A DNA stretch of 64,000 nt from Candidatus Omnitrophota bacterium (GTDB lineage: Bacteria; Omnitrophota; Gorgyraeia; Gygaellales; Profunditerraquicolaceae), in NCBI GenBank assembly GCA_022710715.1, contig JAKLGJ010000002.1, positions 17,590 through 81,589 of the forward strand. The letters run 5' to 3'. The position numbers were made by a program, and so were the translations under genes. Shown here in pieces: positions 1 through 64,000 of this stretch (position 1 is the first letter of the stretch; every line of letters starts with the position of its first letter). The notes below the pieces were generated by a model. It was not told the DNA's origin and did not search any database. It was given only the letters and a program-made list of their open reading frames with translations.

Positions 1-352
1 ATCGATTCCCGAAAGCAACATATTCATAGCAAAAGGCTTAGGCAGGTATAAATCCGCACCGATGACCCGGCCCACCACCCGGTCTACTTCGGAATCTTTC
101 GAAGTCAGCATTACTACGGGAATTGCTTTCAGCTGTTCATCTTTCTTCAATTCTTTACAGACAACCTCTCCTGGGATAGTTGGAAGGACTAAATCCAGCA
201 GAATCAAATCCGGGTACTGCTCCCGGGCCTGCTGCAGACCGGCTTCTCCGGTAGAAGCTTTAATCACCTCGAAACCCTTTTCCTGAAGATGGCTTTCGAG
301 CATCTGCGCAAAAAAGATACTGTCTTCAATAAGCAGAATCTTTTTCTTAACC
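1..352 (-). CDS. Response regulator receiver (REC) domain protein; its C-terminus runs off the window edge.
   Basis: Reverse translation from the ATG at 352 gives MVKKKILLIEDSIFFAQMLE...LILLDLVLP...VVMLTSK, with the DD pair, phospho-acceptor Asp and T/K residues of CheY-like receivers. It reads past position 1. Confidence 0.8.
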
Positions 353-381
353 ATGAAAAATATTGTAGCACAAAACCGAAT

Positions 382-771
382 TTAGGGTAAGTTTTTTCGA
401 GATGCCTGGAAGGCGGCCCAGCGGTCAGCGCGTTGCCTGGACTGGGCTTGATAGAGAATGTTGCGCAGAACAAGAGGAATGGGATTACACAGGCCGCGAG
501 GCATCTGGATTCCGGCTCTAAACTGATTCTCTCCCATACGGTTGATCCAGACGACCTGCCCCTGCAAGGGAACATGCTCCTGGTTATCCGGCATCTGTAA
601 CTGCATGTGGACCTGCCGGCCCAGAGACAACTGCTCGCGGGTAAGCACGCCAACGCCATTGGCGCTGATATTTTTCAGCCGTAAACCCGCCATGCCCGGA
701 ATATCTATGGGCATATCCATCTCGTAGCGGGGAAATTTCCTTTTTTCCTGAAAAGATGTAGGTTCTTGCAT
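382..771 (-). CDS. PilZ domain protein (c-di-GMP receptor).
   Basis: The 129 aa ORF carries RKFPRYEM and NISANGVGV motifs, matching the RxxxR and D/NxSxxG PilZ signature. It lies 30 nt upstream of the co-directional REC gene. Confidence 0.7.
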   Translation of the reverse strand: MQEPTSFQEKRKFPRYEMDMPIDIPGMAGLRLKNISANGVGVLTREQLSLGRQVHMQLQMPDNQEHVPLQGQVVWINRMGENQFRAGIQMPRGLCNPIPLVLRNILYQAQSRQRADRWAAFQASRKNLP

Positions 772-914
772 AGTGTATGCCCTGAAAATGAAAAAGCCAC
801 GACAAAAGTTGTACTATCTTTTGACCGTGGCATAGGTCATGTCTTAGTGCACCCCAAGTATAGCCTATAGGGGGAGCGTTTTCAAGTGAAAAAACCAACT
901 TTTTTGAAAGCGCT

Positions 915-952
915 TTCATAAAATGAAGGGCCGGGTCTGAACAACCCGGCCC
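915..952 (-). terminator. Probable rho-independent terminator of hppA.
   Basis: GC hairpin GGGCCGGG-tctgaacaa-CCCGGCCC at 928-952, followed on the minus strand by TTCATTTTAT, directly after the hppA stop at 971. Confidence 0.5.
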
Positions 953-970
953 TTGAGACTACCCGTCGAC

Positions 971-3082
971 TTATTTTAAGAAAGTGTTACCGATGATAAA
1001 AGCCGCGAACACGATGGAAACCATGGACATCAGCTTGATCAGGATGTTCAAAGAAGGTCCCGAAGTATCTTTGAAGGGATCGCCCACGGTATCGCCGACC
1101 ACAGCAGCTTTATGCGCCGGGGAGCCTTTGCCGCCGTGATGGCCTTCTTCGATAAATTTCTTGGCATTGTCCCAGGCGCCGCCGGAATTCGCCATCATCA
1201 CCGCCAATACGAATCCGGTTACCAGAGAGCCGCAGAGCAAACCGCCCACCCCTTCCACGCCGATAAAAATCCCGACGACAATCGGAGCGATCACTGCCAA
1301 TAACGCCGGCAGGACCATTTCTTTCTGCGCGGCCGCAGTCGCGATAGTCACCACGCTGGCATAATCCGGCTTGGCCTTGCCTTCCATCAAACCCACGATC
1401 TCCTTGAACTGCCGGCGCACTTCTACCACGATCTTGCCGGCTGCGCGGCCCACTGCGCGCATGGTCATGGAACAGAACAAGAACGGCAGCATGCCGCCGA
1501 TGAACAACCCGATCAACACCTGTGGGTTCATCAGGCTCATCTCGATAAGCTTGTCGGACTTGATCAGGATCTCGTCGCGATACGCCGCGATCAAAGCCAG
1601 AGCAGTCAATGCCGCGGAACCGATGGCAAACCCTTTGCCGGTAGCGGCAGTGGTATTACCCAGAGAATCCAGAGCGTCGGTGCGCTTGCGCACTTCCGGA
1701 GGCAGATGCGACATTTCGGCGTTTCCGCCGGCATTATCCGCTACCGGACCGTAAGCGTCGGTAGCCAGGGTAATACCCAGAGTGGAAAGCATGCCTACTG
1801 CGGAAATTGCGATACCGTAAAGCCCGGAGTTGAAATTCGCGGCTCCGCCGGATACGAAAAAGCTGATCATAATAGACGCGCAAACGATGATCACCGGCCA
1901 GGCAGTAGACATCATCCCTACAGCCAGACCGGAAATGATCACGGTAGCCGGACCGGTAACCGCCGAATCCGCGATGGTCTGCGTGGGCTTAAAACCGCTG
2001 GAAGTATAATATTCGGTGATCAATCCAATCAATACGCCGGCAACCAGGCCGGAGATCACCGCCCAGTACACGCCCATATGTTCCGCTCCCAGGGTATGTT
2101 TGATCAGAAAATAGGAAGCGATGGCGACAATGAATGAGCTGGTGAAAACGCCTTTACGCAAAGCCGCCAGCAATACCGACTGGCTGGCGTCTTCTTTACT
2201 CTGCACGAAGAAGGTGCCGACCACGGAAGCCAACACGCCGATTGCCGCCATAACCATAGGTACGGTAACTCCGGCAACGCCCAACCCGGCAGCCACGCCC
2301 AGAGCCGACGTAGCCACGATCGAACCGCAATAGGACTCGTACAGATCAGCGCCCATGCCGGCAACGTCGCCGACGTTATCGCCGACGTTATCGGCAATAA
2401 CCGCGGGGTTGCGGGGATCGTCTTCGGGAATACCCGCTTCCACTTTACCTACCAGATCCGCGCCGACATCCGCGGCTTTGGTGAAAATTCCGCCGCCCAC
2501 GCGGGCGAACAACGCCTGCGAGCTGGCGCCCATGCCGAAACAAAGCATGGTCGAAGTGATCGCGGCAATCTTGTCCATATTCGCCGGGATCGCGGCAGGA
2601 TGCGCGCCGTAATACCAGTTAAGGAAATAATACCAGACACTCAAATCCAGCAGGCCTAAACCGACCACGGTCAACCCCATAACCGCGCCGCTGGAAAAAG
2701 CCACGCGCAAGCCGGAATTCAGGGATTTCATGGCTGCGGCGGCAGTGCGGTTGGACGCTTGCGTGGCAATGGTCATGCCGATAAAACCGGAGAGGCCGGA
2801 GAAGAAACCGCCGGTCAGAAAAGCGAAGGGTACGAAAATCACCAGATAACCTTTCCAGGCCAGGGCCAGCAGAATACAGAACACCGCGGCAAAGAAAATC
2901 GACACACCCAGGTACTGTCTCTTTAAATACGCCTGGGCGCCGACGCGTACCGCCGCAGCGATCTCTTTCATCCGGTCAGTCCCCTGATCCTGTTTCAGGA
3001 CGGACATGGCCAGGTAGAAAGCGAATCCCAAAGCGAAGATCGAGCCTACCGGGGCCAGAATCAGAAAATCGAAACTTCCCAT
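971..3082 (-). CDS. hppA: K+/Na+-stimulated membrane-bound pyrophosphatase (V-type H+/Na+-translocating PPase).
   Basis: 703 aa polytopic membrane protein with the conserved [16 protein letters not shown] motif and [16 protein letters not shown] strong RBS AAGGAGGAGAAAG precedes the ATG at 3082. Confidence 0.9.
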
Positions 3083-3236
3083 CTTTCTCCTCCTTAATAG
3101 TTACCGGGGTTACCGGGCACAATTGCTCCGGCAAACCGCCTTCAAATTGCACTACTATAGCACAGACTGCTTCAAAATCAATACATTAATAGTATCGGCA
3201 GGATTTCCGGGAACAGAACCTTTTTCTTCCCCCTCC

Positions 3237-4172
3237 CTATTTCAGCATGCCGTTAACCACGATGTCAATGGCCCGCTCTTCATCCAACCCTCGGGCCATC
3301 AGGGTCTCCACCTGTTTTTTATCCACCCGTCCGATAGCCGCTTCATGGGTGACCTGGGCAAATTCATTGTTCACGGACACGATAGGAACGGCTCTGGCCC
3401 GGGCATGGCCCTGGATGATCTCAATGCAATCCACGTGTCCCCGGGAATCCGGAGCGTCCGCGGTCAATTCGTTGACCACCTCGCTCTGGGCGTTATCTTT
3501 AACCGCGATGCGGCTCTTGATCAACCCCCTAGCACCCCGGCCCAGCAACCTGCCGCCTTCTTTCAGGCGGATCACGTCGTCGCCGTACCCGTAGATCTTG
3601 GCGTTCATCTCCAGCACAGAATTATCCATCACCGTAATTTCGTAATCCAGGTCGAATACGCCGACCCGGCCGTGCACCAGTGAGAAATTCGTGGCCAGCC
3701 GGCTGTTCTTGCCCACGGTAAACCGGGCTCGCGGGATCACCTGAACCCCGGCGCTTGGTCCGTGATAATGCACTTCGTTGTATTCGTAGAAAGCGTCATC
3801 CCCCAGCACGATATCCGCATCCATCCTGTGCACCACTTTGACCGCATTGGGGAAAACGCAATGCGCCAGCAGTTTGATACCGGCTCCGTCCTGGATATGC
3901 GCTTTGATCACGATCTCCTGCAAACCTTCCCTGGGCAACACGCCGAAACACAGATGCACGGTTTTCTCGAGTTTGCAGCCTTTTTCCACCGTCATCTCGA
4001 TATCCACCCCGGTAGCGGTCTCCGTGGGCACCAACACTAATCCCGGCACCAGGTGACTGCCGATGACTTTATTCTTATGGATCACCAGATGCGCCATGTC
4101 GGAATCTTTGAATACTTCGGGAGTCCCGCCGGCCTGGCTGTACGCGTCTAACATCAATTCATAATCTTGCAT
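3237..4172 (-). CDS. sufB: Fe-S cluster assembly protein, short SufB/SufD family.
   Basis: C-terminal SufBD beta-helix region ending ...IDIVVNGMLK, immediately downstream of sufC. The start was moved to the ATG at 4172, which overlaps the sufC stop as ATGA; the longer ORF to 4304 would overlap sufC by 133 nt. Confidence 0.7.
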   Translation of the reverse strand: MQDYELMLDAYSQAGGTPEVFKDSDMAHLVIHKNKVIGSHLVPGLVLVPTETATGVDIEMTVEKGCKLEKTVHLCFGVLPREGLQEIVIKAHIQDGAGIKLLAHCVFPNAVKVVHRMDADIVLGDDAFYEYNEVHYHGPSAGVQVIPRARFTVGKNSRLATNFSLVHGRVGVFDLDYEITVMDNSVLEMNAKIYGYGDDVIRLKEGGRLLGRGARGLIKSRIAVKDNAQSEVVNELTADAPDSRGHVDCIEIIQGHARARAVPIVSVNNEFAQVTHEAAIGRVDKKQVETLMARGLDEERAIDIVVNGMLK

Positions 4173-4924
4173 CAGTCCCTCGCCATTGCTGCTTTGCCCT
4201 CGCCTGCGGAGGGGAAAATCTTGGTCGGGCAGGGAATGCAGCGCGACTTGAAACGCCGCCCCACCTCTCTGGGCTTTCCTTCCTGCACGATACAACCCGA
4301 ACACATCAATGAAGTCACATCCGCGATCTCCGAAACTTCCTCGCGGTGCGTGATCAATATCACCGTCGTCCCCTGTTTTTTCAATCCCTTGATCAGCGCG
4401 ATGATATTGTCCAGAGCCAGGATATCAATGCCTGAATCCGGCTCATCCAGGACTACCAGTTCGGGATGCATGGCATACACCGCCGCCAGCTCGATGCGCT
4501 TGCGCTCGCCGCCGCTCAAGGTCTTGTCCACCAGCCGCTGCAGATACGCCGGCGGGTCAAGCAAGACCATGGCCAGCGCTTCTTCGATGCTGCGATGGTT
4601 TTTCTCCTTCATGCCCGCGGCGATATAATCCTGCACGGTCAATCCTTCAAAACGCGCCGGTTCCTGCCAGGCCAGGGTCAGGCCTTTCTGGGCGCGCTGA
4701 TGTATGGCCAGCCGCGTAATATCTTCATTCTTGAAAAATATCTGTCCGGATTGGGGCTGATAGCCGGCACACCCCATGATCAAAAACGCCAGGCTGGATT
4801 TTCCGGCGGCATTGATCCCCAGGATAGAATGGATACTCCCGGATTTGACAGACAAGGTCAAACCGTTAAGCACCTGTTTTTCTCCCAGCTTAAGACCGAT
4901 GTTCTTTAACTGTAGAATCTCCAT
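4172..4924 (-). CDS. sufC: Fe-S cluster assembly ATPase SufC (ABC ATPase).
   Basis: 250 aa with Walker A GINAAGKSSL, ABC signature LSGGERKR and Walker B LVVLDEPDSG. Confidence 0.85.
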   Translation of the reverse strand: MEILQLKNIGLKLGEKQVLNGLTLSVKSGSIHSILGINAAGKSSLAFLIMGCAGYQPQSGQIFFKNEDITRLAIHQRAQKGLTLAWQEPARFEGLTVQDYIAAGMKEKNHRSIEEALAMVLLDPPAYLQRLVDKTLSGGERKRIELAAVYAMHPELVVLDEPDSGIDILALDNIIALIKGLKKQGTTVILITHREEVSEIADVTSLMCSGCIVQEGKPREVGRRFKSRCIPCPTKIFPSAGEGKAAMARD

Positions 4925-5717
4925 GGCGTTTTAGCCCTCTTAAAAGGAATATGCCTGCCCAAACCCCTAAACCGATACTCACCCACTGCGAAACGGTAAA
5001 CCCGGCGACATGCGCTCCCGGTTCGTAATAGCGCAACGATTCGGTGATAAACCGCGCCGCGGCATACAGCAGCACCAGCATCCCGAAAAGAAATCCGTCA
5101 AACCGCCGCTTGCGGTCGATAGCCAGTAAGACCAGACACAGGATCAGCCCCGCGCCTGCGTCATAGAGTTGCGTGGGGATGACCGGCAAAGAGCATGCGG
5201 CGCTGCCGGAGATCAACCCGTCCATAACCTGCTGGGCGAATACCGGCGGATTATCCGTGGCCGGAAAACTCACGCCCCAGGCAGAGGAAATCCGGCCATA
5301 ACAACAGCCGTTCAAGAAACAACCCAGGCGGCCGAAAAAGATCCCCAGGCCGAGGGAAGGACTCATTATATCAAGTATCTTTCCTGCCGGCAACTGCTTG
5401 TTGCGCAGATACACCCGGGCGGCGATGACGGCCGCGATCAATCCGCCGTAAAAAACCAGGCCGCCTTCCCAGAGCTTGAATATATCCGGCCAGGCCTGCC
5501 GGTAATACTGCCAGTTCAAAAGCACAAAGAGCAGCCGCGCGCCGACCAGGCTGGAGATCATTACGACAAAGACCAGATCGACAATCCGGTTCTGATCGAT
5601 ACCCCGGGCGTGCGCCCTGCGGCACGCCAGCAGCGCGCCGGCGATAAAAGCGACGGCCAGCATCGCTCCGTAGGCGTAGACGGTAACCGGCCCCAGAGAG
5701 AAAATGATGCGGTGCAT
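4890..5717 (-). CDS. lgt: Prolipoprotein diacylglyceryl transferase.
   Basis: Lgt-like membrane protein with YGGLI..G and LGRLGCFLNGCCYG. The start was placed at the internal ATG (MHRIIFSLGPVTVYAYG...) because the 35-codon N-terminal extension overlaps the upstream chrA half. An overlap with sufC remains at the 3' end of the call (4890 versus 4924), so one boundary may be off. Confidence 0.7.
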   Translation of the reverse strand: MHRIIFSLGPVTVYAYGAMLAVAFIAGALLACRRAHARGIDQNRIVDLVFVVMISSLVGARLLFVLLNWQYYRQAWPDIFKLWEGGLVFYGGLIAAVIAARVYLRNKQLPAGKILDIMSPSLGLGIFFGRLGCFLNGCCYGRISSAWGVSFPATDNPPVFAQQVMDGLISGSAACSLPVIPTQLYDAGAGLILCLVLLAIDRKRRFDGFLFGMLVLLYAAARFITESLRYYEPGAHVAGFTVSQWVSIGLGVWAGIFLLRGLKRHGDSTVKEHRS

Positions 5718-5719
5718 AG

Positions 5720-6241
5720 TTAATAGAATAGTAGCCCGGCAGCGCCGGAAAGAATAAACACCATCCAGAAAGAAAACCTGTACCTGTATAATAACACAAA
5801 AACCGCCAGGAATATACCACAAGCTTTATAATCCTGCCAGATGCGGATATCCCGCATCATCAACAAAGCGCTGGAAGCGATCAAGCCGATAAACAACGGC
5901 CGGGCCAGCCTGAAAAAAAGCTCAACCCGGCGATTGGCGCGAAAAGCGTAGAAAAAATGCGCCGCGACCAGCATCAGCGCGAACGTAGGCAGAACATTGG
6001 ATACAGTAGCGACAGCCGCACCCGTGAACCCGGCGACTTTATAGCCGGTATAGGTCGCGGTGTTGATGCCGATCGGCCCGGGAGTCATCTGGGAAAGCGC
6101 CAGGATATCGATGAATTCCCCGCCGACTATCCCGAACTGCTGAACTTCACGCTGGATCAACGGGATCATCGCATATCCACCGCCAAAACCCAGAATCCCG
6201 ATCTTGACGAAACTGAAAGCCAGCAAAATCAGTCGGATCAT
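5720..6241 (-). CDS. chrA: Chromate transporter ChrA, short-chain half (C-terminal homolog).
   Basis: 173 aa with FGGGYAMIPLIQ, the ChrA/CHR superfamily motif. It is paired with a second half-size CHR gene upstream. Confidence 0.75.
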   Translation of the reverse strand: MIRLILLAFSFVKIGILGFGGGYAMIPLIQREVQQFGIVGGEFIDILALSQMTPGPIGINTATYTGYKVAGFTGAAVATVSNVLPTFALMLVAAHFFYAFRANRRVELFFRLARPLFIGLIASSALLMMRDIRIWQDYKACGIFLAVFVLLYRYRFSFWMVFILSGAAGLLFY

Positions 6242-6795
6242 CCGCGCCCCTTTCGCAGAACAACCGCGAGGATAATCGCTATCCCCCCCAGCAGCACATA
6301 AACCGGCGGCGCGCCGAAAAGGATCAGACCCGCAACCGCTGCCGGAACAAGAAGGCTTTTCTTATCGGATAGAGCCGCGCGGGACAGAGAGAGTATCGGC
6401 ATGACCACCAGAGCAATCACCGCCGGTCGGATACCGTTGAGCGCTCTGGCTATCCAGACATTGTCTTTGATCAACAAGAAATAATGCGCCACGATCAGGA
6501 TGGAGACAAACGGGGGGATAACTGTACCGAGGAAAGCGCTGCAGGCTCCCCGCTTGCCGGCGACCTTAAAGCCGACGGTAGTGGCCACATTGACGATCAT
6601 TACACCGGGCATGGACTGGGAAATACCGAGAATATCCAGAAACTCGTCTTCGCTGACCCAGTTACGGCGCTTGACCACTTCCCGCTCCACAAAAGGGAGC
6701 ATCGCCAGGCCACCGCCTACCGTAAAAAGAGAAATCTTGCAGAAAATGAGGAACAGCTGTCCGCAGGACCGCGGGTGAGCGGTATTACCAACCAT
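6238..6795 (-). CDS. chrA: Chromate transporter ChrA, short-chain half (N-terminal homolog).
   Basis: 185 aa with TVGGGLAMLPFVEREVV. It overlaps the downstream half by 4 nt (translational coupling). Confidence 0.75.
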   Translation of the reverse strand: MVGNTAHPRSCGQLFLIFCKISLFTVGGGLAMLPFVEREVVKRRNWVSEDEFLDILGISQSMPGVMIVNVATTVGFKVAGKRGACSAFLGTVIPPFVSILIVAHYFLLIKDNVWIARALNGIRPAVIALVVMPILSLSRAALSDKKSLLVPAAVAGLILFGAPPVYVLLGGIAIILAVVLRKGRG

Positions 6796-7459
6796 CCTCG
6801 CGCCCTCTCTCCCGGAGACAAAACAGCGATTGGAATGCCTCTACCCGGGCTTTCACATCCGCCGCTGCGCCAACCGCGCGTAACGCGCAGACTGCGTCCG
6901 CGCCGGCAGCGATCACCAAAGAGGCATTCTCCGGAGTGATGCCGCCGATCGCCACCAGCGGCAAAGCGGTGATACGCCTGACCCGGCGCGCCAATTCCAG
7001 ACCGACAGCAGGAGCATCCGGTTTGATCGCGGTGGCAAATATCGGACCAACCGCCATATAGTCGATATGTTCCTGCAGCGCTCTGTGTGCCTGCTCCAGC
7101 GTCCCGACGCTTAATCCGACGATCTTCTCCGGCCCCAGGAGCCGCCTGGCCCGAGACACCGGCATATCGTCCTGCCCCAGATGCACTCCGTCCGCGCCTA
7201 CCGCCAGCGCCAGATCGACCCGGTCATTGATCAACAGGAGCGGTCGCGGATGGCCCGGCGTCCGACCGGCGTGATCACACAGGCGTTTGAGCGCACAGGC
7301 CTGCGCATACATCTGGCGCAGCGAAGCGTGCTTCTCACGCAACTGCACCACGCCCACGCCTGCGGCCAGCGCATTACGCGCGTCGCTGATTATCCCGGCC
7401 CGGCTGGAACCGGCGTCGGTAATGAAATAGAATCCCCGGAGTGCGTTTTTCATGAGCAC
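6785..7459 (-). CDS. thiE: Thiamine-phosphate synthase.
   Basis: 224 aa with an FYFITD N-terminus and the VQLREK, GADGVHLGQDD and VAIGGI motifs of ThiE. Confidence 0.8.
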   Translation of the reverse strand: MLMKNALRGFYFITDAGSSRAGIISDARNALAAGVGVVQLREKHASLRQMYAQACALKRLCDHAGRTPGHPRPLLLINDRVDLALAVGADGVHLGQDDMPVSRARRLLGPEKIVGLSVGTLEQAHRALQEHIDYMAVGPIFATAIKPDAPAVGLELARRVRRITALPLVAIGGITPENASLVIAAGADAVCALRAVGAAADVKARVEAFQSLFCLRERGREDGW

Positions 7460-7474
7460 GAGTTGCGCGGCGGC

Positions 7475-8380
7475 TTAGAAACTGTGGATGGCTACATAAT
7501 GAAAGGCGCTCAATGCGGCTTTGGCCCCCTCACCGGCAGCGACAATGATCTGTTTTGCCGGCACATCGGTCACGTCCCCGGCCGCAAACAACCCCGGCAC
7601 GTCGGTTTCGCTCTTACAATTAACCATGATCTCTCCGTATTCGTTCTTGCGCACGTCGCGGATGAACTCCGCGCTGGGAATCAACCCGATTTCCACAAAC
7701 ACCCCCTGCACCGGTAAAAAATCCACCAGCGCCGCTTTCTGAACCGTAATGCCGGCGACCATCTGGGCCCCGTTGACTGAAGTGATCCGGGCATTATTGT
7801 AGATGGCGACATTGGAAGCGTTCTTGAGCTTCTCCGCAATAGCAGAGTCGCCGGTCAGCTCGGCGGCGATATTGATCAGATATACCCGCCGGGCGATACG
7901 CATCAATTGCAACGCCGCATCCAGAGCAGAGTTACCGCCGCCGATAACCGCTACATCTTTATTGGCGAAGAGCGGGCCGTCGCAGGTGGCGCAATAGGTC
8001 AGCCCTTTATTCCTGAACTCTTTTTCACCCGGCACGCCCAACTCTCTGGATTGTTTGCCTGAAGCGACGATCACCGTCCGCGCCTGATACTCGGTTTTAT
8101 CCGTACGCACGACGAACATGTCCCGCTGACGCATAAGCTCCTGCACGGATTCACCTTCATGCAGCGGAACAGCGAAAGTCTTCATGTGCTCCTCGAATTT
8201 CGCCACCAGCTCGATCCCGGGAATGAACTGATAGCCGGTATAGTTTTCCACGCCGCCGCTCCAGGCAGTCTGCCCGCCAACGTCGCGACTGATGATTACG
8301 AAATTCATCTTCTTGCGGGCGGCGTAAATGGCCGCGGTGATCCCCGCCGGCCCGGCGCCGATAATAATCAAATCAAGCAT
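7475..8380 (-). CDS. trxB: Thioredoxin-disulfide reductase-like FAD/NAD(P) oxidoreductase.
   Basis: 301 aa with the FAD-binding motif IIGAGPAG, the redox-active CATCDG, and GGGNSA. Confidence 0.75.
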   Translation of the reverse strand: MLDLIIIGAGPAGITAAIYAARKKMNFVIISRDVGGQTAWSGGVENYTGYQFIPGIELVAKFEEHMKTFAVPLHEGESVQELMRQRDMFVVRTDKTEYQARTVIVASGKQSRELGVPGEKEFRNKGLTYCATCDGPLFANKDVAVIGGGNSALDAALQLMRIARRVYLINIAAELTGDSAIAEKLKNASNVAIYNNARITSVNGAQMVAGITVQKAALVDFLPVQGVFVEIGLIPSAEFIRDVRKNEYGEIMVNCKSETDVPGLFAAGDVTDVPAKQIIVAAGEGAKAALSAFHYVAIHSF

Positions 8381-8391
8381 ACTCTCTCTCC

Positions 8392-8679
8392 CTATGTCAA
8401 ACCCAGAGCCCGCTGAATCCGCTCCCGGTCAAACCCCACGATAATTTCTCCGTCGATGTCAAGAACCGGCACGCCCATCTGTCCGGATTTCTGGATCATT
8501 TCCTCCGCCCTCCCGGTGTCAACGGAAACGTCGACATTGTCGAACGCGATCCGGTTGTCGGTCAGGAACTGCTTGGCCCGCGTGCAATACGGACAGGTAG
8601 GAGTGCTATAAACAGTCACTTTCTTGGGCACCGCTGGTCCTCCTTTCTCACTCTTCCTTCTTGCTGGCTGCCGGCGCAA
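8392..8679 (-). CDS. Glutaredoxin/NrdH-like small thiol-disulfide protein.
   Basis: 95 aa with VTVYSTPTCPYC, a CPYC active site in a thioredoxin fold, then GVPVLDIDGEIIVGF. The N-terminal start is uncertain. Confidence 0.65.
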   Translation of the reverse strand: MRRQPARRKSEKGGPAVPKKVTVYSTPTCPYCTRAKQFLTDNRIAFDNVDVSVDTGRAEEMIQKSGQMGVPVLDIDGEIIVGFDRERIQRALGLT

Positions 8680-9118
8680 GATCGACGATTTCTTCGACGT
8701 CCATCACGAACACATATTCCGGCCGGGGCAACTGGGATTCCGGATGGGCGGGATGGCCTTTCCCTTCATGCAAATTACGGATAATCCTGGTGGTAATGCG
8801 CTCGGTGATCTTGCGCTCCCAGATGGCGTGCAGCCGGCGGCTCAAAGACCGGATAGGGATGATCCGCGCTTTGCCTTTCAAGCAGTAACCGCTGAAATCG
8901 TGTTCTTCTACCGCAGTAATGCTCATACGGGAGTTTCTTTTCAGATGAGCGAACGTCCGACGCATATAAGCGTCGATGAGATAAATTCTGCCGTCACGGC
9001 TGATGCGCAGGATGCCTTTGCAGGAAGTATGCGGATAGCCGGAGGCATCAATGGTAGCCACCAGCACAAACCCCTGTTTCCGGAAAAAACGCGCGACCTC
9101 TTCGGTGAGCCGTTTCAT
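8648..9118 (-). CDS. Pyridoxamine 5'-phosphate oxidase-like FMN-binding protein.
   Basis: 156 aa resembling the PNPOx split-barrel family (GFVLVATIDASGYPH...). It overlaps the glutaredoxin-like gene by 32 nt. Confidence 0.55.
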   Translation of the reverse strand: MKRLTEEVARFFRKQGFVLVATIDASGYPHTSCKGILRISRDGRIYLIDAYMRRTFAHLKRNSRMSITAVEEHDFSGYCLKGKARIIPIRSLSRRLHAIWERKITERITTRIIRNLHEGKGHPAHPESQLPRPEYVFVMDVEEIVDLAPAASKKEE

Positions 9119-9124
9119 ATGATC

Positions 9125-9520
9125 TTAACCGACCTCCAGCGGCTGGCTGCTCTGCCACAAACCGTGGATATTGCAGTACGAACCGGCCAGAATGACACCT
9201 CGCTTCTCGGTTTTGAAGCTTATCGTTGCCTGCGGGAACGTATACACCGTGCTCATGTTCGGCCCGGCGGCTGACTCGCCGTGAGCGCTGAACTCTGCCC
9301 GTCCGATCTGATAAGGGAATTTCTCGCCTTCCGGAGCAAAATAAACTTCGATCCAGCGGATATGGTGTTCGGTGGTATTGGGATGCGGTATCTCTTTGCC
9401 CACCGAAACCGTAACCAGAAAAAACTCGCCCTTCTTGACCTTCTCCGGACATTCGATCACCGGCACATGCTTTTCTTTTTTCCAGTCAGCGGACTGAAAC
9501 AGATCTTTCATTTCTGCCAT
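9125..9520 (-). CDS. sor: Superoxide reductase, 1Fe-SOR (neelaredoxin-type).
   Basis: From the ATG at 9520, 131 aa MAEMKDLFQSADWKKEKHVPVIE...GKEIPHPNTTEHHIRWIEVYF...CNIHGLW, near-identical in motif layout to Pyrococcus-type SOR. The 49-codon upstream extension in the ORF track was rejected. Confidence 0.8.
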   Translation of the reverse strand: MAEMKDLFQSADWKKEKHVPVIECPEKVKKGEFFLVTVSVGKEIPHPNTTEHHIRWIEVYFAPEGEKFPYQIGRAEFSAHGESAAGPNMSTVYTFPQATISFKTEKRGVILAGSYCNIHGLWQSSQPLEVG

Positions 9521-9533
9521 AGAGACCTCACTG

Positions 9534-9692
9534 TTAAACCTTCTCGAACATATCTTTACCCACCCCGCATTCCGGACACACCCAGGAAGCGGGAACCTTC
9601 TCGAACGGCGTGCCCGGCTCGATCCCGTTATCCGGATCGCCCGTGGCCGGGTCATAGATGTAGCCACATACCGTGCAGCGGTACTTATCCAT
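9534..9692 (-). CDS. rub: Rubredoxin (absent from the supplied ORF track because it is only 52 aa).
   Basis: Hand translation gives [52 protein letters not shown] with two CxxC pairs, in the canonical rubredoxin fold. GGAGGATGATCT RBS; sits between the FDP and SOR genes. Confidence 0.85.
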
Positions 9693-9695
9693 AGA

Positions 9696-10892
9696 TCATC
9701 CTCCTTTGATTTTCATGCCGAAGTCAACGCCGAACTGATAACACGCTTTCAATTCTTTCTCATCCGGCATGAATCTGATCCCCAACGACGGCAGTGCCGG
9801 TTCGATCCCGGCTTCTTTTACCACTGCCTCGATCTCTTTAACCGCTCCGCCGGCCCAGCCGTATGAGCCGAATGCTCCGGCAAGGCGTTTCTTGGGCTTG
9901 AACCCTTTAACCAGTTCCAGGAACCCGGCGATAGCCGGCAGCATGTCGTTATCATGGGTGGATGAACCGAAAAGAAAACCTTTGGCGTCGAGCATTTCGG
10001 TGATCACCTGGGTGCGGTCGGTTTCGGCGACATTATACAGCGCGAACTCCACTCCGGCGTCACGCAATCCCTCGGAGATAGCGCGGGCCATTCTTTCCGT
10101 AGCGCCCCACATGGTTTCGTAGGCGATCACAACTTTATCTGCGGGTTCTTGCTTTGCCCAGGCGGCATAGGCATGGACGATCTTCAGGGGATCCTTGCGC
10201 CAGATGATCCCGTGACTGGGAGCGATCATGCTGATGGCCAGATCGAGTTTCCGGACTTCTTCGAGTTTACGCAGGATAAGCGTAGACAGCGGCCAGAGAA
10301 TATTGGCGTAGTAGGTTTTAGCTTCATCCATCAGCGCGCACTGGTCCACCTCGTCGTCAAAACGTTCGGACGAAGCCAGGTGCTGACCGAACGCGTCGTT
10401 AGGCAAAAGCAGTTCTTCCTGCGGGCAATACGTGAACATGCTGTCCGGCCAGTGGATCATGGGCGCTTCCATGAAGGTTAGAGAGCGTTTGCCCAGAGAC
10501 AGCGTATCCCCGGTTTTGACCACCTGAAAAGTCCAGTCGCCGAAATAATGCTTATAGAGGCCTTCTTTGCATTTTTCCGTCCCGAGAACTATAGCCTGCG
10601 GACAGAGCCGCATCAATGCCGGAAGCGCGCCGGAATGATCGGTCTCCACATGGTTGGCGATAATATAATCTATCCTGGCCGGGTCTACGATCTCGCGAAT
10701 GCGCGCGATCATTTCCCCGGCGAACGGTCCGAATACCGTATCCACCAGACAAATCTTCTCATCTACGATCAGATAGGCGTTATAAGTAGTGCCGCGCTTG
10801 GTAGTATAGGTATGGCCGTGAAAAGAGCGCACGTTCCAATCCACCACCCCCACCCAGTAAATACCTTTCTTGAGTTCGATCGGCTTCATCAT
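9696..10892 (-). CDS. fprA: Flavodiiron protein (rubredoxin:oxygen / NO oxidoreductase, FprA/Roo).
   Basis: 398 aa with an N-terminal metallo-beta-lactamase-like diiron domain (HVETDHSGA) and a C-terminal flavodoxin domain (VIAYETMWGATERMA). Confidence 0.9.
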   Translation of the reverse strand: MMKPIELKKGIYWVGVVDWNVRSFHGHTYTTKRGTTYNAYLIVDEKICLVDTVFGPFAGEMIARIREIVDPARIDYIIANHVETDHSGALPALMRLCPQAIVLGTEKCKEGLYKHYFGDWTFQVVKTGDTLSLGKRSLTFMEAPMIHWPDSMFTYCPQEELLLPNDAFGQHLASSERFDDEVDQCALMDEAKTYYANILWPLSTLILRKLEEVRKLDLAISMIAPSHGIIWRKDPLKIVHAYAAWAKQEPADKVVIAYETMWGATERMARAISEGLRDAGVEFALYNVAETDRTQVITEMLDAKGFLFGSSTHDNDMLPAIAGFLELVKGFKPKKRLAGAFGSYGWAGGAVKEIEAVVKEAGIEPALPSLGIRFMPDEKELKACYQFGVDFGMKIKGG

Positions 10893-10944
10893 TCACCTCT
10901 TTCCGGCGACATACGGCGTCGCCTGCGCCTGCGCGACGTAGCGA

Positions 10945-11643
10945 TTATTCGACCGGCACGAATTTGGTCTTGTCCACGCCGCACACAGGACATGACCAGT
11001 TATCAGGTAGTTCCGCAAACGGGGTGCCCGCAGCGACCCCGCTATCGGGATCTCCCAGCGCCGGGTCATAGATATAATTGCAGACCGTGCAGCGGTATTT
11101 TGGCATTGCCGGCCCGGCAGCAGTTGCGGCTGCGATTCGCATATAGGTCGGAGCCGACGGAGGGGTCGTGCCGCGCTTGACCTGATGGTAATAATCATAG
11201 GTCATTACCCGGCCGGCTCCGGTTACTTCCGCAGTCACCATCTCTCCCAGGAATACGGTATGCGTTCCGCAGTCAAACTCGCAGATGACTTTAGCTTCAA
11301 GATAACCCACGGCGTAATCCAGAACTGCCGGACAGCCGGATTCCAGAATTCTATACTGCACGTTCACGAATTTATCCGTCTCCCGGCCGCTCTTGAATCC
11401 GAACGCGCCGATAAAGGCAAGCGGGGTTTCTTCCGACAGGATCGATGCGGAAAAACGCTTGCCGGCACGGATATACTCATGCGTGAGGTTGTTCTTATTG
11501 ATGCTGACGGCCAGGGTTATCGGAGAGTTGGTGATTTGAAACAGGGTATTGACGATCTGGCCGTTGAGCTTTTCCGCCCGGTTGGCGCAGACGATATACA
11601 TTCCATAGCTGATGTTATGCAGGATATTCGTGTCCATGGGCAT
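10945..11643 (-). CDS. hrb: High-molecular-weight rubredoxin: flavin reductase-like domain fused to a C-terminal rubredoxin domain.
   Basis: 232 aa. The N-terminal part has the flavin-reductase-like FMN-binding split barrel. The C-terminal 55 aa, [44 protein letters not shown], is a complete rubredoxin. Confidence 0.8.
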
Positions 11644-11649
11644 ATTATA

Positions 11650-12606
11650 TCACAGTCCTGCGGCTTTAATAACTCCCTTGACCGCTTCGGCGGATTTCCG
11701 AAAAGCTTCCTGCTCTTGCGGCTCCAGGTCTAATCGGAGAATCTGCTTGACCCCGTTGCGATTGACCACTGCCGGAAGGCTCAAATAAACATCGGAAACC
11801 CCGAGGTAATTATCCACCAATGACGATACCGGCAAGATGGCGTTCTCGTCATTGAGAATAGCCTGGGTAATGCGCACCAACGCCAGACCGATGCCGTATG
11901 AGGTTTCGCCTTTACGCTCAATGATCTGATAAGCCGAATCGCGAACTTCGCCGAAGATCTGATTGAACTCGAATTCCCGGCGACAGAGATTATTGTTCGG
12001 GCATACCGAACAGTACTGCCGGAAGAGAACGCCGCCGATCATGGCTTTGCTCCAGACCGCGAATTCGGTGTCGCCGTGCTCGCCAAGGATATACGCGTGG
12101 ATATTGTGCGGATCGACCCCGCAATGTTTACTCAACAGGAAACGGAACCGCGCAGTATCCAGTACCGTGCCGGAACTCAACACTTCCCGCCAGGGCTTGC
12201 CGGATATTTTGTACGCGGCAAAGGCAAGCACATCCACGGGATTGGTCACGATCAGCTGCAAAGCCTGCGGGGCATGGCTCATGATCTCCGGGATCATGAT
12301 TTTGAACAGATCCACGTTATCTTTAGCCAGCTCGGTCCGGGTCTGCCCGGGTTTCTGTTTCTTGCCGGCAGTCACCACGACCAGATCGGAATCCCTGATG
12401 GCAGCGTAATCCCCGGCTACCACCTCGACGGGAGAGATGTACGGAGCGCCGTGGGAAAGATCCATCACTTCCCCCTCCAGCCGCTTGCGGTCAAGATCGA
12501 CGATGACGATCTGCCGGGCCAATCCCCTGATCATCAGCGCGTAAGCATAACGCATACCCACATTGCCGCAGCCGATAATCGAAACTTTCGGTTTAAGCTG
12601 TTCCAT
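11650..12606 (-). CDS. ldh: L-lactate/malate dehydrogenase family NAD-dependent dehydrogenase.
   Basis: From the ATG at 12606 with RBS GGAGGATGCGAC: MEQLKPKVSIIGCGNVGM, a Rossmann GxGxxG, then ITAG, and catalytic Arg and His in DTARFRF and ILGEHGDT. The 66-codon N-terminal extension of the ORF was rejected. Confidence 0.8.
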   Translation of the reverse strand: MEQLKPKVSIIGCGNVGMRYAYALMIRGLARQIVIVDLDRKRLEGEVMDLSHGAPYISPVEVVAGDYAAIRDSDLVVVTAGKKQKPGQTRTELAKDNVDLFKIMIPEIMSHAPQALQLIVTNPVDVLAFAAYKISGKPWREVLSSGTVLDTARFRFLLSKHCGVDPHNIHAYILGEHGDTEFAVWSKAMIGGVLFRQYCSVCPNNNLCRREFEFNQIFGEVRDSAYQIIERKGETSYGIGLALVRITQAILNDENAILPVSSLVDNYLGVSDVYLSLPAVVNRNGVKQILRLDLEPQEQEAFRKSAEAVKGVIKAAGL

Positions 12607-12617
12607 GTCGCATCCTC

Positions 12618-13487
12618 CTACACGTCGATTTTGAATACGTTGCGGATGACCAGGCCGATCAGGAAATTGATCGCCGCCACCCCCAGACTGATCCCGGCCA
12701 TCTCCAGAAAACGTTTTTTGAAATTCAATCCCTTCGCCACGGAGATATAATAGGTAAAAATGAAAATAATGGTGACCGCCGTTATAAGCACCAGCCCCAG
12801 ACAAACAGATAGATTATCCAGGAGCAGGTACGGCAGGATCAGAAGCGTTACCGTCAGCACGTACGCGCCGCCGGTAATAAGCGACGCTTTCAGGGGATCT
12901 TTCTGCGTATCTTCCTGCTTGGTGGAAAGATATTCCGAAGCGGCCATGGACAGAGAAGCGGCGATGCCGGTGATCAGACCCACCAGCGCCACCAGCCGGG
13001 TATTCTGCAAAGCCAGGGTAAATCCCACCAGCGCGCCGGTTAACTCCACCAGAGCATCGTTGAGCCCCAGAACCACCGAGCTGGCGTACTTGAGCCGATC
13101 TTCGTCGACCAGATCTATCAGTTCATTCTCGTGCCGGCCTTCATCGGCGATGATCTTCTCCACCTGCGGCGCGACCTGCCGTATCCGGCCGTAGGCCGCC
13201 TGCGCCATGTCCTCGCCTTTTTCCAGCAATTTGAGCCCGAAAGTCAACCCGAACACCCGGGAAATGACTATGAAAAACGCGACCTTTCCCGCAGCCGGCG
13301 CCACATCTACGCCGGTGAGAGATTTCCATATCTCATAATGCGCCTGCTCATCCCGGGCGATCCCTTCCAGGATCGCGGCCTGGCGTTTATCCTTAAGCCG
13401 GCCGGCCAGCGTGCGATAAATGAGATGTTCGGTGATCTCGTTTTCCTGGGACGTGCGGATAACTTTCAGAAGTTCCGGGCTAAGCAT
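12618..13487 (-). CDS. Membrane-bound ferritin-like protein: ferritin-like (erythrin) domain fused to a VIT1/CCC1 iron transporter domain (MbfA-like).
   Basis: The N-terminal about 120 aa hold paired E..H diiron motifs (ENEITEHLIY, EQAHYEIW, EGRHENEL). The C-terminus is a VIT-family domain with 5 TM helices. Confidence 0.75.
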   Translation of the reverse strand: MLSPELLKVIRTSQENEITEHLIYRTLAGRLKDKRQAAILEGIARDEQAHYEIWKSLTGVDVAPAAGKVAFFIVISRVFGLTFGLKLLEKGEDMAQAAYGRIRQVAPQVEKIIADEGRHENELIDLVDEDRLKYASSVVLGLNDALVELTGALVGFTLALQNTRLVALVGLITGIAASLSMAASEYLSTKQEDTQKDPLKASLITGGAYVLTVTLLILPYLLLDNLSVCLGLVLITAVTIIFIFTYYISVAKGLNFKKRFLEMAGISLGVAAINFLIGLVIRNVFKIDV

Positions 13488-16191
13488 GCATCCCCCGCCT
13501 CTTGATCAGCTTAAACAGTTCCATCGCCCACAGCGGAAGTGAAGCAAGGCCGATTACCAGGCACCAGTCGAACAAACCCAGCGGTTCGGTCTTGAAGACC
13601 GTCTGGAGAAACGGCACGTAGACCACCGCCATCTGCAGACTGAAAGACATCAGATTCGCCGCGATCAGCTGGGGATTGCTGAATATGCCCAGCTTGAACA
13701 AAGACTCGGTCATGCTGCGGCAGTTGAAAGCGTGGAAAAGCTGCGCGCAGGACAGGACCACGAATGCGGCGGTGCGCGCCCGGTCGATCCCTTCTTTCTC
13801 CACGAAAAGCACGAAACTGAAAGCCGCTAAACTGCAAAAAGCGATAAACGCTCCCTGCATCACCATTAACCGCGCCCCCTGTCCGGTGACAACTTTCTCT
13901 CCGGCTGAACGCGGCGGACGCTGCATGATATGCGGATCCACCGGGTCAAGGCCTAAAGCCAGCGCAGGCAGCCCGTCGGTGACCAGGTTGACCCAAAGGA
14001 TATGAATAGGCAGGAGGGGAATGGGCCAACCGATCAGGGTGGAAATAAACATAACCAGGATCTCTCCGACGTTACACGAGAGCAGATAATGGATGAATTT
14101 TTTGATATTGTCGTAAATACCGCGGCCCTCTTCCACCGCCGAAACGATCGAAGCGAAATTATCGTCGGTAACGACCATATCCGAAACTTCCTTGGTCACA
14201 TCCGTACCGGTAATGCCCATGGCTACTCCGATATCCGCTTCTTTGACTGCGGGCGCATCATTGACACCGTCGCCGGTCATCGCTACCACCTGATTGCGGC
14301 TGCGCCAGGCGCGTACGATCCGCAGTTTATGCTCGGGAGATACCCGGGCATACACCGGAATCTGTTCGATCCGTGATGCAAAAGCTTCTTCATCCAGCGC
14401 ATCGAGCTCTTCTCCGGTCAATGCCAGCGAATCCTGGTGAAAGAATCCCAATGCTTTAGCAATCGCCACGGCAGTGGCTTTGTGATCGCCGGTGATCATT
14501 ACCGTCCTGATACCCGCCGCTTTGCACAATTTCATGGCTTCGCGCACTTCCGGCCGGGGCGGATCGATCATCGCGATCAAACCCAGGAAGATCAAATCCC
14601 GCTCGATCAGCCTGGCTTCATAGGCATCCGGCGGGGCGGTGAAAGGCCGATAGGCAACCGCCAGAACGCGCATCGCCTGATTCGCCAGCGCATCGTTCTG
14701 TCTTACTATCTCTTCTTTATCCCCGGTGGTCATCGGGCGCACCGCGCCCTGGGATTCGATCTTCACGCAAACATCCAGCAGCATATCCGGGGCGCCTTTG
14801 ACAAAAGCGACATACTGGCCGCCGGCGTTTTTGCGCACCATGGTCATCTGTTTGCGTTCGGAATCGAACGGTATTTCCTGAACGAATTCATAGGCTGCTT
14901 CGGTATCTTTTTTCCATATCCCGGCCTTCGCCGCTACGGTCAACAGGGCGGCTTCGGTAGGATCGCCGGCGATCTTGAATCCGCCGTCCATCTGTGTCAG
15001 CTGCGCGCCGTTACACAGCACGCTGCTCTGCAGGGTTTTAAGCAGCTCGGGAATGTGCCCGGCCTCCACGGATTTTCCGTCGAGCAAAAACGTTCCCCGG
15101 GGCTCATATCCCACTCCGGACACCGAGAAGAGCCGGCCGCCGGCATAGACCGCCTGCACGGTCATTTCGTTCTTGGTCAGCGTCCCGGTTTTATCCGAAC
15201 AGATCACCGTAGCGCATCCGAGAGTTTCTACGGAAGGCAGCTTGCGGATCAACGCGTGTCGTTTTACCATGCGCTGCACGCCCATGGCCAGCGAGATAGT
15301 CACCACAGCGGGTAAGCCTTCGGGAATAGCCGCCACCGCAAGGCTGACCGCGGTCAGAAACATCTGTATCAGATTCTCTTTATTCACTCCGGCGCGGATC
15401 AGCCCCAGGGCAAAAACCAGCCCCACCAGCACAAAGCAGACATACACGATCGACTTGCCGAATTCTTCCAGCTTTTTCTGCAGCGGGGTCTCTTCCTGGC
15501 CGATATCCTGGATCATGCCGGCGATCTTGCCCAGCTCGGTCTGCATGCCGGTATCCAGAATGATCGCCCGAGCCTTGCCAGCGACCACCGCAGTGCCCAT
15601 ATATACCATATTCGCCCGATCAGCCAGCGCGTATTCTTTGGCTTCATCCAGCGCCAGAGTAGTTTTAGTTACCGGAGTAGACTCGCCGGTAAGGCTGGCT
15701 TCACTGGTGGCGAAATTGGTGGTCAACCAGACCAGCCGGCCGTCCGCCGGCACGTTGTCGCCGGCTTCCAATTCGACCAGATCGCCGGGTACGATCTGCG
15801 CGGAAGGCAGCACAAGCATGGTCCCGCCCCGGATAATTTTTGAGGAAGGACTGGATAGTTTTTTTAACGCGGCCAGAGCTTTTTCCGCCCGGAATTCCTG
15901 GATAAAACCGAGCACGGCGTTTAAAATGACGATGGTTATGATAGCCAGGGCGTCGACGAATTCTTTCATGAAACCCGAGACCAGCGCCGCGCCGGCCAGA
16001 ACCCAGATCATGAAATCCTGGAACTGGCCGAAGAAAATCTTCCAGGGGCTGGTTCCCTGTTTTTCCTTTAATGCGTTCGGCCCGTATTTTTCCAAACGAG
16101 CGGACGCTTCTGCCGGAGCAATACCGCCAACGGAATCGGTGCCAAGCTTTGCTGCAAGATCGGGGTAATCGGATTGCCAGGGCTGTTTCAT
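13480..16191 (-). CDS. P-type cation-transporting ATPase, type IIA (Ca2+-ATPase-like).
   Basis: CSDKTGTLT phosphorylation motif, [10 protein letters not shown] hinge, [10 protein letters not shown], and about 10 TM helices. The start was placed at the ATG at 16191 ([12 protein letters not shown]...). Confidence 0.85.
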
Positions 16192-16213
16192 GCATTTCCT
16201 CCCTATAAAACGG

Positions 16214-17224
16214 TTAAACAAATATTCCCGGTATCTTCTGCCGGCAGAACACGCAGCAGTCATCTTTGATATTGAACGCGACGACTTCAAACCCTTCCCG
16301 CTTGATCACGGTTTTCCCGCAGCGCGAACATACCGTATCGCTGCCCCAGCCGGAAACATTCCCCGGATAGACATAGCGCAAGCCGGCCCGGCGGCCGCAT
16401 TGTTCGGCTTTCTTCAATGTTTCTTCGGGAGTGGGTTTTGTTTCGTTGAATTTATACTGCGGGAAAAAGCGCGAAATGTGCCAGGGCAGATCTTTATCCA
16501 CGCTGGCGAGAAAATCGGCGATCCCTCCCAATTCCTCGTCCGAATCATTGGAACCGGGGACCACCAGCGTGGTCACTTCCACCCAGATCCCCAGCGTACG
16601 CATCAGGCGGATGGAATCCAGTACCGGCTGCAGATCGCCGCCGCAGATGGTTTTATACGATTGAGCGTTAAAATACTTCAGGTCGATATTGGCCGCATCC
16701 AGATACGGCGCTATCATTTCGATCGCCTGCGCGGTCATAAAGCCGTTAGTGACAAACACATTCTTTAAGCCCTGTTGCCGGGCCAGCTGCGCCGTTTCAT
16801 ACGCCAGCTCGAAATAAATAGTCGGTTCGGTATAGGTATACGCGATGCTCGCGCAGCCGGTATGTTCGGCGGAAGAAACGATTTCCTCCGGCCGATACTC
16901 CCGGGTCTTGGGAATGGTGCCGTCCCGGACCGAGAGCTGGGAAATTTCCCAGTTCTGGCAGAATCCGCAGCGAAAATTACAGCCGGCAGTGGCCACCGAA
17001 TAACTCGGCGTGCCGGGAAGAAAATGATAGAGGGGTTTCTTTTCGATGGGATCGACATGCGCGGCGATGAGCTTACCGAACGTATGGGTAACCAGTTCTC
17101 CGGCCTTGTTCTGACGAACCCCGCAGATACCAAACGCGTTGTCGGCGATACGGCAGTGATGCGCACAGAGATAACAATGCACCCGCTGATCTTCCAGTTT
17201 CTCATACAACAGCGCTTCTTTCAT
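16214..17224 (-). CDS. AmmeMemoRadiSam system radical SAM enzyme (AmrS-like).
   Basis: The N-terminal Cys-rich motif HCYLCAHHCRIADNAFGICGVR is characteristic of the AmrS family. The radical SAM CNFRCGFC (Cx3Cx2C) motif follows. 336 aa. Confidence 0.75.
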   Translation of the reverse strand: MKEALLYEKLEDQRVHCYLCAHHCRIADNAFGICGVRQNKAGELVTHTFGKLIAAHVDPIEKKPLYHFLPGTPSYSVATAGCNFRCGFCQNWEISQLSVRDGTIPKTREYRPEEIVSSAEHTGCASIAYTYTEPTIYFELAYETAQLARQQGLKNVFVTNGFMTAQAIEMIAPYLDAANIDLKYFNAQSYKTICGGDLQPVLDSIRLMRTLGIWVEVTTLVVPGSNDSDEELGGIADFLASVDKDLPWHISRFFPQYKFNETKPTPEETLKKAEQCGRRAGLRYVYPGNVSGWGSDTVCSRCGKTVIKREGFEVVAFNIKDDCCVFCRQKIPGIFV

Positions 17225-17248
17225 CAGCTACACTCTCTTTCCCGCGGG

Positions 17249-18259
17249 TTACCTTTTCAATTTCTCGATCTCTGCGCACGTCAGCGGTTCGACTTCAAGC
17301 TGCGTGCCCTGCGCCTCGGGCAGACGCGAGTAACGGATGACTACGCTGGTCCTGCCTTTACGGCTGCAGAAAGCGCAGGCAATGCGCGCAGCCAGAACAA
17401 GCAACTGCTCATCGAACGCGCCCCGGCCCAGGCAGGTCGGCCCCCCGATATCATCCGGAGGCAAGAAGAGATAGTCGCCGGGCAAAGCCCGTTTCTCGAT
17501 CAGCAGATTCTCTTCTTCATCCCTGCCCACCACCAGGCGCGCCTGGCCGGACAGCCGGAAATGACGTCCGAGTTTAAGCAACTCGATTTCCGGAACGCTT
17601 AACTTCCCGTGCCGCATGAAATCGTCGAGGCGGCGACAGAATTCGATATCGGTGAGCAGGCATCCGCCGGCGGGATACGGAAAATCAGTTATCCCGCGCA
17701 TGATCGCCAGGTCGATCTGCGGCCGGCGCTCTCTGCCGTTAAACGCGAAAAGCTGTTCGCGCGCGATCCAACCCTGCTGTTCGGGTACCGTCGGTCCCAG
17801 CAGTTTGCCCGACAAAGGACGCAGGATCAGCCCCTGCAGTCCCGCCTCTTCATCGATGCGCACAATGGTATGCTTATGCTGCGACATCGGCCGCTGTCCG
17901 ACCACTTCGCCGGTAACGATGAATGCGGCGCCGAGTGGCGCAAGCATCTCGCGCGCTTTTTTCAGCATGAGCAGTCGGCAATCGATACAGGGATTCATGC
18001 GTTTGCCGAATCCGTGCGCCGGATGCTCCACCAGCCTGAAAAATTCCTCGTCCAGATCAACGACGTTCAATTCGATGCCGATGGTTGCAGCCAGCTGCCG
18101 GGCGTATTCTTCATGCGTCGTCTTGCCTTTACGCTTGCGCACCGAAAAAGGTATCCGGAAATAAACGCCGACGGTCTCTATGCCGGCGTCCTTGACGATC
18201 CTGGCGGCAAGAATGCTGTCCAGTCCTCCGGAAATAAGGGCAAGCGCTTTTATAGCCAT
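17249..18259 (-). CDS. PP-loop ATPase, ThiI-like sulfurtransferase domain without THUMP.
   Basis: The N-terminus ALISGGLDS is a PP-loop SGGxDS. NPCIDCRLLMLKKAREM...IVTGEVVGQ parallels the ThiI CxxCxR...IVTGExLGQ region. It has no N-terminal THUMP and carries about 170 extra C-terminal residues. Confidence 0.5.
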   Translation of the reverse strand: MAIKALALISGGLDSILAARIVKDAGIETVGVYFRIPFSVRKRKGKTTHEEYARQLAATIGIELNVVDLDEEFFRLVEHPAHGFGKRMNPCIDCRLLMLKKAREMLAPLGAAFIVTGEVVGQRPMSQHKHTIVRIDEEAGLQGLILRPLSGKLLGPTVPEQQGWIAREQLFAFNGRERRPQIDLAIMRGITDFPYPAGGCLLTDIEFCRRLDDFMRHGKLSVPEIELLKLGRHFRLSGQARLVVGRDEEENLLIEKRALPGDYLFLPPDDIGGPTCLGRGAFDEQLLVLAARIACAFCSRKGRTSVVIRYSRLPEAQGTQLEVEPLTCAEIEKLKR

Positions 18260-18363
18260 ACGAATGCTGTGTAGATGAATGCGTTAGGGATATGCGACTA
18301 TTATTTTAGCGTATGCCCGCTTAAGAGGCAACCAAAATCGGACAACGGCGCGTAATCACGCGA

Positions 18364-19107
18364 TCAGAATTTGAGGAAGAGTTTGGTCACGGCCATAAAA
18401 ATGATGCCCAGCAGGAATGCGATGAATGCCAGGGTGGATTTACGCAGCTTCTTCTCTTTGTGGATTTCAGGAATGAGATCCGAGGTAGCGATGTATATGA
18501 AGCCGCCCGCGGTCAACGGGAGGATATAGGAAGCGAATTGCTCGGAAGCTCCGGCGGCAAAATAACCTGCCACCGCGCCCAGCACCGCCATGAGCGCGGA
18601 CAGGAAGTTAAAAGCCAGCGCGCGGGACCTGGAGAATCCCCCGTAGATGAGTACGCCGAAATCGCCCAGTTCCTGCGGGACTTCATGCATGATCACTGCC
18701 AGAGTGGTGGCGATGCCCACCGGGACCGACACGGTATAACTTGCCGCGATCATCACTCCGTCGAGAAAATTGTGGAAGCCGTCGCCGATGAGGTTCAGAT
18801 AGGTGAAACCGTGCACCGGACAGGTGCCGTGCTCGTGGCAGTGACGCCAGTAGAAAAACCGCTCCATCAGGAAGAAGAGCACGATACCGACGATCAGCCA
18901 GGAAAAAACAAACGTGCTGTCCGCGGTTTCCAGCACTTCCGGCAGTATGTGCAGGAACGCACCGCCGATCAGCGCTCCGGCGGAGAAACCGATCAGATAA
19001 AAAAGAATGCGCTGGAGCAGATTCTCTTTTATCATCAGGCTGAAAATCCCCACCAGTGAAATTACACTGACCACGAACGTGCTGACGAGTATCCAGACAA
19101 ACGTCAT
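18364..19107 (-). CDS. zupT: ZIP family zinc/metal transporter (ZupT-like).
   Basis: 247 aa, about 8 TM helices, with HNFxDG and HEVPQELGDF motifs typical of ZIP transporters. Confidence 0.8.
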   Translation of the reverse strand: MTFVWILVSTFVVSVISLVGIFSLMIKENLLQRILFYLIGFSAGALIGGAFLHILPEVLETADSTFVFSWLIVGIVLFFLMERFFYWRHCHEHGTCPVHGFTYLNLIGDGFHNFLDGVMIAASYTVSVPVGIATTLAVIMHEVPQELGDFGVLIYGGFSRSRALAFNFLSALMAVLGAVAGYFAAGASEQFASYILPLTAGGFIYIATSDLIPEIHKEKKLRKSTLAFIAFLLGIIFMAVTKLFLKF

Positions 19108-19117
19108 AGGCGCGGTT

Positions 19118-19198
19118 TTAACCTAATGCCGGTTTTCTTCCGTGATTCGCCTTCTTGGAACGCCAGTTAAGCTTGCCTCTGCGTTTACGTTTTCCCAT
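19118..19198 (-). CDS. Tiny basic ORF (26 aa), possibly a Thx-like small ribosomal or ribosome-associated protein.
   Basis: Not in the ORF track. Hand translation: MGKRKRRGKLNWRSKKANHGRKPALG. An AAAGGA RBS sits 7 nt upstream. Composition and length resemble the 30S protein Thx (GKGDRRTRRGKIWRG...). Confidence 0.35.
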   Translation of the reverse strand: MGKRKRRGKLNWRSKKANHGRKPALG

Positions 19199-19215
19199 GG
19201 GAATCGTCCTTTCGA

Positions 19216-19965
19216 TTAATATTTATAGTAATTTGCCGGGATCACCTGTGAAACATACCGGACCGCTTCGATGATACATATGCGTATCGCTTTCTCCATC
19301 GGAGTATTGGCATACATGGTCAATCCCCCGCCCAGCGCCCAGCCGCCGAAAAAACCGGCCATGAACCCGCCGGCGACATCCGACGCCTGGCCCTGCACCC
19401 GCGTCGCAGCCAGCACTTCGGAGGTAGAAGTATCGATCACGCGAATATCCAGGGCCATGTGCGCTTTATTCATGGTCGCCCCCAACAATCCGCCCAGGAT
19501 CCCGCTCCCCACCCCGCCGCCTCCGCCGATACCCGCGGAGCCGCCGGAAGCCTGGGGCTCAAATTCCGTCACTGCAGCGGTAACGATGATATCGGCGGTC
19601 TTGATCTGCCCGCGCTGCGCTCCGCCATTTCCCTGTTGCGCTGCGCCGGAAGCCGCCAATTCCTGCTCCTGCATCACCGCGTTCAGGACCTGACGTTCAA
19701 CCACGCGGAAACGGCTGCTATTAACCAGGGCGGTAACCAGCATCTCGCGCAGACCGCTGCCGATCTCTCCGGACGCCTTGGCCGCCTTGACGTCAAAATC
19801 CGCCACTGCAATGCGCGCCTTGGGCCCCTGATAAGGCGGTAACGGAGCGGCGCCGGCATTATTATCCACATGCGCCGTAGGTTGCGTTATTTTCTCTATG
19901 GTCTCACAGCCGACAACACTGGAGATCAATGTCGCAATCAATAGTGCTGCGAGAGCGCTTTTCAT
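19216..19965 (-). CDS. CsgG-like lipoprotein (curli production assembly/transport component family).
   Basis: From MKSALAALLIATLISSVVGC, a lipobox. RIAVADFDV, GLREMLVTAL and the Gly-rich GGSAGIGGGGGVGSGILGG match CsgG/TolB-like secretion-channel lipoproteins. Confidence 0.7.
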   Translation of the reverse strand: MKSALAALLIATLISSVVGCETIEKITQPTAHVDNNAGAAPLPPYQGPKARIAVADFDVKAAKASGEIGSGLREMLVTALVNSSRFRVVERQVLNAVMQEQELAASGAAQQGNGGAQRGQIKTADIIVTAAVTEFEPQASGGSAGIGGGGGVGSGILGGLLGATMNKAHMALDIRVIDTSTSEVLAATRVQGQASDVAGGFMAGFFGGWALGGGLTMYANTPMEKAIRICIIEAVRYVSQVIPANYYKY

Positions 19966-19966
19966 T

Positions 19967-20587
19967 TTACTGTCCTCCTGCGGCCGGAAAATCTTTACGC
20001 AACGCTTCAATGATTTTCGGGGCCAGATTCGCTGCGGCAGCCACCAGGGCTTCCTTGCCTCCGGTAATCACATCCATATGCGCGGAATTCCCGGCTGCAT
20101 CCAGGTAGGTAAGGATTGTACCGCTTTTTACCCGGAACAGCTTGACCGTGACATTGGCGAAACAGGAACGCATGCTGGATTGGGGAACCCTGCCGCCGGC
20201 CGAAGCCACGGCTTTTCCCTGCAGCACATAATCCGCCCGGGAAACCTGTGCCAGCTTAAGAGAATCTTTCTCATTGAGCTCGACCAGACGAAACGCCTTA
20301 TCCTGCTTCAAAGCATCGGTAATCTGTGAAGGGTCGATAACTTCAAATCCCGCTTCGATCAGCTTCCGGGCGATCGCGGCTTCGGTAGCCGAGAGATTGA
20401 TCTCGCTGGCCCACCAGGCCGCTTGCGGCCCTTCGATATTCTGCTCGGAGATCAACAACATGATCTTCGGCTGCCCATGCGGCACAGCCGAAGAACCCGC
20501 GTCCTGGGCACACGCGACCGCTGTCAACGCCAGTAAACATCCCACCGCGATACCGATTATCTTTCTCATTCCGTTACCTCCTGTCAA
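19967..20587 (-). CDS. Lipoprotein of unknown function, partner of the CsgG-like gene.
   Basis: Signal peptide with lipobox LTAVAC; about 185 aa mature. It is separated from the CsgG-like start by 1 nt, so the two are co-transcribed. Could belong to the DUF799/DUF4810-type partners of CsgG homologs, but I cannot verify this. Confidence 0.45.
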   Translation of the reverse strand: MTGGNGMRKIIGIAVGCLLALTAVACAQDAGSSAVPHGQPKIMLLISEQNIEGPQAAWWASEINLSATEAAIARKLIEAGFEVIDPSQITDALKQDKAFRLVELNEKDSLKLAQVSRADYVLQGKAVASAGGRVPQSSMRSCFANVTVKLFRVKSGTILTYLDAAGNSAHMDVITGGKEALVAAAANLAPKIIEALRKDFPAAGGQ

Positions 20588-21243
20588 ACGCTACAATCTT
20601 TTAACAACGCTCCCAATTGGGTCACGCGGGAAATGATGCGCCAGGGTTTTTCTTTCGCCAGCTCCTGTCTGGTGCTGGAACCGGTTGTGACCATAACCGT
20701 GATCACGCCGGCGGCCGTGCCGGTTTGCGCGTCAATGAACATGTCTCCCACAAATACGGTTTCCTGCGGCCGGACCCGGAGACGGCGCATAATCGTCGTC
20801 AGTATCTGCGGATGCGGCTTGATATGTTTAAGCTTATCGCCGCAGAGAACGACCGAGAAGAACGGCCTGATGCCCAGATGCCGGATCAGAATATGAGAAA
20901 AACGCGTCGGCCGGTTCGTTGCCACGGCAAGACGCAACCCTTTCTTGCGTAAGCGCGCCAGCAGGCGCTTAACCCCGGGGAAAAGCCTGCTCTTGCGCAC
21001 CAGGCTTACGGCGTGATGGCGGCGATAGCTCTCCAGCATCGCATCCAGATCGCGCTCTCGTACGAACGGCTTGAGTAAATTCCGGTCTCCCCATCCTACG
21101 GCGCGACGAATAACCCCGGCTTGCTGCGGCGGATAACCGAAACTGCGCATGGTAACATTGAAACTATGCGTGATCGCGTTATACGCGTTGACCAGCGTAC
21201 CATCCAGATCGAAAATGATCAGCTTAATCTTCTTGGGCTGCAT
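20584..21243 (-). CDS. HAD superfamily hydrolase (phosphoglycolate phosphatase-like).
   Basis: From the ATG at 21243: MQPKKIKLIIFDLDGTL (motif I DxDGT), then VATNRP and the GDMFIDAQTG motif IV. Confidence 0.75.
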   Translation of the reverse strand: MQPKKIKLIIFDLDGTLVNAYNAITHSFNVTMRSFGYPPQQAGVIRRAVGWGDRNLLKPFVRERDLDAMLESYRRHHAVSLVRKSRLFPGVKRLLARLRKKGLRLAVATNRPTRFSHILIRHLGIRPFFSVVLCGDKLKHIKPHPQILTTIMRRLRVRPQETVFVGDMFIDAQTGTAAGVITVMVTTGSSTRQELAKEKPWRIISRVTQLGALLKDCSV

Positions 21244-21310
21244 AGGCGCATAGAATAAGGGGGGCAGGAAATGTATCCCTGCCCCGCGATCTGCTCGTGC
21301 TGCGACGGCC

Positions 21311-21772
21311 CTACTCTTTCTTCTCCGTTGCCGGAGAAGGCGCCGGGGCGGAAACAACCGGCGCTTCCAGGTTCATATCCTCGCCGATATCCTCTATTCT
21401 CTCGTAGGTGATCATCAGCGCTTTATTCTTGCCATCCTGACCAACCGTATAATCCACGCTGATAGTATCCTGTGCTTTCAAATCGCTGAAACCGTTAATG
21501 CCGGAAAACTTCGTTTTCTCGTCGGCTTTCAAGTTGATTTCTTTCTCGGTGTCGGTTTCATAATCAAGGTACCTGACCACCACCGACTGTCCGGCGGCAT
21601 CGATAGAGATCACTTCTCCCCAAACCCATTCAAGAGGAACGGGTTCCTGCGCGGCGGCAGGCACCGCGGGAACCGGGGCGGCAACAGCCGGGGCCTTATC
21701 TTGCGCCCATCCCTGTTCAGCCAGCAGTAAACCTCCGATCACCATCAACGCGATCATCACTCTTTTATCCAT
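21311..21772 (-). CDS. Secreted hypothetical protein.
   Basis: The N-terminal signal peptide MDKRVMIALMVIGGLLLAEQGWA is followed by a Pro/Ala-rich segment. No recognisable domain. Confidence 0.35.
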   Translation of the reverse strand: MDKRVMIALMVIGGLLLAEQGWAQDKAPAVAAPVPAVPAAAQEPVPLEWVWGEVISIDAAGQSVVVRYLDYETDTEKEINLKADEKTKFSGINGFSDLKAQDTISVDYTVGQDGKNKALMITYERIEDIGEDMNLEAPVVSAPAPSPATEKKE

Positions 21773-21801
21773 TGCCGCCTCCTGAATTATAGACATCCCT
21801 G

Positions 21802-22377
21802 TCAGAAAAGTTCATCGACACGCCTGCGTATTTTCGCATATATCAACGCGACAACCCAGGCTTTGATCATATCTCCGGCTATAAAAGGCGCGAAACCCAT
21901 GCCCGCACCCTGCAACCAGGAAACGCCGGTGCTCATCTTCAACCACGCCGTCCCGGAAAGAAGGATCAATGCATCCGCCAGACAGATGCTGAAGAAAATT
22001 CCCATTAAACCCGCCTGTCGTCTGCGTACCAGTGTGCCGGCGACTGCCGCGGCAATGACGAAACCCAGCATATAGCCGCCTGTCGGGCCAACCAGATACA
22101 ACCACCCGCTGCCGGCAGCGCTGAATACCGGTAAACCAGCAACGCCCAGGAGAATATATCCTGCCTGCGCAACAGAACCAAACCTGCCGCCCAAACACAA
22201 TCCGGCCAGCAAGACCACCGCAGTCTGCAGGGTGACCGGAACCGGACTGAACGGCACCGGAATGCGCACAAACCCGGCTAGACTGGTTAAGATGATGAAA
22301 ACAAAAACCCCCGCTACTCTGCTGGCGACTTTACCTATACAGTATTGCTGATGCAGAAATGCTGCTTTCACGCGCAT
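21802..22377 (-). CDS. bioY: Biotin transporter BioY.
   Basis: About 190 aa membrane protein with a BioY-like layout (TLQTAVVLLAG...GGYMLGF...IKAWVVALI). The start is uncertain; ATG 22377, GTG 22371 and ATG 22416 are all possible. Confidence 0.65.
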   Translation of the reverse strand: MRVKAAFLHQQYCIGKVASRVAGVFVFIILTSLAGFVRIPVPFSPVPVTLQTAVVLLAGLCLGGRFGSVAQAGYILLGVAGLPVFSAAGSGWLYLVGPTGGYMLGFVIAAAVAGTLVRRRQAGLMGIFFSICLADALILLSGTAWLKMSTGVSWLQGAGMGFAPFIAGDMIKAWVVALIYAKIRRRVDELF

Positions 22378-22471
22378 CCCTCCTGTGACTCTCCTGTTTA
22401 TCATCGAATTATTCAATTATTATACTGTGAGATTATAAGAAAGTAAAGCCCCAATTACCTCTGCCGGACGG

Positions 22472-22513
22472 CGGTTAAAAAAGAGGGCTACCGGCTGCAC
22501 CAGCCGGTAACCC
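22472..22513 (-). terminator. Probable rho-independent terminator after the small membrane-protein gene.
   Basis: Stem ACCGGCTG-cac-CAGCCGGT, extendable to GGGCTA/TAACCC. The minus strand then reads CTCTTTTTTAACCG. Confidence 0.5.
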
Positions 22514-22542
22514 TCCCCTGGAATTGGCTCCGCTATGAAGAG

Positions 22543-22755
22543 CTAGTCCTTGGCAATCGCCAGAGTGATCAACCCGGCCAGGATACAGAACCAGCCGATC
22601 GTGCCCTTGAGAACAGTCATAAAATGATGCCAGCCTCTATGCACTGCCCAGGCACCAAAAACCAGAAAAGCAATACCCAGCGCGAATTTGAATATCGTCG
22701 CCAGTGTTTTCCCCACATCGCTTTTCTTTTCCTGCTGTTTGACTTCTTCTGCCAT
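22543..22755 (-). CDS. Small membrane protein (about 70 aa, 2 TM helices).
   Basis: MAEEVKQQEKKSDVGKTLATIFKFALGIAFLVFGAWAVHRGWHHFMTVLKGTIGWFCILAGLITLAIAKD. No recognised family. Confidence 0.35.
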   Translation of the reverse strand: MAEEVKQQEKKSDVGKTLATIFKFALGIAFLVFGAWAVHRGWHHFMTVLKGTIGWFCILAGLITLAIAKD

Positions 22756-22794
22756 AACTCTCCTCCTTTGTTCACCAGTGCTACACATAGTACG

Positions 22795-23718
22795 TTATGC
22801 TGAAGCCGCCGGTTTCATCTTAGCTTTCCAGCGGCGATGAATCCAACCCCACTCGCCGGGATACTTGCGGATATAGGTTTCAATAATAGCGGTCAAACGT
22901 TGAATATTGACGGCTATCGTCGCTTCTTCGGTAGGGGCCTGCTGCAATTTGAACGGCGGTTCGAAAACAATAGTGTGCCGGTTATGATTATCCCGGATAA
23001 TGAAACACGGGACGATCACTGCTCCCGTACGCTGCGCCAGCACTACCGGACCTGTCGCCGTAGCGGCCTTGCGGCCGAAGAAATCGACGAATACTCCGGC
23101 AGTCCCGAAATTCTGGTCCAGGGGGATAAAAACCATTTCCTGCTCCCGCAAAGAACGGATAATGGCAGGCACGCATCTGCTGCGCGGAATGGTGTTGATC
23201 GCCCGGATATTATACCGTTTGACTTCCGCCGCGAAGAATTGCTCCACCCGCTCTTCTTTCATCGGACGCATCACCACTGCCGTTTTATAGCCGTCCAGGC
23301 TCAACCGCGGCAGCAGAAACGGGAAGTTGCCGAAATGAGCGCTGACCAGAATAATGCCTTTCTTGCTTTGCATGGCCTGCTTGAGATACTCTACCCGCTC
23401 CAGGCGGATCCAATTCTTCATAAAAGCTTCGGATTTGCCGATGCAATAGAGCATTTCCACTCCGGATGTGGCCATGGAAATAAAACTTTTGCGGGCAATT
23501 CTTTTCAGGTCCCGGACATTGCCGCCCAGAGCATGCCGCAGATTATCCAGGGCCACCCAGCGATGCTTGGCGTCTGTCAGATACCACACCCATCCCAGAA
23601 AGCGGGAAAACACATATACTCCCCGAAATGGCAGGCAATGCACTATCCAGGAACTGACTACTACCAGCCACCACGCTAACGTATATTCAAAATTACGGCG
23701 AAAACTTTTAAACTCCAT
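22795..23718 (-). CDS. Lysophospholipid/lipid A acyltransferase (LpxL/HtrB family).
   Basis: 307 aa with an N-terminal TM anchor. The acyltransferase HX4D-like region SAHFGNF and the PLDQN motif match Kdo2-lipid IVA lauroyl/myristoyl acyltransferases. Confidence 0.7.
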   Translation of the reverse strand: MEFKSFRRNFEYTLAWWLVVVSSWIVHCLPFRGVYVFSRFLGWVWYLTDAKHRWVALDNLRHALGGNVRDLKRIARKSFISMATSGVEMLYCIGKSEAFMKNWIRLERVEYLKQAMQSKKGIILVSAHFGNFPFLLPRLSLDGYKTAVVMRPMKEERVEQFFAAEVKRYNIRAINTIPRSRCVPAIIRSLREQEMVFIPLDQNFGTAGVFVDFFGRKAATATGPVVLAQRTGAVIVPCFIIRDNHNRHTIVFEPPFKLQQAPTEEATIAVNIQRLTAIIETYIRKYPGEWGWIHRRWKAKMKPAASA

Positions 23719-23754
23719 AGTATTCTAACAAATAGGCCTCAAAAGCCGGGGCTG

Positions 23755-24258
23755 TTATAATTTATATCCGACGGTCCGCAAGAAGTCCTGTCGCCACTTG
23801 ATATCTGCATTGTTTTCAATACCTTGCGGCTTCAAGCCATCAATGACGCCCATAATCCCCCGTCCGCTGTCGGTCTCTGCGACCACGACTTCCAGGGGGT
23901 TAGCCGAAGCGCAGTAGATTGAACACACTTCCGGAACGGCTTTAATGGCGTTGAGAACATTGAGGGGGTAAGCATTACGCAGGAAAACCATAAAACAGTG
24001 CCCGGCGCCGACTGCAAGGGCATTTTCTGCAGCTAATTGCTTCATTTCCGGATCTGTCCCTTCTACGCGAACCTTACAGGCCCCGGAAGATTCCACGAAA
24101 GCCAACCCGAACTTAATACCCGGTACAGCGCCTGCCAACGCCTCGAACATATCTTCCACGGTCTTAATGAAGTGGCTCTGTCCGATAATGACATTGATAT
24201 CATCGGGTTTCTTGATCTTTACCGCTTTGAATTCCAGCACTGCGTCCTCCTTGAGCAA
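23755..24258 (-). CDS. Small conserved protein, possibly of the adenosine-specific kinase family.
   Basis: The family assignment is from memory of PF04008-like proteins (GQSHFIKTVEDMFEAL...) and should be checked. Confidence 0.35.
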   Translation of the reverse strand: MLKEDAVLEFKAVKIKKPDDINVIIGQSHFIKTVEDMFEALAGAVPGIKFGLAFVESSGACKVRVEGTDPEMKQLAAENALAVGAGHCFMVFLRNAYPLNVLNAIKAVPEVCSIYCASANPLEVVVAETDSGRGIMGVIDGLKPQGIENNADIKWRQDFLRTVGYKL

Positions 24259-24354
24259 AGCGTGTTTATTATATCACATAAGGCTATATTTTTCAAATCC
24301 TTTCGCCCCGGAAAAAATGATTGAATCCGGCGGTTAAAGCGCTATAATAAGCGC

Positions 24355-25242
24355 ATGGAAAAAAACGAAAATCCTGCGCAGCATTACGCACGGATCCGCA
24401 CTGTCCTGCTGGTTATACTTGGCCTGAACTGGGCAGTAGCCCTGGCCAAGATAGTCTTCGGCCTGGTGACTCGAAGCAGCAGTATGACCGCCGACGGATT
24501 CCACTCCCTTGCCGATGGAGCCTCCAATATCCTGGGTTTGATCGGTATTCATCTGGCGGCTCAACCCAAAGATAAAGACCATCCCTACGGCCACAAGAAG
24601 TATGAAACCCTTTTTGCGCTGACCATCGCAGCTTTGTTGTTTTTTGTCAGCTACAACCTGATTCAGGCAAGCATCGGGCGTTTCCGTCACCCGGTCATCC
24701 CGGAAGTTACCCTGATGAGCTTTATCATTATGCTCGGCACCATGGGGGTGAACTGGCTGGTGATGCACTATGAATATTCCGCGGGGAAACGAATGCGCAG
24801 CGATATTCTGGTCTCCGATTCTTTGCATACGAAAGCCGACCTGCTTACGTCTTTTTCCGTACTGGTCTCCCTGGTAGTGATCAAACTGGGATTCCCGATC
24901 ATCGACCCGATTATCTCCCTGTTGATCTCTTTATTTATCGCTTACGCCGGATGGGATATCTTCAAACACAGTTCCAGCGTCCTGTGCGACACCGCCGCCA
25001 TCCTTGATGAGAAAGCCATCACTGATATCGTGCTGCGTGTGGACGGGGTTCTTTCCTGCCATAACATCCGCAGCCGGGGCAGAGAAGACGATATCTATAT
25101 CGACCTGCATGTTCTGGTCGATCCGAGAATGCAGATGGATCAGGCCCACCGGATAAGCGACGCTATCGAAGAGGCGCTGCAGAAAGGGATCGCCGGAGTC
25201 AGCGACGTGGTGGTGCATATGGAGCCTAAAGAGCAGCGGTAA
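24355..25242 (+). CDS. Cation diffusion facilitator (CDF) family metal efflux transporter.
   Basis: 295 aa. Six TM helices with HSLADG and HTKADLLTS metal-binding motifs, plus a C-terminal cytoplasmic domain. It is one of only two plus-strand protein genes. Confidence 0.85.
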   Translation: MEKNENPAQHYARIRTVLLVILGLNWAVALAKIVFGLVTRSSSMTADGFHSLADGASNILGLIGIHLAAQPKDKDHPYGHKKYETLFALTIAALLFFVSYNLIQASIGRFRHPVIPEVTLMSFIIMLGTMGVNWLVMHYEYSAGKRMRSDILVSDSLHTKADLLTSFSVLVSLVVIKLGFPIIDPIISLLISLFIAYAGWDIFKHSSSVLCDTAAILDEKAITDIVLRVDGVLSCHNIRSRGREDDIYIDLHVLVDPRMQMDQAHRISDAIEEALQKGIAGVSDVVVHMEPKEQR

Positions 25243-26821
25243 CCCGCCTTGACCGCACGCGTGCAATTATCCCGCCCAGCCCGATCAACGCCAGACAGAA
25301 CGCCGGAAAAACATCCCCGTAACGGGAATAGAAACTCATCTCGCCCTGCGTCAGAACGATCTCTCTGGAGCGCGTCCCCTGCACAAAAATCTGCCGGCCG
25401 TCCTTGTCTTGTACCAGAGAAGCGGTTCTTCCGCGGGAGTCGATGAATCCGGATATGCCGGTATTGGCGGCGCGAATGACGCAAACGCGGTTCTCCACCG
25501 CCCGGAACACCGACGCCTGCAGATGCTGGAATGAAGCGGCGGTGCGCTGATACCAGGCATCATTGGTGATATTCACCAGGAACTGCGCGCCTTTACGCAC
25601 GAACGCGCGGGCACTATCGGGAAATACGTCTTCAAAACAGATCAGCACGCCGAAACGGGCAACCCGGCGTTGCGTATCCCGCCGCAAGGGCAACTCAAAG
25701 ATCGTATAGTCTGTCCCTCTGCTGACTTCGCCGATCGGCACGATGGTTTCCAGGAACGGCAGGACCCGGCGCAAAGGGATATATTCCCCGAACGGGACCA
25801 GATGCACCTTGTGATATTCCTGAAAAAGCCTGTCCGGGGAACGCAGCAAAATCGCGCTGTTATAATACTGCGGGTCCTGAAAAGTAACTGCGCCCAGCAA
25901 TAAGCCGGCGTCGGTGGTTTTCAGGAATTCGGCAATGCGCGCGGCATATGCCGGCTCTTCCTCGAGGATCACCGGCAACGCAGCTTCCGGCCAGGCCACG
26001 AGATCGGGGGCGTCCGACAACGACTCGGCAGAAAGACGCAGATACGTATCCATAATGTAGGTCCGGGCCTGCTCCTGCCACTTCAACTCCTGGGGGATGT
26101 TGCCCTGTACTACGGCTACGCGTATCCGCGGCGCGTCCGCTGCCGCAGGCACGGGACGCAGTTTCCAGAAACCATATCCCAGAACGCCCGCCCACACACA
26201 AACCATCATCGCGATCAGACCGCGCGTAGTTTTGTGCGGCAGACCGGTCCCGGGACCACCGGGTTTCAATCGCGTCAACGCTTCCTGCAGGCAGATATTG
26301 GTCCACATGACCAGGAAAGAAACGCCCCAGGCGCCGGTGATATCCGCGAACTGAATCACGGCCGGGTTCCGATACTGGCTATAGCCGACCAGCGCCCAGC
26401 CGAATCCGGTGAACAACCAGTTACGCAGGTACTCCAGCGCCACCCAGACTGCCGGGACAAAAAGCAACCTGAACGCCCCCAGGCGGCGAGTCCAGGGACG
26501 CGATGCCGCCAGGCCGAATACCGCGAAATATAAAGCCAGGTACGCGCACAGAACAAGCGTGCCCGGGCCGGTAACGTGCACCAGCCAGTAGATGCTCGCC
26601 AGCCAGTAGACCACGCCGCAACAATAGGCCAGTGCGAATGCCCGCGCCGGACGTCGTCCTTCCAGCGCCCGCAAGAGCGGAATAAAAGCGAACCAGACCA
26701 ACCATGCCAGATTCCATCCGGGAAAAGAAAGCGTCAGCAGACACGCCGACCCGACGCTCCAGGTGAAGGGCGAGCGGAGGAAACGCTCAACGACAGAATA
26801 CGTTCTTATTGTCCGCAGCAT
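25226..26821 (-). CDS. lnt: Apolipoprotein N-acyltransferase.
   Basis: 531 aa with N-terminal polytopic TM helices and a C-terminal nitrilase-like CN hydrolase domain ([14 protein letters not shown]...ICFEDVFP...). Confidence 0.85.
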
Positions 26822-29748
26822 TTTTTGTATTTCTTGCCCGAACCGCAGGGGCAGGGATCGTTGCGGCCGACTTTCGGCTGCTGATTTTTCACTGCAGAAG
26901 CGGCTGGCTGCTGGGAGGGGGCCGCAGGCGCCTGCGCCGCAGCAGGCGCAGGGGCGTCAAATGTTTTGGTTTCAGGATGGACGAACGTCTGGGAGCGGGA
27001 GCTGAAAACCTGCTTGACCCGTTCAGGCCGCGACGGCTGCAGCCGCAAGAGCATTTCCACCGCTTCCTCTTCGATGCTTTCGATCATCTGGCTGAAATAA
27101 TTGAACGCTTCGTTTTTATATTCTATCAGCGGATCGCGATGGCCGTACGCGCGCAGACCGATCCCTTCACGCAACTTATCCATGGCGTAGAGATGGTCCT
27201 TCCATTTGGTGTCGATAACCTGCAGGAAAACCATGTACTCAATGGACCGCATCTGGTCTGCTCCGATGGTCTTTTCTTTCGCCTCGTAGTCGGCGACAAC
27301 CCGCTGGTAAAGGGCTTCGCATACAGACGTCTTATCTTTGCCGGCCAGGAACGCTTCGTCCGCGGCGATGCCGAAACGGACATGTACCGACTGCAGACAC
27401 TCCGACACCTGTTCGGGCGCAAGCTGCCCGGCGTTCTCTTTGTAATACGCGCCGATAGTATCCTCGACCTTGCGCTCCATGATCGAGGTAATACTTTCTT
27501 TCAAGGACACCCCTTCGAGGATATCCCGACGCTGGCGATAAATGATCTCCCGCTGTTTATTCATCACGTTATCGTATTCCAAAAGCTGCTTTCTGATCTC
27601 GAAATTATGATGCTCCACCCGGCTCTGGGCGGTTTCGATGGATTTGGAAACCATCCGGGCCAGATGCCCTTCCTTGGCGGTGATCGGTTCGCCGCCGGTA
27701 TCCACTGATTCAAGCATGCGCAGCATCCAATCCGGAGCGAACAATCGCATCAGGTCGTCTTCGAACGAAACATAAAAACGGGAAACGCCGGGGTCCCCCT
27801 GGCGGGCGCAGCGGCCGCGCAGCTGGTTGTCGATGCGCCGGGCTTCGTGACGCTCGGTACCCATGACATACAGCCCGCCTGCAGCAACCACTTTATCATG
27901 CTCCAGGGCGGTTTCTTTGCGGTAAGACTCGAGCATCTTCCTGAATTCATCGGCGTACTGCGAGTCGGCGGGATCGAATTTTTGTCTGACCAGGGCCCTG
28001 GCCATATATTCCGGATTGCCCCCGAGCAGAATATCCGTCCCGCGGCCGGCCATATTGGTGGCAATGGTCACGCCCTTGAACCGTCCGGCCTGGGCCACGA
28101 TCTGCGCTTCCATTTCGTGATATTTGGCATTGAGCACCTGATGCGGGATGCCGCGGCGCTTGAGCAATTCCGCGAGCAGTTCCGATTTTTCGATAGAGAT
28201 AGTCCCCACCAGCACCGGCTGCCCGCGCTGATGACACGCTTCGATCTCGGCGACCGCAGCCTGGAATTTTTCCTTCTCGGTCTTATAGACGCTGTCGGGA
28301 TTATTCACCCTGACCAGCGGCCGGTTGGTAGGCATGCTCACCACATCCAGCTTATAGATGGCCTTGAATTCATTGGCTTCGGTATACGCGGTCCCGGTCA
28401 TACCCGCCAGCTTCTCGTACATGCGGAAATAATTCTGGAAAGTGATCGTCGCCAGAGTCTGGTTCTCCTGCTCTATCTTCATGCCTTCCTTGGCTTCTAC
28501 CGCCTGATGCAGGCCATCCGACCAGCGCCGGCCGGGCATGAGCCTGCCGGTGAATTCATCGACGATGATCACCTGACCGTCTTTAACGATATACTCGCGG
28601 TCGAGTTTGAAAAACTCTTTGGCCCGCAGGGCCTGCTGGGTGTGATGTTTGAGCTCCATCGTCTCCAGGCTGTGCAGCTCGGCGACCCCCCAGGCGCGGG
28701 CAGCCTTGACTTCGCCTTCTTCGGTCAGAGCTATGGTATGGGCTTTCTCATCCGCGACATAATCGAATCCCCGGGACAGATCCTCGCCCCGGTGTTTGGC
28801 GTCGATCTCGTCGTTCTCGGTGATCCGCCTGCCACGCAGCCCGTCTGCAATGCGCTTGGCGGCATAATATTTATCGGTTGATTCCTCGGACGCGCCGGAG
28901 ATGATCAAAGGGGTGCGCGCTTCGTCGATCAGGATAGAATCGACTTCGTCGACGATGGCGTAGAAAAATTCTCGCTGCACCAGATCGTCCAGGGAATATT
29001 TCATATTGTCGCGCAGGTAATCGAAGCCGAATTCGTTATTGGTGCCGTAGGTGATATCGCAGCCGTAGGCGATTTTTCGCTGGTCGTCGGAAAGCTCGTG
29101 CTGAATGACCCCGACCGTCAGGCCGAGGAACTGATAGATCGGCCCCATCCATTCGCTGTCGCGGCGGGCGAGGTAATCATTGACCGTAACGATGTGCACG
29201 CCCTTGCCGTAGAGGGCATTGAGGTATGCGGGCAAGGTCGCCACCAGGGTTTTGCCTTCACCGGTCGCCATCTCCGCGATCCTGCCTTCGTGCAGAACGA
29301 TCCCGCCGGCGATCTGCACGTCGAAATGCCGCAAGCCTATGGTGCGCCGCGACGCCTCCCTGACCACGGCAAAAGCCTCGGGCAGGATGTCGGCAAAAAT
29401 GGTATTGCGCAGGAGTTTGATACGCTCCTTGACCTTATCTTTCTCTTCCTGGATGGTGATGGAGAACAGCGTTTCCTGCAGATCGCGGATAGCCGGATCG
29501 ATCGAACGGACTTTCTCGGCGATATGCGCCCGGAAGACGTCGCTCTTGGCGCGCAGCTGCTCGTCGGAGAGGGCGGCTATTGCCGGCTCCAGTCGATTCA
29601 CCTCATGCACGCGTTTCGCCAGACCGGGCATACTGCCGATCGCGGACATCGGCATTTCTTTGTTCAAATTCATGTTCACGCCCGGATACAGGCGTTTGAT
29701 CGTCTTCTGCTTGCTGGCCAGCACCGAACGTTTAATAAATCCCATCAT
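26806..29748 (-). CDS. secA: Preprotein translocase ATPase SecA.
   Basis: 980 aa with DEAD-like motor motifs ([42 protein letters not shown]) and a C-terminal zinc finger [14 protein letters not shown]. Confidence 0.9.
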
Positions 29749-30849
29749 AGTTTACCTGCCCGGAACTTTAAAAACGCTTCAATAAATTCGTCGAGTTTGC
29801 CGTCCAGGACCGCAGCGGAATTGCCGGTCTCATGGTCGGTACGATGGTCCTTGACCAGGTTATAGGGATGCAGGACGTACGAACGGATCTGGCTGCCCCA
29901 TTCTATCTTCTTCTTCTCGGCGCTGTGTTTTTGCAGCTCCTGTTCCTTCTTCTCCTGCTCCAGCTCATACAAACGCGCTTTGAGTATCTTGAGCGCCGTT
30001 TGTTTATTCTGATGCTGCGACCGCTCATTCTGGCATTGCGCCACGATGCCCGTGGGTTTATGCACGATCCTGACCGCGGTATCGGATTTCTGCATATGCT
30101 GTCCGCCGGCCCCGGAAGCGCGGAATGTCTCTATCGCCAGATCTTTTTCATCGATCGTCACGGCGATTTCTTCGCCCAGGTCCGGGATCACATCCACGGA
30201 CGCAAATGACGTGTGGCGCCGTTTATTCGCATCAAAGGGAGAGATGCGCACCAGACGATGCACCCCGCGTTCGGCCTTGAGATACCCGAACGCGTAAGCG
30301 CCTTCGATCAAAAGAGTCGCATTCTTTGTGCCGGCTTCTTCGCCGGGAAGAATATCCAGGGTCTTGACGCTGTAACCCTTATCTTCCGCCCAGCGCATAT
30401 ACATCCGCAGCAGCATGCTCGCCCAATCGCAGGATTCGGTCCCGCCGGCGCCGGAATTGATGCTCAAGATAGCGCTGCTGGGATCGGCCTCGCCGCTCAA
30501 TAATGTCTTGAATTCCAGCTGCTCCGTTTCTTTCTGCAAAGCCAGGAGATTCGTATCCAGCTCGGCGACCAATCCGGTATCGCTATCGGCAGAGATATCC
30601 GCGAGCTCTTTAAGCTCGGCGAATTTCTTAGCCGCGAGTTCCCAGGGTTCTACCGATGCTTTGAGGGATTTTAACTGTTTGACGACGGCGGTCGACTGCT
30701 GTTCATCGTTCCAGAAATCCTGCCGGGACATATCCGAGGATAAATCGTCGATACGCTTCTTCTTGGCATCAATGTCAAAGATACCCTCGAAGATTGCGAA
30801 TCTGGGTTTCAAGCGCATCAAGCCTGGCTTTAATATCATTGAGCATCAT
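29745..30849 (-). CDS. prfB: Peptide chain release factor 2, expressed via the programmed +1 frameshift.
   Basis: The GGQ motif SGAGGQHMQ and SPF are in the long frame. The true N-terminus [24 protein letters not shown] is in the -1 frame and ends at CTT TGA C (30780..30774, minus strand). An SD-like GAGGG sits upstream, the canonical RF2 autoregulatory frameshift site. Confidence 0.85.
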
Positions 30850-30872
30850 CTATCCTCCATGGTGGCAGCCGT

Positions 30873-31946
30873 TTATTTCTTGATCCCTTTCAAAGCCAGG
30901 ATGAATTCGTCTTTATTGTCGGAGAAATCCATGGCTTCCGCCTCGGTGATCTTGCCGTCCTTGACCAGCTTGACCAAAGACTGATTGAAGGAATGCATGC
31001 CGAAGATGTCGCCTTCTTCCAGATACCGGGTGATCTCTCCGACTTTGTTCTCGCGGATGAGACGACTGATCGTGGGCGTCAAAAGCATGACTTCGCTCGA
31101 AGGGATACGGGTCACGCCGTCCTTGAGCGGAATCAACCGCAGCGAGATGACCCCCTTGAGCAGAAAAGAAAGCTGGGTGCAGATCTGCGGATGCTGGTGC
31201 GGCGGGAAGAAATTGACGATGCGCTCGACCGTCTGCGGGGCATTGACCGTATGCAGCGTACTCATCACCAGGACGCCCGTTTCGGCAGCGGTCAGAGCAG
31301 CGGACATGGTCTCCTCATCGCGGATATTGCCGATATAAATGACATCCGGACTTTGCAGGGTAAACGAGCGCAGCGCGACCGGATAGGAAGCCACGTCCTT
31401 GCCCAGCTCGCGTTGATTGATCAGGGAATTTTTGTCGTTAAAAGTGAATTCAATGGGTTCTTCAAGCGTGAAAATATGCTTGTACGCGTTTTGATTGATG
31501 TATTCGATCATGCTGGCGATGGCGGTGGATTTACCCGACCCCATGGTCCCGGTCAACAACACCAGACCGCGGCGTTCCATGGCCAGCTTCTTCAGGATCT
31601 CCGCGGGCAGGTTCAAATCTTCCAGCGTCTTGGTCGCCGGCGGAATATTCCTGGCTACGATGGACGGCCAGTTGCGTTGCATGAAAATGCTGATGCGGAA
31701 ACGCCGGTCCAGCTGCGGGCAGTAATAGGCGAAATCGATATCAAATGTTTTACGAAAGAATTCCCGGACCTCTTCCGACAGGAGCTTTTGCAGGGACCGG
31801 TCGATATCGTCTATGCCGATAACCGCATCCGTAACCTGGGTCACTTTGCCGTTAATGCGCATACGGACCGTGGCGCCGGCGCGATAGAACAGATCCGACC
31901 CGTCTTTTTCCACCAGCATACGCAAACATTCGATTATGTCTATCAT
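30873..31946 (-). CDS. pilT: Type IV pilus twitching-motility ATPase PilT/PilU.
   Basis: 357 aa with Walker A GTMGSGKST, Asp box and His box (LVMSTLHT), and a PilT-type N-terminus. Confidence 0.85.
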   Translation of the reverse strand: MIDIIECLRMLVEKDGSDLFYRAGATVRMRINGKVTQVTDAVIGIDDIDRSLQKLLSEEVREFFRKTFDIDFAYYCPQLDRRFRISIFMQRNWPSIVARNIPPATKTLEDLNLPAEILKKLAMERRGLVLLTGTMGSGKSTAIASMIEYINQNAYKHIFTLEEPIEFTFNDKNSLINQRELGKDVASYPVALRSFTLQSPDVIYIGNIRDEETMSAALTAAETGVLVMSTLHTVNAPQTVERIVNFFPPHQHPQICTQLSFLLKGVISLRLIPLKDGVTRIPSSEVMLLTPTISRLIRENKVGEITRYLEEGDIFGMHSFNQSLVKLVKDGKITEAEAMDFSDNKDEFILALKGIKK

Positions 31947-31982
31947 GCGTCCCTCGTTAGTTAATAAGTGGTTTGAAGAGTA

Positions 31983-33473
31983 TTATACCACTGTCCTTCT
32001 TTTTTCCGTAGCAGAAAATTCCATGTATTTGGCCAGCATCAGCCGCGTCTGGGCGTCCAGAGCCGGCGTCGACCCCAGGATCAGTATCAAAAACGGCACA
32101 AATAACCACTCTACGACCATCACGATATTGGTGATCCAGTGCACTTCTTTGGGCCGCGGCGGCAGAATCGCGCGGCTTAAGAGTATCCAGACAATACTCG
32201 TGCCGAGGGTAAAATTAAGCAGCACGCCGATAACGCGGGGCAGATTCTGGCTGATCGGAGTCTGGGCAAAAAACACGCCCCCCACCAGAAGCGGCAGCGA
32301 CGGCATCACTCCCATGATGATCGCCCAGAGTGCCCAGGTAACATGGCTTTCCAGCAGATGGAAAGACCGGCGGATCTTAAGCACCAGCGGAATTTCATGG
32401 TCGCGCAAAAGCCGCGATACGACGAACGGAAAATTCTCCACCCCCCAGGCCCAGCGTCGCTTCTGCTTATACTGCACCTCCAGGGTCTTGAAGAGATTTT
32501 TCCCGTAAGCCACATCCATGGAAACGGTGGTATAGAGAGGAATAACCCGGTAATCGCCCTTATAGTACAGAAATGCTTTCCAGTAGACCACCGAATCGTC
32601 GGAAATCATATCCACCGGCCAGTAATCGATATCCACCAGGGTTTTGAAACTCATGCTGTGGCTGGAGAAGGTGACAAATTTCTCCAGACGCAAACTCTCG
32701 ATCATCTGGCAGAAAGAAGCGCTGATCTCGATAATCCTGGCCAGAGAGGGCGCCTGCCAGATATTATTGTTATACACCGGCACCGGTTGATAACTGGCTT
32801 GATGGGGTTTGGGATTGGTCAGGAAATGGTACGCCAGGCAACCGAAATATTCCCGGTCGATACAGGTGTCCGCGTCAAAACAGGAAACAATGACTTCTGC
32901 CAGCGGAATCTTTTTTTGTTCCAGCAGATCCTTCGCCTTCCTGGCTGCCCAGGTCGCGTTTGCCCCTTTCAGACGCTTTTCTCCCGGCAGTTGATCCGGA
33001 TGGAACGTGGTCAGATAAGCGCCGAACGTGCCGCCGAATTCCGCCTCGAGGATTTTGGCATACTCCCCGGCAGGCGCGTGACGTCGCTCGAAAGCCATCA
33101 CCACGATAATCCGGCTCTTGGGATAATGACAGGTTTTCAACGCCTCCAGAGAAGGCCGCAGAATATCCAGGCCTTCCTTATAGACTGGAAAGATGACCAG
33201 ATGATACAGGTCTTCCCATTTGCGTTTGGGCAGCGACCGGCAGGCGGCGAGCCAGTCTTTGCTGCGTTCCCGGGATAAACGGCGGTGCGCCAATACCAGC
33301 AGCGTGGTCAGGTAGACGGTGCGGATGATCCAGTAGAAATCGAAAATAATAATGATCACTGCGGCGATCACCGGACGCCAGACGGTCATCACCACCAGAA
33401 AGATGATAATCCCCCAGGAAATACTGCCCGGGAGGATCTCCAGAAATCGCTTAGTTCTTTTCCCTGCGCTCAT
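31983..33473 (-). CDS. Membrane-embedded processive family-2 glycosyltransferase (cellulose/chitin/hyaluronan synthase-like).
   Basis: 496 aa with N- and C-terminal TM bundles. It carries a DxD (CFDADT) and QYKQKRRWAWG, which is the Q(Q/R)xRW processive synthase motif. Confidence 0.7.
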   Translation of the reverse strand: MSAGKRTKRFLEILPGSISWGIIIFLVVMTVWRPVIAAVIIIIFDFYWIIRTVYLTTLLVLAHRRLSRERSKDWLAACRSLPKRKWEDLYHLVIFPVYKEGLDILRPSLEALKTCHYPKSRIIVVMAFERRHAPAGEYAKILEAEFGGTFGAYLTTFHPDQLPGEKRLKGANATWAARKAKDLLEQKKIPLAEVIVSCFDADTCIDREYFGCLAYHFLTNPKPHQASYQPVPVYNNNIWQAPSLARIIEISASFCQMIESLRLEKFVTFSSHSMSFKTLVDIDYWPVDMISDDSVVYWKAFLYYKGDYRVIPLYTTVSMDVAYGKNLFKTLEVQYKQKRRWAWGVENFPFVVSRLLRDHEIPLVLKIRRSFHLLESHVTWALWAIIMGVMPSLPLLVGGVFFAQTPISQNLPRVIGVLLNFTLGTSIVWILLSRAILPPRPKEVHWITNIVMVVEWLFVPFLILILGSTPALDAQTRLMLAKYMEFSATEKRRTVV

Positions 33474-34404
33474 TTGGTTTTAAACGGATAAAGTCGGAAA
33501 ACGGATACAGCCGGTTATGCAATTCGATCTTATACAGGTTATCATACATCTTGCCGTCGACCGCTTCCTGGGCGTCGATAAAAAACAGCGTGTCCGTCCG
33601 CACATCGTACGACCCGGTGGCGTTCTTCTTATTCAAAGAAATCAGGCTCACCGGGATAGCGTCCTGCCTGGCTTCGGTAATCATTACCTTCTTATCGGTC
33701 AGCATCACCAGATGATAACTGTCCGAATACCAGAACACTTCGTTGATGGTATCATAGGGGAATTGCACGGTGAACATCCGCTCCCGTACCGCCGGATGCT
33801 CCTCGGCCCCGAGATAAACGAGCCCGATCTCATGGGCGTTAAAAAACAATAACTTGTCCCGGTCAGGCGACAGCTCCCAGCGTTTGGGCGGCGGGATCAA
33901 CGGAGGGAAACTGGCCGCTTCCTTGAAATGATCGCCCTCGAGATCCGAGGTATAAATCGTCTTGCTTTCTTTATCGATATAATAAACCGTGGCTTTGATT
34001 TCATCGATCCAGAAAGCGGAGATCTTTTCTTTGTTGAGTTTCTGGATATCCGGCCGCAGGGGGAAAAGAATGACCTTTTCCAGACGCACCACCTTTCCGG
34101 GCTCCACGCGCACTTCGGCAAAATAGGAATAGTGCCCTTCCAGTTCCAGGTCGATCTGATACGTCCCCGGAATAAGCTCGTTGAGCATTACCGGCGTCTT
34201 GTCTTTTACCAGCAGCTTGTTCAGGAATACGCTCGCCCCGCCGGGCACCGTTTTGATCATGATCAACCCTCCCCGGGTAAACTTGAGGGTGCGGGGGTCG
34301 AATTTATACCCGAGCGAAAAAGCCAGGATAAAAGGCAATCCCAGAAAAAAAATCGCCAGGCTCATATAAAACAACACCGTGCGTATACTCTGTTCTCGTG
34401 TCAT
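33451..34404 (-). CDS. Membrane-anchored PEGA-domain protein.
   Basis: N-terminal TM helix. The PEGA-like beta-sandwich motif IKTVPGGASVFLNKLLVKDKTPVMLNELIPGTYQIDLELEGH follows. It overlaps the GT2 start by 23 nt and the uvrC-like stop by 4 nt. Confidence 0.45.
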   Translation of the reverse strand: MTREQSIRTVLFYMSLAIFFLGLPFILAFSLGYKFDPRTLKFTRGGLIMIKTVPGGASVFLNKLLVKDKTPVMLNELIPGTYQIDLELEGHYSYFAEVRVEPGKVVRLEKVILFPLRPDIQKLNKEKISAFWIDEIKATVYYIDKESKTIYTSDLEGDHFKEAASFPPLIPPPKRWELSPDRDKLLFFNAHEIGLVYLGAEEHPAVRERMFTVQFPYDTINEVFWYSDSYHLVMLTDKKVMITEARQDAIPVSLISLNKKNATGSYDVRTDTLFFIDAQEAVDGKMYDNLYKIELHNRLYPFSDFIRLKPNERREKN

Positions 34405-35645
34405 CGTTCCAACAGTTTCTTATGCCGCAACAGATGGTGGTACCGCCGGGCAAACCGGTGCGCTTCATCGCGGACGCGGCGGATAAGATTCAACGCCGGG
34501 GTGTCCGCGTCCAGACGCAGCGGCGCGGCGTGTCCGGCCACATAGATATTCTCTTCTTCCTTGGCGATGCTGATCACCGGGATGCTGACCTGCAGCTTGC
34601 GTATCTCGTCAAGGGCCGCTTCAAGATGCTGTTTGCCGCCGTCGATGAGCACCAGATCCGGCAACTGCTTGCGCTCGGAGACCAGACGCGCATAGCGACG
34701 GCTGACCACTTCCCGTATCATAGCATAATCATCGCTTCCCTGCACGGTCTTAATCCGGAACCGGCGATAATTGCCCTTGTCCGGAAAGCCGCGGTAGAAC
34801 CGGACCATCGCCCCCGTAGCTTCCTGGCCCGCGAGCGTAGCGATATCGAAGCCTTCTATGCGCAGGGGCTTGCGCTTCAGCCCGACCAGTATACGCAGGT
34901 CTTCGCTCTCGTCCGGGCTGACAAAATGCTTCCGGTAATTGCCGATCGCGCTTAAAGCCAGCATCTGATCGCGCAGCAGAGCCGCGTCTTCATACCGTTT
35001 TTCCACGGCCGCCTGCTTCATGTCGGAGGTCAACCGGGCAAGAAGCTCCTCGTATCGGGAATCCAGGAACAATCCGATATCTTCGATGCGTTGCCGGTAC
35101 TGCGACGCGGTAATCTTGCCCGCGCAGGGGCCGGGACAAAGCTTGAGCCGGTAATACAGACATGGCTTCTTCGGCAGCGCCGCGCAGGTGCGGAAACCAA
35201 AAATTTTGCGGATAACCTGCAGCGCCTGACGCAAAAGTCTGGCGTTGGTGTAGGGGCCGAAATACCGGCAGCGCTGCGGATCCTGCCGGCGGTCTTTGCT
35301 GCGGCATATCGACACCATCGGGAAGCGCTCGTCGGTGATCCGAATAAGCGGGAACGATTTGTCGTCTTTGAGGCTGATATTGTAGTGCGGCTGTTTCTCT
35401 TTGATCAGCGACGCTTCCAGGAGCTGCGCCTGCGCTTCGGAGGGCGAAAGAATGAATTCTATGTCGGCAATCCGCGCGACCAGCGCCCGGGTCTTGGCTG
35501 CGAGCTCCCGGGTGAAATACGACTGCACGCGTTTCTTGAGATTCTTGGCCTTGCCGATATAAATGATCCGTCCCCGGGCGTCTTTATACAGATAGACTCC
35601 CGGTCCCTGCGGCAGTTCATCGACTTTCTTCTTCAGCGCTTCCAT
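34401..35645 (-). CDS. uvrC: UvrC-like excinuclease (GIY-YIG + UVR + RNase H-like endonuclease domains) lacking the C-terminal (HhH)2 domain.
   Basis: From the ATG at 35645: GVYLYKDARGRIIYIGKAKNLKKRV (GIY-YIG), EDAALLRDQMLAL (UVR) and RIEGFDIATL...DDYAMIREVVSRRY...LIDGGKQHL (endonuclease). It ends right after RDEAHRFARRYH. At 414 aa it is well short of the roughly 600 aa canonical UvrC. Confidence 0.7.
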   Translation of the reverse strand: MEALKKKVDELPQGPGVYLYKDARGRIIYIGKAKNLKKRVQSYFTRELAAKTRALVARIADIEFILSPSEAQAQLLEASLIKEKQPHYNISLKDDKSFPLIRITDERFPMVSICRSKDRRQDPQRCRYFGPYTNARLLRQALQVIRKIFGFRTCAALPKKPCLYYRLKLCPGPCAGKITASQYRQRIEDIGLFLDSRYEELLARLTSDMKQAAVEKRYEDAALLRDQMLALSAIGNYRKHFVSPDESEDLRILVGLKRKPLRIEGFDIATLAGQEATGAMVRFYRGFPDKGNYRRFRIKTVQGSDDYAMIREVVSRRYARLVSERKQLPDLVLIDGGKQHLEAALDEIRKLQVSIPVISIAKEEENIYVAGHAAPLRLDADTPALNLIRRVRDEAHRFARRYHHLLRHKKLLER

Positions 35646-37207
35646 AAGATACCCTGCAGATAGTTCACCTTCAGCAAGGCGCACATCGCGAAATACGCAA
35701 GCATCCCGCCGGCGATCGGCAGAAGAAGATTGACCGCGCGCGCCAGCAGCGGCACGCCCGACCCCAGGGGATAGCCGGAGATAATAAAGCACACCTCGCC
35801 CATAACCACGCTGGCCAGGAACACTCTCACGCAAAAATCGATCAATCCCCGCAGTCCCAGACCGCCGAGTTTCTTCCGCAATATAACCAGCAAAATCAGG
35901 AATCCGCTGATCCCGGAAATCGACGTCGCCAGAGCCAGACCGTTGAGTTTCAAAGAAAACATCAGCGCGGCATTCAACGCGCAATTCAAAACAAGGCTGA
36001 TCGCGGAGACTTTTGTCGGGGTCACGGTATCCTTGAGAGCAAAATACCCGCACTGCAGGATTTTCGTCGCCCCGTAGGCGAACAATCCGATGCTGTAAAA
36101 GAACAAGGCGCCGGAAGTTATCTGCGCGGAATAGGCGTTGAACCGGCCTCCGCCGAACAACGCGCTCACCATGGGCCTGGACAATACCATGAAAGCGACC
36201 GACGCCGGGATCATCACGAAGAAAACGCCCCGCAACCCGAAAAGCAGCGTATCTTTCAGTTTGACGTAATCATTCTGCGCGGCCTGGCAGGAAAGCGCGG
36301 GCAATAATGCCTGGGAAAGCGAATTGCCGAATATGCCCAGGGGGAACTGGATCAAACGATAGGAAAAATATAACGCAGCCACGCCTCCCTCCCCGACAAT
36401 GAAAGCCAGCGAGCCGAAGATGGAATCCACAAAATTATTCAGCTGGTAGATCGCCGAACTCAACAACCGGGGGGTCATCAGTTTGCCGATCTTGCGTATC
36501 GCGGGATGCCGGAAATTGCCGTTCAGGCTGAATCTGAACCCTTTTCTGTGCAACAGCGGGATCTGTACCGCGAGCTGAAGCGCGCCGCCGACCAGTACCC
36601 CGGAAGCCAGGCCCCTGATCCCTTCCCCCCAGATCAACGCAAAGACGATGATCGAAATATTGAGCAGGCAGGGAGCGAAAGCAGGGATAGTGAAATGCCG
36701 CAGTGAATTCAATATCCCCATGGCATAAGCGGTCAGACCGATCAAAAGGATATAGGGAAAGATCAGCCGGTTGAGCGTTACCGTAGCGGCAAACTTTTCG
36801 GGATCCGCGGTAAAACCCGGCGCGATCAACCGGATCAAAACAGGAGAGAAAATCACGCCCAGAACGGTAATGCCCGCCAGAACGACCAGAAGCAGGTTCA
36901 TCAACACATTAGCCGCTTCCCAGAACTCCTTCTTCCTGTCTTGCGCCAGGTATTCGCCTAATACCGGAACGATCGCGGCATTGGTCGCGCCCTCCCCCAC
37001 CAGATCACGGAAAAGATTGGGGATCTTGAAAGCGATGACAAAGGCCTGGGAATACACATATACCCCGAACAAGCGGGCGATGATGATATCCCGGATAAAG
37101 CCCAGAATGCGCGATAAAAACGTAGCCAGACCGATAATACCGGCAGATCGGGTAAGCCCTTTCCGGGAGTCGTGTGAGCGATATTTATCTATTGACATTG
37201 GCTCCAA
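35633..37207 (-). CDS. murJ: Lipid II flippase MurJ (MviN).
   Basis: 524 aa, 14-TM MOP superfamily protein with a typical MurJ N-terminus (ATFLSRILGFIRDIIIARLFG). Confidence 0.85.
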   Translation of the reverse strand: MEPMSIDKYRSHDSRKGLTRSAGIIGLATFLSRILGFIRDIIIARLFGVYVYSQAFVIAFKIPNLFRDLVGEGATNAAIVPVLGEYLAQDRKKEFWEAANVLMNLLLVVLAGITVLGVIFSPVLIRLIAPGFTADPEKFAATVTLNRLIFPYILLIGLTAYAMGILNSLRHFTIPAFAPCLLNISIIVFALIWGEGIRGLASGVLVGGALQLAVQIPLLHRKGFRFSLNGNFRHPAIRKIGKLMTPRLLSSAIYQLNNFVDSIFGSLAFIVGEGGVAALYFSYRLIQFPLGIFGNSLSQALLPALSCQAAQNDYVKLKDTLLFGLRGVFFVMIPASVAFMVLSRPMVSALFGGGRFNAYSAQITSGALFFYSIGLFAYGATKILQCGYFALKDTVTPTKVSAISLVLNCALNAALMFSLKLNGLALATSISGISGFLILLVILRKKLGGLGLRGLIDFCVRVFLASVVMGEVCFIISGYPLGSGVPLLARAVNLLLPIAGGMLAYFAMCALLKVNYLQGILWKR

Positions 37208-37269
37208 AGTATGTTATTTTTTTATATGTTATGAAATTGTTCCATTCCAATCTATAAGGAGAATTTTAT

Positions 37270-37533
37270 ATGGCTAATCGTCGTGCTGCCGTAAAGAGCT
37301 TACGGGTTGACAAAAAAAGACATGCGCGGAATATGCGCATAAAGAACGAGCTCAAGAAAACCATCAAGAATTTCCAGGCCCTGGTGGCAGAAAAGAAGTC
37401 GGAAGAAGCCAGAAAAGTCCTGCTGAAAGTCTCTTCCCTGCTGGATAAAGCCGCGAAAAAGAACGTTATTCACGCCAATACTGCCAGCCGCAGGAAATCC
37501 CGGCTATCCCGGAAAGTTCTTAAAGCTGCATAA
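37270..37533 (+). CDS. rpsT: 30S ribosomal protein S20.
   Basis: 87 aa: MANRRAAVKSLRVDKKRHARNMRIKNELKKTIK...NVIHANTASRRKSRLSRKV. AAGGAGA RBS at 37256-37262. Confidence 0.9.
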   Translation: MANRRAAVKSLRVDKKRHARNMRIKNELKKTIKNFQALVAEKKSEEARKVLLKVSSLLDKAAKKNVIHANTASRRKSRLSRKVLKAA

Positions 37534-38169
37534 ACTCACAATCAGTTTTTCCAGCGCAAAAGATGGACGCATGACTCCTGTTTTAATGCCTTGATCGCAT
37601 TCGAGCAGGAGTCTGCTTATTTTTTTCAGTTGGCGGATGTCGTTGAACTGGCGTTCCAGCCGGACACGCAAGCCGCCCAGGATAAGTTCCGGTTTTTCGC
37701 CTTTTTTCAGCAGGGAATTGAGAATCGTGAGGCTGGCAGCCACCTTACCGGCTTCGATCTGGCGGCTCAAGTCGAACACCGTCTGGGGTTTTTCTTCCTG
37801 GAATCGAACAACGCGCGCTCCGGCTACCTGCCGTATAAAAACATCCTGCCCTTCCGATGAGCGGAAATCCAGCACCAGCACTACCTGGCCGGAGGGTTTC
37901 CGGCTGTAAGCGAGCACAAACTCCTTCGCTTCCTGTTTCAGCGCCTGCGCATCTTTAACCACGACGATCCGCTTACTGGACTGGACGGGCAAAAAGAGCA
38001 GTTTCTCCTGCAATTCCTTGAGACTGGTTTCTTTCCCGAACACTACATCCAGATTGAATTCTGCGGTCCGGCGCGAGAGGAGGTCTTTCTTGATCGTATC
38101 CAGTGCGGCATCTTTGGCGGGACAATCCTGGCCAATAAAAAGGCATATCGAACTATCGTTTCTTACCAT
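37504..38169 (-). CDS. holA: DNA polymerase III delta subunit-like (HolA), short form.
   Basis: 221 aa with N-terminal ICLFIGQD...KRIVVVKDAQ resembling the HolA clamp-loader delta. It sits directly downstream of lptE as in the enterobacterial leuS-lptE-holA arrangement. The 3' end overlaps rpsT convergently by 30 nt, so it is short for HolA. Confidence 0.45.
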   Translation of the reverse strand: MVRNDSSICLFIGQDCPAKDAALDTIKKDLLSRRTAEFNLDVVFGKETSLKELQEKLLFLPVQSSKRIVVVKDAQALKQEAKEFVLAYSRKPSGQVVLVLDFRSSEGQDVFIRQVAGARVVRFQEEKPQTVFDLSRQIEAGKVAASLTILNSLLKKGEKPELILGGLRVRLERQFNDIRQLKKISRLLLECDQGIKTGVMRPSFALEKLIVSLCSFKNFPG

Positions 38170-38702
38170 TCTTCGACTACCCGGGCAACAATCCTCAAGC
38201 TTAAATCGCTGATGGCATCCGCGATAGCGGCGGCTTCAGACTTGACCGTGGGCCCCTGCGTGAAATAGGTGGTATCGCCGACAAAACCTTTTTCTTCCCA
38301 GAGCATCTTGTTTTCCGTACGCTCCCAGAGGCTGATATTCACTACGATATTAAGCCGGTATTCTTCCACTTCGTCGCTATTGGTGTAGCGTAACGCATCC
38401 CGGCGAAATTCGATCAATTCCCCTTTGAAAACAAGATCCGCGGACTCCTGGCTGGAAGGCTTGATATTGCCGTCGAGAAGGAATTTATTGGTCAGGGAGC
38501 GGGTCATGTCCGATTCCAACCCGGGACGGTACACCCGGTACGAAGTACCGGTATCCGCCTGACCGGTGATATCAATAGTGCTCACAAACGGGGTGATATA
38601 GATAGTCCGGTATTTCCCGGAAACCATGGAGCGGGTAGTATAGCCGCAGCCGGTCATCAGAAGTATAGCCGCACCGATACAAAAAAAAGCGATTCGCTTC
38701 AT
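38163..38702 (-). CDS. lptE: LPS-assembly lipoprotein LptE-like.
   Basis: 179 aa lipoprotein with lipobox LLMTGCG. Size and the conserved position between bamD and holA suggest LptE. The sequence itself is weakly diagnostic. Confidence 0.5.
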   Translation of the reverse strand: MKRIAFFCIGAAILLMTGCGYTTRSMVSGKYRTIYITPFVSTIDITGQADTGTSYRVYRPGLESDMTRSLTNKFLLDGNIKPSSQESADLVFKGELIEFRRDALRYTNSDEVEEYRLNIVVNISLWERTENKMLWEEKGFVGDTTYFTQGPTVKSEAAAIADAISDLSLRIVARVVEEW

Positions 38703-39643
38703 TTTTTCTTCTCCAGGATCTCCAGCCGTTCCATAGCCAGGGAAGCCCAGGGAGTATCGGGATAATTGTCGATGACTCCTTCGTAATACACCCGGGCGGC
38801 GTCGAACGCTTTTTGTTTCTCATAGAACCGGCCGGTATTGAACTGGCTTTCGGCTTCCTTCAGGGCCAGCTCTTTGATCTGCTTCTGGGCGTCTTCGGAC
38901 AGGACTGCGTCGGGATGATCCTCAACGAATTTTTCGAACTTCCGTTTGGCTTCGGCGGTAGCCACCTGGTCATAATCCGAACTGCGGGCAACCGCCGCAC
39001 GGCAGGCGGCCAGCTGGAATTTCGACGGCTCCACCCACTCGCTATCCGGGTAATTCTTGATCACCCGTTCGAATTCCTCTTCAGCTTCAAAGAACTGTGA
39101 CTGATTTTTGAAAACCAGTCCCCGCTTATAACGCGCCTTGGCCGCCAGCGGTCCATACGGCGCGTTCTCGGCGACCTTCTCGAATACGGACAGCGCCGGA
39201 TGCTCGATCGGCATGTCCACACCGAACGCCTTATGCTTGGCGCCGGCCATGAACAATTCCCCGATATGGTATTGCTTGGAAATAATCTCGGGTACGCGTT
39301 GAGAGAACGGATATTTGTCGATGACTTTCTGGAAAGCCAGAAACGCCGCATAGAGGTTATTCTGGGCCTCATCGATCAAGCCCAGATAATACTGGGCCTC
39401 GGCGGCTTCCGCGGCTTTAGGATAATTTTTTATCAGCTTCTTGAATTCGCGCCGCGAGTCTTCATAACTCTTGTTTTCAAAAAGACTTTTAGCAAAACCG
39501 AACTGATCGGCAGGCGTATTCTTAACCGCGGTCTTGGGATTGGTCCATTTGCCGCTCTTGGGAGTCCAGATCCAGTAAGCCTGGCTGGTGCCGGCACAGA
39601 CAAAGAAAAAGGCCAAAAGAAAGGAAAGAATGCGTGTATGCAT
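38699..39643 (-). CDS. bamD: Outer membrane protein assembly factor BamD (TPR lipoprotein).
   Basis: 314 aa. Signal peptide with lipobox FFFVCAG, then multiple TPR-like repeats (AEAQYYLGL, YKRGLVF, the YYEGV...YP terminus) typical of BamD/YfiO. Confidence 0.75.
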   Translation of the reverse strand: MHTRILSFLLAFFFVCAGTSQAYWIWTPKSGKWTNPKTAVKNTPADQFGFAKSLFENKSYEDSRREFKKLIKNYPKAAEAAEAQYYLGLIDEAQNNLYAAFLAFQKVIDKYPFSQRVPEIISKQYHIGELFMAGAKHKAFGVDMPIEHPALSVFEKVAENAPYGPLAAKARYKRGLVFKNQSQFFEAEEEFERVIKNYPDSEWVEPSKFQLAACRAAVARSSDYDQVATAEAKRKFEKFVEDHPDAVLSEDAQKQIKELALKEAESQFNTGRFYEKQKAFDAARVYYEGVIDNYPDTPWASLAMERLEILEKKK

Positions 39644-39698
39644 AGTGAATTAACTTTAACACAGCCCTTCCCCTTTGTCAACACGAAAACGCCCGGTT

Positions 39699-41129
39699 TC
39701 ACTGCAGGTAGAAACACCCCCGGGGGATGCGTAACAACAGGGCATTGATCTTGAGCAAACACACACAGATGCATTCACTTACAGAGCCGAAACAGGGTGC
39801 AAGATAAGGACATGCGATCTCTGCCGCCAGGAGACCGAACCCGCACACCGTAATCAAACCGGCCAGGCTGGGAATGAGAATATTCGCCAGAACAGCTACC
39901 GGGGAGATCATCCGGAAATAGTACGCAATAAAACCGGCGGTACCCAGCCAGGCAGACAACGAAATCAGGCTGTTCTCCAGCAAAAACCGGCACGGCAGCA
40001 AGCGAACCTTATCCGCTTTAAAAAGAATCTTCATCCGGGGGTGCAGACAGATGATCGCCAGTACGCTGGAAAAAGAAAGTTGAAAGCTGGGGTTAAAGAG
40101 TTCCCGGGGATTCATCGTCAGAATGCTCAAAGCAGCCATAGCGCAACTGTTCAGGATATCCGGTTCACGTTGAACCAGCAAGGCAAAAAGAAAAAAAACG
40201 GCCATAATCGTAGCCCGGACCACCGGAGGCGACGCTCCCGTGATCAGACAATAGAGAACCAGCAGTGGCGCAACACACCCGAACCGCAGAGATCGCGGTA
40301 TGCGCATCAATCGCAGGACCAGGACCAGAATGAACGCCACGATGCCGACATTAAAACCGCTCACCACCAGGATATGCACCGTGCCGGTCTTGATCATCTG
40401 CCGGTAAAGCGACGCCGGAACCGCCCGTTTTTCTCCCAGGATCATCGCCTGGAGCATGCCGGCAGCTATCGGCGAAACCCGGACTTCCAGCAATGCGCTC
40501 ATCCGCCGTTTGAGACGCAGCGCCAAGAGAACGATCCGGCGGCCATGGAAACCGGCGAGACGCTTGACCCGACCGCCGCAACGCACGTAGAGTACCCGGT
40601 AAAGCCCCTCCCTTCTCACGTATTCCCGAAAACCCGCTTGTTGCCGTGGCCCGGCCGCGAATACCGGCCTTCCCAGCCGCCCGCACACCTGTACCAGATC
40701 GCCGTACCCGACCCGCGTTTCTCCGGTGAGATACACCTGAACGCTCCCGCTGCACTTGCGGATCAGATGCGCGGTACGTATCTCCTGCACCCGCAGCATC
40801 AGCACCGTTCGGCTGCCGCGCATTTGAGGTTCCCGCACGATAACCCCCTGGATCACGCACATCGCGCTATGAAGATAACAGCGGGCTTTGGCGATATGGT
40901 CTGCGGGCAGGATATCGTGCACCGACAACAGCACCGCGCCGGAGAGCGCCACTGCCGCCAGAGAGCAGCCGGCAAATGCGCGCCGCCTGCTCATCGCTGC
41001 CCGGCAACCCGCTATGCTGGCGATGAACAAACCATAGGTAACCCATAACGGTATCCTCAACCAGGCCTGCGCGGCGATCCCCGCGCAGAAACAAACCGCG
41101 AGCACAACCAGGGCGTGTTTCATGATCAA
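39699..41129 (-). CDS. comEC: ComEC/Rec2 competence membrane channel protein with no metallo-beta-lactamase domain.
   Basis: 476 aa with DUF4131-like N-terminal TMs, an OB region and the competence domain (HILVVSGFNVGIV, ITGASPPVVRA). It stops before any beta-lactamase domain. Confidence 0.7.
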   Translation of the reverse strand: MIMKHALVVLAVCFCAGIAAQAWLRIPLWVTYGLFIASIAGCRAAMSRRRAFAGCSLAAVALSGAVLLSVHDILPADHIAKARCYLHSAMCVIQGVIVREPQMRGSRTVLMLRVQEIRTAHLIRKCSGSVQVYLTGETRVGYGDLVQVCGRLGRPVFAAGPRQQAGFREYVRREGLYRVLYVRCGGRVKRLAGFHGRRIVLLALRLKRRMSALLEVRVSPIAAGMLQAMILGEKRAVPASLYRQMIKTGTVHILVVSGFNVGIVAFILVLVLRLMRIPRSLRFGCVAPLLVLYCLITGASPPVVRATIMAVFFLFALLVQREPDILNSCAMAALSILTMNPRELFNPSFQLSFSSVLAIICLHPRMKILFKADKVRLLPCRFLLENSLISLSAWLGTAGFIAYYFRMISPVAVLANILIPSLAGLITVCGFGLLAAEIACPYLAPCFGSVSECICVCLLKINALLLRIPRGCFYLQ

Positions 41130-41455
41130 CGCGCAACGACCGATGTTTTAACCTTCTCGAGCCGGCGGCCGGACAGCCCTTTGACATTCCCGAGTTCGCC
41201 GGGATCGGCAAACCTGCCATGCGCGCAGCGGTAGTCGATAATCCGCCGGGCGAGCTTTTCCCCGATGCCGGAAATTTCCATAAGCATCGCCTGGTCTGCG
41301 GAATTAATGTCGATCTTGCCGAAGTCGGGATCGACGAACAACGCGCTGCGTACGGGCGCGCAGTGTTTAACCAGGACCTGAACGCCGGCGCCCAGCGCCG
41401 TGACCGCCAGCAGGAAAACAATGACCTGCCGCTCTTGAAGCGTTAAGTTGAACAT
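41126..41455 (-). CDS. comEA: ComEA-like helix-hairpin-helix DNA-binding protein.
   Basis: 109 aa with a TM anchor and INSADQAMLMEISGIGEKLARRIIDYR, the (HhH)2 motif. It overlaps the comEC start by 4 nt. Confidence 0.75.
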   Translation of the reverse strand: MFNLTLQERQVIVFLLAVTALGAGVQVLVKHCAPVRSALFVDPDFGKIDINSADQAMLMEISGIGEKLARRIIDYRCAHGRFADPGELGNVKGLSGRRLEKVKTSVVAR

Positions 41456-41505
41456 ACGTGCCTCCCGCGTATTTTCATACTAATAGACGCGGGCGGCGGG
41501 GAAAT

Positions 41506-42114
41506 CTAACGGGATTTTTTATCCGGGGGGAAGAGCGCGGATACCCGCGCGCGGGTATCGGCGAGCCAGGCGGCTCGCTGGCGCAGGGTGCTGGTGACGA
41601 TAATGCGGTACATGGTGCGCCGGACGGAGCGCACCCCGCAATAACGCAGGGTATTGGTCCAGAGACGCTGCAGCGGATCGCCCAGGACTCTTCTTTCTCT
41701 TGCCGCGGCGGTATCGGACGTATTGAGCACCAGCGCGGTCTTGATCTTCAAAAGTTTGATGGGCAGCCCGGCCGCGCCTTCCGGACCGTCGGGAAAATCG
41801 TAGGCCACGCCTGCGCGCAGCACGCGATCAACCCAGCCCTTGAGTATCGCCGGGGGTTCTCCCCACCAGTTCGGATGCACCAGCACCAGACCATCGGCCC
41901 GGACAATTTCGGCGCAATGCTTCCCGATCAAAGCGGGCAGGCGGCTTCCTTTGGGGATCTCCCGGGCCGGAAGCACCGGATCGAATCGTTCGCGGTACAG
42001 ATCGTGGAAACAAACCCGGTGCCCGTTGCGCTTGAGCGCGGAGACCGCTGCGGCGGCGATGGCGGCGTTGAAACTTTCCGCTGAAGGATGAGCCAGGATA
42101 ACCGAAATTCTCAT
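41506..42114 (-). CDS. NAD(P)H-dependent oxidoreductase, flavodoxin-like fold (quinone reductase/KefF-like).
   Basis: 202 aa: MRISVILAHPSAESFNAAIA...LVLVHPNWWGEPPAILKGWVDRV, the Flavodoxin_2 family pattern. Confidence 0.65.
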   Translation of the reverse strand: MRISVILAHPSAESFNAAIAAAAVSALKRNGHRVCFHDLYRERFDPVLPAREIPKGSRLPALIGKHCAEIVRADGLVLVHPNWWGEPPAILKGWVDRVLRAGVAYDFPDGPEGAAGLPIKLLKIKTALVLNTSDTAAARERRVLGDPLQRLWTNTLRYCGVRSVRRTMYRIIVTSTLRQRAAWLADTRARVSALFPPDKKSR

Positions 42115-42142
42115 AGCGCGCTCTTACCCGGCGTGGTCAGGG

Positions 42143-45001
42143 TTACACGACGATATTGATCAGTTTGTTGGGGACGACGATGAATTTACGCATGGGCTTG
42201 CCTTGAAGATATTCCTGCGACCTGGCATCCGCGATAATCAGTTCTTTGAGTTTCTCTGCCGGCGTATCGGTGGGCACGACAATGCGGGAACGCACCTTGC
42301 CGTTGACCTGGATCACCATTTCCACGCTCTCTTCCACCAGCAGCGCCGGGTCGCACACCGGCCACTGCGCTTTGAAGATGCTCTCCTTATGGCCCAGCGT
42401 TTCCCAGAGCTCTTCGCAGAAGTGCGGGACCATCGGCGCGAGCATAATCAGCAGCGCTTCATAGATCGGCTTATCCGCGCCGTTCTTATAGATTTCGTTC
42501 ACCAGCTCCATCATGCCCGCGATGGCGGTATTGAACTTGAAATTCTCCACGTCATCGGTGATCTTCTGGATCGCTTTGTGCAAAGCGCGCGTTACCCCGG
42601 GCGCAACCTGATCCTTAATATCCGCCTGGATGCGCCAGACCCGGTTCAGGAACCTGAACGATCCTTCCAGTCCCCGATCATCCCATTCCAGTTCGGTTTC
42701 CGGCGGCGCGGCAAAGAGCATAAATAAACGCAACGCGTCAGCGCCGTATTTCTGGATCATCGAATCCGGATCAACGATATTGCCCCGCGATTTAGACATC
42801 ACCTCGCCGTCCTTGAGCACCATCCCCTGGGTGAGCAGGTTAGTGAACGGCTCGTCGAATTCCAGCATGACCAGGTCTTTGAAAAACTTGGTGAAAAAAC
42901 GGGAATAGAGCAAGTGCAGGATGGCGTGTTCGATGCCGCCGATATACTGATCGACCGGCATCCAGTATTTGACTTCCCGGGGATCGAACGGCAGCTGCGC
43001 ATTCTGCGGAGAGCAATAGCGCAGGAAATACCAGGATGAATCGAAGAACGTGGCCATGGTATCGGTTTCCCTGCGGGCGTCCGCTTTACACTTCGGGCAT
43101 TTCACTTCCACGAATTCCCGGACTTTCCCCAGGGGACTTCCACCTTCGCCGGTAAACGGCGCATCGGAAGGAAGCTTCACCGGTAATTCTTCATAGGGCA
43201 CCGGCACGATGCCGCATTTCTCGCAGTAGATTATCGGGATGGGCGTGCCCCAGTAACGCTGCCGGGAGATGAGCCAGTCGCGCAAACGCCAATGCGTCTG
43301 GATTTTACCGGTCTTATGCTGCTTCATCCATTCGGCGATCTTATGCTTGGCATCCTGATTGTGCAAACCGTTGAAATGACCGGAATTGACCTGGAGGCCG
43401 TCGCCTTCATACGCCTCGGTCATGGTCTCGGGCGACAACGCCGGCTTGTTCTCGGGCTGGATGACCACCCGCAAGGACAGACCGTGTTCTTTGGCGAACA
43501 GAAAATCCCGCTGATCATGCGTGGGCACGGCCATGATCGCGCCGGAGCCGTATTCCATGAGCACATAATCCGCGATCCAGATCGGGATCTCTTCATGATT
43601 GACCGGATTGATCGCCAGGGCGCCGGTAAACACGCCTTCTTTCTTGACCTCCGCGGAAGCCCGGACGGTCTTGCTCTCTTTCTTGACTTTATCGATAAAT
43701 GCGCGCGCCGCCTGTTCTGCGGGACGCCCCTTGATCAGTTGTTCGACCATCGGATGCTCGGGAGCAAGCACGATATAAGTGGCGCCGAAGATCGTATCGG
43801 GCCGGGTGGTGAACACCGGGATGAGCTGATTATCGTCTTTGGTGTGGAAATAAATCTCGACGCCCTGGCTCTTTCCGATCCAGTTGGTCTGCATCGCCTT
43901 GACCCGCTCCGGCCATTCGCTTAACTCGTCAAGATCTTCCAGCAACCTGCCTTTATATTCGGTGATCTTGAGATACCACTGCTCCAGTTCCTTTTGCTCG
44001 ACCGGGGTATGACAGCGCCAGCAGCCGCCGTCGACAACCTCTTCGTTGGCCAGGGTAGTGGCGCAGCTGGCGCACCAGTTCACGCTCGAAGCCTTCTTGT
44101 AAGCCAGGCCGCGCTCGAACATCTTCAGGAATATCCACTGGTTCCATTTATAATACCCGGCGTCGCAGGTGGAGACTTCCCGGTCCCAGTCATAGGAAAG
44201 CCCCATGCGCTTGAGCTCGCGCTCCATCTCGCCGATACATTTATAGGTCCAGCTGTCCGGCTTGGTCTTGTTCTTGATCGCGGCGTTCTCCGCCGGCTGG
44301 CCGAAAGCGTCGAACCCCATGGGATGCAATACGGAAAAACCCTGTATCCATTTGTAGCGGCTGTAAACGTCGCCGATGGTATAGTTGCGCACGTGGCCCA
44401 TATGGATCTTTCCCGACGGATAGGGAAACATCTCCAGGCAGTAAAATTTCTTTTTCGCCGAGATCTCCGCCTTGAAGGCTCTATGTTCCTGCCAGTACCG
44501 CTGCCATTTCTCTTCGATCTCCTTGAAAGCATATTCTTTGATCTGTACCGGCGGCGTCAGCGGCTTCAATGCCGGCGCCTCGGCGACCGGCGGCAGGGGC
44601 GCGTGACTATCGGCGGACGGCATGCGCAGGGGCATCAACGAGATCATGGTCTGTATCCCGCGCAACACGTCTTCCATCTTGCAGGGTTTGGTCAAGTAGT
44701 GGTCGGCTTCCAGGGAATAGGCGTGTTTGAAAACAGCCAGGTCGGTCTGGGCGCTGATAATGATCACCGGCCTCCAGCGGTCGGTGAACTTCGAGCGGAT
44801 CTCGCGCAGCACTTCGAACCCGTTCATCCTGGGCATGGTCAGATCGAGCAGGATGATATCGGGGTCCGCTTCCTTGACTTTGCGCAGGGCTTCTTCGCCG
44901 TTCGAAGCAACGGTCACGGTAAAGCCTTCGCGGGTCAAACGTGAACGCATCGAATCCACGATATCCCATTCGTCGTCGACTACCAGCAGCTTATACGCCA
45001 T
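42143..45001 (-). CDS. leuS: Leucyl-tRNA synthetase carrying an in-frame N-terminal response-regulator receiver domain (REC-LeuS fusion).
   Basis: The 952-codon frame has no internal stop. Residues 1-120 form a complete CheY-like REC (VVDDE, ILLDLTMP phospho-Asp, IIISAQT, YLTKP). A 30-residue Pro/Ala linker follows. Then comes a canonical class I LeuS: YAFKEIEEKWQRYW, the HMGH motif (FPYPSGKIHMGHVRNY), the CP1 editing region (TTRPDTIFGATYIVLAPEHP) and the KMSKS motif VMSKSRGN. The RBS AGGGGAAAGGG precedes the ATG at 45001; there is no SD before the internal Met codons. Confidence 0.85.
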   Translation of the reverse strand: MAYKLLVVDDEWDIVDSMRSRLTREGFTVTVASNGEEALRKVKEADPDIILLDLTMPRMNGFEVLREIRSKFTDRWRPVIIISAQTDLAVFKHAYSLEADHYLTKPCKMEDVLRGIQTMISLMPLRMPSADSHAPLPPVAEAPALKPLTPPVQIKEYAFKEIEEKWQRYWQEHRAFKAEISAKKKFYCLEMFPYPSGKIHMGHVRNYTIGDVYSRYKWIQGFSVLHPMGFDAFGQPAENAAIKNKTKPDSWTYKCIGEMERELKRMGLSYDWDREVSTCDAGYYKWNQWIFLKMFERGLAYKKASSVNWCASCATTLANEEVVDGGCWRCHTPVEQKELEQWYLKITEYKGRLLEDLDELSEWPERVKAMQTNWIGKSQGVEIYFHTKDDNQLIPVFTTRPDTIFGATYIVLAPEHPMVEQLIKGRPAEQAARAFIDKVKKESKTVRASAEVKKEGVFTGALAINPVNHEEIPIWIADYVLMEYGSGAIMAVPTHDQRDFLFAKEHGLSLRVVIQPENKPALSPETMTEAYEGDGLQVNSGHFNGLHNQDAKHKIAEWMKQHKTGKIQTHWRLRDWLISRQRYWGTPIPIIYCEKCGIVPVPYEELPVKLPSDAPFTGEGGSPLGKVREFVEVKCPKCKADARRETDTMATFFDSSWYFLRYCSPQNAQLPFDPREVKYWMPVDQYIGGIEHAILHLLYSRFFTKFFKDLVMLEFDEPFTNLLTQGMVLKDGEVMSKSRGNIVDPDSMIQKYGADALRLFMLFAAPPETELEWDDRGLEGSFRFLNRVWRIQADIKDQVAPGVTRALHKAIQKITDDVENFKFNTAIAGMMELVNEIYKNGADKPIYEALLIMLAPMVPHFCEELWETLGHKESIFKAQWPVCDPALLVEESVEMVIQVNGKVRSRIVVPTDTPAEKLKELIIADARSQEYLQGKPMRKFIVVPNKLINIVV

Positions 45002-45872
45002 AACGCCCTTTCCCCTGTTGCAACTTTCGTACGCGGGCCAGATTCATCCGGTCGCTGCGCGCGGTATCTTTGGGAGTCTCGAGAATGAACGCCGCGCCGG
45101 CGCAACGACTGTCGTTCACCAGCCTGCCCAGCCCCTGAAGACCAATCATACCTTTGCCGAGATGTTCGTGCCGGTCGCGATGGCTGGCGCACGCGTCTTT
45201 ACTGTCGTTCAAATGGATCAGCTTGAGCTTTTCCCAGCCTACCTGCTTGCCGAAAACGCGCATGGTTTGTTCATACCCGGCAGGGGTAACCAGATCATAC
45301 CCGGCTGCGTGCGCGTGGCAGGTATCCAGGCACACGCCCAGACGCGCCGGCTGTTCGGTTCGCCTGAACACATAGGCCAGATGCTCGAAGCGGTAGCCCA
45401 GCCAGGAACCTGCTCCGGCAGTATTCTCCAGCAGCAAACTTACCGGCAGCGCTTTAGTCTTATCCAGGATGCGGTTGACCGCCTGGGTCAGCCGATGCAG
45501 CCCTTTGCCTTCGCCGCTGTCTTTATGACTGCCCGCGTGCGCCACGACATACTCCGCGCCCAGAGCCGCCGCTTCCTGCATATCCTGGACAGCGGCGCGG
45601 ATAGAACCTTTATATAAAATGTTATACGGCGAAGCCAGATTAACCAGATAGGGGATATGGATGAAAACTTTTGCCATCCCGCTCTGCCGGCGCCGCAGCC
45701 TGAATTCCTCTATGTCTTCGGGTTTAAGCCGCGTTTTGCGCCATTGCCGGGGATCGCGCGGGAAGATCTGCATCGCGGTGCACCCCAGAGCAGCTGCCCG
45801 GTCGATGGCCTCATAGATATGGCCGGCAATGGAAACATGCACGCCCAGAAGCATACGGTCTAATTGTATCAT
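44991..45872 (-). CDS. nfo: Endonuclease IV (AP endonuclease, Nfo).
   Basis: 293 aa TIM-barrel AP endonuclease 2 family (LLGVHVSIAG...AMQIF, LENTAGAG, HLNDSKD). The stop overlaps the REC-leuS start by 11 nt. Confidence 0.8.
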   Translation of the reverse strand: MIQLDRMLLGVHVSIAGHIYEAIDRAAALGCTAMQIFPRDPRQWRKTRLKPEDIEEFRLRRRQSGMAKVFIHIPYLVNLASPYNILYKGSIRAAVQDMQEAAALGAEYVVAHAGSHKDSGEGKGLHRLTQAVNRILDKTKALPVSLLLENTAGAGSWLGYRFEHLAYVFRRTEQPARLGVCLDTCHAHAAGYDLVTPAGYEQTMRVFGKQVGWEKLKLIHLNDSKDACASHRDRHEHLGKGMIGLQGLGRLVNDSRCAGAAFILETPKDTARSDRMNLARVRKLQQGKGRYGV

Positions 45873-45938
45873 AAGTGCCCGGAGAGGTCAATTTAGCAAA
45901 AAGGGCGGCTTGTCAGCCGCCCGTGCGCCGGAAAATAA

Positions 45939-46011
45939 GTGGAGCTGAGGAGGATTGAACTCCTGACCCCTTGCATGCCATGCAAGTGCTCTCCCAGCTG
46001 AGCTACAGCCC
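45939..46011 (-). tRNA. tRNA-Ala (anticodon GGC).
   Basis: Hand-folded 73 nt: acceptor GGGGCTG/CAGCTCC with the G3:U70 alanine identity pair, D arm GCTCAGCTGGGAGAGC, anticodon loop ATGGCAT (GGC), T arm AGGAGTTCAATCCTCCT, discriminator A. CCA is not encoded. Confidence 0.85.
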
Positions 46012-46091
46012 CTCAAAGATTTTATGACTATGTATAGAGAAAATCTTTCATCCTCGGCCTAGAGATGGCCGAGGAGAATACATCTTGCCAC

Positions 46092-46499
46092 TTACTGCTT
46101 CAAATATTTGCTCAATAACGCCCAGGTTTTGCTGCCGACATTGCCGTCGGGATTGAGCCCGTTGGCTTCCTGGAATTTCCGGACCGCCTCTTTGGTCTGC
46201 GAGCCGATCTTTCCGTCGATAACCCCTTTGAAGAAACCCGCATTCTTCAACGCGGTCTGGATCTCTCCGGCGTTAGGCATGCGCACCGCGCCGCGGTTGT
46301 ATTCTTCCAGCTTCTTGCGCAAAACGTAATTTTCATCCCGCTGGCGGTTCAAATCCGTCTCCAGGGAGGTGATCTTCGCCTGCAGTTCCTTGACATAATC
46401 GCTCGACGCCCCCGCAGTGCCGGGACCGGATTGCGTGGTCGCGCAGCCGGTAATAACCAGGGAGCACGCTATAAAAACCGCTGCAATCGCTCGTTTCAT
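46092..46499 (-). CDS. Lipoprotein with a peptidoglycan-binding (PG_binding_1) domain.
   Basis: 135 aa with lipobox LVITGC, a coiled-coil segment, and a C-terminal GVIDGKIGSQTKEAVRKFQEANGLNPDGNVGSKTW PG-binding repeat. Confidence 0.6.
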   Translation of the reverse strand: MKRAIAAVFIACSLVITGCATTQSGPGTAGASSDYVKELQAKITSLETDLNRQRDENYVLRKKLEEYNRGAVRMPNAGEIQTALKNAGFFKGVIDGKIGSQTKEAVRKFQEANGLNPDGNVGSKTWALLSKYLKQ

Positions 46500-46596
46500 G
46501 GGTCTACCTCCTCTAAAGTTTGTATATTATACCCCAAATTTCTGGAATTGACAAACAAGTTTTTCGATAGTAAGATAGACACTGTCTTTATCCTGC

Positions 46597-46679
46597 GCCG
46601 AGGTGGCGAAATGGCATACGCGGCAGCCTCAAAAGCTGTTGAGGGCGACCTCATGAGGGTTCAACTCCCTCTCTCGGCA
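46597..46679 (+). tRNA. tRNA-Leu (anticodon CAA), class II with a long variable arm.
   Basis: Hand-folded 83 nt GCCGAGGTGGCGAAATGGCATACGCGGCAGCCTCAAAAGCTGTTGAGGGCGACCTCATGAGGGTTCAACTCCCTCTCTCGGCA. Anticodon loop CTCAAAA, 15-nt variable arm, T arm GAGGGTTCAACTCCCTC. The architecture parallels E. coli tRNA-Leu. Confidence 0.8.
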
Positions 46680-46685
46680 TAAATC

Positions 46686-46730
46686 AAAGGGACGGTGTTC
46701 GTACGAGCGCCGTCCCTTTCTGCTTATTTC
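46686..46730. terminator. Bidirectional rho-independent terminator shared by tRNA-Leu (+) and the cupin gene (-).
   Basis: Stem AAAGGGACGG-(14 nt loop)-CCGTCCCTTT at 46686-46719, followed by TCTGCTTATTTC on the plus strand and flanked by AAATCAAAGG. It sits between the tRNA 3' end at 46679 and the cupin stop at 46724. Confidence 0.5.
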
Positions 46731-47068
46731 TGGTCGGGTAACGGCTGGCCGGGAACGACCACGTAGACATAGCGCAGCGGCACCGTGCCGCTGTTTCTGA
46801 TATCGTGCGCGGTTTCGGGCGGGATATAGACCAGCTCTTCCGGGCCGGAGGTAAACACGGGCTTGCCGGCGACAAAGACTTCGGCCCGGCCTTCAAGGAT
46901 AATGATCGCTTCCTCGCGGGCCCGGGTGACATGCTCGCCCACGGACTCCCCGGGCTGCAGGATCACTGCCCCGGATTTCATCCCGCAGGTCTCCGGAGCG
47001 CCGGCAAGCAGGCGCTGGAATCTTGCGGTCCCTTCTATCTTTACGCGCTGCGGCGTCTGGTTTTTCAT
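46724..47068 (-). CDS. Cupin domain protein.
   Basis: 114 aa small beta-barrel with the conserved cupin His/Glu motifs (GESVGEHVT...ETAHDIRNSG). Confidence 0.6.
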   Translation of the reverse strand: MKNQTPQRVKIEGTARFQRLLAGAPETCGMKSGAVILQPGESVGEHVTRAREEAIIILEGRAEVFVAGKPVFTSGPEELVYIPPETAHDIRNSGTVPLRYVYVVVPGQPLPDQK

Positions 47069-47814
47069 CGCGAACGTTGATCGATCATGCAGGCGATATA
47101 TCCTGCGCCGAATCCGTTATTCACATTGACCACGGACACATTGGGCGCGCAGCTGTTGAGCATGGTCAACAGCGGCGCGATCCCGTTGAAATTGGCTCCG
47201 TATCCCACTGCCGAAGGAACAGCGACCACCGGACAGGCGGCCAGGCCGCCGATTACCGACGGCAATACGCCATCCATGCCGGCAACCGCAACGATACAAT
47301 TACTCGCGGCGATGCGCTCGAAACAATCGAGCAAACGATGCAAGCCGGCAACCCCGACATCATAGACTCTCTCCACTTTGCTGCCGAAAGCTTCCGCGGT
47401 CAACGCGGCTTCTTCCGCCACCGGGATATCCGCGGTGCCGGCGCAGACCACGGCGACCGACCCGGTTTTGCGCGTTTTCTTCGCTTCAACCGTGATCACC
47501 CGCGCCTGCGCATTGAACCTGGCCCGGGGATTCGCGTTTTTTATCCGGCGGAATACCCGCTGGTCGGCCCGGGTCAACAGAACATTCTTATGCTTCCTGG
47601 ACAGGGCCTTGAAGATCGCGGCGATCTGCTCTACGGTCTTGCCCTGGCAGAAAATAACCTCGGGCATGCCGGTACGCATCAAACGATGATGGTCTACCTT
47701 GGCAAAGCCCAGGTCCTCGTAAGGCAAATGCCGCAGCTGCTCAAAAGCGTCCTCGACAGAAATCCGTCCGGCCCTGACTTTGCCCAGCAAAGCGGTTATC
47801 TTTTCTTTTTCCAT
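47065..47814 (-). CDS. larB: Nickel-pincer cofactor biosynthesis protein LarB (pyridinium-3,5-biscarboxylic acid mononucleotide synthase).
   Basis: 249 aa. The LarB-type N-terminus (ISVEDAFEQLRHLPYEDLGFAKVDHHR) is followed by a PurE-like domain (VAVVCAGTADIPVAEEAALTAEAFG). Confidence 0.8.
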   Translation of the reverse strand: MEKEKITALLGKVRAGRISVEDAFEQLRHLPYEDLGFAKVDHHRLMRTGMPEVIFCQGKTVEQIAAIFKALSRKHKNVLLTRADQRVFRRIKNANPRARFNAQARVITVEAKKTRKTGSVAVVCAGTADIPVAEEAALTAEAFGSKVERVYDVGVAGLHRLLDCFERIAASNCIVAVAGMDGVLPSVIGGLAACPVVAVPSAVGYGANFNGIAPLLTMLNSCAPNVSVVNVNNGFGAGYIACMIDQRSR

Positions 47815-48605
47815 TTAAAAACCTCGTTCAACGAACCCGATCGATACCCGTCAAGATCAAGACTTACGTATACGAACCCCGTCTTTTTCAGGGCGGCAGA
47901 GATTTTCCCGCGCAGGCGCACAGCCGCGGGGATATCCCGCTGCGCCACTTCTATCCGCGCCACTGTTCCATGCGACCGTACGCGCGCCGATATAATCCCT
48001 GACCTGCGCAGCAGCGCTTCCGCCCGCTCCACCATGGCCAGGCGCTCCGGGGTGATCCGCTCTCCGTAAGGAATACGCGAAGCCAGACAAGCCATCGACG
48101 GCGCATTCCAGGTAGCCAGCCCCAGGGCGCGCGACAGTCTGCGTATATCGTGTTTGGTCAATCCCGCTTCCGCTAACGGGCTGCGTATCCCCAGCTGCGC
48201 CAGCGCCCTGGCGCCGGGACGATACTCCCCGGAATCATCGGCATGAGAAGCATCTATCACCGCGCGCAAACCGCTGGCCCGGGCGACGCGCAACAGTTGT
48301 CCAAAAAGTCTCTTTTTGCAGAAATAACACCGCTGCGGTGAATTGCGCCAGAACTCCCGCGGCACGGCACCCGCGACGACCTGATGGCGCACCCCGAGAT
48401 CCCTGGCGAGGGTTTTCGCCCGGCGCAGCTCGGCTCGCGTGAAAACCACGGAATCGATCGTCACCGCGCGCACCCTGCTTTTAAGAGTATCCGCGGCCAC
48501 GGCCAGCAAAAAGGTGCTGTCCACCCCTCCGGAAAAAGCCAGGAGCGCCGATTGCATATCTTTAAGAATCGCGCGCAGCTTCTCGAGTTTACCGTCTGCG
48601 GTCAT
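47796..48605 (-). CDS. larE: ATP-dependent sacrificial sulfur transferase LarE.
   Basis: 269 aa. The PP-loop AFSGGVDST, the conserved sacrificial Cys context WNAPSMACLASRIPYG, and the C-terminal YVSLDLDGYRSG all closely parallel L. plantarum LarE. Confidence 0.8.
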   Translation of the reverse strand: MTADGKLEKLRAILKDMQSALLAFSGGVDSTFLLAVAADTLKSRVRAVTIDSVVFTRAELRRAKTLARDLGVRHQVVAGAVPREFWRNSPQRCYFCKKRLFGQLLRVARASGLRAVIDASHADDSGEYRPGARALAQLGIRSPLAEAGLTKHDIRRLSRALGLATWNAPSMACLASRIPYGERITPERLAMVERAEALLRRSGIISARVRSHGTVARIEVAQRDIPAAVRLRGKISAALKKTGFVYVSLDLDGYRSGSLNEVFKWKKKR

Positions 48606-49312
48606 GGGGTAAATCTTCTCTGGATGGCGTTCCGGGTCAAGTAAGGCAAGATCGCGCGATATACCCGGTGCGCGAAAATGGTGTATCCGTCGGCATTAAG
48701 ATGAAAATGGTCTTTGCTGGTAAAGGCAGGGTTGCCGATCAACCCCTCAAGCAGCCGGGGGATGAATATCGTTTTGTATTTCCGGCTCAAAGCGCGGTAT
48801 CCCCTGCCGTAATCCGCCATCAGCTCGCCGGCGCTGATATCGACCAGCGCTACCATCGCGCCCCGGGCCTGGATCGCCTGGATCATCAACTCCACGTTCT
48901 TGACGCTCTGCTCGGGGGTCAACTCGCCCAGCAGAAAATCATTCGCGCCCAGTTCAATGATAACCAGCAGCGGTTCGCGCTCCAGCACATCCGTCTTGAG
49001 CCGCCTGGCCGCGTCAACCGTAGCGTCCCCTTCCAGACCGGCGTTTATCACGCTGTAGCGGGTCAGCCTTTTAAGCATGTCCGGATAGGATTGGCCGGCA
49101 GGGGCGCCGAACCCCTGGGTCAGGCTGTCGCCGAAACAGATAATGTTCTCGCCGCGCGAATTAATGTTGGCGATATCAACCCGGACGCAGCCGGAAAAAA
49201 CACTAACCAGAGCTATAGTCATAGCTACGCCGACGAACAGGTATAAGCTGAAGACGACCGCTTTATTTTTCATATTCATAGCGCAAACGCAATTGCCCGC
49301 ACGCCGCTTCAA
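48602..49312 (-). CDS. SGNH/GDSL family hydrolase (arylesterase-like).
   Basis: Signal/TM N-terminus, then ICFGDSLTQG (GDSL block I), GANDF, and a DHFHLN catalytic His block. Confidence 0.7.
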   Translation of the reverse strand: MKRRAGNCVCAMNMKNKAVVFSLYLFVGVAMTIALVSVFSGCVRVDIANINSRGENIICFGDSLTQGFGAPAGQSYPDMLKRLTRYSVINAGLEGDATVDAARRLKTDVLEREPLLVIIELGANDFLLGELTPEQSVKNVELMIQAIQARGAMVALVDISAGELMADYGRGYRALSRKYKTIFIPRLLEGLIGNPAFTSKDHFHLNADGYTIFAHRVYRAILPYLTRNAIQRRFTP

Positions 49313-50303
49313 TGTCCTGCCCGCGCGATTTTCGCAAAGTCACGCGCACGCCGGACTTGACCAGCGCGTCGCGGAAGAACAGGATATCCAGCTTTTGCGG
49401 AGGCTGGAGGCCGGCGGAAACGCCGGCATTCATCGGGATCAGATTAACCTTGGCATCGAACCCTTCCAGTATTCTACCTAATTTCCGGGCATCTGCCAAT
49501 GAAGAATTTACTCCGCTGATAAGAATATACTCGAAGGTCACCTGCCGGCCGGTCTGTTTATTATAGTGTCGGCAGGCGGCGATCAACTCTTTAAGCGGAT
49601 ACCGCTTGTTCACCGGCATCAGCCGCGAGCGGGTGGCGTCGTCAGCCGCGTGCAGAGAAACCGACAATTCGATCTGCAACCGTTCCCCAGCCAGTCGTTC
49701 CAGCGCCGGCACGATGCCGCAGGTGGAAATAGTTATCCTGCGGGCGCCGATATGCAGCGTATCCTCGGAATTGGCCATCCGTATGGCTTTGAGGACATTG
49801 TCATAATTATCCAGCGGCTCCCCCGTGCCCATGAACACCAGATGGGTCAACTCGCGGGCAGCGCTCTGAAATTTGAGAAAAGCGATCTGGTCGAGCATCT
49901 CGCCGCAGGTGAGATCGCGTTGGAACCCGGCCTGACCGCTGCAACAAAAAACGCAGGCGAACTTACAACCGGCCTGGCTGGAGATGCACCCGGTCACCCG
50001 GTTATCCGCCGGGATACTTACCGCTTCGATCAGCTGGGAATCGGGAAGTCTGAAGAGACATTTCTCGGTCCCGTCGCGCGCAAGCCTTTTTTCAACCAGG
50101 CTCAAGGCGGAAATGCGCGCCGCGGCTTCAAGCTTGCGCCGTAAAGAAACCGGCACATTGTTCATGGCCGCATAATCCAGCACGCCCGTGCGGTAGATCC
50201 AGGAAAAGATCTGCCGCGCCCGGAATGCGGGTTCCTGCCATTGAGCCAGAAGCTGCTCCAGCTCCTGGAGCGTAAGTTCCTTCAGATGCACCATAGGATT
50301 CAT
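49263..50303 (-). CDS. rlmN: 23S rRNA/tRNA m2A methyltransferase RlmN (radical SAM).
   Basis: 346 aa with the CKFACVFC radical SAM cluster motif, GTGEPLDNY, and the N-terminal ELTLQELEQLLAQWQEPAFRARQIFSWIY typical of RlmN/Cfr. Confidence 0.8.
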   Translation of the reverse strand: MNPMVHLKELTLQELEQLLAQWQEPAFRARQIFSWIYRTGVLDYAAMNNVPVSLRRKLEAAARISALSLVEKRLARDGTEKCLFRLPDSQLIEAVSIPADNRVTGCISSQAGCKFACVFCCSGQAGFQRDLTCGEMLDQIAFLKFQSAARELTHLVFMGTGEPLDNYDNVLKAIRMANSEDTLHIGARRITISTCGIVPALERLAGERLQIELSVSLHAADDATRSRLMPVNKRYPLKELIAACRHYNKQTGRQVTFEYILISGVNSSLADARKLGRILEGFDAKVNLIPMNAGVSAGLQPPQKLDILFFRDALVKSGVRVTLRKSRGQDIEAACGQLRLRYEYEK

Positions 50304-51586
50304 TCCTGCATGGACCGCAACCCCAGCACGCTGTAAAAAACTTCATGCGTGGGCATATGCTCGACTGTCCGGACTTCCCTGATCCGGCGGCTGAAAAACA
50401 GAATGATCAGAAACCGCGCCGTGCCGGACAGCAAGAACAGGGTTAATAGTTTGTAGCCGAACAATGGCGGCAGGTGCCGGCCCAGGAAACCGCCGGTCAG
50501 CGCCCCGAGAAAAATCGATAACCCGGTAAAAAAGGTGTAATACGCGCTGCAACGGGTGCGCTTGGCCGGCGTCACCGCATCGTAAATAAAGTTGATGGCG
50601 CAAAGATTGAATCCCGCCCAGGCGATACCGCTGATAATCTGGATCAGCCCGAGAAATACCGGATGGCGGTAGATCACCCAGAAAAAGGGCAGGCTGGCGA
50701 TAAAAAACGCCGTACTACGCACCACCTTCAGGTTGCCGACTTTATCCGCAAGTTTTCCCCAGCGTTGAATGGTGAAAAAAGTGGCCACGCTCACCAGGGT
50801 GATCAGTACGGTATAGGTCAGATAATTGAACCGCAGGTCGCGCAGCATGAATACCGAAAAGAACGGCGCGGCCAGATTCACGGAGAACGTCAGGCCGGAG
50901 ACGAAAAAAACGAACTGCGCGAAATTCGAAGACGGGGCGCGGCGCACAAAGTCGCTCAAGCTGAAATACGCGTCGTGCGGCACGTGCCGTTTCGGCTCGT
51001 GCATCCGGGTCAAAAAATGCCAGGACGCGAACCGGCTGGCCGCGGCGATCGAAAAAACGATCAGAAATCCTTTGAGCACATTGAGCCGGAAGATGTGCAG
51101 TACCAGGCCCGCGACAAACAGAAAAAAGATCTGCACCGCGCCCAGTACTTTGTTCCTCCAGCCGAAATACCTGCCGCGGCGGGCCCGGGGCAAATGATCC
51201 GACATCATGCTCATCCAGGCCGGAGTGGCGATAGCATTACAGGCGGCGAACAGGCTGACGAACACGATCAGGGCCGCTATCTGATGGCTGCGAAAGAGGT
51301 ACGGAATGAGGATGATCGGGATCCCCATGCACGCCTGCAGAAAAACGAACCGGGTCACTATTTTTTTGCGGCTCCCCACCTTCTCGGTAAGATCGGGCGC
51401 GAAAAAATAGGCCACTGCGACCGCCAGGTTCTGCGCGGCGGTAAGCAGGCCGATTTGCGAAAGATTGGCTTTCAAAGCCAGAGCATACGGAGTAATGTAC
51501 TCTGCGGTCAAACCCAGCATACAGGACGAGAACACCCCGTCCCAGAGAGAAATGACAAGACTCTTTTTGAGAATATGCGGTTTCAT
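50300..51586 (-). CDS. MFS transporter.
   Basis: 428 aa, 12 predicted TM helices, with an MFS-like GRxxDRxGRR-type loop (LPRARRGRYFGW). Confidence 0.7.
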   Translation of the reverse strand: MKPHILKKSLVISLWDGVFSSCMLGLTAEYITPYALALKANLSQIGLLTAAQNLAVAVAYFFAPDLTEKVGSRKKIVTRFVFLQACMGIPIILIPYLFRSHQIAALIVFVSLFAACNAIATPAWMSMMSDHLPRARRGRYFGWRNKVLGAVQIFFLFVAGLVLHIFRLNVLKGFLIVFSIAAASRFASWHFLTRMHEPKRHVPHDAYFSLSDFVRRAPSSNFAQFVFFVSGLTFSVNLAAPFFSVFMLRDLRFNYLTYTVLITLVSVATFFTIQRWGKLADKVGNLKVVRSTAFFIASLPFFWVIYRHPVFLGLIQIISGIAWAGFNLCAINFIYDAVTPAKRTRCSAYYTFFTGLSIFLGALTGGFLGRHLPPLFGYKLLTLFLLSGTARFLIILFFSRRIREVRTVEHMPTHEVFYSVLGLRSMQE

Positions 51587-52230
51587 CGTGTCCGGCGTTG
51601 TGCGCGCATGCGCCTGCGCAATGCCGCATCCAGCCCGTCGCAGATATTCCGTTTGAACAGCCTGGCCACAGCCACGATGTGCACGGCCGACTCCAGCGTC
51701 TCGATCCGGAAAAAAGCGTCCTCAAACCGGTCGGCGACAGCCACGACCCCGTGATTCTGCAATACTACCAGCTTATTCCGCTTTAAGGCTTCGATCACCG
51801 GCTGCGGATCGGTGACCGTCACCGTCTTCTGGGGAATGACCGGCACCTCCCCCAGGCAGAATCTCGTTTCGTGTATCAATTCTTTGAGCGACGGATAGAC
51901 GGCAAAATACGCGTTGGTCAGGGGCGGATGGCAGTGGATGATCTTCTGGTCCGGGAGCGACCGGTAGATCAGGCTATGCATGGGCAACTCGGAGCTGGGC
52001 GCGCGACGGCGCGATACGCCCCGATGCCCCCGGCTCGATAGATCGACTTTGACGATATCCGCTGCGGATAACGCGCCGAGGGCGGATCCGGTTGCGGTAA
52101 TGAGCAGGCTCGCCGGGCCCAGGCGGCTGCTGATATTGCCGGAGCGGCCGACCACCAGAAAACGGTCATAGAGATTCTTGCCTACGGCAACGATCTCGCG
52201 CGAACAGTTACGTTCTTTTTCTATGGCCAT
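51583..52230 (-). CDS. Class II aldolase/adducin family protein.
   Basis: 215 aa with the fold motifs of L-fuculose-1-phosphate aldolase or MTRu-1-P dehydratase (GNISSR, HCHPP, LQNHGVVAV). Confidence 0.7.
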   Translation of the reverse strand: MAIEKERNCSREIVAVGKNLYDRFLVVGRSGNISSRLGPASLLITATGSALGALSAADIVKVDLSSRGHRGVSRRRAPSSELPMHSLIYRSLPDQKIIHCHPPLTNAYFAVYPSLKELIHETRFCLGEVPVIPQKTVTVTDPQPVIEALKRNKLVVLQNHGVVAVADRFEDAFFRIETLESAVHIVAVARLFKRNICDGLDAALRRRMRAQRRTR

Positions 52231-52636
52231 GGCTGCCTTTCGTGTGACGGACGGCGCGGCCGCGTTTTTCCTGCGCTTTGATCCGGTTCCAGTTATCGAT
52301 AATTTCCTTCGTCGAATTCACTTTGAGCGTGCCGAACACATGCGGATGACGACGTTTGATCTTGCGGATCAGCCCGTCGATCACGTCTTCGATGTCGAAC
52401 GCCTTGCGCTTGCTGGCGATCTGGGCATTGAACATGACATGCAGGAGTATATCGCCCAATTCCTCGCGCATATGCTGCGGATCCCGTTTCTCCACCGCTT
52501 CGATATACTCCTCGACTTCCTCGCGCAGATCGGGGATAAGACTGCGATGCGTCTGTTTCTTGTCCCACAGGCACCCCCGCGGACCGTGCAGGGTTTCAAA
52601 AACTTCCTTCAATGCGAGAAATTTGGTTTTGCCCAT
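52208..52636 (-). CDS. mazG: MazG-like nucleoside triphosphate pyrophosphohydrolase.
   Basis: 142 aa with the EEVEEYIEAV...EELGDILLHV EExxE..ExGD MazG motif. It overlaps the aldolase gene by 23 nt. Confidence 0.8.
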   Translation of the reverse strand: MGKTKFLALKEVFETLHGPRGCLWDKKQTHRSLIPDLREEVEEYIEAVEKRDPQHMREELGDILLHVMFNAQIASKRKAFDIEDVIDGLIRKIKRRHPHVFGTLKVNSTKEIIDNWNRIKAQEKRGRAVRHTKGSHGHRKRT

Positions 52637-52641
52637 GCTCT

Positions 52642-53520
52642 CTACTCCTGCTGTCGTTCATCGTTGAGCTCATATCCTTTGGCCAGCAGATATCCTCTGG
52701 CGCGTTCTGCGTGACGGTAACGGTTGACCAGCGCCCAGAATGCCGGAGAATGGTCCGGCTGCACCAGATGGGCCAATTCGTGAATGAGCACGTAATCCCT
52801 GACCCAGACAGGCATCTCGGCGACATGATGCGCGACCCGGATAGCGCGCGCCCGGTAATCGCAGCAGCCGAACTTGCTGAATTGATCGGTCACGTATTCG
52901 ATGCGATTGAGTTTGAGCGCGCCGTTAAAGTATTGCTTATTCAATGCTGCGGCGACCTGCGCCAGATCGTGTCGCGCATTCAATTGCTTCTTGAGCAACT
53001 TACGCTGCAGCTTCCCGGTGAAACCGGCGATAATCTCTTTCAGTTTGGCCTCGGAAATGGTGTGCGGAACGCGCACTTCCATGGTAGTGGCCTCGAAGCG
53101 CGCGGTCACGGTACGCCGGCGGCGCGAGCTGCGGATCACTTTCACCGTCTCGATCACGGCATCTCCACGGGCAGGCGACTTCTGTCTACCCCGCACATGC
53201 ACCGCCAGCCAGACGGTTTTGTTCCGGTTATCGGTCCGCTCTACCCGGTGGCGCGCAAGCGCCGGAATATACAGATAGTCGCCGGCGGCCAGGTTCAGCG
53301 GCCGGGGTTCGCCCTCAAACGACAACTGCGCCGTGCCGGCAAGCACCATCACCCATTCCCCGGTTTCCTGCTGCAGCCACTCTCCGTCGGGCGTGCGCTG
53401 GCCGAAAGATACGATGCGTTCAATCTTGACTTCCTGCTGTTCCAGCAGGGTCGTGAACTGTTCTTTATCCGGCGCGGCGGGCGCCGAACGGAAGATATTC
53501 GCCGGTTGCGGGGTATTCAT
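52642..53520 (-). CDS. Fusion protein: N-terminal cupin domain plus C-terminal DUF45/YgjP-like (M48/WLM-type) zinc metallopeptidase domain.
   Basis: Residues about 30-110 form a cupin barrel (GEWVMVLAGTAQLSFEG...GDYLYIPALARHRVE). The C-terminus has HELAHLVQPDHSPAFW, the HExxH...HS..FW signature of the YgjP/DUF45 family. Confidence 0.6.
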   Translation of the reverse strand: MNTPQPANIFRSAPAAPDKEQFTTLLEQQEVKIERIVSFGQRTPDGEWLQQETGEWVMVLAGTAQLSFEGEPRPLNLAAGDYLYIPALARHRVERTDNRNKTVWLAVHVRGRQKSPARGDAVIETVKVIRSSRRRRTVTARFEATTMEVRVPHTISEAKLKEIIAGFTGKLQRKLLKKQLNARHDLAQVAAALNKQYFNGALKLNRIEYVTDQFSKFGCCDYRARAIRVAHHVAEMPVWVRDYVLIHELAHLVQPDHSPAFWALVNRYRHAERARGYLLAKGYELNDERQQE

Positions 53521-53586
53521 CGGGTTCTATTATACTACTCTTTAGGAAAAGGTACGCAAGAAAAGTGACGCGTGGCGACAGAGGTG

Positions 53587-53892
53587 TTATTCGGTGACGG
53601 CTTCCACCGGCAGGACAAATGCTTTGATGCCTTCTTTGCCCAGCGTGGAACGCAGTTGCTGCGACAAGGCGATCAGTTGCTTCGCTTCCGCATCGGTGCA
53701 GCCGATCATTAAAAGATTGTTGCGGCCGGGCCAGATATCGTCGCCCATATGCGTACCGGAAGAGCTTCCCTTGCCGAAGATCCCGGGGATCTTGGTAAAA
53801 TTATCCAGGGCACAGGCCTGCCCCAGGATCTCCATGACTTCGGCGTCGATGGCTTCGTTATAAGCGATATAGACCATTTTTGTTATCTTCAT
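53587..53892 (-). CDS. Small hypothetical protein co-transcribed downstream of the RND pump.
   Basis: About 100 aa, MKITKMVYIAYNEAIDAEVMEIL... It could be a PII-like or DUF3240-like accessory protein; I cannot confirm the fold from sequence alone. Confidence 0.3.
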   Translation of the reverse strand: MKITKMVYIAYNEAIDAEVMEILGQACALDNFTKIPGIFGKGSSSGTHMGDDIWPGRNNLLMIGCTDAEAKQLIALSQQLRSTLGKEGIKAFVLPVEAVTE

Positions 53893-56800
53893 GTCGCCTC
53901 CGCGGGCTTGTCGCACTTTCTCACCTTGACCGCGCCGGCGGCTTTGCGATGGAACACCGAGTAGAGCGTCGGCACGAAGAGCATGGTAATGAAGGTGGAT
54001 ACGATCAGGCCGCCGACCATGCTGATACCGATCGGCTGCCAGGTTTCCGATCCTTCTCCCTGGGAAACGGCCAGCGGCAACAGGCCGACCAGCGTAGTGA
54101 TGGTGGTCATCAAAACCGGCCGCAAGCGGTCCTTTCCTCCCTGGGTGACCGCATCATACAGTGAATTACCCCGGGCGCGCAGGATATTGATGTAACTGAT
54201 CAGTACGATAGCGTTATTCACCACGATGCCCATCAGCATGACCATGCCCAGGAAAGAAAGCACGTTCAAGGTCATGCCCGTGACCACAAAAGCCCAGATC
54301 ACGCCGGTGAAGGTGAACGGAATGGAGAACATGATGATAAAAGGATCCAGGAGCGATTCGAACTGCGCGGCAATGACCATGTACACCAGGACGATCCCCA
54401 GAGAGAGCAGGATAATCAGATCGGCGAACGCTTTTTTCTGCTCTTCCGCCTCGCCGCCGAAATTGATGATCATATCCGACGGAACGGTTAACCTGGCCAT
54501 TTCCCGTTTGATATCCTCGATGATCTTGCCGCTGGAACGGTTAAGCGTATTGGCTTCCACCCGGACCACGCGTTCGCGGTTCTTGCGCTCGATCGACAAC
54601 GGGCCGGTAGTCTCGTATATCCTGGCGAAACTGGAAAGCTTGACTTGTTTTCCCGTGGCCGGGGCAGTCAACATTAAATTTTCCACATCCTCGAGCCGGG
54701 TGCGCGAAGACTCTTCCAGACGCACGTAAATATCGTAGGTCCGGCCCTTCTCCCGGTACTTGCTGGCGCTCGAACCTTCGATGAACGTCTTGATATTCTT
54801 GGCCACCGACTCCATATTCAATCCGAGACTGGCTGCCCGTTCGCGATCCACGGCGATTTTGATCTCGGGACGGCTGGCGTCGCGCGAAATCGCCGTATCC
54901 ACAGCCCCGGGGACGGACTCGACGATCCGCTTGATCTTCTCCGCCAGCATATTGGTGTCTTCGAAAGAATTGCCGATGATCTCTATCTGTATGGACTTGC
55001 CCCCGCCGCCCAGGATCATGCGATTGACCATGCTTCCCGTAGAGACGTCCACCTTCTCCACCCCGGGGATCCTGCGCACCTGCGCGCGTATAGCCTGTCC
55101 GATTACCTTGTCCGACTGGCTGCGCTCGATCTTTTTGACCAGCTTCAACCCGGCATAGACCACGTGTGACCCCGATGCCTGGCCGGTAGCCCGGCCGATA
55201 CCCTGGACCTGTCCGCTGCGCACATAGCTGAACCTCTTTTCTTTGATCGTATCGAAAATGTCCTCGATCTTCCTGGCGACCTTATCGGATTCCTCCATGC
55301 GCGTGCCAATGGGCAGCTTGACCGTAACCTGCAGATCCCCGGTATCCTCCTGGGGGATGAATTCATTGCCTACCGTCTGCGTCAGCAACAGCGAAGCGAA
55401 GAAAACGACGGTAAAGCCGATCAACACCGATTTTTTATGCCGCAAGCACCAGCCGAGAGTTTTTCCATAAATGTTTTCCCCCCCGACGATGATCTTTTCC
55501 ACGGCGTTGTAAATGCCGGAGAATATCCCGCGTTTCCTGGTGACGCCGGTCGTCGAAACAGGTTTAAGCCATTGCGAACAGAGCATCGGGCTGAACGTCC
55601 CGGCGGTAAACAGCGAAGCCAGCAACGTCGCGGTGATGATCGCCGCGAGTTCCGAGAACATTACTCCCACCACGCCGGTAATAAAGAACATGGGCAGGAA
55701 AACGACGATCGTGGTCAACGTTGAAGCGGCGATGGACAAAAACATTTCGTTGGTGCCGAACATGGCCGCTTCGGTCGCGCGCTGGCCGCGCTCCAGCTTG
55801 CGGAAAACGTTATCCACCACCACGATGGCATTATCCACCACCATCCCTGATGCGATGGCCATGGAAGACAGGCTGATGACATTGATCGTTTTGCCGCTCA
55901 AGAACAGATACAGGAAGGTGATCAACAAAGAGAACGGGATGGTCAGGGCGATGATCATACTGGGCAGGAACTGCCGCAGGAAGAACCAGACCACGAAAAC
56001 GACCAGCACGATGGCCAGCCAGAGAGAATCGCTTAACGAACGCAAAGCGAGAATAATATCTTCGGAGGTATCGAAAACGACCTCTGCCTTGACGTCGTCG
56101 GGCATTGTTTTCATCAGCTCCTGGAATTTTTTCTGGACCCTGGCCGCGACTTCGACCGTATTCGTGCCGGTCTGCTTCTGCACCATCATGGTCAATCCCT
56201 GCTTGCGATCGATGCGCACGATAGTGGCAACTTCTTTGAACGCATCCTCGATGCGGGCCACGTCGCGCAGATAAACGACCTTGCCGCCGCGCGTACCCAG
56301 GATCACGCTCTTGATCTCTTCCGGGGTGGCGAATTCGCCCGGCAGTCGCAGCAGGTAATCCGTCAATCCCGTCTTGAGATTCCCCACGGGCAGGGTAACG
56401 TTCTCCCGGTCCAGGGCAGACTGAATGTCTCCGGGGGAGAACCCGTATCCTTCGAGTTTCGACCGGTCCAGCCAGATATTGATCTGTCGCTCCAGCCCTC
56501 CGTGCAGCTGCACCGTGCCCACGCCGGCTAGCTGTTTCAAAGCATCGCAGATGCGCCGATCCACCAGATCGTACAGCTCGGCGTAGCTGCGGTCCGCTTT
56601 GAAACCGTACACCATGATAGGCATATTCGCGGTATTGAATTTCCACAAGAACGGTGTGGATATTTCGTCGGGAATGTCGGGCAGAGAAGGTTTGGCCTGA
56701 TCGATGCGGTCGCGCACGTCGTTGGAAGCTTCGTCCACGTTAGTGCCCCATTTGAAGAGCAAAGTCACCGTGGAGATGCCTTCGGCAGAAGTGGAAGTGA

Positions 56801-57038
56801 TCTTATCCAATCCGGGAGTGATCGCCAGCTGGTTTTCCAGCGGCTCGGTCACTTTGATCTCCACGTCCTCGGGGCTGGCCCCGGGATACGCGGTGATCAC
56901 GGATATCGCGGGCGATTCAATGGTGGGCATCATGTCCACGCCGAGCCTGCTCATGGCGTAGAGAGAAACGATGATCAATGCCAGAAAGATCATCAGGTTG
57001 GTTACCGGTTTTTTAACGCCGAATTCGGCAAGATTCAT
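53889..57038 (-). CDS. RND efflux transporter permease (AcrB-like, HAE1-type).
   Basis: 1049 aa, 12 TM helices with two large periplasmic loops. The N-terminus has the PTIESPAISVITAYPGASPEDVE pattern of AcrB-family pumps. Confidence 0.9.
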   Translation of the reverse strand: MNLAEFGVKKPVTNLMIFLALIIVSLYAMSRLGVDMMPTIESPAISVITAYPGASPEDVEIKVTEPLENQLAITPGLDKITSTSAEGISTVTLLFKWGTNVDEASNDVRDRIDQAKPSLPDIPDEISTPFLWKFNTANMPIMVYGFKADRSYAELYDLVDRRICDALKQLAGVGTVQLHGGLERQINIWLDRSKLEGYGFSPGDIQSALDRENVTLPVGNLKTGLTDYLLRLPGEFATPEEIKSVILGTRGGKVVYLRDVARIEDAFKEVATIVRIDRKQGLTMMVQKQTGTNTVEVAARVQKKFQELMKTMPDDVKAEVVFDTSEDIILALRSLSDSLWLAIVLVVFVVWFFLRQFLPSMIIALTIPFSLLITFLYLFLSGKTINVISLSSMAIASGMVVDNAIVVVDNVFRKLERGQRATEAAMFGTNEMFLSIAASTLTTIVVFLPMFFITGVVGVMFSELAAIITATLLASLFTAGTFSPMLCSQWLKPVSTTGVTRKRGIFSGIYNAVEKIIVGGENIYGKTLGWCLRHKKSVLIGFTVVFFASLLLTQTVGNEFIPQEDTGDLQVTVKLPIGTRMEESDKVARKIEDIFDTIKEKRFSYVRSGQVQGIGRATGQASGSHVVYAGLKLVKKIERSQSDKVIGQAIRAQVRRIPGVEKVDVSTGSMVNRMILGGGGKSIQIEIIGNSFEDTNMLAEKIKRIVESVPGAVDTAISRDASRPEIKIAVDRERAASLGLNMESVAKNIKTFIEGSSASKYREKGRTYDIYVRLEESSRTRLEDVENLMLTAPATGKQVKLSSFARIYETTGPLSIERKNRERVVRVEANTLNRSSGKIIEDIKREMARLTVPSDMIINFGGEAEEQKKAFADLIILLSLGIVLVYMVIAAQFESLLDPFIIMFSIPFTFTGVIWAFVVTGMTLNVLSFLGMVMLMGIVVNNAIVLISYINILRARGNSLYDAVTQGGKDRLRPVLMTTITTLVGLLPLAVSQGEGSETWQPIGISMVGGLIVSTFITMLFVPTLYSVFHRKAAGAVKVRKCDKPAEAT

Positions 57039-57055
57039 TATGCATCCTCTGTCGG

Positions 57056-57955
57056 TTACGAGCCGTTCTCTTCCACTATCACCGCCGCGCCTTCGCGCAA
57101 ACGCTGCTGCCCCATGATCACCACTTTATCGCCGACGGTCAGGCCCCCCACGATCTGCACAAAGGGTCCCTGACGCACGCCCGCCTTGACATCCCGGACC
57201 GACGCCTTGTGCTCCTTGATCACATATACATACTGCTGCGGATCTTTGCCCAGCAGCGCTTCCTTGAGCACCACCAATGCGTCCTTATATTCCCGCGTCA
57301 CCACCTTGACCTTGGCATACATGCCTGAACGCAGTTTATGTTCCTTATTATCTATGCCGATCTCCACCTGACAGGTGCGCGTCGCCGTATCCACCATCGG
57401 ACTGATGCGCGTGATCGTGCCGTTAAAAACTTCATCCGGATATGCTTCTACGCTTACCGCGGCATTCATCCCCGCTGAAATGCTGGGAAGGTATTTTTCC
57501 GGCATGTCCAGGAACACTCTGACCCTATCCATATCCACTATCAGCGCCACCGGCGCTTGCGGCGAAACGTTAGCGCCGGTATCCACCAGCACCCGCGCTA
57601 CCATTCCGGTCAGCGGAGCTTCCACCGCCGCTTTCTCGAACGTCAATCCCACTTCATCGCGGTCGATCCAGGCAATGGTCTCGCCTTTGGCTACACTGTC
57701 GCCTTCCTGCTTGACCTTTTCCACGATCTTGCCGGGCACTTTAGGATAAACAAACGTCTCCTCCTGGGCCTTGACGTTAGCTACATAATCGATGTATTCC
57801 TGGATGGTTTCGGCTTTGACCGTAACCACCTTGACCGGGATCGCTTCCTCGCCGACCGCCTTCGGAGCAGTCATCTCTTTTTTCTGACAGCCGCAGCACG
57901 CCAGACAAAGCACGCCCACAGCCGTTACTATCCGATAATACCGCATCCCCTTCAT
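57056..57955 (-). CDS. RND efflux periplasmic adaptor (membrane fusion protein, HlyD family).
   Basis: Lipoprotein signal peptide (VLCLACCGC), with the biotinyl/lipoyl-like and beta-barrel segments of MFPs. Confidence 0.8.
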   Translation of the reverse strand: MKGMRYYRIVTAVGVLCLACCGCQKKEMTAPKAVGEEAIPVKVVTVKAETIQEYIDYVANVKAQEETFVYPKVPGKIVEKVKQEGDSVAKGETIAWIDRDEVGLTFEKAAVEAPLTGMVARVLVDTGANVSPQAPVALIVDMDRVRVFLDMPEKYLPSISAGMNAAVSVEAYPDEVFNGTITRISPMVDTATRTCQVEIGIDNKEHKLRSGMYAKVKVVTREYKDALVVLKEALLGKDPQQYVYVIKEHKASVRDVKAGVRQGPFVQIVGGLTVGDKVVIMGQQRLREGAAVIVEENGS

Positions 57956-59226
57956 TAGTGTCCTCCAGTGGCTTTGTCAAACTGCGCCTTGGCGATAAGA
58001 TAATCGTATATGGATTGGGTCTGATTGAACACCGCGATCCGATAACTCAACGCCGCATCATGCTGATCCAGACGGCTGGTTATCCCGGCTTTATACTTTT
58101 CTTCGATAACGGCTAATCTGTCCCTATACATCTCGATCTGCGCTTCCATGGCGTGCAACTGCGCCAGGGCGTTCTGTAAAGACAGATACGCGTTTTTGAG
58201 CTCCAGCGCGATATCCGCGGCGGTTTTTTCCTTGAGCAATTGGGTTTCTTTCACGTCGATCAAAGCCTGTTGTACTTTGGAGCGGGTCAACCAGCCGTCA
58301 AAGATCGGCCAGGAAACGGTCAGCGCCGCAACAGTATAATCATTCCAGTTCTTCTGCGTGCCGGTAACCCCGTGCGAACGGTTATAATAATCCCAGGACG
58401 CCGCTACCGTCGGACGATTCCCCGCTTTAGCCGCCTCCACCCCGCTCTGCGCCGCCCGCACCTGCGCTTCCAGCTGCCGGATCTCCGGCCGCGACTTCAT
58501 CGCCAGCAGAAAAGCCTGGTCGTAAGCGGTTTCCCTGGCTTCATAACGCAACTCTCCCTGCACGCTGATCGATGCGTCTTTATCAAGATACAACAGATTC
58601 TTCAACGTCGCCGCGGCCTGCTGCAGTTGATTGAACGACTCCTCGTAAGCCTGACGGACCGCGCTTAAAGAAGCGCGCAGGCTCAACACGTCCGATTCCG
58701 AAGCCTGGCCGCTCCTGTAGCGCGCCAGAACCAGGTCCAGATGCTCCCGGGTATTGTCAAGGATGCCTTTATTCACCGCCAGCAGTTCCTTCGCCAATAC
58801 CAGCGCATAAAAAGTTTTTTTCACGTTCAGCACCAGGCCTTGCCTGGAGACATCGAGCGCGGCTTCGGTGGCAGTGAACGTATGTTCGCCGGCGCGCACA
58901 GCATTGACCAGCTTGCCGCCGGCATACAACAACTGCGACGCGCCCACCTGCCAGGAATAAACGCTCAAGCTCTTGTCGTAAAACCCGCGGGTGTGCGACC
59001 AGCCGGCAGCCGCGTCGGCTCCAGGCAAAAGCGCTGCCCGGGCTTCCGCGATACGGGCTTGCGCCTTGCGCAGATCCTCGGCTTTCATCAGCACATCGCG
59101 ATTATCCCGCAGGGCGATCGTTACAGCCTCGTCCATGGTCAGGGCGATCTCCGCCGCCCCGACTCCTGGCGCGAACAGCATAATGCAAACGCCGGCTATG
59201 ATCGCCGCACGATAGACGTTATTCAT
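57955..59226 (-). CDS. TolC family outer membrane efflux protein.
   Basis: 423 aa with a signal peptide and the two repeated alpha-helical/beta-barrel TolC halves (LTMDEAVTIAL..., the LQNA terminus). Confidence 0.8.
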   Translation of the reverse strand: MNNVYRAAIIAGVCIMLFAPGVGAAEIALTMDEAVTIALRDNRDVLMKAEDLRKAQARIAEARAALLPGADAAAGWSHTRGFYDKSLSVYSWQVGASQLLYAGGKLVNAVRAGEHTFTATEAALDVSRQGLVLNVKKTFYALVLAKELLAVNKGILDNTREHLDLVLARYRSGQASESDVLSLRASLSAVRQAYEESFNQLQQAAATLKNLLYLDKDASISVQGELRYEARETAYDQAFLLAMKSRPEIRQLEAQVRAAQSGVEAAKAGNRPTVAASWDYYNRSHGVTGTQKNWNDYTVAALTVSWPIFDGWLTRSKVQQALIDVKETQLLKEKTAADIALELKNAYLSLQNALAQLHAMEAQIEMYRDRLAVIEEKYKAGITSRLDQHDAALSYRIAVFNQTQSIYDYLIAKAQFDKATGGH

Positions 59227-59690
59227 TTTTTGTCGGATAGGTGCTCCTCTTGCAAAATCTGACGGATACGCGTGATGATCCGCAGATATTGACTGCGATC
59301 TTCCTCGGTAATTTTACCGAATATATCGATGATAAACTGGCGTTTCTGAAGGTTGAATTTTTTGACCTGCGCGGTGCCCCGGGGAGTCAGGCCGATCCGG
59401 ATGATCCTGCGGTCGGCGCTGTCGTATATGCGCTTGACATAGTCGCCCTTAACCATGCGCTCCACCACGCCGGTGGCCGCGGCAGTGGTTACATTCAAGA
59501 AATGCGCCACTGCCGTCATCGTAGCTTCGCCTTCATTATGCAGATAATTCATCACCAAAAACTGCGGCAGGGTAATGTTACACTTGGAAAGCTCGTTGGC
59601 TTCGCGACGCAGAAAACCGCGCATAACCTCCGGCAGGAGTTCATTGAGCCTGTCCGCAAAATGGGAAAGCGCGTCGTCAACCATTATCAA
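59223..59690 (-). CDS. MarR family transcriptional regulator.
   Basis: 155 aa winged-helix protein (LPQFLVMNYLHNEGEATMTAVAHFLNVTTAAATGVVERMVKGDYVKR) and first gene of the efflux operon. Confidence 0.8.
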   Translation of the reverse strand: MIMVDDALSHFADRLNELLPEVMRGFLRREANELSKCNITLPQFLVMNYLHNEGEATMTAVAHFLNVTTAAATGVVERMVKGDYVKRIYDSADRRIIRIGLTPRGTAQVKKFNLQKRQFIIDIFGKITEEDRSQYLRIITRIRQILQEEHLSDKK

Positions 59691-59731
59691 TCTCCCTGAT
59701 TATTAATATACCTAACAATCAATCCTATTGA

Positions 59732-59759
59732 AAGTATAGCAGATTAATTATTTTTGTCA
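59732..59759 (-). promoter_or_regulatory. Putative sigma70-type promoter of the marR efflux operon.
   Basis: On the minus strand: TTGACA (complement of 59754-59759), a 16-nt AT-rich spacer, then TATACT (complement of 59732-59737), about 40 nt upstream of the marR ATG. The region is AT-rich with imperfect inverted repeats (TTGAAAG...TTGTCAA). Confidence 0.4.
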
Positions 59760-59808
59760 AGGCAATGTTTGCGGCGGGCGCGGGACAACGGCAAGACAAA
59801 GGGAAAGC

Positions 59809-60093
59809 CTAATAAACCGATTCAAACATAAGGTCGCATTTGGTGATCCTGTTGACCAGTCCGAAATCGAGCTCCTCGATCAGGACTTCGAAGGTTTTGG
59901 TGCCCCGGCTGCGGAACCCCTGGACTTTCACTACCGAGCTGGCGATACTTTCCTGTCCGGAGAAAATCACCAGCTTGAAAACCGCGGTGTGGTAATCTTT
60001 GCTGGTTTCATTATGGATCTCCCCGGTCACTACGATCCCCCTGCCGGCTGCCGGTTTCTTGGTTTCGATATTATAATAGGAGAAATTTGCCAT
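59809..60093 (-). CDS. Hypothetical protein.
   Basis: 94 aa: MANFSYYNIETKKPAAGRGIVVTGEIHNETSKDYH... No family recognised. Confidence 0.3.
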   Translation of the reverse strand: MANFSYYNIETKKPAAGRGIVVTGEIHNETSKDYHTAVFKLVIFSGQESIASSVVKVQGFRSRGTKTFEVLIEELDFGLVNRITKCDLMFESVY

Positions 60094-60108
60094 TCTTCCG
60101 CTCCCTGA

Positions 60109-61128
60109 TTATGCCGGCAGGATGCTCAACCGCTCGTTGTGACTGCGCATGCCCTGACGTTCGATTTTTAACAATTTGAATTCTTCGATCACCCGCACCA
60201 TGTCTTCTCTGGTCCTGGACCGGGTTCCGGCTTCACGCAGATGGCGGGTAGACGCCAGCCCCCAGGTATACCAGATGAAGAATTTCCTGAACACGACCAC
60301 TCCCACCCGTTCGCCATGATACTCGATACACAGATCAAGATGCCGCAGCATCATCTCCGCGATCTCCGCGGAGCCGGGACGCGCGGGCAACTGTTCCGTC
60401 GCAAAAAAGCTCTTCAGCTCCTGAAATATCCAGGGATTCCCTAACGCGCCGCGAGCCACCAGAACCGCGTCGCAACCGGTCTGGTCGAACATCTTACGGG
60501 CCAGCGATGCAGAAAATACATCGCCGCTGCCGATCACCGGGATATGCAGGCTTTTCTTGACCTGCGCAATGCTTTCATAATTGACCGTTCCGGCGTAATG
60601 CTGGTTCTGCGTGCGGCCGTGCACGCACACCGCTTGCACACCGGCATCTTCGGCCGCCAGTGCGCACTCCCGGGCAGTGAGGGTGCGAGCATCCCATCCG
60701 GCGCGCAGCTTGACCGTGACCGGAACCGGGGAATGTTTCACTACGATAGACAACAACTTCTTGAGTTTTGCGGGATCCTTCATCAACGCCGCCCCTTCTC
60801 CCCGACGAACGACTTTACGTTCCGGACAGGCGGCATTGAAATCGAGGATGTCAAACCGATAGCGGGTAATGATATCCATGGCGCGTTCGACAAACGTCTC
60901 CTCGCAGCCCAACAGCTGCACTCCCAGCGGCCGGTCTTCCGCGGTCGTGGTCAACAGTTGTCTGGTTTTGGCGCTTTTATACCCCAGGCAGCGGGCGTTG
61001 ATCATTTCCACGAAGGCAAAATCACACCCGAACCGGCGGTTGAGCAGCCGGAACGGCAAATCGCTGATGCTCGCCAGAGGCGCAAGGATAAAGCGGGATG
61101 CAATCTTCAGCGTTCCAATTTTGAACAT
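60109..61128 (-). CDS. dus: tRNA-dihydrouridine synthase.
   Basis: From the ATG at 61128: LAPLASISDLPFRLL, GVQLLG, and the FMN-binding TIM barrel (DINAACP...VTVKLRAGWD...VHGRT). The 85-codon N-terminal extension was rejected. Confidence 0.8.
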   Translation of the reverse strand: MFKIGTLKIASRFILAPLASISDLPFRLLNRRFGCDFAFVEMINARCLGYKSAKTRQLLTTTAEDRPLGVQLLGCEETFVERAMDIITRYRFDILDFNAACPERKVVRRGEGAALMKDPAKLKKLLSIVVKHSPVPVTVKLRAGWDARTLTARECALAAEDAGVQAVCVHGRTQNQHYAGTVNYESIAQVKKSLHIPVIGSGDVFSASLARKMFDQTGCDAVLVARGALGNPWIFQELKSFFATEQLPARPGSAEIAEMMLRHLDLCIEYHGERVGVVVFRKFFIWYTWGLASTRHLREAGTRSRTREDMVRVIEEFKLLKIERQGMRSHNERLSILPA

Positions 61129-61177
61129 AGACGAATGCGTTGAGGGAACAGAAGGCGTTCTCGCCATGAGGCAGGGG

Positions 61178-62128
61178 TTATTCGGTAAAGACGCCAATGT
61201 TTCTGAATTTCTTGTACCGGGCAGCCAGCAGATCCTCTTTGGACATATCCCGCAGTTCCTTAAGATGCTTGAGCACCGTCTCGCGCAGGATCCGCGCGGT
61301 CCGCTGCGGATCGCGATGGGCTCCGCCCAGAGGTTCCGGAATAACTTCATCGATGATGCCCAGCCGTAAGAGCTCGTTGGCATTGAGCTTCAGGACTTCC
61401 GCCGCCTCCGGCGCTTTGAGACTGCTCTTCCAGAGGATTGCCGCGCACCCTTCCGGAGAGATCACGGAATAATAGGAATTTTCCAGCACGCAGACCTTGT
61501 CGGCGACGCCGATCCCCAGAGCGCCGCCCGAGCCGCCCTCGCCGATAACCGTAGCCACGATAGGAACCCGGATGCAGGTCATCTCCATCAGATTCGTAGC
61601 GATAGCCTGCGCCTGCCCGCGTTCTTCCGCTCCGATGCCGGGATACGCGCCGGGAGTATCGATGAGGATCACCACCGGCAGATCGAACTTTTCCGCCAGG
61701 CGCATCAAACGCAGCGCCTTGCGATATCCTTCGGGATGAGCGCACCCGAAATTGCGGCTGATATTCTCTTTGATATCGCGCCCTTTTTGATGCCCCAGCA
61801 CCATCACTTTCTGCCCTTCTATCCTGGCAAACCCCCCGATCAACGCCAGGTCTTCCGAAAAGAGCCGGTCGCCGTGCAATTCCACGAAATCCGTAGCGAT
61901 CAGGGAAATATAATCAAGGGTGTACGGCCGCTGCGGATGACGCGCGATCTGAACCCGCTGCCAGGGCGTCAACGCCGTATAAATATCTTTCTTGGTGATC
62001 TCCAGCTTTTCTTCCAGGCTTTTGATCTCGCTGGAAAGGTCGATCTTCTTCTCGGAGTGGAACGTTTTCAACTCCTGGATCTTCTTTTCAAGCTCAATGA
62101 TCGGTTTTTCGAAATCCAATCCTGCCAT
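61178..62128 (-). CDS. accA: Acetyl-CoA carboxylase carboxyltransferase alpha subunit.
   Basis: From the ATG at 62128: MAGLDFEKPIIELEKKI...IDTPGAYPGIGAEERGQ...VIGEGGSGGALG are AccA hallmarks. Confidence 0.85.
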   Translation of the reverse strand: MAGLDFEKPIIELEKKIQELKTFHSEKKIDLSSEIKSLEEKLEITKKDIYTALTPWQRVQIARHPQRPYTLDYISLIATDFVELHGDRLFSEDLALIGGFARIEGQKVMVLGHQKGRDIKENISRNFGCAHPEGYRKALRLMRLAEKFDLPVVILIDTPGAYPGIGAEERGQAQAIATNLMEMTCIRVPIVATVIGEGGSGGALGIGVADKVCVLENSYYSVISPEGCAAILWKSSLKAPEAAEVLKLNANELLRLGIIDEVIPEPLGGAHRDPQRTARILRETVLKHLKELRDMSKEDLLAARYKKFRNIGVFTE

Positions 62129-62142
62129 AGTTATTCCTGTAG

Positions 62143-62985
62143 TTAGTCCACGATAGTGACTTCTGTGCCCTGGGGAACGATGCCATACAGCTCTTCCACC
62201 TCGGCGTTGAGCATGCGAATGCAACCCGCGGTCGATTGCGTGCCCAGGCTCTTGGGCTCGGTGGTCCCGTGAATACCGTATCCTTCCTTGTTCAACCCCA
62301 TCCAGCGCGTACCCAGGATGTTCTCGGGACTGCCCGGCGGAGCCATGCCGCCGCCGGGTTTATACCAGGGCGGATTGACCAGCTTCTCGATGATTTTGAA
62401 GGTTCCCACGGGAGTGGAATTGTTGGTACCGCTGGCAATGGTATAGGTCTTGAATATCTCCTCGTCGCTCTTGAGAATAAGCGTATTCTGGGATTTGTCG
62501 ACTACCACGCTGAACGGCGCGGTCCAGACTTTGAGCTTCTTGCCGGGGAAAATATTCTCGCTGGAAAGATTATTGCTTCTTTTGATCAACTCCACGGTGG
62601 TTTTGTGTTCGCGGGCAATCTTTTCCAGGGAATCACCGGGCTTGACTTCGTATTCCACGCTCTTGGCGGTGATCACCGGCGAAAAAAGCAGGCGCATGGT
62701 CAGGTCTTCGATCTTTTTCTGCCAATCCATCACCGGCCGGGCATTAGGAAATTCCCCCACCAGCTGTTGATACATGTTTTTGGCTCCCAGTAGATCGCCT
62801 TGCAGTTCGCTCTTCTTCGCTTCCGCCAGCAATTCCGCGGCTTTGCCGGCGGGCGCGTCCATGCGGGAACCGGCGCCCCAGCGCATGACCAGCCCGACAC
62901 CGATAGCTGTAGCCACCACCGCGATCACCAGAATAATCTTTTTATTCACGCTTCTGCCTCCGCTATTTATAGGCGATAACGGCAA
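62143..62985 (-). CDS. L,D-transpeptidase (YkuD) with a LysM domain.
   Basis: N-terminal TM anchor. LysM (YEVKPGDSLEKIAREHKTTVELIKRSNNL). YkuD catalytic region HGTTEPKSLGTQSTAGCIRM. Confidence 0.75.
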   Translation of the reverse strand: MPLSPINSGGRSVNKKIILVIAVVATAIGVGLVMRWGAGSRMDAPAGKAAELLAEAKKSELQGDLLGAKNMYQQLVGEFPNARPVMDWQKKIEDLTMRLLFSPVITAKSVEYEVKPGDSLEKIAREHKTTVELIKRSNNLSSENIFPGKKLKVWTAPFSVVVDKSQNTLILKSDEEIFKTYTIASGTNNSTPVGTFKIIEKLVNPPWYKPGGGMAPPGSPENILGTRWMGLNKEGYGIHGTTEPKSLGTQSTAGCIRMLNAEVEELYGIVPQGTEVTIVD

Positions 62986-63412
62986 TAAAAACTCCCAGGA
63001 TAAATCCGCCGATGACTTCGATGGGCGTATGCCCGATGAATTCGCGCAGCCGGCCTTCCTGGATCTTCCCCTGCCAGTAAATATCGTCCATGATCTTGTT
63101 CAGAATCCTGGCCTGTCTGCCGCTGGCCCGGCGCACGCCCTGCGCGTCGAACATCACCACGAGCGCAAATGAAGCCGCCAGGGCAAAAAGCACGCTGTCA
63201 AAGCCGTGCGTAAACCCGATAGCCACTGCCAGACAGGTAGCTCCGGCGGTATGGCTTGACGGCATGCCGCCCGTGCCCACAAACCAGCGAAAATCGACTT
63301 TTTTCTCCTTGATATAGCCGATGATCACTTTCATGGTCTGGGCAATCACCCAGCTCAAGAGCGTGACGATGAAAATTTTGTTGGTAATCAGTTCTCTGGC
63401 GATATTTCTCAT
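62963..63412 (-). CDS. Divergent PAP2 family membrane protein (DUF212).
   Basis: 149 aa with GGMPSSHTA and a 4-TM layout typical of the acid phosphatase/haloperoxidase-related divergent PAP2 family. Confidence 0.65.
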   Translation of the reverse strand: MRNIARELITNKIFIVTLLSWVIAQTMKVIIGYIKEKKVDFRWFVGTGGMPSSHTAGATCLAVAIGFTHGFDSVLFALAASFALVVMFDAQGVRRASGRQARILNKIMDDIYWQGKIQEGRLREFIGHTPIEVIGGFILGVFIAVIAYK

Positions 63413-63416
63413 ACGA

Positions 63417-64000
63417 TTAACGAGGCGAGGGCTGGACTTCGATCTTTACTTTTGCAGGAAAAGTATTCCGGCCGTCTCTGACCAGAAACCCCTTGTTGCC
63501 GATAACGATCTCGGAAACTTCCTCTTTGGTGTCCTTGATGAACGTAAGCGACGATTGCGCGCGCGTGCGACGGGTTTTCCGCCGCAGATCGCGGATCATC
63601 TGTTTCAGGCTGTCGATCGACCCGATTTTCGCCTCAAGCAACGATTTTTCCTGCGTGGCATTGACCACATCCTGCTTCAGGGTGGTCACCTGCTCCAGCA
63701 ACGCCTTGTTCTCCGCTTTAACCACGAACATCTGCGCATTCAAATCGTCGATCTCTTTGGTGGTTTGCTCAATATTGACCTGCAAGGCTTCCTGTACCTT
63801 GGCCAGAGTTTCCGCGCTGACCTGCAGCTGGTCCTTTAACCCGCCGTTCTCCTGGGTCAGGCTCTCTTGAACCTCTTGCTGCTGCTGAATTTCCTGCTGC
63901 AGAGCTTCTTTATCTGCTTCCAGTTGGTCAACTTCTTGCCGGATCTCTTCCAGATCGGTAACCAGGTCGTATTTCTCCTTTACGGTCGCCACAAAGGAGA
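63417..64000 (-). CDS. Coiled-coil protein, 5' end possibly beyond the window.
   Basis: A Q/E/L-rich heptad sequence (LEEIRQEVDQLEADKEALQQEIQQQQEVQESL...) with a C-terminal globular segment. The apparent start is a GTG at 63992; the frame is open to the window edge. Confidence 0.35.
   Translation of the reverse strand, partial: SFVATVKEKYDLVTDLEEIRQEVDQLEADKEALQQEIQQQQEVQESLTQENGGLKDQLQVSAETLAKVQEALQVNIEQTTKEIDDLNAQMFVVKAENKALLEQVTTLKQDVVNATQEKSLLEAKIGSIDSLKQMIRDLRRKTRRTRAQSSLTFIKDTKEEVSEIVIGNKGFLVRDGRNTFPAKVKIEVQPSPR

Follow-up and report, generated by a model that had tools for sequence, protein, structure and literature searches.

A conserved PEGA-GT2 gene pair, predicted to encode a PilZ-less processive glycan synthase and a periplasmic partner, adjoins a short-form uvrC gene in Omnitrophota

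The window analyzed here, a 64,000-nucleotide stretch of DNA from Candidatus Omnitrophota, encompasses a previously uncharacterized two-gene module that is present across the Omnitrophota phylum and consists of a gene for a membrane-anchored PEGA-domain protein followed by a gene for a membrane glycosyltransferase (GT2). Judging from sequence motifs and structural models, this module most likely encodes a PilZ-less processive glycan synthase, the product of which might be a beta-glucan, together with a periplasmic partner of a novel kind. The uvrC gene located next to the pair is probably an incidental neighbor, so that the region appears to contain two unrelated functions side by side, uvrC and the PEGA-GT2 synthase module.

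All three genes, namely uvrC (34401..35645), the PEGA gene (33451..34404) and the GT2 gene (31983..33473), are encoded on the minus strand and, as originally predicted, overlap at their junctions: uvrC and the PEGA gene share 4 nt (ATGA), and the PEGA gene runs 23 nt into the GT2 gene (33451..33473). A protein that bears the name GT2 and comes from Candidatus Omnitrophota matches the GT2 of the window with 100% identity. The co-directional run opens with murJ, which encodes the lipid II flippase (35633..37207, minus strand; PF03023, E = 5e-118; TIGR01695 above the cut-off) and overlaps uvrC by 13 nt. A pilT-family ATPase gene (30873..31946, minus strand; TIGR01420, 377 bits against a cut-off of 319), which is kept within the same block in 17 loci, lies 36 nt downstream of the GT2 gene. 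Counted from the longest ORF starts, approximately 31 of the 55 same-strand neighbor pairs in the window overlap, and 44 are no more than 40 nt apart; 4-nt overlaps are also found in the window at secA/prfB and at lptE/bamD (LptE and BamD being named from relatives), and in E. coli, uvrC shares 4 nt with the unrelated uvrY. Thus, the overlaps behind the predicted translational coupling are real, but they are weak evidence of shared function because overlapping junctions are the default in this genome.

The original prediction further paired the DNA-repair nuclease functionally with the synthase and proposed to check the synteny of the three genes. This comparison, performed on 83 related loci, went largely against the pairing. 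The uvrC gene adjoins the PEGA-GT2 pair in 16 loci, which form a single clade with a common housekeeping block of 13 genes in the order bamD-lptE-holA-rpsT-murJ-uvrC-[ogt]-PEGA-GT2-pilT-prfB-secA-lnt, and in 13 of these loci, a gene for a 92-aa Ogt protein is interposed between uvrC and the PEGA gene. In the L006 locus, the block is retained but uvrC is absent from it, and the pair occurs without uvrC in about 38 other loci. The uvrC, murJ, pilT, prfB and secA genes flank the pair solely in the 16-17 loci that share the block; in three close relatives (L005, L007 and L017), with GT2 proteins that are 65-66% identical, the pair is embedded among quite different genes. Thus, the location of uvrC here appears to reflect no more than its membership in an extended, compact string of co-directional housekeeping genes, murJ-uvrC-PEGA-GT2-pilT-prfB-secA-lnt. 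That the three genes form one unit, with a truncated UvrC-like nuclease recruited to work with or regulate the synthase module, is highly improbable. The overlaps between all three genes, the recurrence of the order in 16 related loci and the loss of two domains from UvrC, a possible hint of changed function, are compatible with such a unit, but the synteny pattern already largely refutes it, the overlaps are unremarkable for this genome, and the UvrC protein itself looks like a regular repair enzyme.

Indeed, the 414-aa UvrC encompasses the GIY-YIG domain, the four-Cys motif, the UVR motif and the RNase H endonuclease, and passes the NCBIfam uvrC equivalog threshold (TIGR00194, 414.6 bits against a curated cut-off of 285.45). 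The catalytic residues of the GIY-YIG and DDH sites align with those of solved UvrC domains, including the D/D/H residues of the T. maritima UvrC endonuclease, and both nuclease active sites as well as the UvrB-binding motif are retained. In agreement with the prediction of a UvrC without the (HhH)2 tail, a domain search of the protein detected no HhH domain. The protein is not, however, the product of a single truncation: compared to standard UvrC, it lacks the equivalents of both the (HhH)2 tail (E. coli residues ~552-610) and the central domain (~256-393), a segment that has been named the RNase H1 domain (PMC10085695). This short type is the norm in the lineage: all 120 best homologs are short, lack HhH and are named UvrC by NCBI, which rules out a remnant or an odd paralog. 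The match to Cho is only weak (77 versus 367 bits) and, unlike Cho, the protein in the window retains the C-terminal endonuclease. The UvrC of D. radiodurans has been shown to make the dual incision without (HhH)2 (PMC10085695). By these sequence criteria, the short UvrC is the normal, lineage-wide nucleotide-excision-repair endonuclease of these Omnitrophota.

The association between the PEGA and GT2 genes shows a very different pattern. The PEGA gene is located immediately upstream of the GT2 gene in 55 of the 83 related loci, that is, in every locus outside the Patescibacteria-type group. The median junction across 52 related loci is -8 nt with the longest starts and -4 nt with the shortest plausible starts, and 44 of 47 junctions are no longer than 30 nt. 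The flanking genes vary widely and include rlmN with ribonucleotide reductase, a Mur ligase with mnmE, pirin, a transglutaminase-like protein, CorA, a BON-domain protein and a CHASE2-GGDEF cyclase; in one clade, a gene for a weakly similar TIM-barrel glycoside hydrolase-like protein follows the GT2 gene. The conserved adjacency, the tight junction and the many unrelated flanks mark the two genes as a genuine module, in line with the earlier suggestion of an uncharacterized polysaccharide system.

The GT2 is found in at least 582 species representatives and is as conserved as SecA, with median identities to the window proteins across 15 syntenic loci of 67% for GT2, 64% for SecA, 67% for PrfB, 65% for PilT, 52% for UvrC and 46% for the PEGA protein. 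In Patescibacteria, the GT2 gene occurs alone, adjoining a WecA-like GT4 gene, adjoining murG-ftsW, or near an SLT-like gene, and in none of the contexts examined is a gene for an outer-membrane exporter present beside the pair. These observations, together with the order of a periplasmic protein gene followed by a GT2 gene, which mirrors E. coli opgG-opgH, are compatible with a somewhat unlikely but still appreciable alternative, namely, that the product is a housekeeping envelope component kept in the periplasm or wall, with a role resembling that of a wall polysaccharide or of osmoregulated periplasmic glucans; retention or processing of the polymer would then fall to the PEGA/propeller protein. 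However, neither OpgH (hhalign probability 7.8) nor OpgG is homologous to the proteins of the pair, and the envelope-related neighbors might merely reflect housekeeping strings. This alternative departs from the preferred reading, a processive glycan synthase with a periplasmic partner, solely in the final location of the polymer.

The 496-aa GT2 is a predicted minimal, cellulose-synthase-like processive enzyme, as indicated by its reading frame, its structural model and profile matches to BcsA and PgaC. The DxD motif (D200-A-D202; 32868..32876, minus strand) contains both Asp residues in all 57 family members and aligns with the DCD of E. coli BcsA. The putative catalytic-base motif (E/D)D (D292-D293; 32595..32600, minus strand) aligns with the TED of BcsA, with D293 invariant and E or D at position 292 in 57 of 57 members. 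The QxxRW motif that had been noticed as a mark of a processive enzyme (Q337-K-R-R-W341; 32451..32465, minus strand) is located on the interface helix of the model (residues 327-357); Q337 and R340 are invariant, and W341 is present in 54 of the 57 members. Close to the C-terminus is a gating-loop-like motif (F486-S-A-T-E-K491; 32001..32018, minus strand) with the family consensus (F/Y)xVTxK (F/Y in 57, V in 41, T/S in 52 and K in 57 members), the E. coli BcsA counterpart of which is FNVTAK at residue 617. The role of this motif has been described in BcsA and CesA8 (PMC10592267). The GT2 in the window has Ala in place of the Val found in the family and in BcsA; in BcsA, the V505A substitution lowers the activity to about 20% (PMC10592267). 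PF13632 is matched only weakly, at 25.8 bits, slightly short of the gathering score of 27. Neither the domain search nor the model revealed a PilZ domain in the GT2, as anticipated, and therefore the enzyme is probably c-di-GMP-independent; the separate PilZ-like ORF at 382-771 is present on the minus strand, with a weak match to TIGR02266.

The AlphaFold2 model of the GT2 (pLDDT 94.7, pTM 0.92) includes two N-terminal transmembrane helices, a GT-A domain, the QxxRW interface helix, C-terminal transmembrane helices and a C-terminal tail. The best Foldseek matches among solved structures are the E. coli and Rhodobacter BcsA and the Chlorella virus and Xenopus hyaluronan synthases, although the similarity is modest (TM-score about 0.5, 11-14% identity). 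In searches of solved structures with the family profile, E. coli BcsA is the best match (E = 8e-4), in an alignment that spans PTYxE, HxxK(A/G)xN, DxD, FFCGS/TFSSxS, TED/EDS and QxxRW. These matches place the GT2 in the processive class of cellulose, PNAG and hyaluronan synthases, in line with the cellulose/chitin/hyaluronan synthase class proposed previously. A non-processive membrane glycosyltransferase, for example, one making a glycolipid or a polyprenyl-phosphate sugar, with the PEGA protein as an unrelated fellow traveler, is quite improbable: the structural matches do include PcManGT, a non-processive archaeal membrane mannosyltransferase (ranks 6 and 13), and GT2 is a very broad family, but the conserved QxxRW, (E/D)D base and gating motif together mark channel-forming processive synthases, the full-length structural alignments are those with BcsA and hyaluronan synthases, and the GT2 and its partner stay tightly coupled whatever the genomic context, which points to a common function.

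Sequence similarity alone does not separate BcsA from PgaC as the closer relative of the GT2 family (hhalign probabilities of 97.4 and 96.4, the latter over 345 columns). The same two-gene module might make an N-acetylglucosamine-containing polymer (PNAG-, chitin- or hyaluronan-like) rather than a glucan, which we consider unlikely. Such a product would fit the end-to-end alignment with PgaC, with two N-terminal and approximately three C-terminal transmembrane helices in about 500 aa and a chain that stops just past the last interface helix, as well as the high rank of hyaluronan synthases among the structural matches; PgaC_IcaA is the sole NCBIfam match, but at 26 bits against a cut-off of 422. 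The tail motif, however, is nearly invariant in the GT2 family and is of the BcsA/CesA gating-loop type, (F/Y)xVTxK, rather than the WGTR/KG of hyaluronan and chitin synthases (PMC10592267) or the RWVSPDRG of the PgaC tail. Furthermore, HxxK(G/A)xN, TFSS and EDS align with HAKAGN, FFCGS and TED of BcsA, and no gene for a PgaD/IcaD-like small subunit, a deacetylase or a PgaA-like porin is adjacent. Under the positive-inside rule, the C-terminal tail of the GT2 would be cytoplasmic; the hydrophobicity of helix 447-466, however, would suffice for a true membrane-spanning segment, in which case the tail would be outside the cell.

The 317-aa partner is, as predicted, a membrane-anchored PEGA-domain protein. 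It consists of an N-terminal transmembrane anchor (residues 9-30; 34315..34380, minus strand), a periplasmic PEGA beta-sandwich (residues 47-110; 34075..34266, minus strand; PF08308, E = 1.2e-11) and a domain resembling a beta-propeller with approximately four blades; the model (pLDDT 86.7) contains a helix at residues 3-30 and strands at 33-112 and 130-294. Foldseek yielded only generic WD40/YWTD propeller matches, and no similarity to BcsB or OpgG was detectable. The conserved transmembrane and juxtamembrane segments are among the best conserved parts of the protein (column identity of 0.71-0.75, compared to 0.56 in the propeller); in the wider family, P24 and G32 are invariant, and no catalytic-looking invariant residues are present in the propeller. 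The partner is found in diderm lineages, the window itself carrying genes for BamD and LptE, and is missing from the Patescibacteria loci; given that Patescibacteria manage without it, it is synteny alone that suggests its direct role in synthesis.

In the mechanism that we propose, the GT2 would reside in the inner membrane, use a nucleotide sugar at a BcsA-type site (D, DxD, ED and QxxRW), and polymerize a glycan processively, extruding the chain via its own transmembrane channel, with the C-terminal (F/Y)xVTxK tail serving as the gating loop. The motifs of the GT2 favor UDP-glucose as the donor and a beta-glucan as the product. The partner, probably held beside the synthase by its conserved transmembrane helix, could receive or guide the emerging chain in the periplasm with its PEGA beta-sandwich and propeller, an unrelated protein thus taking a BcsB-like role. 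Because the GT2 lacks the PilZ domain, the activity of the synthase is probably constitutive or otherwise controlled.

Among the characterized systems, class I hyaluronan synthases (Chlorella virus, Xenopus HAS1) are stand-alone synthase-translocases of about 500 aa with a GT2-like helix order (TM-score 0.45-0.54), but they function without a partner, unlike the PEGA-GT2 pair, and are marked by a WGTR/KG loop together with a base of the GDD/EDR type (PMC10592267); no sequence-level match of the GT2 to hyaluronan synthases was found in our searches. PgaC-PgaD and IcaA-IcaD are small two-gene inner-membrane cores in which the synthase belongs to the same size class and has the same order of helices and GT domain; the second component, however, is the small two-helix PgaD/IcaD rather than a large periplasmic PEGA/propeller protein. 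In Streptomyces, as described in a bioRxiv report (10.1101/2023.11.20.567928), the PilZ-less cellulose-synthase-like CslA forms a complex with the membrane-anchored extracytoplasmic protein GlxA. By description, CslA and the GT2 in the window are thus alike, both being PilZ-less, cellulose-synthase-like and encoded next to a gene for a membrane-anchored extracytoplasmic protein. GlxA contains a beta-propeller but is a copper radical oxidase, whereas the partner described here combines a PEGA domain with a propeller that lacks invariant catalytic-looking residues.

BcsA-BcsB is likewise one of the nearest known systems. BcsA is substantially larger than the GT2 (872 versus 496 aa, with 11-14% identity); the GT2 ends directly past the gating motif, so that it lacks the PilZ domain that binds c-di-GMP in BcsA, as well as the two final transmembrane helices of BcsA. 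The PEGA partner, anchored N-terminally and encoded upstream, is not BcsB (hhalign probability 0.3), and none of bcsC, bcsZ, bcsQ, bcsE and bcsG adjoins the PEGA-GT2 pair. Nevertheless, BcsA and the GT2 share the membrane-integrated processive GT2 fold, with BcsA providing the best structural and profile matches, a one-to-one alignment of the motifs PTYxE, H..K..N, DxD, FFCGS-like, TED-like and QxxRW, and an FxVTxK-type gating motif past the last interface helix, and in both systems, the adjacent gene encodes a single-pass membrane protein, the bulk of which is periplasmic.

The three genes considered here are located on the minus strand and overlap as originally described: uvrC (34401-35645), which encodes a 414-aa protein with GIY-YIG, UVR and UvrC RNase H endonuclease domains (Pfam), shares 4 nt (ATGA) with the gene for a 317-aa PEGA-domain protein (33451-34404; PEGA at residues 47-110), which in turn shares 23 nt with the gene for a 496-aa family 2 glycosyltransferase (GT2; 31983-33473) that shows weak matches to PF13632 and PgaC_IcaA. 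We scored the proteins encoded in the window against all ORFs of 83 related loci and then clustered the neighbors; 3 of these loci came from contigs with close GT2 homologs and 80 from a one-genome-per-species scan of a genome collection that was queried with a 13-sequence GT2 alignment and detected GT2 relatives in at least 582 species.

The PEGA gene is found directly upstream of the GT2 gene in 55 of the 83 loci, with a junction of no more than 30 nt in 44 of 47 loci. Over the 52 loci that have intact copies of the two genes, the median junction is -8 nt if the longest starts are used and -4 nt with the shortest plausible ones. The genes that flank the pair vary and include rlmN with ribonucleotide reductase, a Mur ligase with mnmE, pirin, a transglutaminase-like protein, CorA, a BON-domain protein, DUF2490 with a trehalose-synthase-like glycosyltransferase, and a CHASE2-GGDEF cyclase; loci that bear the labels Ca. 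Manganitrophus and Nitrospirae also contain the pair. The uvrC gene is adjacent to the pair in only 16 of the 83 loci, all of which carry the same housekeeping block (bamD-lptE-holA-rpsT-murJ-uvrC-(ogt)-PEGA-GT2-pilT-prfB-secA-lnt). One locus (L006) retains murJ-ogt-PEGA-GT2-pilT and lacks uvrC, and three close relatives (L005, L007 and L017) hold the pair in other surroundings. Because PEGA and GT2 are adjacent in 55 loci while uvrC adjoins them within a single block only, the PEGA-GT2 pair is the unit, and the nuclease-synthase arrangement represents ordinary gene packing. Thus, the originally proposed functional unit of three genes, joining a nuclease to a synthase, is not syntenic outside this block and is not supported; the narrower proposal, that GT2 and the PEGA protein form an uncharacterized polysaccharide synthase pair, gains support from conserved adjacency across many different flanks.

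The overlaps themselves are nothing special. Nearly all genes in the window run in the same direction and are closely spaced: taking the longest ORF starts, 31 of the 55 same-strand neighbor pairs overlap and 44 of the 55 are spaced by no more than 40 nt, and unrelated pairs overlap as well (secA/prfB by 4 nt, lnt/secA by 16 nt and lptE/bamD by 4 nt). The gaps in the co-directional run murJ-uvrC-PEGA-GT2-pilT-prfB-secA-lnt do not exceed 36 nt, and murJ overlaps uvrC by 13 nt, so that the chain reaches further upstream. The homologs place the true uvrC start at ATG 35645, giving this 13-nt overlap with the murJ end; the mechanically defined ORF runs to a GTG at 36053 (35633-36053, minus strand) and overlaps murJ by 420 nt. 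In E. coli, uvrC shares 4 nt with uvrY, which encodes an unrelated regulator, and pgsA comes after it. In a consensus scan of the 25-37.7 kb region, promoter-like sites are no more common than in shuffled sequences and the minus-strand terminator-like sites all lie within genes. The terminator-like hairpins in the same region (25000-37700) are about twice as numerous as in shuffled sequence (28 vs 13.8 +/- 4.1), those on the coding strand being located inside genes. A programmed +1 frameshift site of the classical type, CTT TGA C, is present in prfB (30774-30846, minus strand) along with a frame-0 leader, and the 364-aa ORF listed from 30839 therefore has a false N-terminus. Elsewhere in the window, a 703-aa membrane protein (971-3082, minus strand) resembles proton- or sodium-pumping pyrophosphatases by sequence alone.

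In 13 loci (L001:6783-7061 and, at the equivalent place, 12 more), uvrC and the PEGA gene are separated by a gene for a 92-aa Ogt/MGMT C-terminal domain that stands alone and has its PCHRV site intact. We considered an alkyltransferase-like (ATL) damage sensor and rejected it because the PCHRV active-site Cys is retained; by the same token, the protein is a minimal Ogt. The gene is absent from the window (between 34401 and 34404) and from L013, L015, L024 and L052. The window has lost the Ogt gene, and it is for lack of this gene that uvrC abuts the PEGA gene in the window and in these four loci.

In UvrC, the GIY-YIG endonuclease domain is responsible for the 3' incision, and the C-terminal RNase H-type endonuclease, with its DDH triad, for the 5' incision. 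The protein encoded in the window scores above the equivalog cut-off of TIGR00194 (excinuclease ABC subunit C; 414.6 vs 285.45 bits) and contains both domains. The GIY-YIG domain (PF01541, E = 3e-9, residues 16-89) can be aligned to 1yd6 and 1ycz, two solved structures of the N-terminal domain of UvrC, and the RNase H-type endonuclease (PF08459, E = 5e-49) retains the DDH triad, with IEGFDIA, LIDGG and DEAHRFA aligning with 2nrt and 3c65. Four cysteines within residues 150-178 can be aligned to E. coli UvrC, and the UvrB-binding UVR motif (PF02151) maps to residues 199-233. The alignment to E. coli UvrC matches residues 18-255 and 394-551; the central RNase H1-like region, approximately residues 256-393 in E. 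coli (about 138 residues), has no counterpart, with residue 253 of the query joining residue 262. This region has been described as an RNase H1-like platform by Seck et al. (PMC10085695). The lack of the (HhH)2 tail, inferred originally, is borne out: there is no Pfam match to an HhH domain, and the end of the protein roughly coincides with that of the RNase H domain in 2nrt and with about residue 551 of the 610 in E. coli UvrC.

The 120 best homologs, labelled UvrC by NCBI and JGI, are all of the short type (394-431 aa, plus two of 478 and 492 aa), and none of the 120 contains an HhH domain. The short UvrC is a lineage-wide minimal form rather than a decayed or recruited copy. Given that Deinococcus radiodurans UvrC without (HhH)2 keeps the 3' incision and partly keeps the 5' incision (PMC10085695), it is plausible, by analogy, that the short protein works as an enzyme. 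We found no published description of this minimal UvrC in the literature on Omnitrophota and UvrC; a natural minimal UvrC bears on the question of which domains are truly required for nucleotide excision repair.

The GT2 protein, of which a 100% identical copy from Candidatus Omnitrophota is named by NCBI, is not covered by any curated family, with the match to PF13632 (25.8 bits) falling slightly under the gathering score. A search of 1.84 billion representative proteins yielded 1782 relatives at E <= 0.001 and 325 at E <= 1e-30, mostly in end-to-end alignments, which delineate a compact, distinct family. Across the 15 syntenic genomes, the median identity to the window is 67% for GT2, compared with 64% for SecA, 67% for PrfB, 65% for PilT, 60% for MurJ, 52% for UvrC and 46% for the PEGA protein. 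The AlphaFold2 model (pLDDT 94.7, pTM 0.92) consists of two long N-terminal helices, a GT-A domain, the QxxRW interface helix, additional membrane helices and a short tail. The top Foldseek matches in the PDB are E. coli and Rhodobacter BcsA and the Chlorella virus and Xenopus hyaluronan synthases (TM-score 0.45-0.54, identity 11-14%). Searched as a single sequence, GT2 matched no solved structure, and BcsA was reached by the family profile only: E. coli BcsA was the best hit among solved structures (E = 8e-4), in an alignment that spans PTYxE, H..K(A/G)xN (HAKAGN), DxD, TFSSxS (FFCGS), EDS (TED) and QxxRW. In hhalign comparisons, the probabilities were 97.4 for BcsA (catalytic core) and 96.4 for PgaC (345 columns, the whole architecture).

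Residues E129, D200/D202, (E/D)292-D293 and Q337/R340/W341 vary little or not at all across the family and align with the BcsA motifs; the processive-synthase motif QxxRW reported originally is indeed present, as Q337-K-R-R-W341. At the C-terminus (residues 486-491), the family has a (F/Y)xVTxK motif (F/Y in 57 of 57 sequences, V in 41, T/S in 52 and K in all 57), which reads FSATEK in the window; the model stops at residue 496, right after it. E. coli BcsA has FNVTAK at residue 617. In BcsA and plant CesA, this gating loop motif contacts UDP and is needed for activity, and hyaluronan and chitin synthases carry WGTR/KG instead of FxVTxK (PMC10592267). PgaC has RWVSPDRG at the equivalent position.

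Searches of Pfam and NCBIfam detected neither a PilZ domain nor any other extra domain in GT2, in agreement with the original reading of a synthase that lacks PilZ; this excludes control by c-di-GMP through the known route. The separate PilZ protein proposed at 382-771 (minus strand) stands as a small PilZ-like ORF with an RxxxR ... NISxxG pattern, the match to TIGR02266 being weak, and we found no link between this ORF, 31 kb away and with a weak domain match, and the synthase. The single hint at a c-di-GMP connection, despite the missing PilZ, comes from one locus in which a CHASE2-GGDEF diguanylate cyclase is encoded directly upstream of PEGA-GT2 (L019:2309-3994, plus strand).

The partner of GT2 matches PF08308 over residues 47-110 (44.8 bits vs a gathering threshold of 20.8). 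A model built from an alignment of database homologs (pLDDT 86.7) contains a transmembrane helix (residues 3-30), the PEGA beta-sandwich (33-112) and about 16 strands (130-294) that match only generic WD40/YWTD propellers in Foldseek searches (TM-score 0.27-0.38), which suggests a propeller or a propeller fragment of about four blades. The partner sequence matched no solved structure. The transmembrane, juxtamembrane and PEGA parts show the highest conservation and the propeller the lowest, and P24 and G32 are invariant in a wide alignment, a pattern that fits an anchor predicted to pack against another membrane protein. In a sister clade, the partner is about 490 aa long, with about 170 extra residues in the propeller-like region. 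The gene after GT2 in this clade often encodes a secreted protein, about 360 aa in length (L043:7325-8392, L046:3379-4494 and 4-5 other loci), that shows weak matches to GH42-, GH10- and GH35-like TIM barrels and is reminiscent of the glycoside hydrolases that occur in synthase operons.

The remaining 28 of the 83 loci, nearly all labelled as Patescibacteria lineages, lack the PEGA gene. The GT2 gene of Patescibacteria is either alone or located next to a WecA-like GT4, murG-ftsW, or genes for a small membrane protein and an SLT-like protein. In a number of these loci (L032, L033, L038, L045, L047, L049, L063 and others), a WecA-like GT4 often comes after GT2; upstream, there are often genes for a membrane protein (about 125 aa) and for a coiled-coil protein resembling SLT, and in L050 GT2 comes after ftsW-murG. 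Patescibacteria are generally held to be monoderm. Considering that the window encodes BamD and LptE and that the partner is absent from the presumed monoderm lineages, presence of the partner seems to correlate with a diderm envelope.

Most likely, GT2 is a synthase-translocase of the inner membrane that would act processively on a donor that is probably a UDP-sugar, with the BcsA-type motifs favoring glucose. By the positive-inside rule, the C-terminal tail would be placed so as to act as a gating loop; helix 447-466 may, however, truly span the membrane. The partner may be held next to GT2 by its conserved helix, such that the PEGA and propeller domains would receive or guide the emerging chain in the periplasm. 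In this scheme, the motifs, fold class, synteny and conservation are direct observations, from which the complex, the processivity, the tail topology, the sugar and the fate of the polymer are extrapolated. No gene for an outer-membrane exporter was found to accompany the pair in the contexts examined, which makes a periplasmic or wall-associated housekeeping polymer, as opposed to a secreted exopolysaccharide, a serious alternative.

PEGA-GT2 is an uncharacterized, phylum-wide, highly conserved synthase-partner pair, a variant of the synthase-dependent polysaccharide systems, for which we found no published description in the literature on PEGA and synthases or on Omnitrophota cellulose synthase and exopolysaccharide. 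A broader reading, which we regard as rather unlikely, is that GT2 has a housekeeping role in ultra-small bacteria, paired with the partner in the diderm Omnitrophota and on its own in the monoderm Patescibacteria. It would then be a minimal cellulose-synthase-like machine, independent of c-di-GMP, that makes a glucan for the core envelope or for attachment; this would imply an undescribed surface polymer of two large uncultivated groups and a new class of periplasmic co-subunits. If the reading of PEGA-GT2 as a synthase-partner pair is right, Omnitrophota, an uncultivated, mostly ultra-small phylum, would carry a polysaccharide synthase that matches SecA in conservation, with a partner-less version of it in Patescibacteria; GT2 would be the smallest cellulose-synthase-type enzyme with an FxVTxK gating motif and, lacking PilZ, a clean model for the role of the gating loop without c-di-GMP control; and the partner would represent a periplasmic subunit of a new type. 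In these lineages, the polymer could matter for envelope integrity or host-cell attachment.

Among the known systems, the order of the two genes mirrors opgG-opgH and suggested an OPG-like system; homology was rejected, with hhalign probabilities of 7.8 for OpgH and 0.1 for OpgG. Compared with PgaC/IcaA, GT2 scores far under the equivalog cut-off (TIGR03937; 26.2 vs 422.3 bits), and no PgaD/IcaD-like, deacetylase or porin genes were detected in the window or among the recurrent neighbor clusters of the related loci, with part of the neighbors scanned against Pfam or NCBIfam. The Bcs system includes BcsB, to which the partner of GT2 shows no similarity: a BcsB-like partner was rejected given the hhalign probability of 0.3 against E. 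coli BcsB and the fact that only PEGA matched. With BcsA, which makes beta-1,4-glucan from UDP-glucose, GT2 shares the GT2 catalytic signature (D, DxD, TED, QxxRW) and, judging from the alignment, a putative gating-loop motif of the FxVTxK type, but it lacks both the C-terminal PilZ domain, through which c-di-GMP activates BcsA, and the last two transmembrane helices of BcsA. GT2 combines a PgaC-like architecture with BcsA-like motifs and is cut off after the gating motif.

Follow-up and report, generated by a model that had tools for sequence, protein, structure and literature searches.

A response-regulator receiver domain fused to leucyl-tRNA synthetase in one lineage of Candidatus Omnitrophota

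The fused gene and its surroundings

The window (the whole stretch of DNA that was analyzed, 64,000 nt) carries on its minus strand a complete open reading frame of 952 codons plus stop (42143..45001), which runs uninterrupted from an ATG at 45001 to a stop codon at 42143-42145. The parts of this gene, its upstream neighbor, and the associated signals described below all lie on that strand. The 952-amino-acid product has three parts: a response-regulator receiver (REC) domain (residues 1-126, 44624..45001), a proline- and alanine-rich linker of 27 codons (residues 127-153, 44543..44623, MPSADSHAPLPPVAEAPALKPLTPPVQ), and a bacterial-type leucyl-tRNA synthetase (LeuRS; residues 154-952, 42146..44542). 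The extent of the linker follows from comparing the window with the junctions of 2 related loci, L003 and L005, and is shorter than the 30 residues first estimated. The initial annotation had described an in-frame REC-LeuS fusion lacking any stop codon between the halves, and this is borne out both by the single frame and by the Pfam and TIGR00396 domains recognized within it. The locus is a genuine REC-linker-LeuRS gene, with an intact and phosphorylatable-looking receiver and an intact synthetase. In 2 strains, the receiver is covalently joined, N-terminal to the catalytic domain, in one polypeptide.

The receiver was defined by its profile score, its identity within a family, a structural model, and the substitution pattern (omega) discussed below. 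Residues 6-114 match Pfam PF00072 (Response_reg) with 95.6 bits, well above the curated cutoff of 30.2, and the earlier description of a complete CheY-like domain stands: the acidic pocket (D9/D10), D53 at the end of beta3, S83 at the end of beta4, K105 at the end of beta5, and the aromatic switch residue Y102 are all present. D9, D53, S83, Y102, and K105 are invariant across 40 family members, while D10 is at least 90% conserved; the codon of the predicted phospho-acceptor, Asp53 in the motif ILLDLTMP, occupies 44843..44845. Almost all of residues 95-107 are also invariant, as are M119, S121, L122, and R126, and the mean column identity of the family is 76%. This conservation indicates that the receiver is under strong constraint. 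An AlphaFold2 model, which covered residues 1-175, has a complete (beta-alpha)5 fold for residues 1-126, with strands at 4-8, 28-32, 49-52, 79-83, and 101-104 alternating with helices at 12-24, 35-45, 61-71, 88-96, and 109-126, and with pLDDT values for these elements mostly between 87 and 96. In the same model, residues 129-157 have pLDDT below 50 and are without secondary structure, and the linker is accordingly predicted to be disordered.

By sequence, the receiver is an orthologue of a family of stand-alone Omnitrophota receivers 127-134 amino acids in length (approximately 128), to which it is 63-70% identical with all invariant columns kept. Compared with its genomic neighbors, REC identity to the window (60-70%) is on par with that of the Nfo protein (60-64%) and above that of a PG-binding neighbor (approximately 50%). 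The best 120 family members in a word-indexed search were all single-domain proteins, and the closest solved structures in the PDB were generic receivers (YycF, PhoP, Spo0F, and CheY, at 55-74 bits).

The synthetase half matches the NCBIfam equivalog TIGR00396 (leuS_bact) from residue 157 onward with 1085.6 bits against a cutoff of 548.4, also matches Pfam tRNA-synt_1, and shares 71-76% identity with Omnitrophota LeuRS proteins of approximately 800 amino acids. Its HIGH signature reads HMGH (residues 200-203, 44393..44404), the form found in 119/119 nearest relatives. A CP1 editing domain (residues 373-559, 43325..43885; PF13603, 237 bits) contains the editing motifs TTRPDT at 398-403 and HDQRD at 495-499, and an anticodon-binding domain follows at residues 805-917 (42251..42589; PF08264, Anticodon_1, 90.9 bits). 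The earlier claim of a full-length class I LeuS with HMGH, the CP1 editing region, and KMSKS therefore holds for the first two motifs, while the third is actually VMSKS (residues 734-738, 42788..42802). Since all 119 nearest LeuRS relatives have VMSKS, it is the normal form of the KMSKS-type signature for this clade. None of these 119 proteins carries a REC domain in the same polypeptide.

Immediately upstream lies nfo (44991..45872), encoding an AP endonuclease 2/xylose-isomerase-like TIM barrel protein, which is also found 5' of REC in 45 related loci. Its stop overlaps the ATG of the fusion by 11 nt, so the two genes probably belong to the same operon. A consensus match at the nfo start (45863..45891; TTGACC, 17 nt, TACAAT, with a TG element) is probably the promoter of this nfo-REC::leuS unit, in a region where 5 promoter-like sites were found against 3.4 expected by chance. 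Farther upstream, after a tRNA-Ala gene, a terminator-like hairpin (45903..45922) with an 8-pair stem, 7 of the pairs G-C, followed by TTTTT, may shield the unit from upstream transcription. Around the gene, Rfam models detected 2 tRNAs only and no leader or riboswitch. No histidine kinase was found among the large open reading frames of the 64-kb window, where tblastn with a hybrid-kinase fragment also gave no match; a cognate kinase nearby had been one of the things to look for. Signaling modules at the other end of the window are unfused, as initially annotated, with a REC gene cut by the window edge (1-381) separate from a PilZ gene (382-771).

Persistence of the fusion and its origin from an abutting gene pair

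Gene calls on 13 contigs, drawn from independent ENA, JGI, NCBI, and Logan assemblies, give the identical protein (P0001, NCBI HRZ13906.1), and the window and 2 of the matching assemblies (L001 and L002) are 100% identical across 14,859 nt. A second strain (L087, GCA_025490955.1) differs from the window by 78 nucleotides (97.3% identity) and keeps the 952-codon frame open; neither this diverged strain nor any of the 13 contigs has a stop codon or frameshift between the halves. The dS between the 2 fused strains is approximately 0.106. Within REC, 11 synonymous changes and 1 non-synonymous change separate them (omega = 0.025), and omega for the LeuRS half is 0.07, a pattern indicating a gene that selection preserves and not a short-lived error. 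Readings of the locus as an artefact, a pseudogene, or a chance open reading frame were rejected on the contigs, the identical assemblies, and the open frame with purifying selection in L087. We hold with high confidence that this is a genuine, selectively maintained fusion in one species-level Candidatus Omnitrophota lineage, and that its halves are orthologues of a separate gene pair.

That pair is widespread. In approximately 50 related Omnitrophota loci, a stand-alone REC gene lies immediately 5' of leuS, the two being −7 to +8 nt apart (3-4 nt from the end of REC to leuS in L003-L006), a stop/start spacing that is typical of translational coupling. Among species genomes with a REC at least 55% identical to that of the window, leuS is directly downstream in 41 of 44, and the pair is kept in 6 loci that have no nfo. 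The metagenome matches listed add at least 9 more unfused REC-leuS pairs and at least 12 REC-less loci. No fused REC-leuS gene was present among approximately 54 related loci, so the fusion, whose sharing by orthologues in related genomes was an open point of the initial annotation, is confined to 1 of approximately 55 lineages. In a LeuS tree, the fused strains group together as a single terminal lineage, with REC-linked relatives around them. This distribution indicates that the fusion derives from a pre-existing abutting REC-leuS gene pair. The metagenome matches listed, which do not include the window's own JGI contig, contain no intermediates between 98% and approximately 76% identity, and the fusion therefore cannot be dated more precisely.

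The junction itself records the change. Where relatives have a stop codon, a 3-4 nt spacer, and the ATG of leuS, the fused gene has the 27 linker codons, and the position aligned with the relatives' start codon is now ATC (Ile154, 44540..44542), the ancestral start having been lost. The LeuRS N-termini of relatives read MAEYNFKE, MEYSFKDI, and similar. Junction peptides predicted for the fused protein are MPSADSHAPLPPVAEAPALK and PLTPPVQIK. No donor sequence for the linker DNA was found elsewhere within the window.

No REC-LeuRS fusion besides this one came up in non-exhaustive searches of sequence data and literature. The literature covered likewise describes no REC-aminoacyl-tRNA synthetase (aaRS) fusion, which is consistent with the annotator's statement that none was known. 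Two of the sequence searches have a limited reach. When residues 1-230 were searched against representative sequences, each of the best 150 matches was a hybrid kinase with several REC domains, and this search is uninformative on fusions because the domain scores of such kinases sum. A word-indexed search with REC plus the junction returned stand-alone receivers only and missed P0001 itself, and thus cannot exclude fusions.

Possible roles of the attached receiver

Based on gene context, we tentatively suggest, at somewhat less than even confidence, that the receiver partners LeuRS in a phosphorylation-dependent way. In this scheme, Asp53 would be phosphorylated by an unlinked histidine kinase, and phosphorylation would switch the strongly conserved alpha4-beta5-alpha5 face, altering the contact between receiver and LeuRS. 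The contact in relatives would form between two co-translated proteins and here through a flexible tether of approximately 27 residues, with the outcome that leucine charging, editing, or the stability or location of LeuRS could be tuned to an external signal. The fusion would then act as a "Rosetta stone" for an interaction widespread in the clade. Taken together, a real fusion with the receiver as a LeuRS partner is the best explanation overall, although we put it just short of an even chance. The broader proposal, that a dedicated stand-alone receiver serves as a phosphorylation-switched regulatory subunit of LeuRS across a large Omnitrophota clade and that the fused gene is its natural single-chain form, is more doubtful.

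We know of no aaRS that acts as an output of two-component signaling. If the receiver modulates LeuRS, it would link environmental signals to the capacity or fidelity of translation by a new and direct path, with two-component signaling acting on tRNA charging or editing and not on transcription. The phylum concerned consists of nanobacteria that are mostly uncultured and often depend on a host. The natural fusion offers a single recombinant protein suited to testing regulation, and the approximately 50 unfused pairs are material for co-evolution analysis and complex prediction. The initial suggestion that the fusion would place an essential enzyme under two-component control is too strong, being drawn from gene context while REC is dispensable in relatives, a plausible internal start could supply free LeuRS, and no cognate kinase was found in the 64-kb window.

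The main competing explanation, a serious contender that we still consider somewhat improbable, is that the fusion is neutral and the receiver serves an unrelated pathway, where it could, for instance, shuttle phosphate in a phosphorelay, act as a phosphate sink, or bind some other target in the manner of CheY. REC would sit in the nfo-leuS operon for constitutive co-expression only, and once its stop codon was lost it would have become attached, through a floppy linker, to the exposed LeuRS N-terminus, with neither part disturbed. REC is missing from at least 13 related nfo-leuS loci, so LeuRS can do without the receiver. In 18 of 28 loci of a sister clade within the REC family (44-52% identity), the next gene is instead an open reading frame of approximately 270 amino acids resembling alpha/beta-hydrolases, and this coupling to a different gene means that the REC family is not LeuRS-specific. 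LeuS itself bears no REC-dependent signature: of 364 columns with at least 95% conservation among REC-linked enzymes, all but 3 are the same in REC-less groups, and those 3 show conservative changes. Separated by a long disordered linker, the two domains remain free, only one lineage is fused, and synteny in the clade is conserved over more than 10 kb, which makes adjacency by itself weak evidence. REC is, moreover, a promiscuous domain, and fusion-based inference is unreliable for such domains. Against a neutral origin, members of the leuS-linked REC subfamily hardly ever occur apart from leuS and stay with it when nfo is lost, and the overlapping or abutting junctions imply co-translation. 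The fusion has also persisted through a dS of approximately 0.1 with both halves under purifying selection, and a stand-alone receiver in a housekeeping operon, with no kinase or chemotaxis genes nearby, is unusual. If the fusion does prove neutral, it would be a clean, datable case of abutting cistrons merging through loss of stop and start and gain of a disordered, GC-rich linker, possibly with retention of the old ribosome binding site (RBS).

Such a site may in fact be present. Contrary to the initial remark that there is no credible internal RBS, a GAGG at 44578-44581 is followed after an 8-nt spacer by a TTG at codon 145 (44567-44569; the whole motif spans 44567..44581), equal in quality to real RBSs of this genome. 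With a credible internal start 9 codons ahead of the canonical LeuRS N-terminus, free LeuRS with a 9-residue N-terminal extension may also be made, and the tether would then hold just a fraction of the LeuRS molecules. A stronger version of this idea, in which the ancestral leuS RBS and a TTG survive in the linker, most LeuRS is free, and REC-LeuRS is a minor read-through product, appears unlikely, and would modify either the partner or the neutral reading without excluding one of them. The quality and spacing of the motif match those of real starts in the genome, a motif of this quality accompanies just 2 of the 76 in-frame start-like codons of the open reading frame, and the site is unchanged in L087. 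The entire linker, however, is identical between the strains, which makes conservation of the motif uninformative, and the chance of such a site arising in a 27-codon GC-rich linker is approximately 0.03-0.06, which is not negligible. Furthermore, the LeuRS of relatives begins at the present ATC and not 9 codons upstream, and the site would be occluded by ribosomes translating the fused frame.

Two further explanations carry little weight. It is quite improbable that a second, canonical leuS does the housekeeping while the fused copy drifts or gains a new function, given that the LeuRS half scores almost twice the equivalog cutoff, retains every catalytic and editing motif, evolves under a low omega, and lies at the syntenic position that leuS holds in all relatives. 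Least probable, and in effect already refuted, is an assembly or sequencing artefact, a missing stop or frameshift between two genes: all of the evidence does come from metagenome assemblies, and the 3 that are identical over the compared stretch may share one population, but the contigs come from differing pipelines, a diverged strain has the same open frame, REC has changed almost exclusively at synonymous sites, and the junction differs from that of relatives by 27 extra codons and an ATG-to-ATC change, not by one base.

Relation to known systems

Some response regulators act through an enzymatic output domain, among them the CheB methylesterase, the diguanylate cyclases PleD and WspR, and RpfG-type HD-GYP proteins, whose receivers typically gate the enzyme via the alpha4-beta5-alpha5 face. 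In the fused protein, as in these regulators, a CheY-like receiver with the complete phospho-acceptor set stands at the N-terminus and is connected by a flexible linker to an enzyme at the C-terminus. It differs from them in that the output is an essential housekeeping aaRS, the architecture occurs in one lineage only, and the regulation is putative. CheY, DivK, CpdR, and Spo0F, on the other hand, are stand-alone single-domain response regulators, and the unfused orthologues in relatives of the fused lineage resemble them as receivers of 127-134 amino acids without an output domain. Unlike these proteins, the orthologues form an Omnitrophota-specific family whose genes adjoin leuS within a housekeeping operon that has neither kinase nor chemotaxis genes close by; we know of no characterized member of this leuS-linked receiver family.

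Involvement of a LeuRS in signaling also has a eukaryotic counterpart in LARS1/Cdc60, a leucine sensor for TORC1. The putative likeness is that LeuRS takes part in a signaling pathway besides tRNA charging. The enzyme is the sensor there and would be the regulated output here, and the machinery is unrelated, with no receiver domain in the eukaryotic system.

Among bacterial aaRSs, the MetRS of Mycoplasma penetrans carries an N-terminal aminotransferase domain, and its authors left open whether this is adaptive or neutral (PMC7694997). Like the fusion described here, it is a class I enzyme with a lineage-specific, N-terminal, independently folding added domain, while the extra domain in M. penetrans, unlike REC, is metabolic and supplies the amino-acid substrate (PMC7694997). 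Precedent for phosphorylation-based control of bacterial aaRSs comes from HipA, which phosphorylates GltX, and HipT, which phosphorylates TrpS, in both cases throttling translation (PMC6581861, PMC8262856). In those systems, a Ser/Thr toxin kinase modifies the synthetase itself, whereas in the REC-LeuRS protein any phosphate would reside on an aspartate of the attached receiver, and its effect on the synthetase would be allosteric or steric.

One reading frame for a receiver and a leucyl-tRNA synthetase

The gene at 42143-45001 on the reverse strand is a single uninterrupted ORF of 952 codons that joins a CheY-like receiver domain (REC, residues 1-126) through a linker (127-153) to a leucyl-tRNA synthetase (LeuRS, 154-952), as the initial annotation had proposed. 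Response_reg (Pfam) matches residues 6-114 with 95.6 bits against a cutoff of 30.2, and D9/D10, the predicted phospho-acceptor D53, S83, the aromatic switch Y102, and K105 are all present. Pfam also detects the class I synthetase core, the LeuRS-specific CP1 editing domain (PF13603, residues 373-559, 237 bits), and the anticodon-binding domain (residues 805-917), while TIGR00396, the NCBIfam equivalog for bacterial LeuRS, matches from residue 157 with 1085.6 bits (cutoff 548.4). The LeuRS half carries HMGH (200), TTRPDT (398), HDQRD (495), and VMSKS (734); the last had been reported as KMSKS, but VMSKS is typical of the clade, and it and HMGH are found in 119/119 of the nearest LeuRS relatives. 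In an AlphaFold2 model of residues 1-175, based on an alignment of 39 correctly aligned receiver-family members, residues 1-126 fold into a complete (beta-alpha)5 receiver (pLDDT mostly 87-96). Secondary structure is lacking across residues 129-157, where pLDDT stays below 50, and the first LeuRS helix begins at residue 157. Both halves are intact, and the tether between them is predicted to be disordered; it spans 27 codons rather than the 30 residues first given.

An assembly or sequencing artefact, in which a stop codon or frameshift between two genes was missed, is very unlikely. Gene calls on 13 contigs, drawn from ENA, JGI, NCBI, and Logan assemblies and up to 914 kb long, give the identical protein; its NCBI record, HRZ13906.1, belongs to a Candidatus Omnitrophota MAG and carries the simple annotation 'leucine--tRNA ligase'. 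The window matches the ENA and JGI loci with 100% identity across 14,859 nt, so these sample a single population. A second, diverged strain (L087, GCA_025490955.1) has a fused gene 97.3% identical to the window's, with 78 of its 2859 nucleotides and 16 residues changed, and its 952-codon frame is still open; no stop or frameshift separates REC from LeuRS in any of these assembled sequences. Comparing the strains gives 11 synonymous changes to 1 non-synonymous in the receiver (omega 0.025), which is therefore under strong purifying selection while fused. The LeuRS half has 50.5 synonymous and 14.5 non-synonymous changes (omega 0.07), and the linker 0 and 1, numbers too small to interpret. The fusion is genuine and selectively maintained, and it is very unlikely that a second leuS elsewhere makes the fused copy dispensable.

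The REC-leuS gene pair and the origin of the junction

The 119 nearest LeuRS homologues (71-76% identity, ~800 aa) are from Omnitrophota wherever the source names an organism, and none has REC in the same polypeptide. In the related loci L003/L004 and L005/L006, nfo and leuS flank an independent 128-aa REC gene whose stop comes 3-4 nt before the leuS ATG, with junctions that read '...TMISLMPHRLT* cct ATG GCA GAA TAT' and '...TMISLIPLRIK* aatt ATG GCA GAA TAT'. The window instead reads '...TMISLMPLR MPSADSHAPLPPVAEAPALKPLTPPVQ IKEYAFKEIEEKW': 27 codons stand in place of the relatives' stop, spacer, and ATG, and the codon aligned with the leuS ATG is ATC. This is more than a single-base error and speaks further against an artefact; judging from the alignment, the junction evolved. 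No source for the linker DNA was found elsewhere within the 64-kb window.

The 120 best receiver matches are all single-domain proteins of 127-134 aa with 63-70% identity to the window's REC. Mean column identity across the family is 76%, and the residues invariant beyond the catalytic set include W76, R77, P78, nearly all of 95-107, M119, S121, L122, and R126. Across species-representative genomes, at least 567 loci encode a receiver relative; the taxon titles among those kept are mostly Omnitrophota, about a quarter 'uncultured Planctomycetales', and single Margulisiibacteriota and Deltaproteobacteria. Of 80 such loci examined, 44 have a REC with at least 55% identity to the window's, and in 41 of these leuS lies directly downstream, with gaps mostly of -7 to +8 nt (two exceptions, 94 and 187 nt). 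Nine more pairs occur among the metagenome matches listed, each with a stop codon between the genes. None of the ~54 REC-leuS pairs is fused, so the fusion is not shared by orthologues; it is confined to one lineage and points to a widespread, uncharacterised REC-leuS gene pair. The Omnitrophota-type leuS loci comprise 45 with both REC and nfo, 6 in which nfo is absent and REC still sits beside leuS, 4 with REC and nfo unknown, 13 with nfo and leuS lacking REC, and 1 lacking both REC and nfo.

Neighbour joining of LeuS places the two fused strains together as a single terminal lineage inside the REC-linked relatives, with the REC-less loci dispersed between REC-linked ones in a few small groups; the tree is star-like, which leaves the number of independent REC losses uncertain. 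By comparison of these loci, the fusion descends from the conserved gene pair, in which the first gene ends against or within the start of the second, an arrangement suggestive of translational coupling.

Both nfo and leuS are missing from the surroundings of a more distant clade of the receiver family (44-52% identity). What directly follows the REC stop in 18 of its 28 loci (L047, L050, L051, L055-L057, L059-L061, L065, L066, L070, L074, L075, L079, L081-L083) is a ~270-aa membrane-anchored ORF that has a hydrophobic segment at its N-terminus and a GESLGG motif resembling that of alpha/beta-hydrolases; receiver and enzyme may form a second pairing here. This clade and the leuS-linked family share ADHYLTKP and WRPVIIIS signatures.

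Transcription unit, neighbouring genes, and a candidate internal start

The upstream gene nfo (AP_endonuc_2, 44991-45872, reverse strand) overlaps the ATG of the fused gene (45001) by 11 nt with its stop. The transcription unit probably begins at nfo, since tRNA-Ala(GGC) (45939-46012), a strong terminator-like hairpin (45922-45903), and a promoter-like site TTGACC-17-TACAAT (45891-45863), all on the reverse strand, lie upstream; hairpin and promoter-like site are matches to consensus. The -10 of this site ends at 45863, past the longest-ORF ATG of nfo (45872) and ~9 nt upstream of ATG 45854, so nfo may be translated from 45854, the ATG chosen in the JGI gene call (287 aa versus 293 aa), on an mRNA with no leader or a very short one. 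No leader or riboswitch was found around the unit with Rfam. Divergent from tRNA-Ala is tRNA-Leu(CAA) (46597-46679, forward strand), a conserved close neighbour of leuS in the clade, ~1.6 kb away in the window. The divergent pair is kept in ~20 of 30 related loci examined, one REC-less locus included (among them L003, L005, L017, L024, L027, L028, L032, L034, L035, L037, L040, L043, L048, L087, and L104); in L017, L037, and L040, which lack nfo, tRNA-Ala immediately precedes REC.

The initial annotation saw no credible internal ribosome-binding site, but the linker holds an in-frame TTG at codon 145 with GAGG 8 nt upstream, 9 codons ahead of the canonical LeuRS N-terminus. A comparable Shine-Dalgarno motif precedes about half of the genes in the locus and only 2 of the 76 in-frame start-like codons of the ORF. 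The GAGG may be the old ribosome-binding site of leuS, either a relic or still in use, and free LeuRS may therefore be made besides the fusion. Over 44543-44632 on the reverse strand (about codons 129-159, roughly 90 nt), the window and L087 show zero nucleotide differences where ~2.4 are expected at the 2.7% gene-wide divergence; this fits constraint on an embedded translation-initiation signal and is not significant alone. The candidate internal ribosome-binding site, the KMSKS reading, and the linker length make three corrections to an observation that is otherwise confirmed.

Elsewhere in the window, the separate REC (1-381, truncated at the edge of the window, 78 bits, with 33% identity to the fused REC) and adjoining PilZ-domain protein (382-771, 48.7 bits), both on the reverse strand, are as first described; ORF 264-659, which overlaps them and has no Pfam match, is probably spurious. 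A 496-aa ORF (31983-33473, reverse strand) with no Pfam family at E <= 1e-5 lies among the housekeeping genes for SecA, Lnt, UvrC, and MurJ. Downstream of a flavodoxin-like gene in L003 is a giant ORF (8162-12403, 3954 residues called, running off the locus) with repeated GNAT acetyltransferase matches; it has no counterpart at the matching window position, where comEA and comEC come next.

Possible function and comparison with known systems

A possible, still tentative mechanism is that an unlinked kinase phosphorylates D53, upon which the strongly conserved alpha4-beta5-alpha5 face of the receiver would engage LeuRS (in trans for the separate proteins of relatives, in cis for the fusion) and tune its charging, editing, stability, or location. 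In favour of such coupling, the leuS-linked REC subfamily is almost exclusively leuS-associated, the link persists without nfo, the REC stop and leuS start overlap or abut, this small receiver is unusually well conserved, and one lineage tolerates and selects the tether. Against it, the distant sister clade is paired with a different enzyme, gene order in the clade is well kept over >10 kb in general, REC is a promiscuous domain, and REC is dispensable, as 13 loci lack it. No REC-dependent LeuS signature was found, with only 3 of 364 highly conserved columns changing in REC-less groups, conservatively. The main rival, nearly as likely as coupling, is that the receiver does its work elsewhere and its tethering to LeuRS is neutral and tolerated. 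An internal start yielding free LeuRS may modify both readings.

The initial interpretation is partly supported: the fusion is genuine and both of its halves are intact, while two-component control of LeuRS is suggested by gene context. No histidine kinase was found in the 64-kb window, which also counts against coupling. In L005, a hybrid histidine kinase (REC-PAS-HisKA-HATPase_c) and two single-domain REC genes (1-2455) lie ~3 kb upstream of nfo-REC-leuS, these receivers being only 28-30% identical to the leuS-linked REC; because the cluster is missing from L003 and the window, it is no obvious conserved partner. Coupling of REC and LeuRS stands as a well-founded hypothesis that can be tested directly, rather than as a new mechanism already demonstrated.

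In architecture the fusion is similar to response regulators whose output is an enzyme (CheB, PleD, RpfG), but it is not conserved across taxa. Its unfused orthologues stand alone as receivers, in the manner of CheY, DivK, and CpdR, and match only generic receivers among solved structures (55-74 bits). Full-text searches returned nothing relevant linking a response regulator or receiver to a leucyl- or aminoacyl-tRNA synthetase, and a comprehensive aaRS review (PMC7373986) mentions no receivers, response regulators, or two-component systems; in the literature and data searched, with domain-architecture coverage that is not exhaustive, the fusion is undescribed, as the initial annotation had supposed. 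Bacterial synthetases can carry a lineage-specific appended N-terminal domain, as in the M. penetrans MetRS-aminotransferase (PMC7694997), and can be under phospho-control, by HipA on GltX and HipT on TrpS (PMC6581861, PMC8262856). The fusion can be read equally well as a receiver with an output partner not described before and as an aminoacyl-tRNA synthetase with an appended domain not described before.
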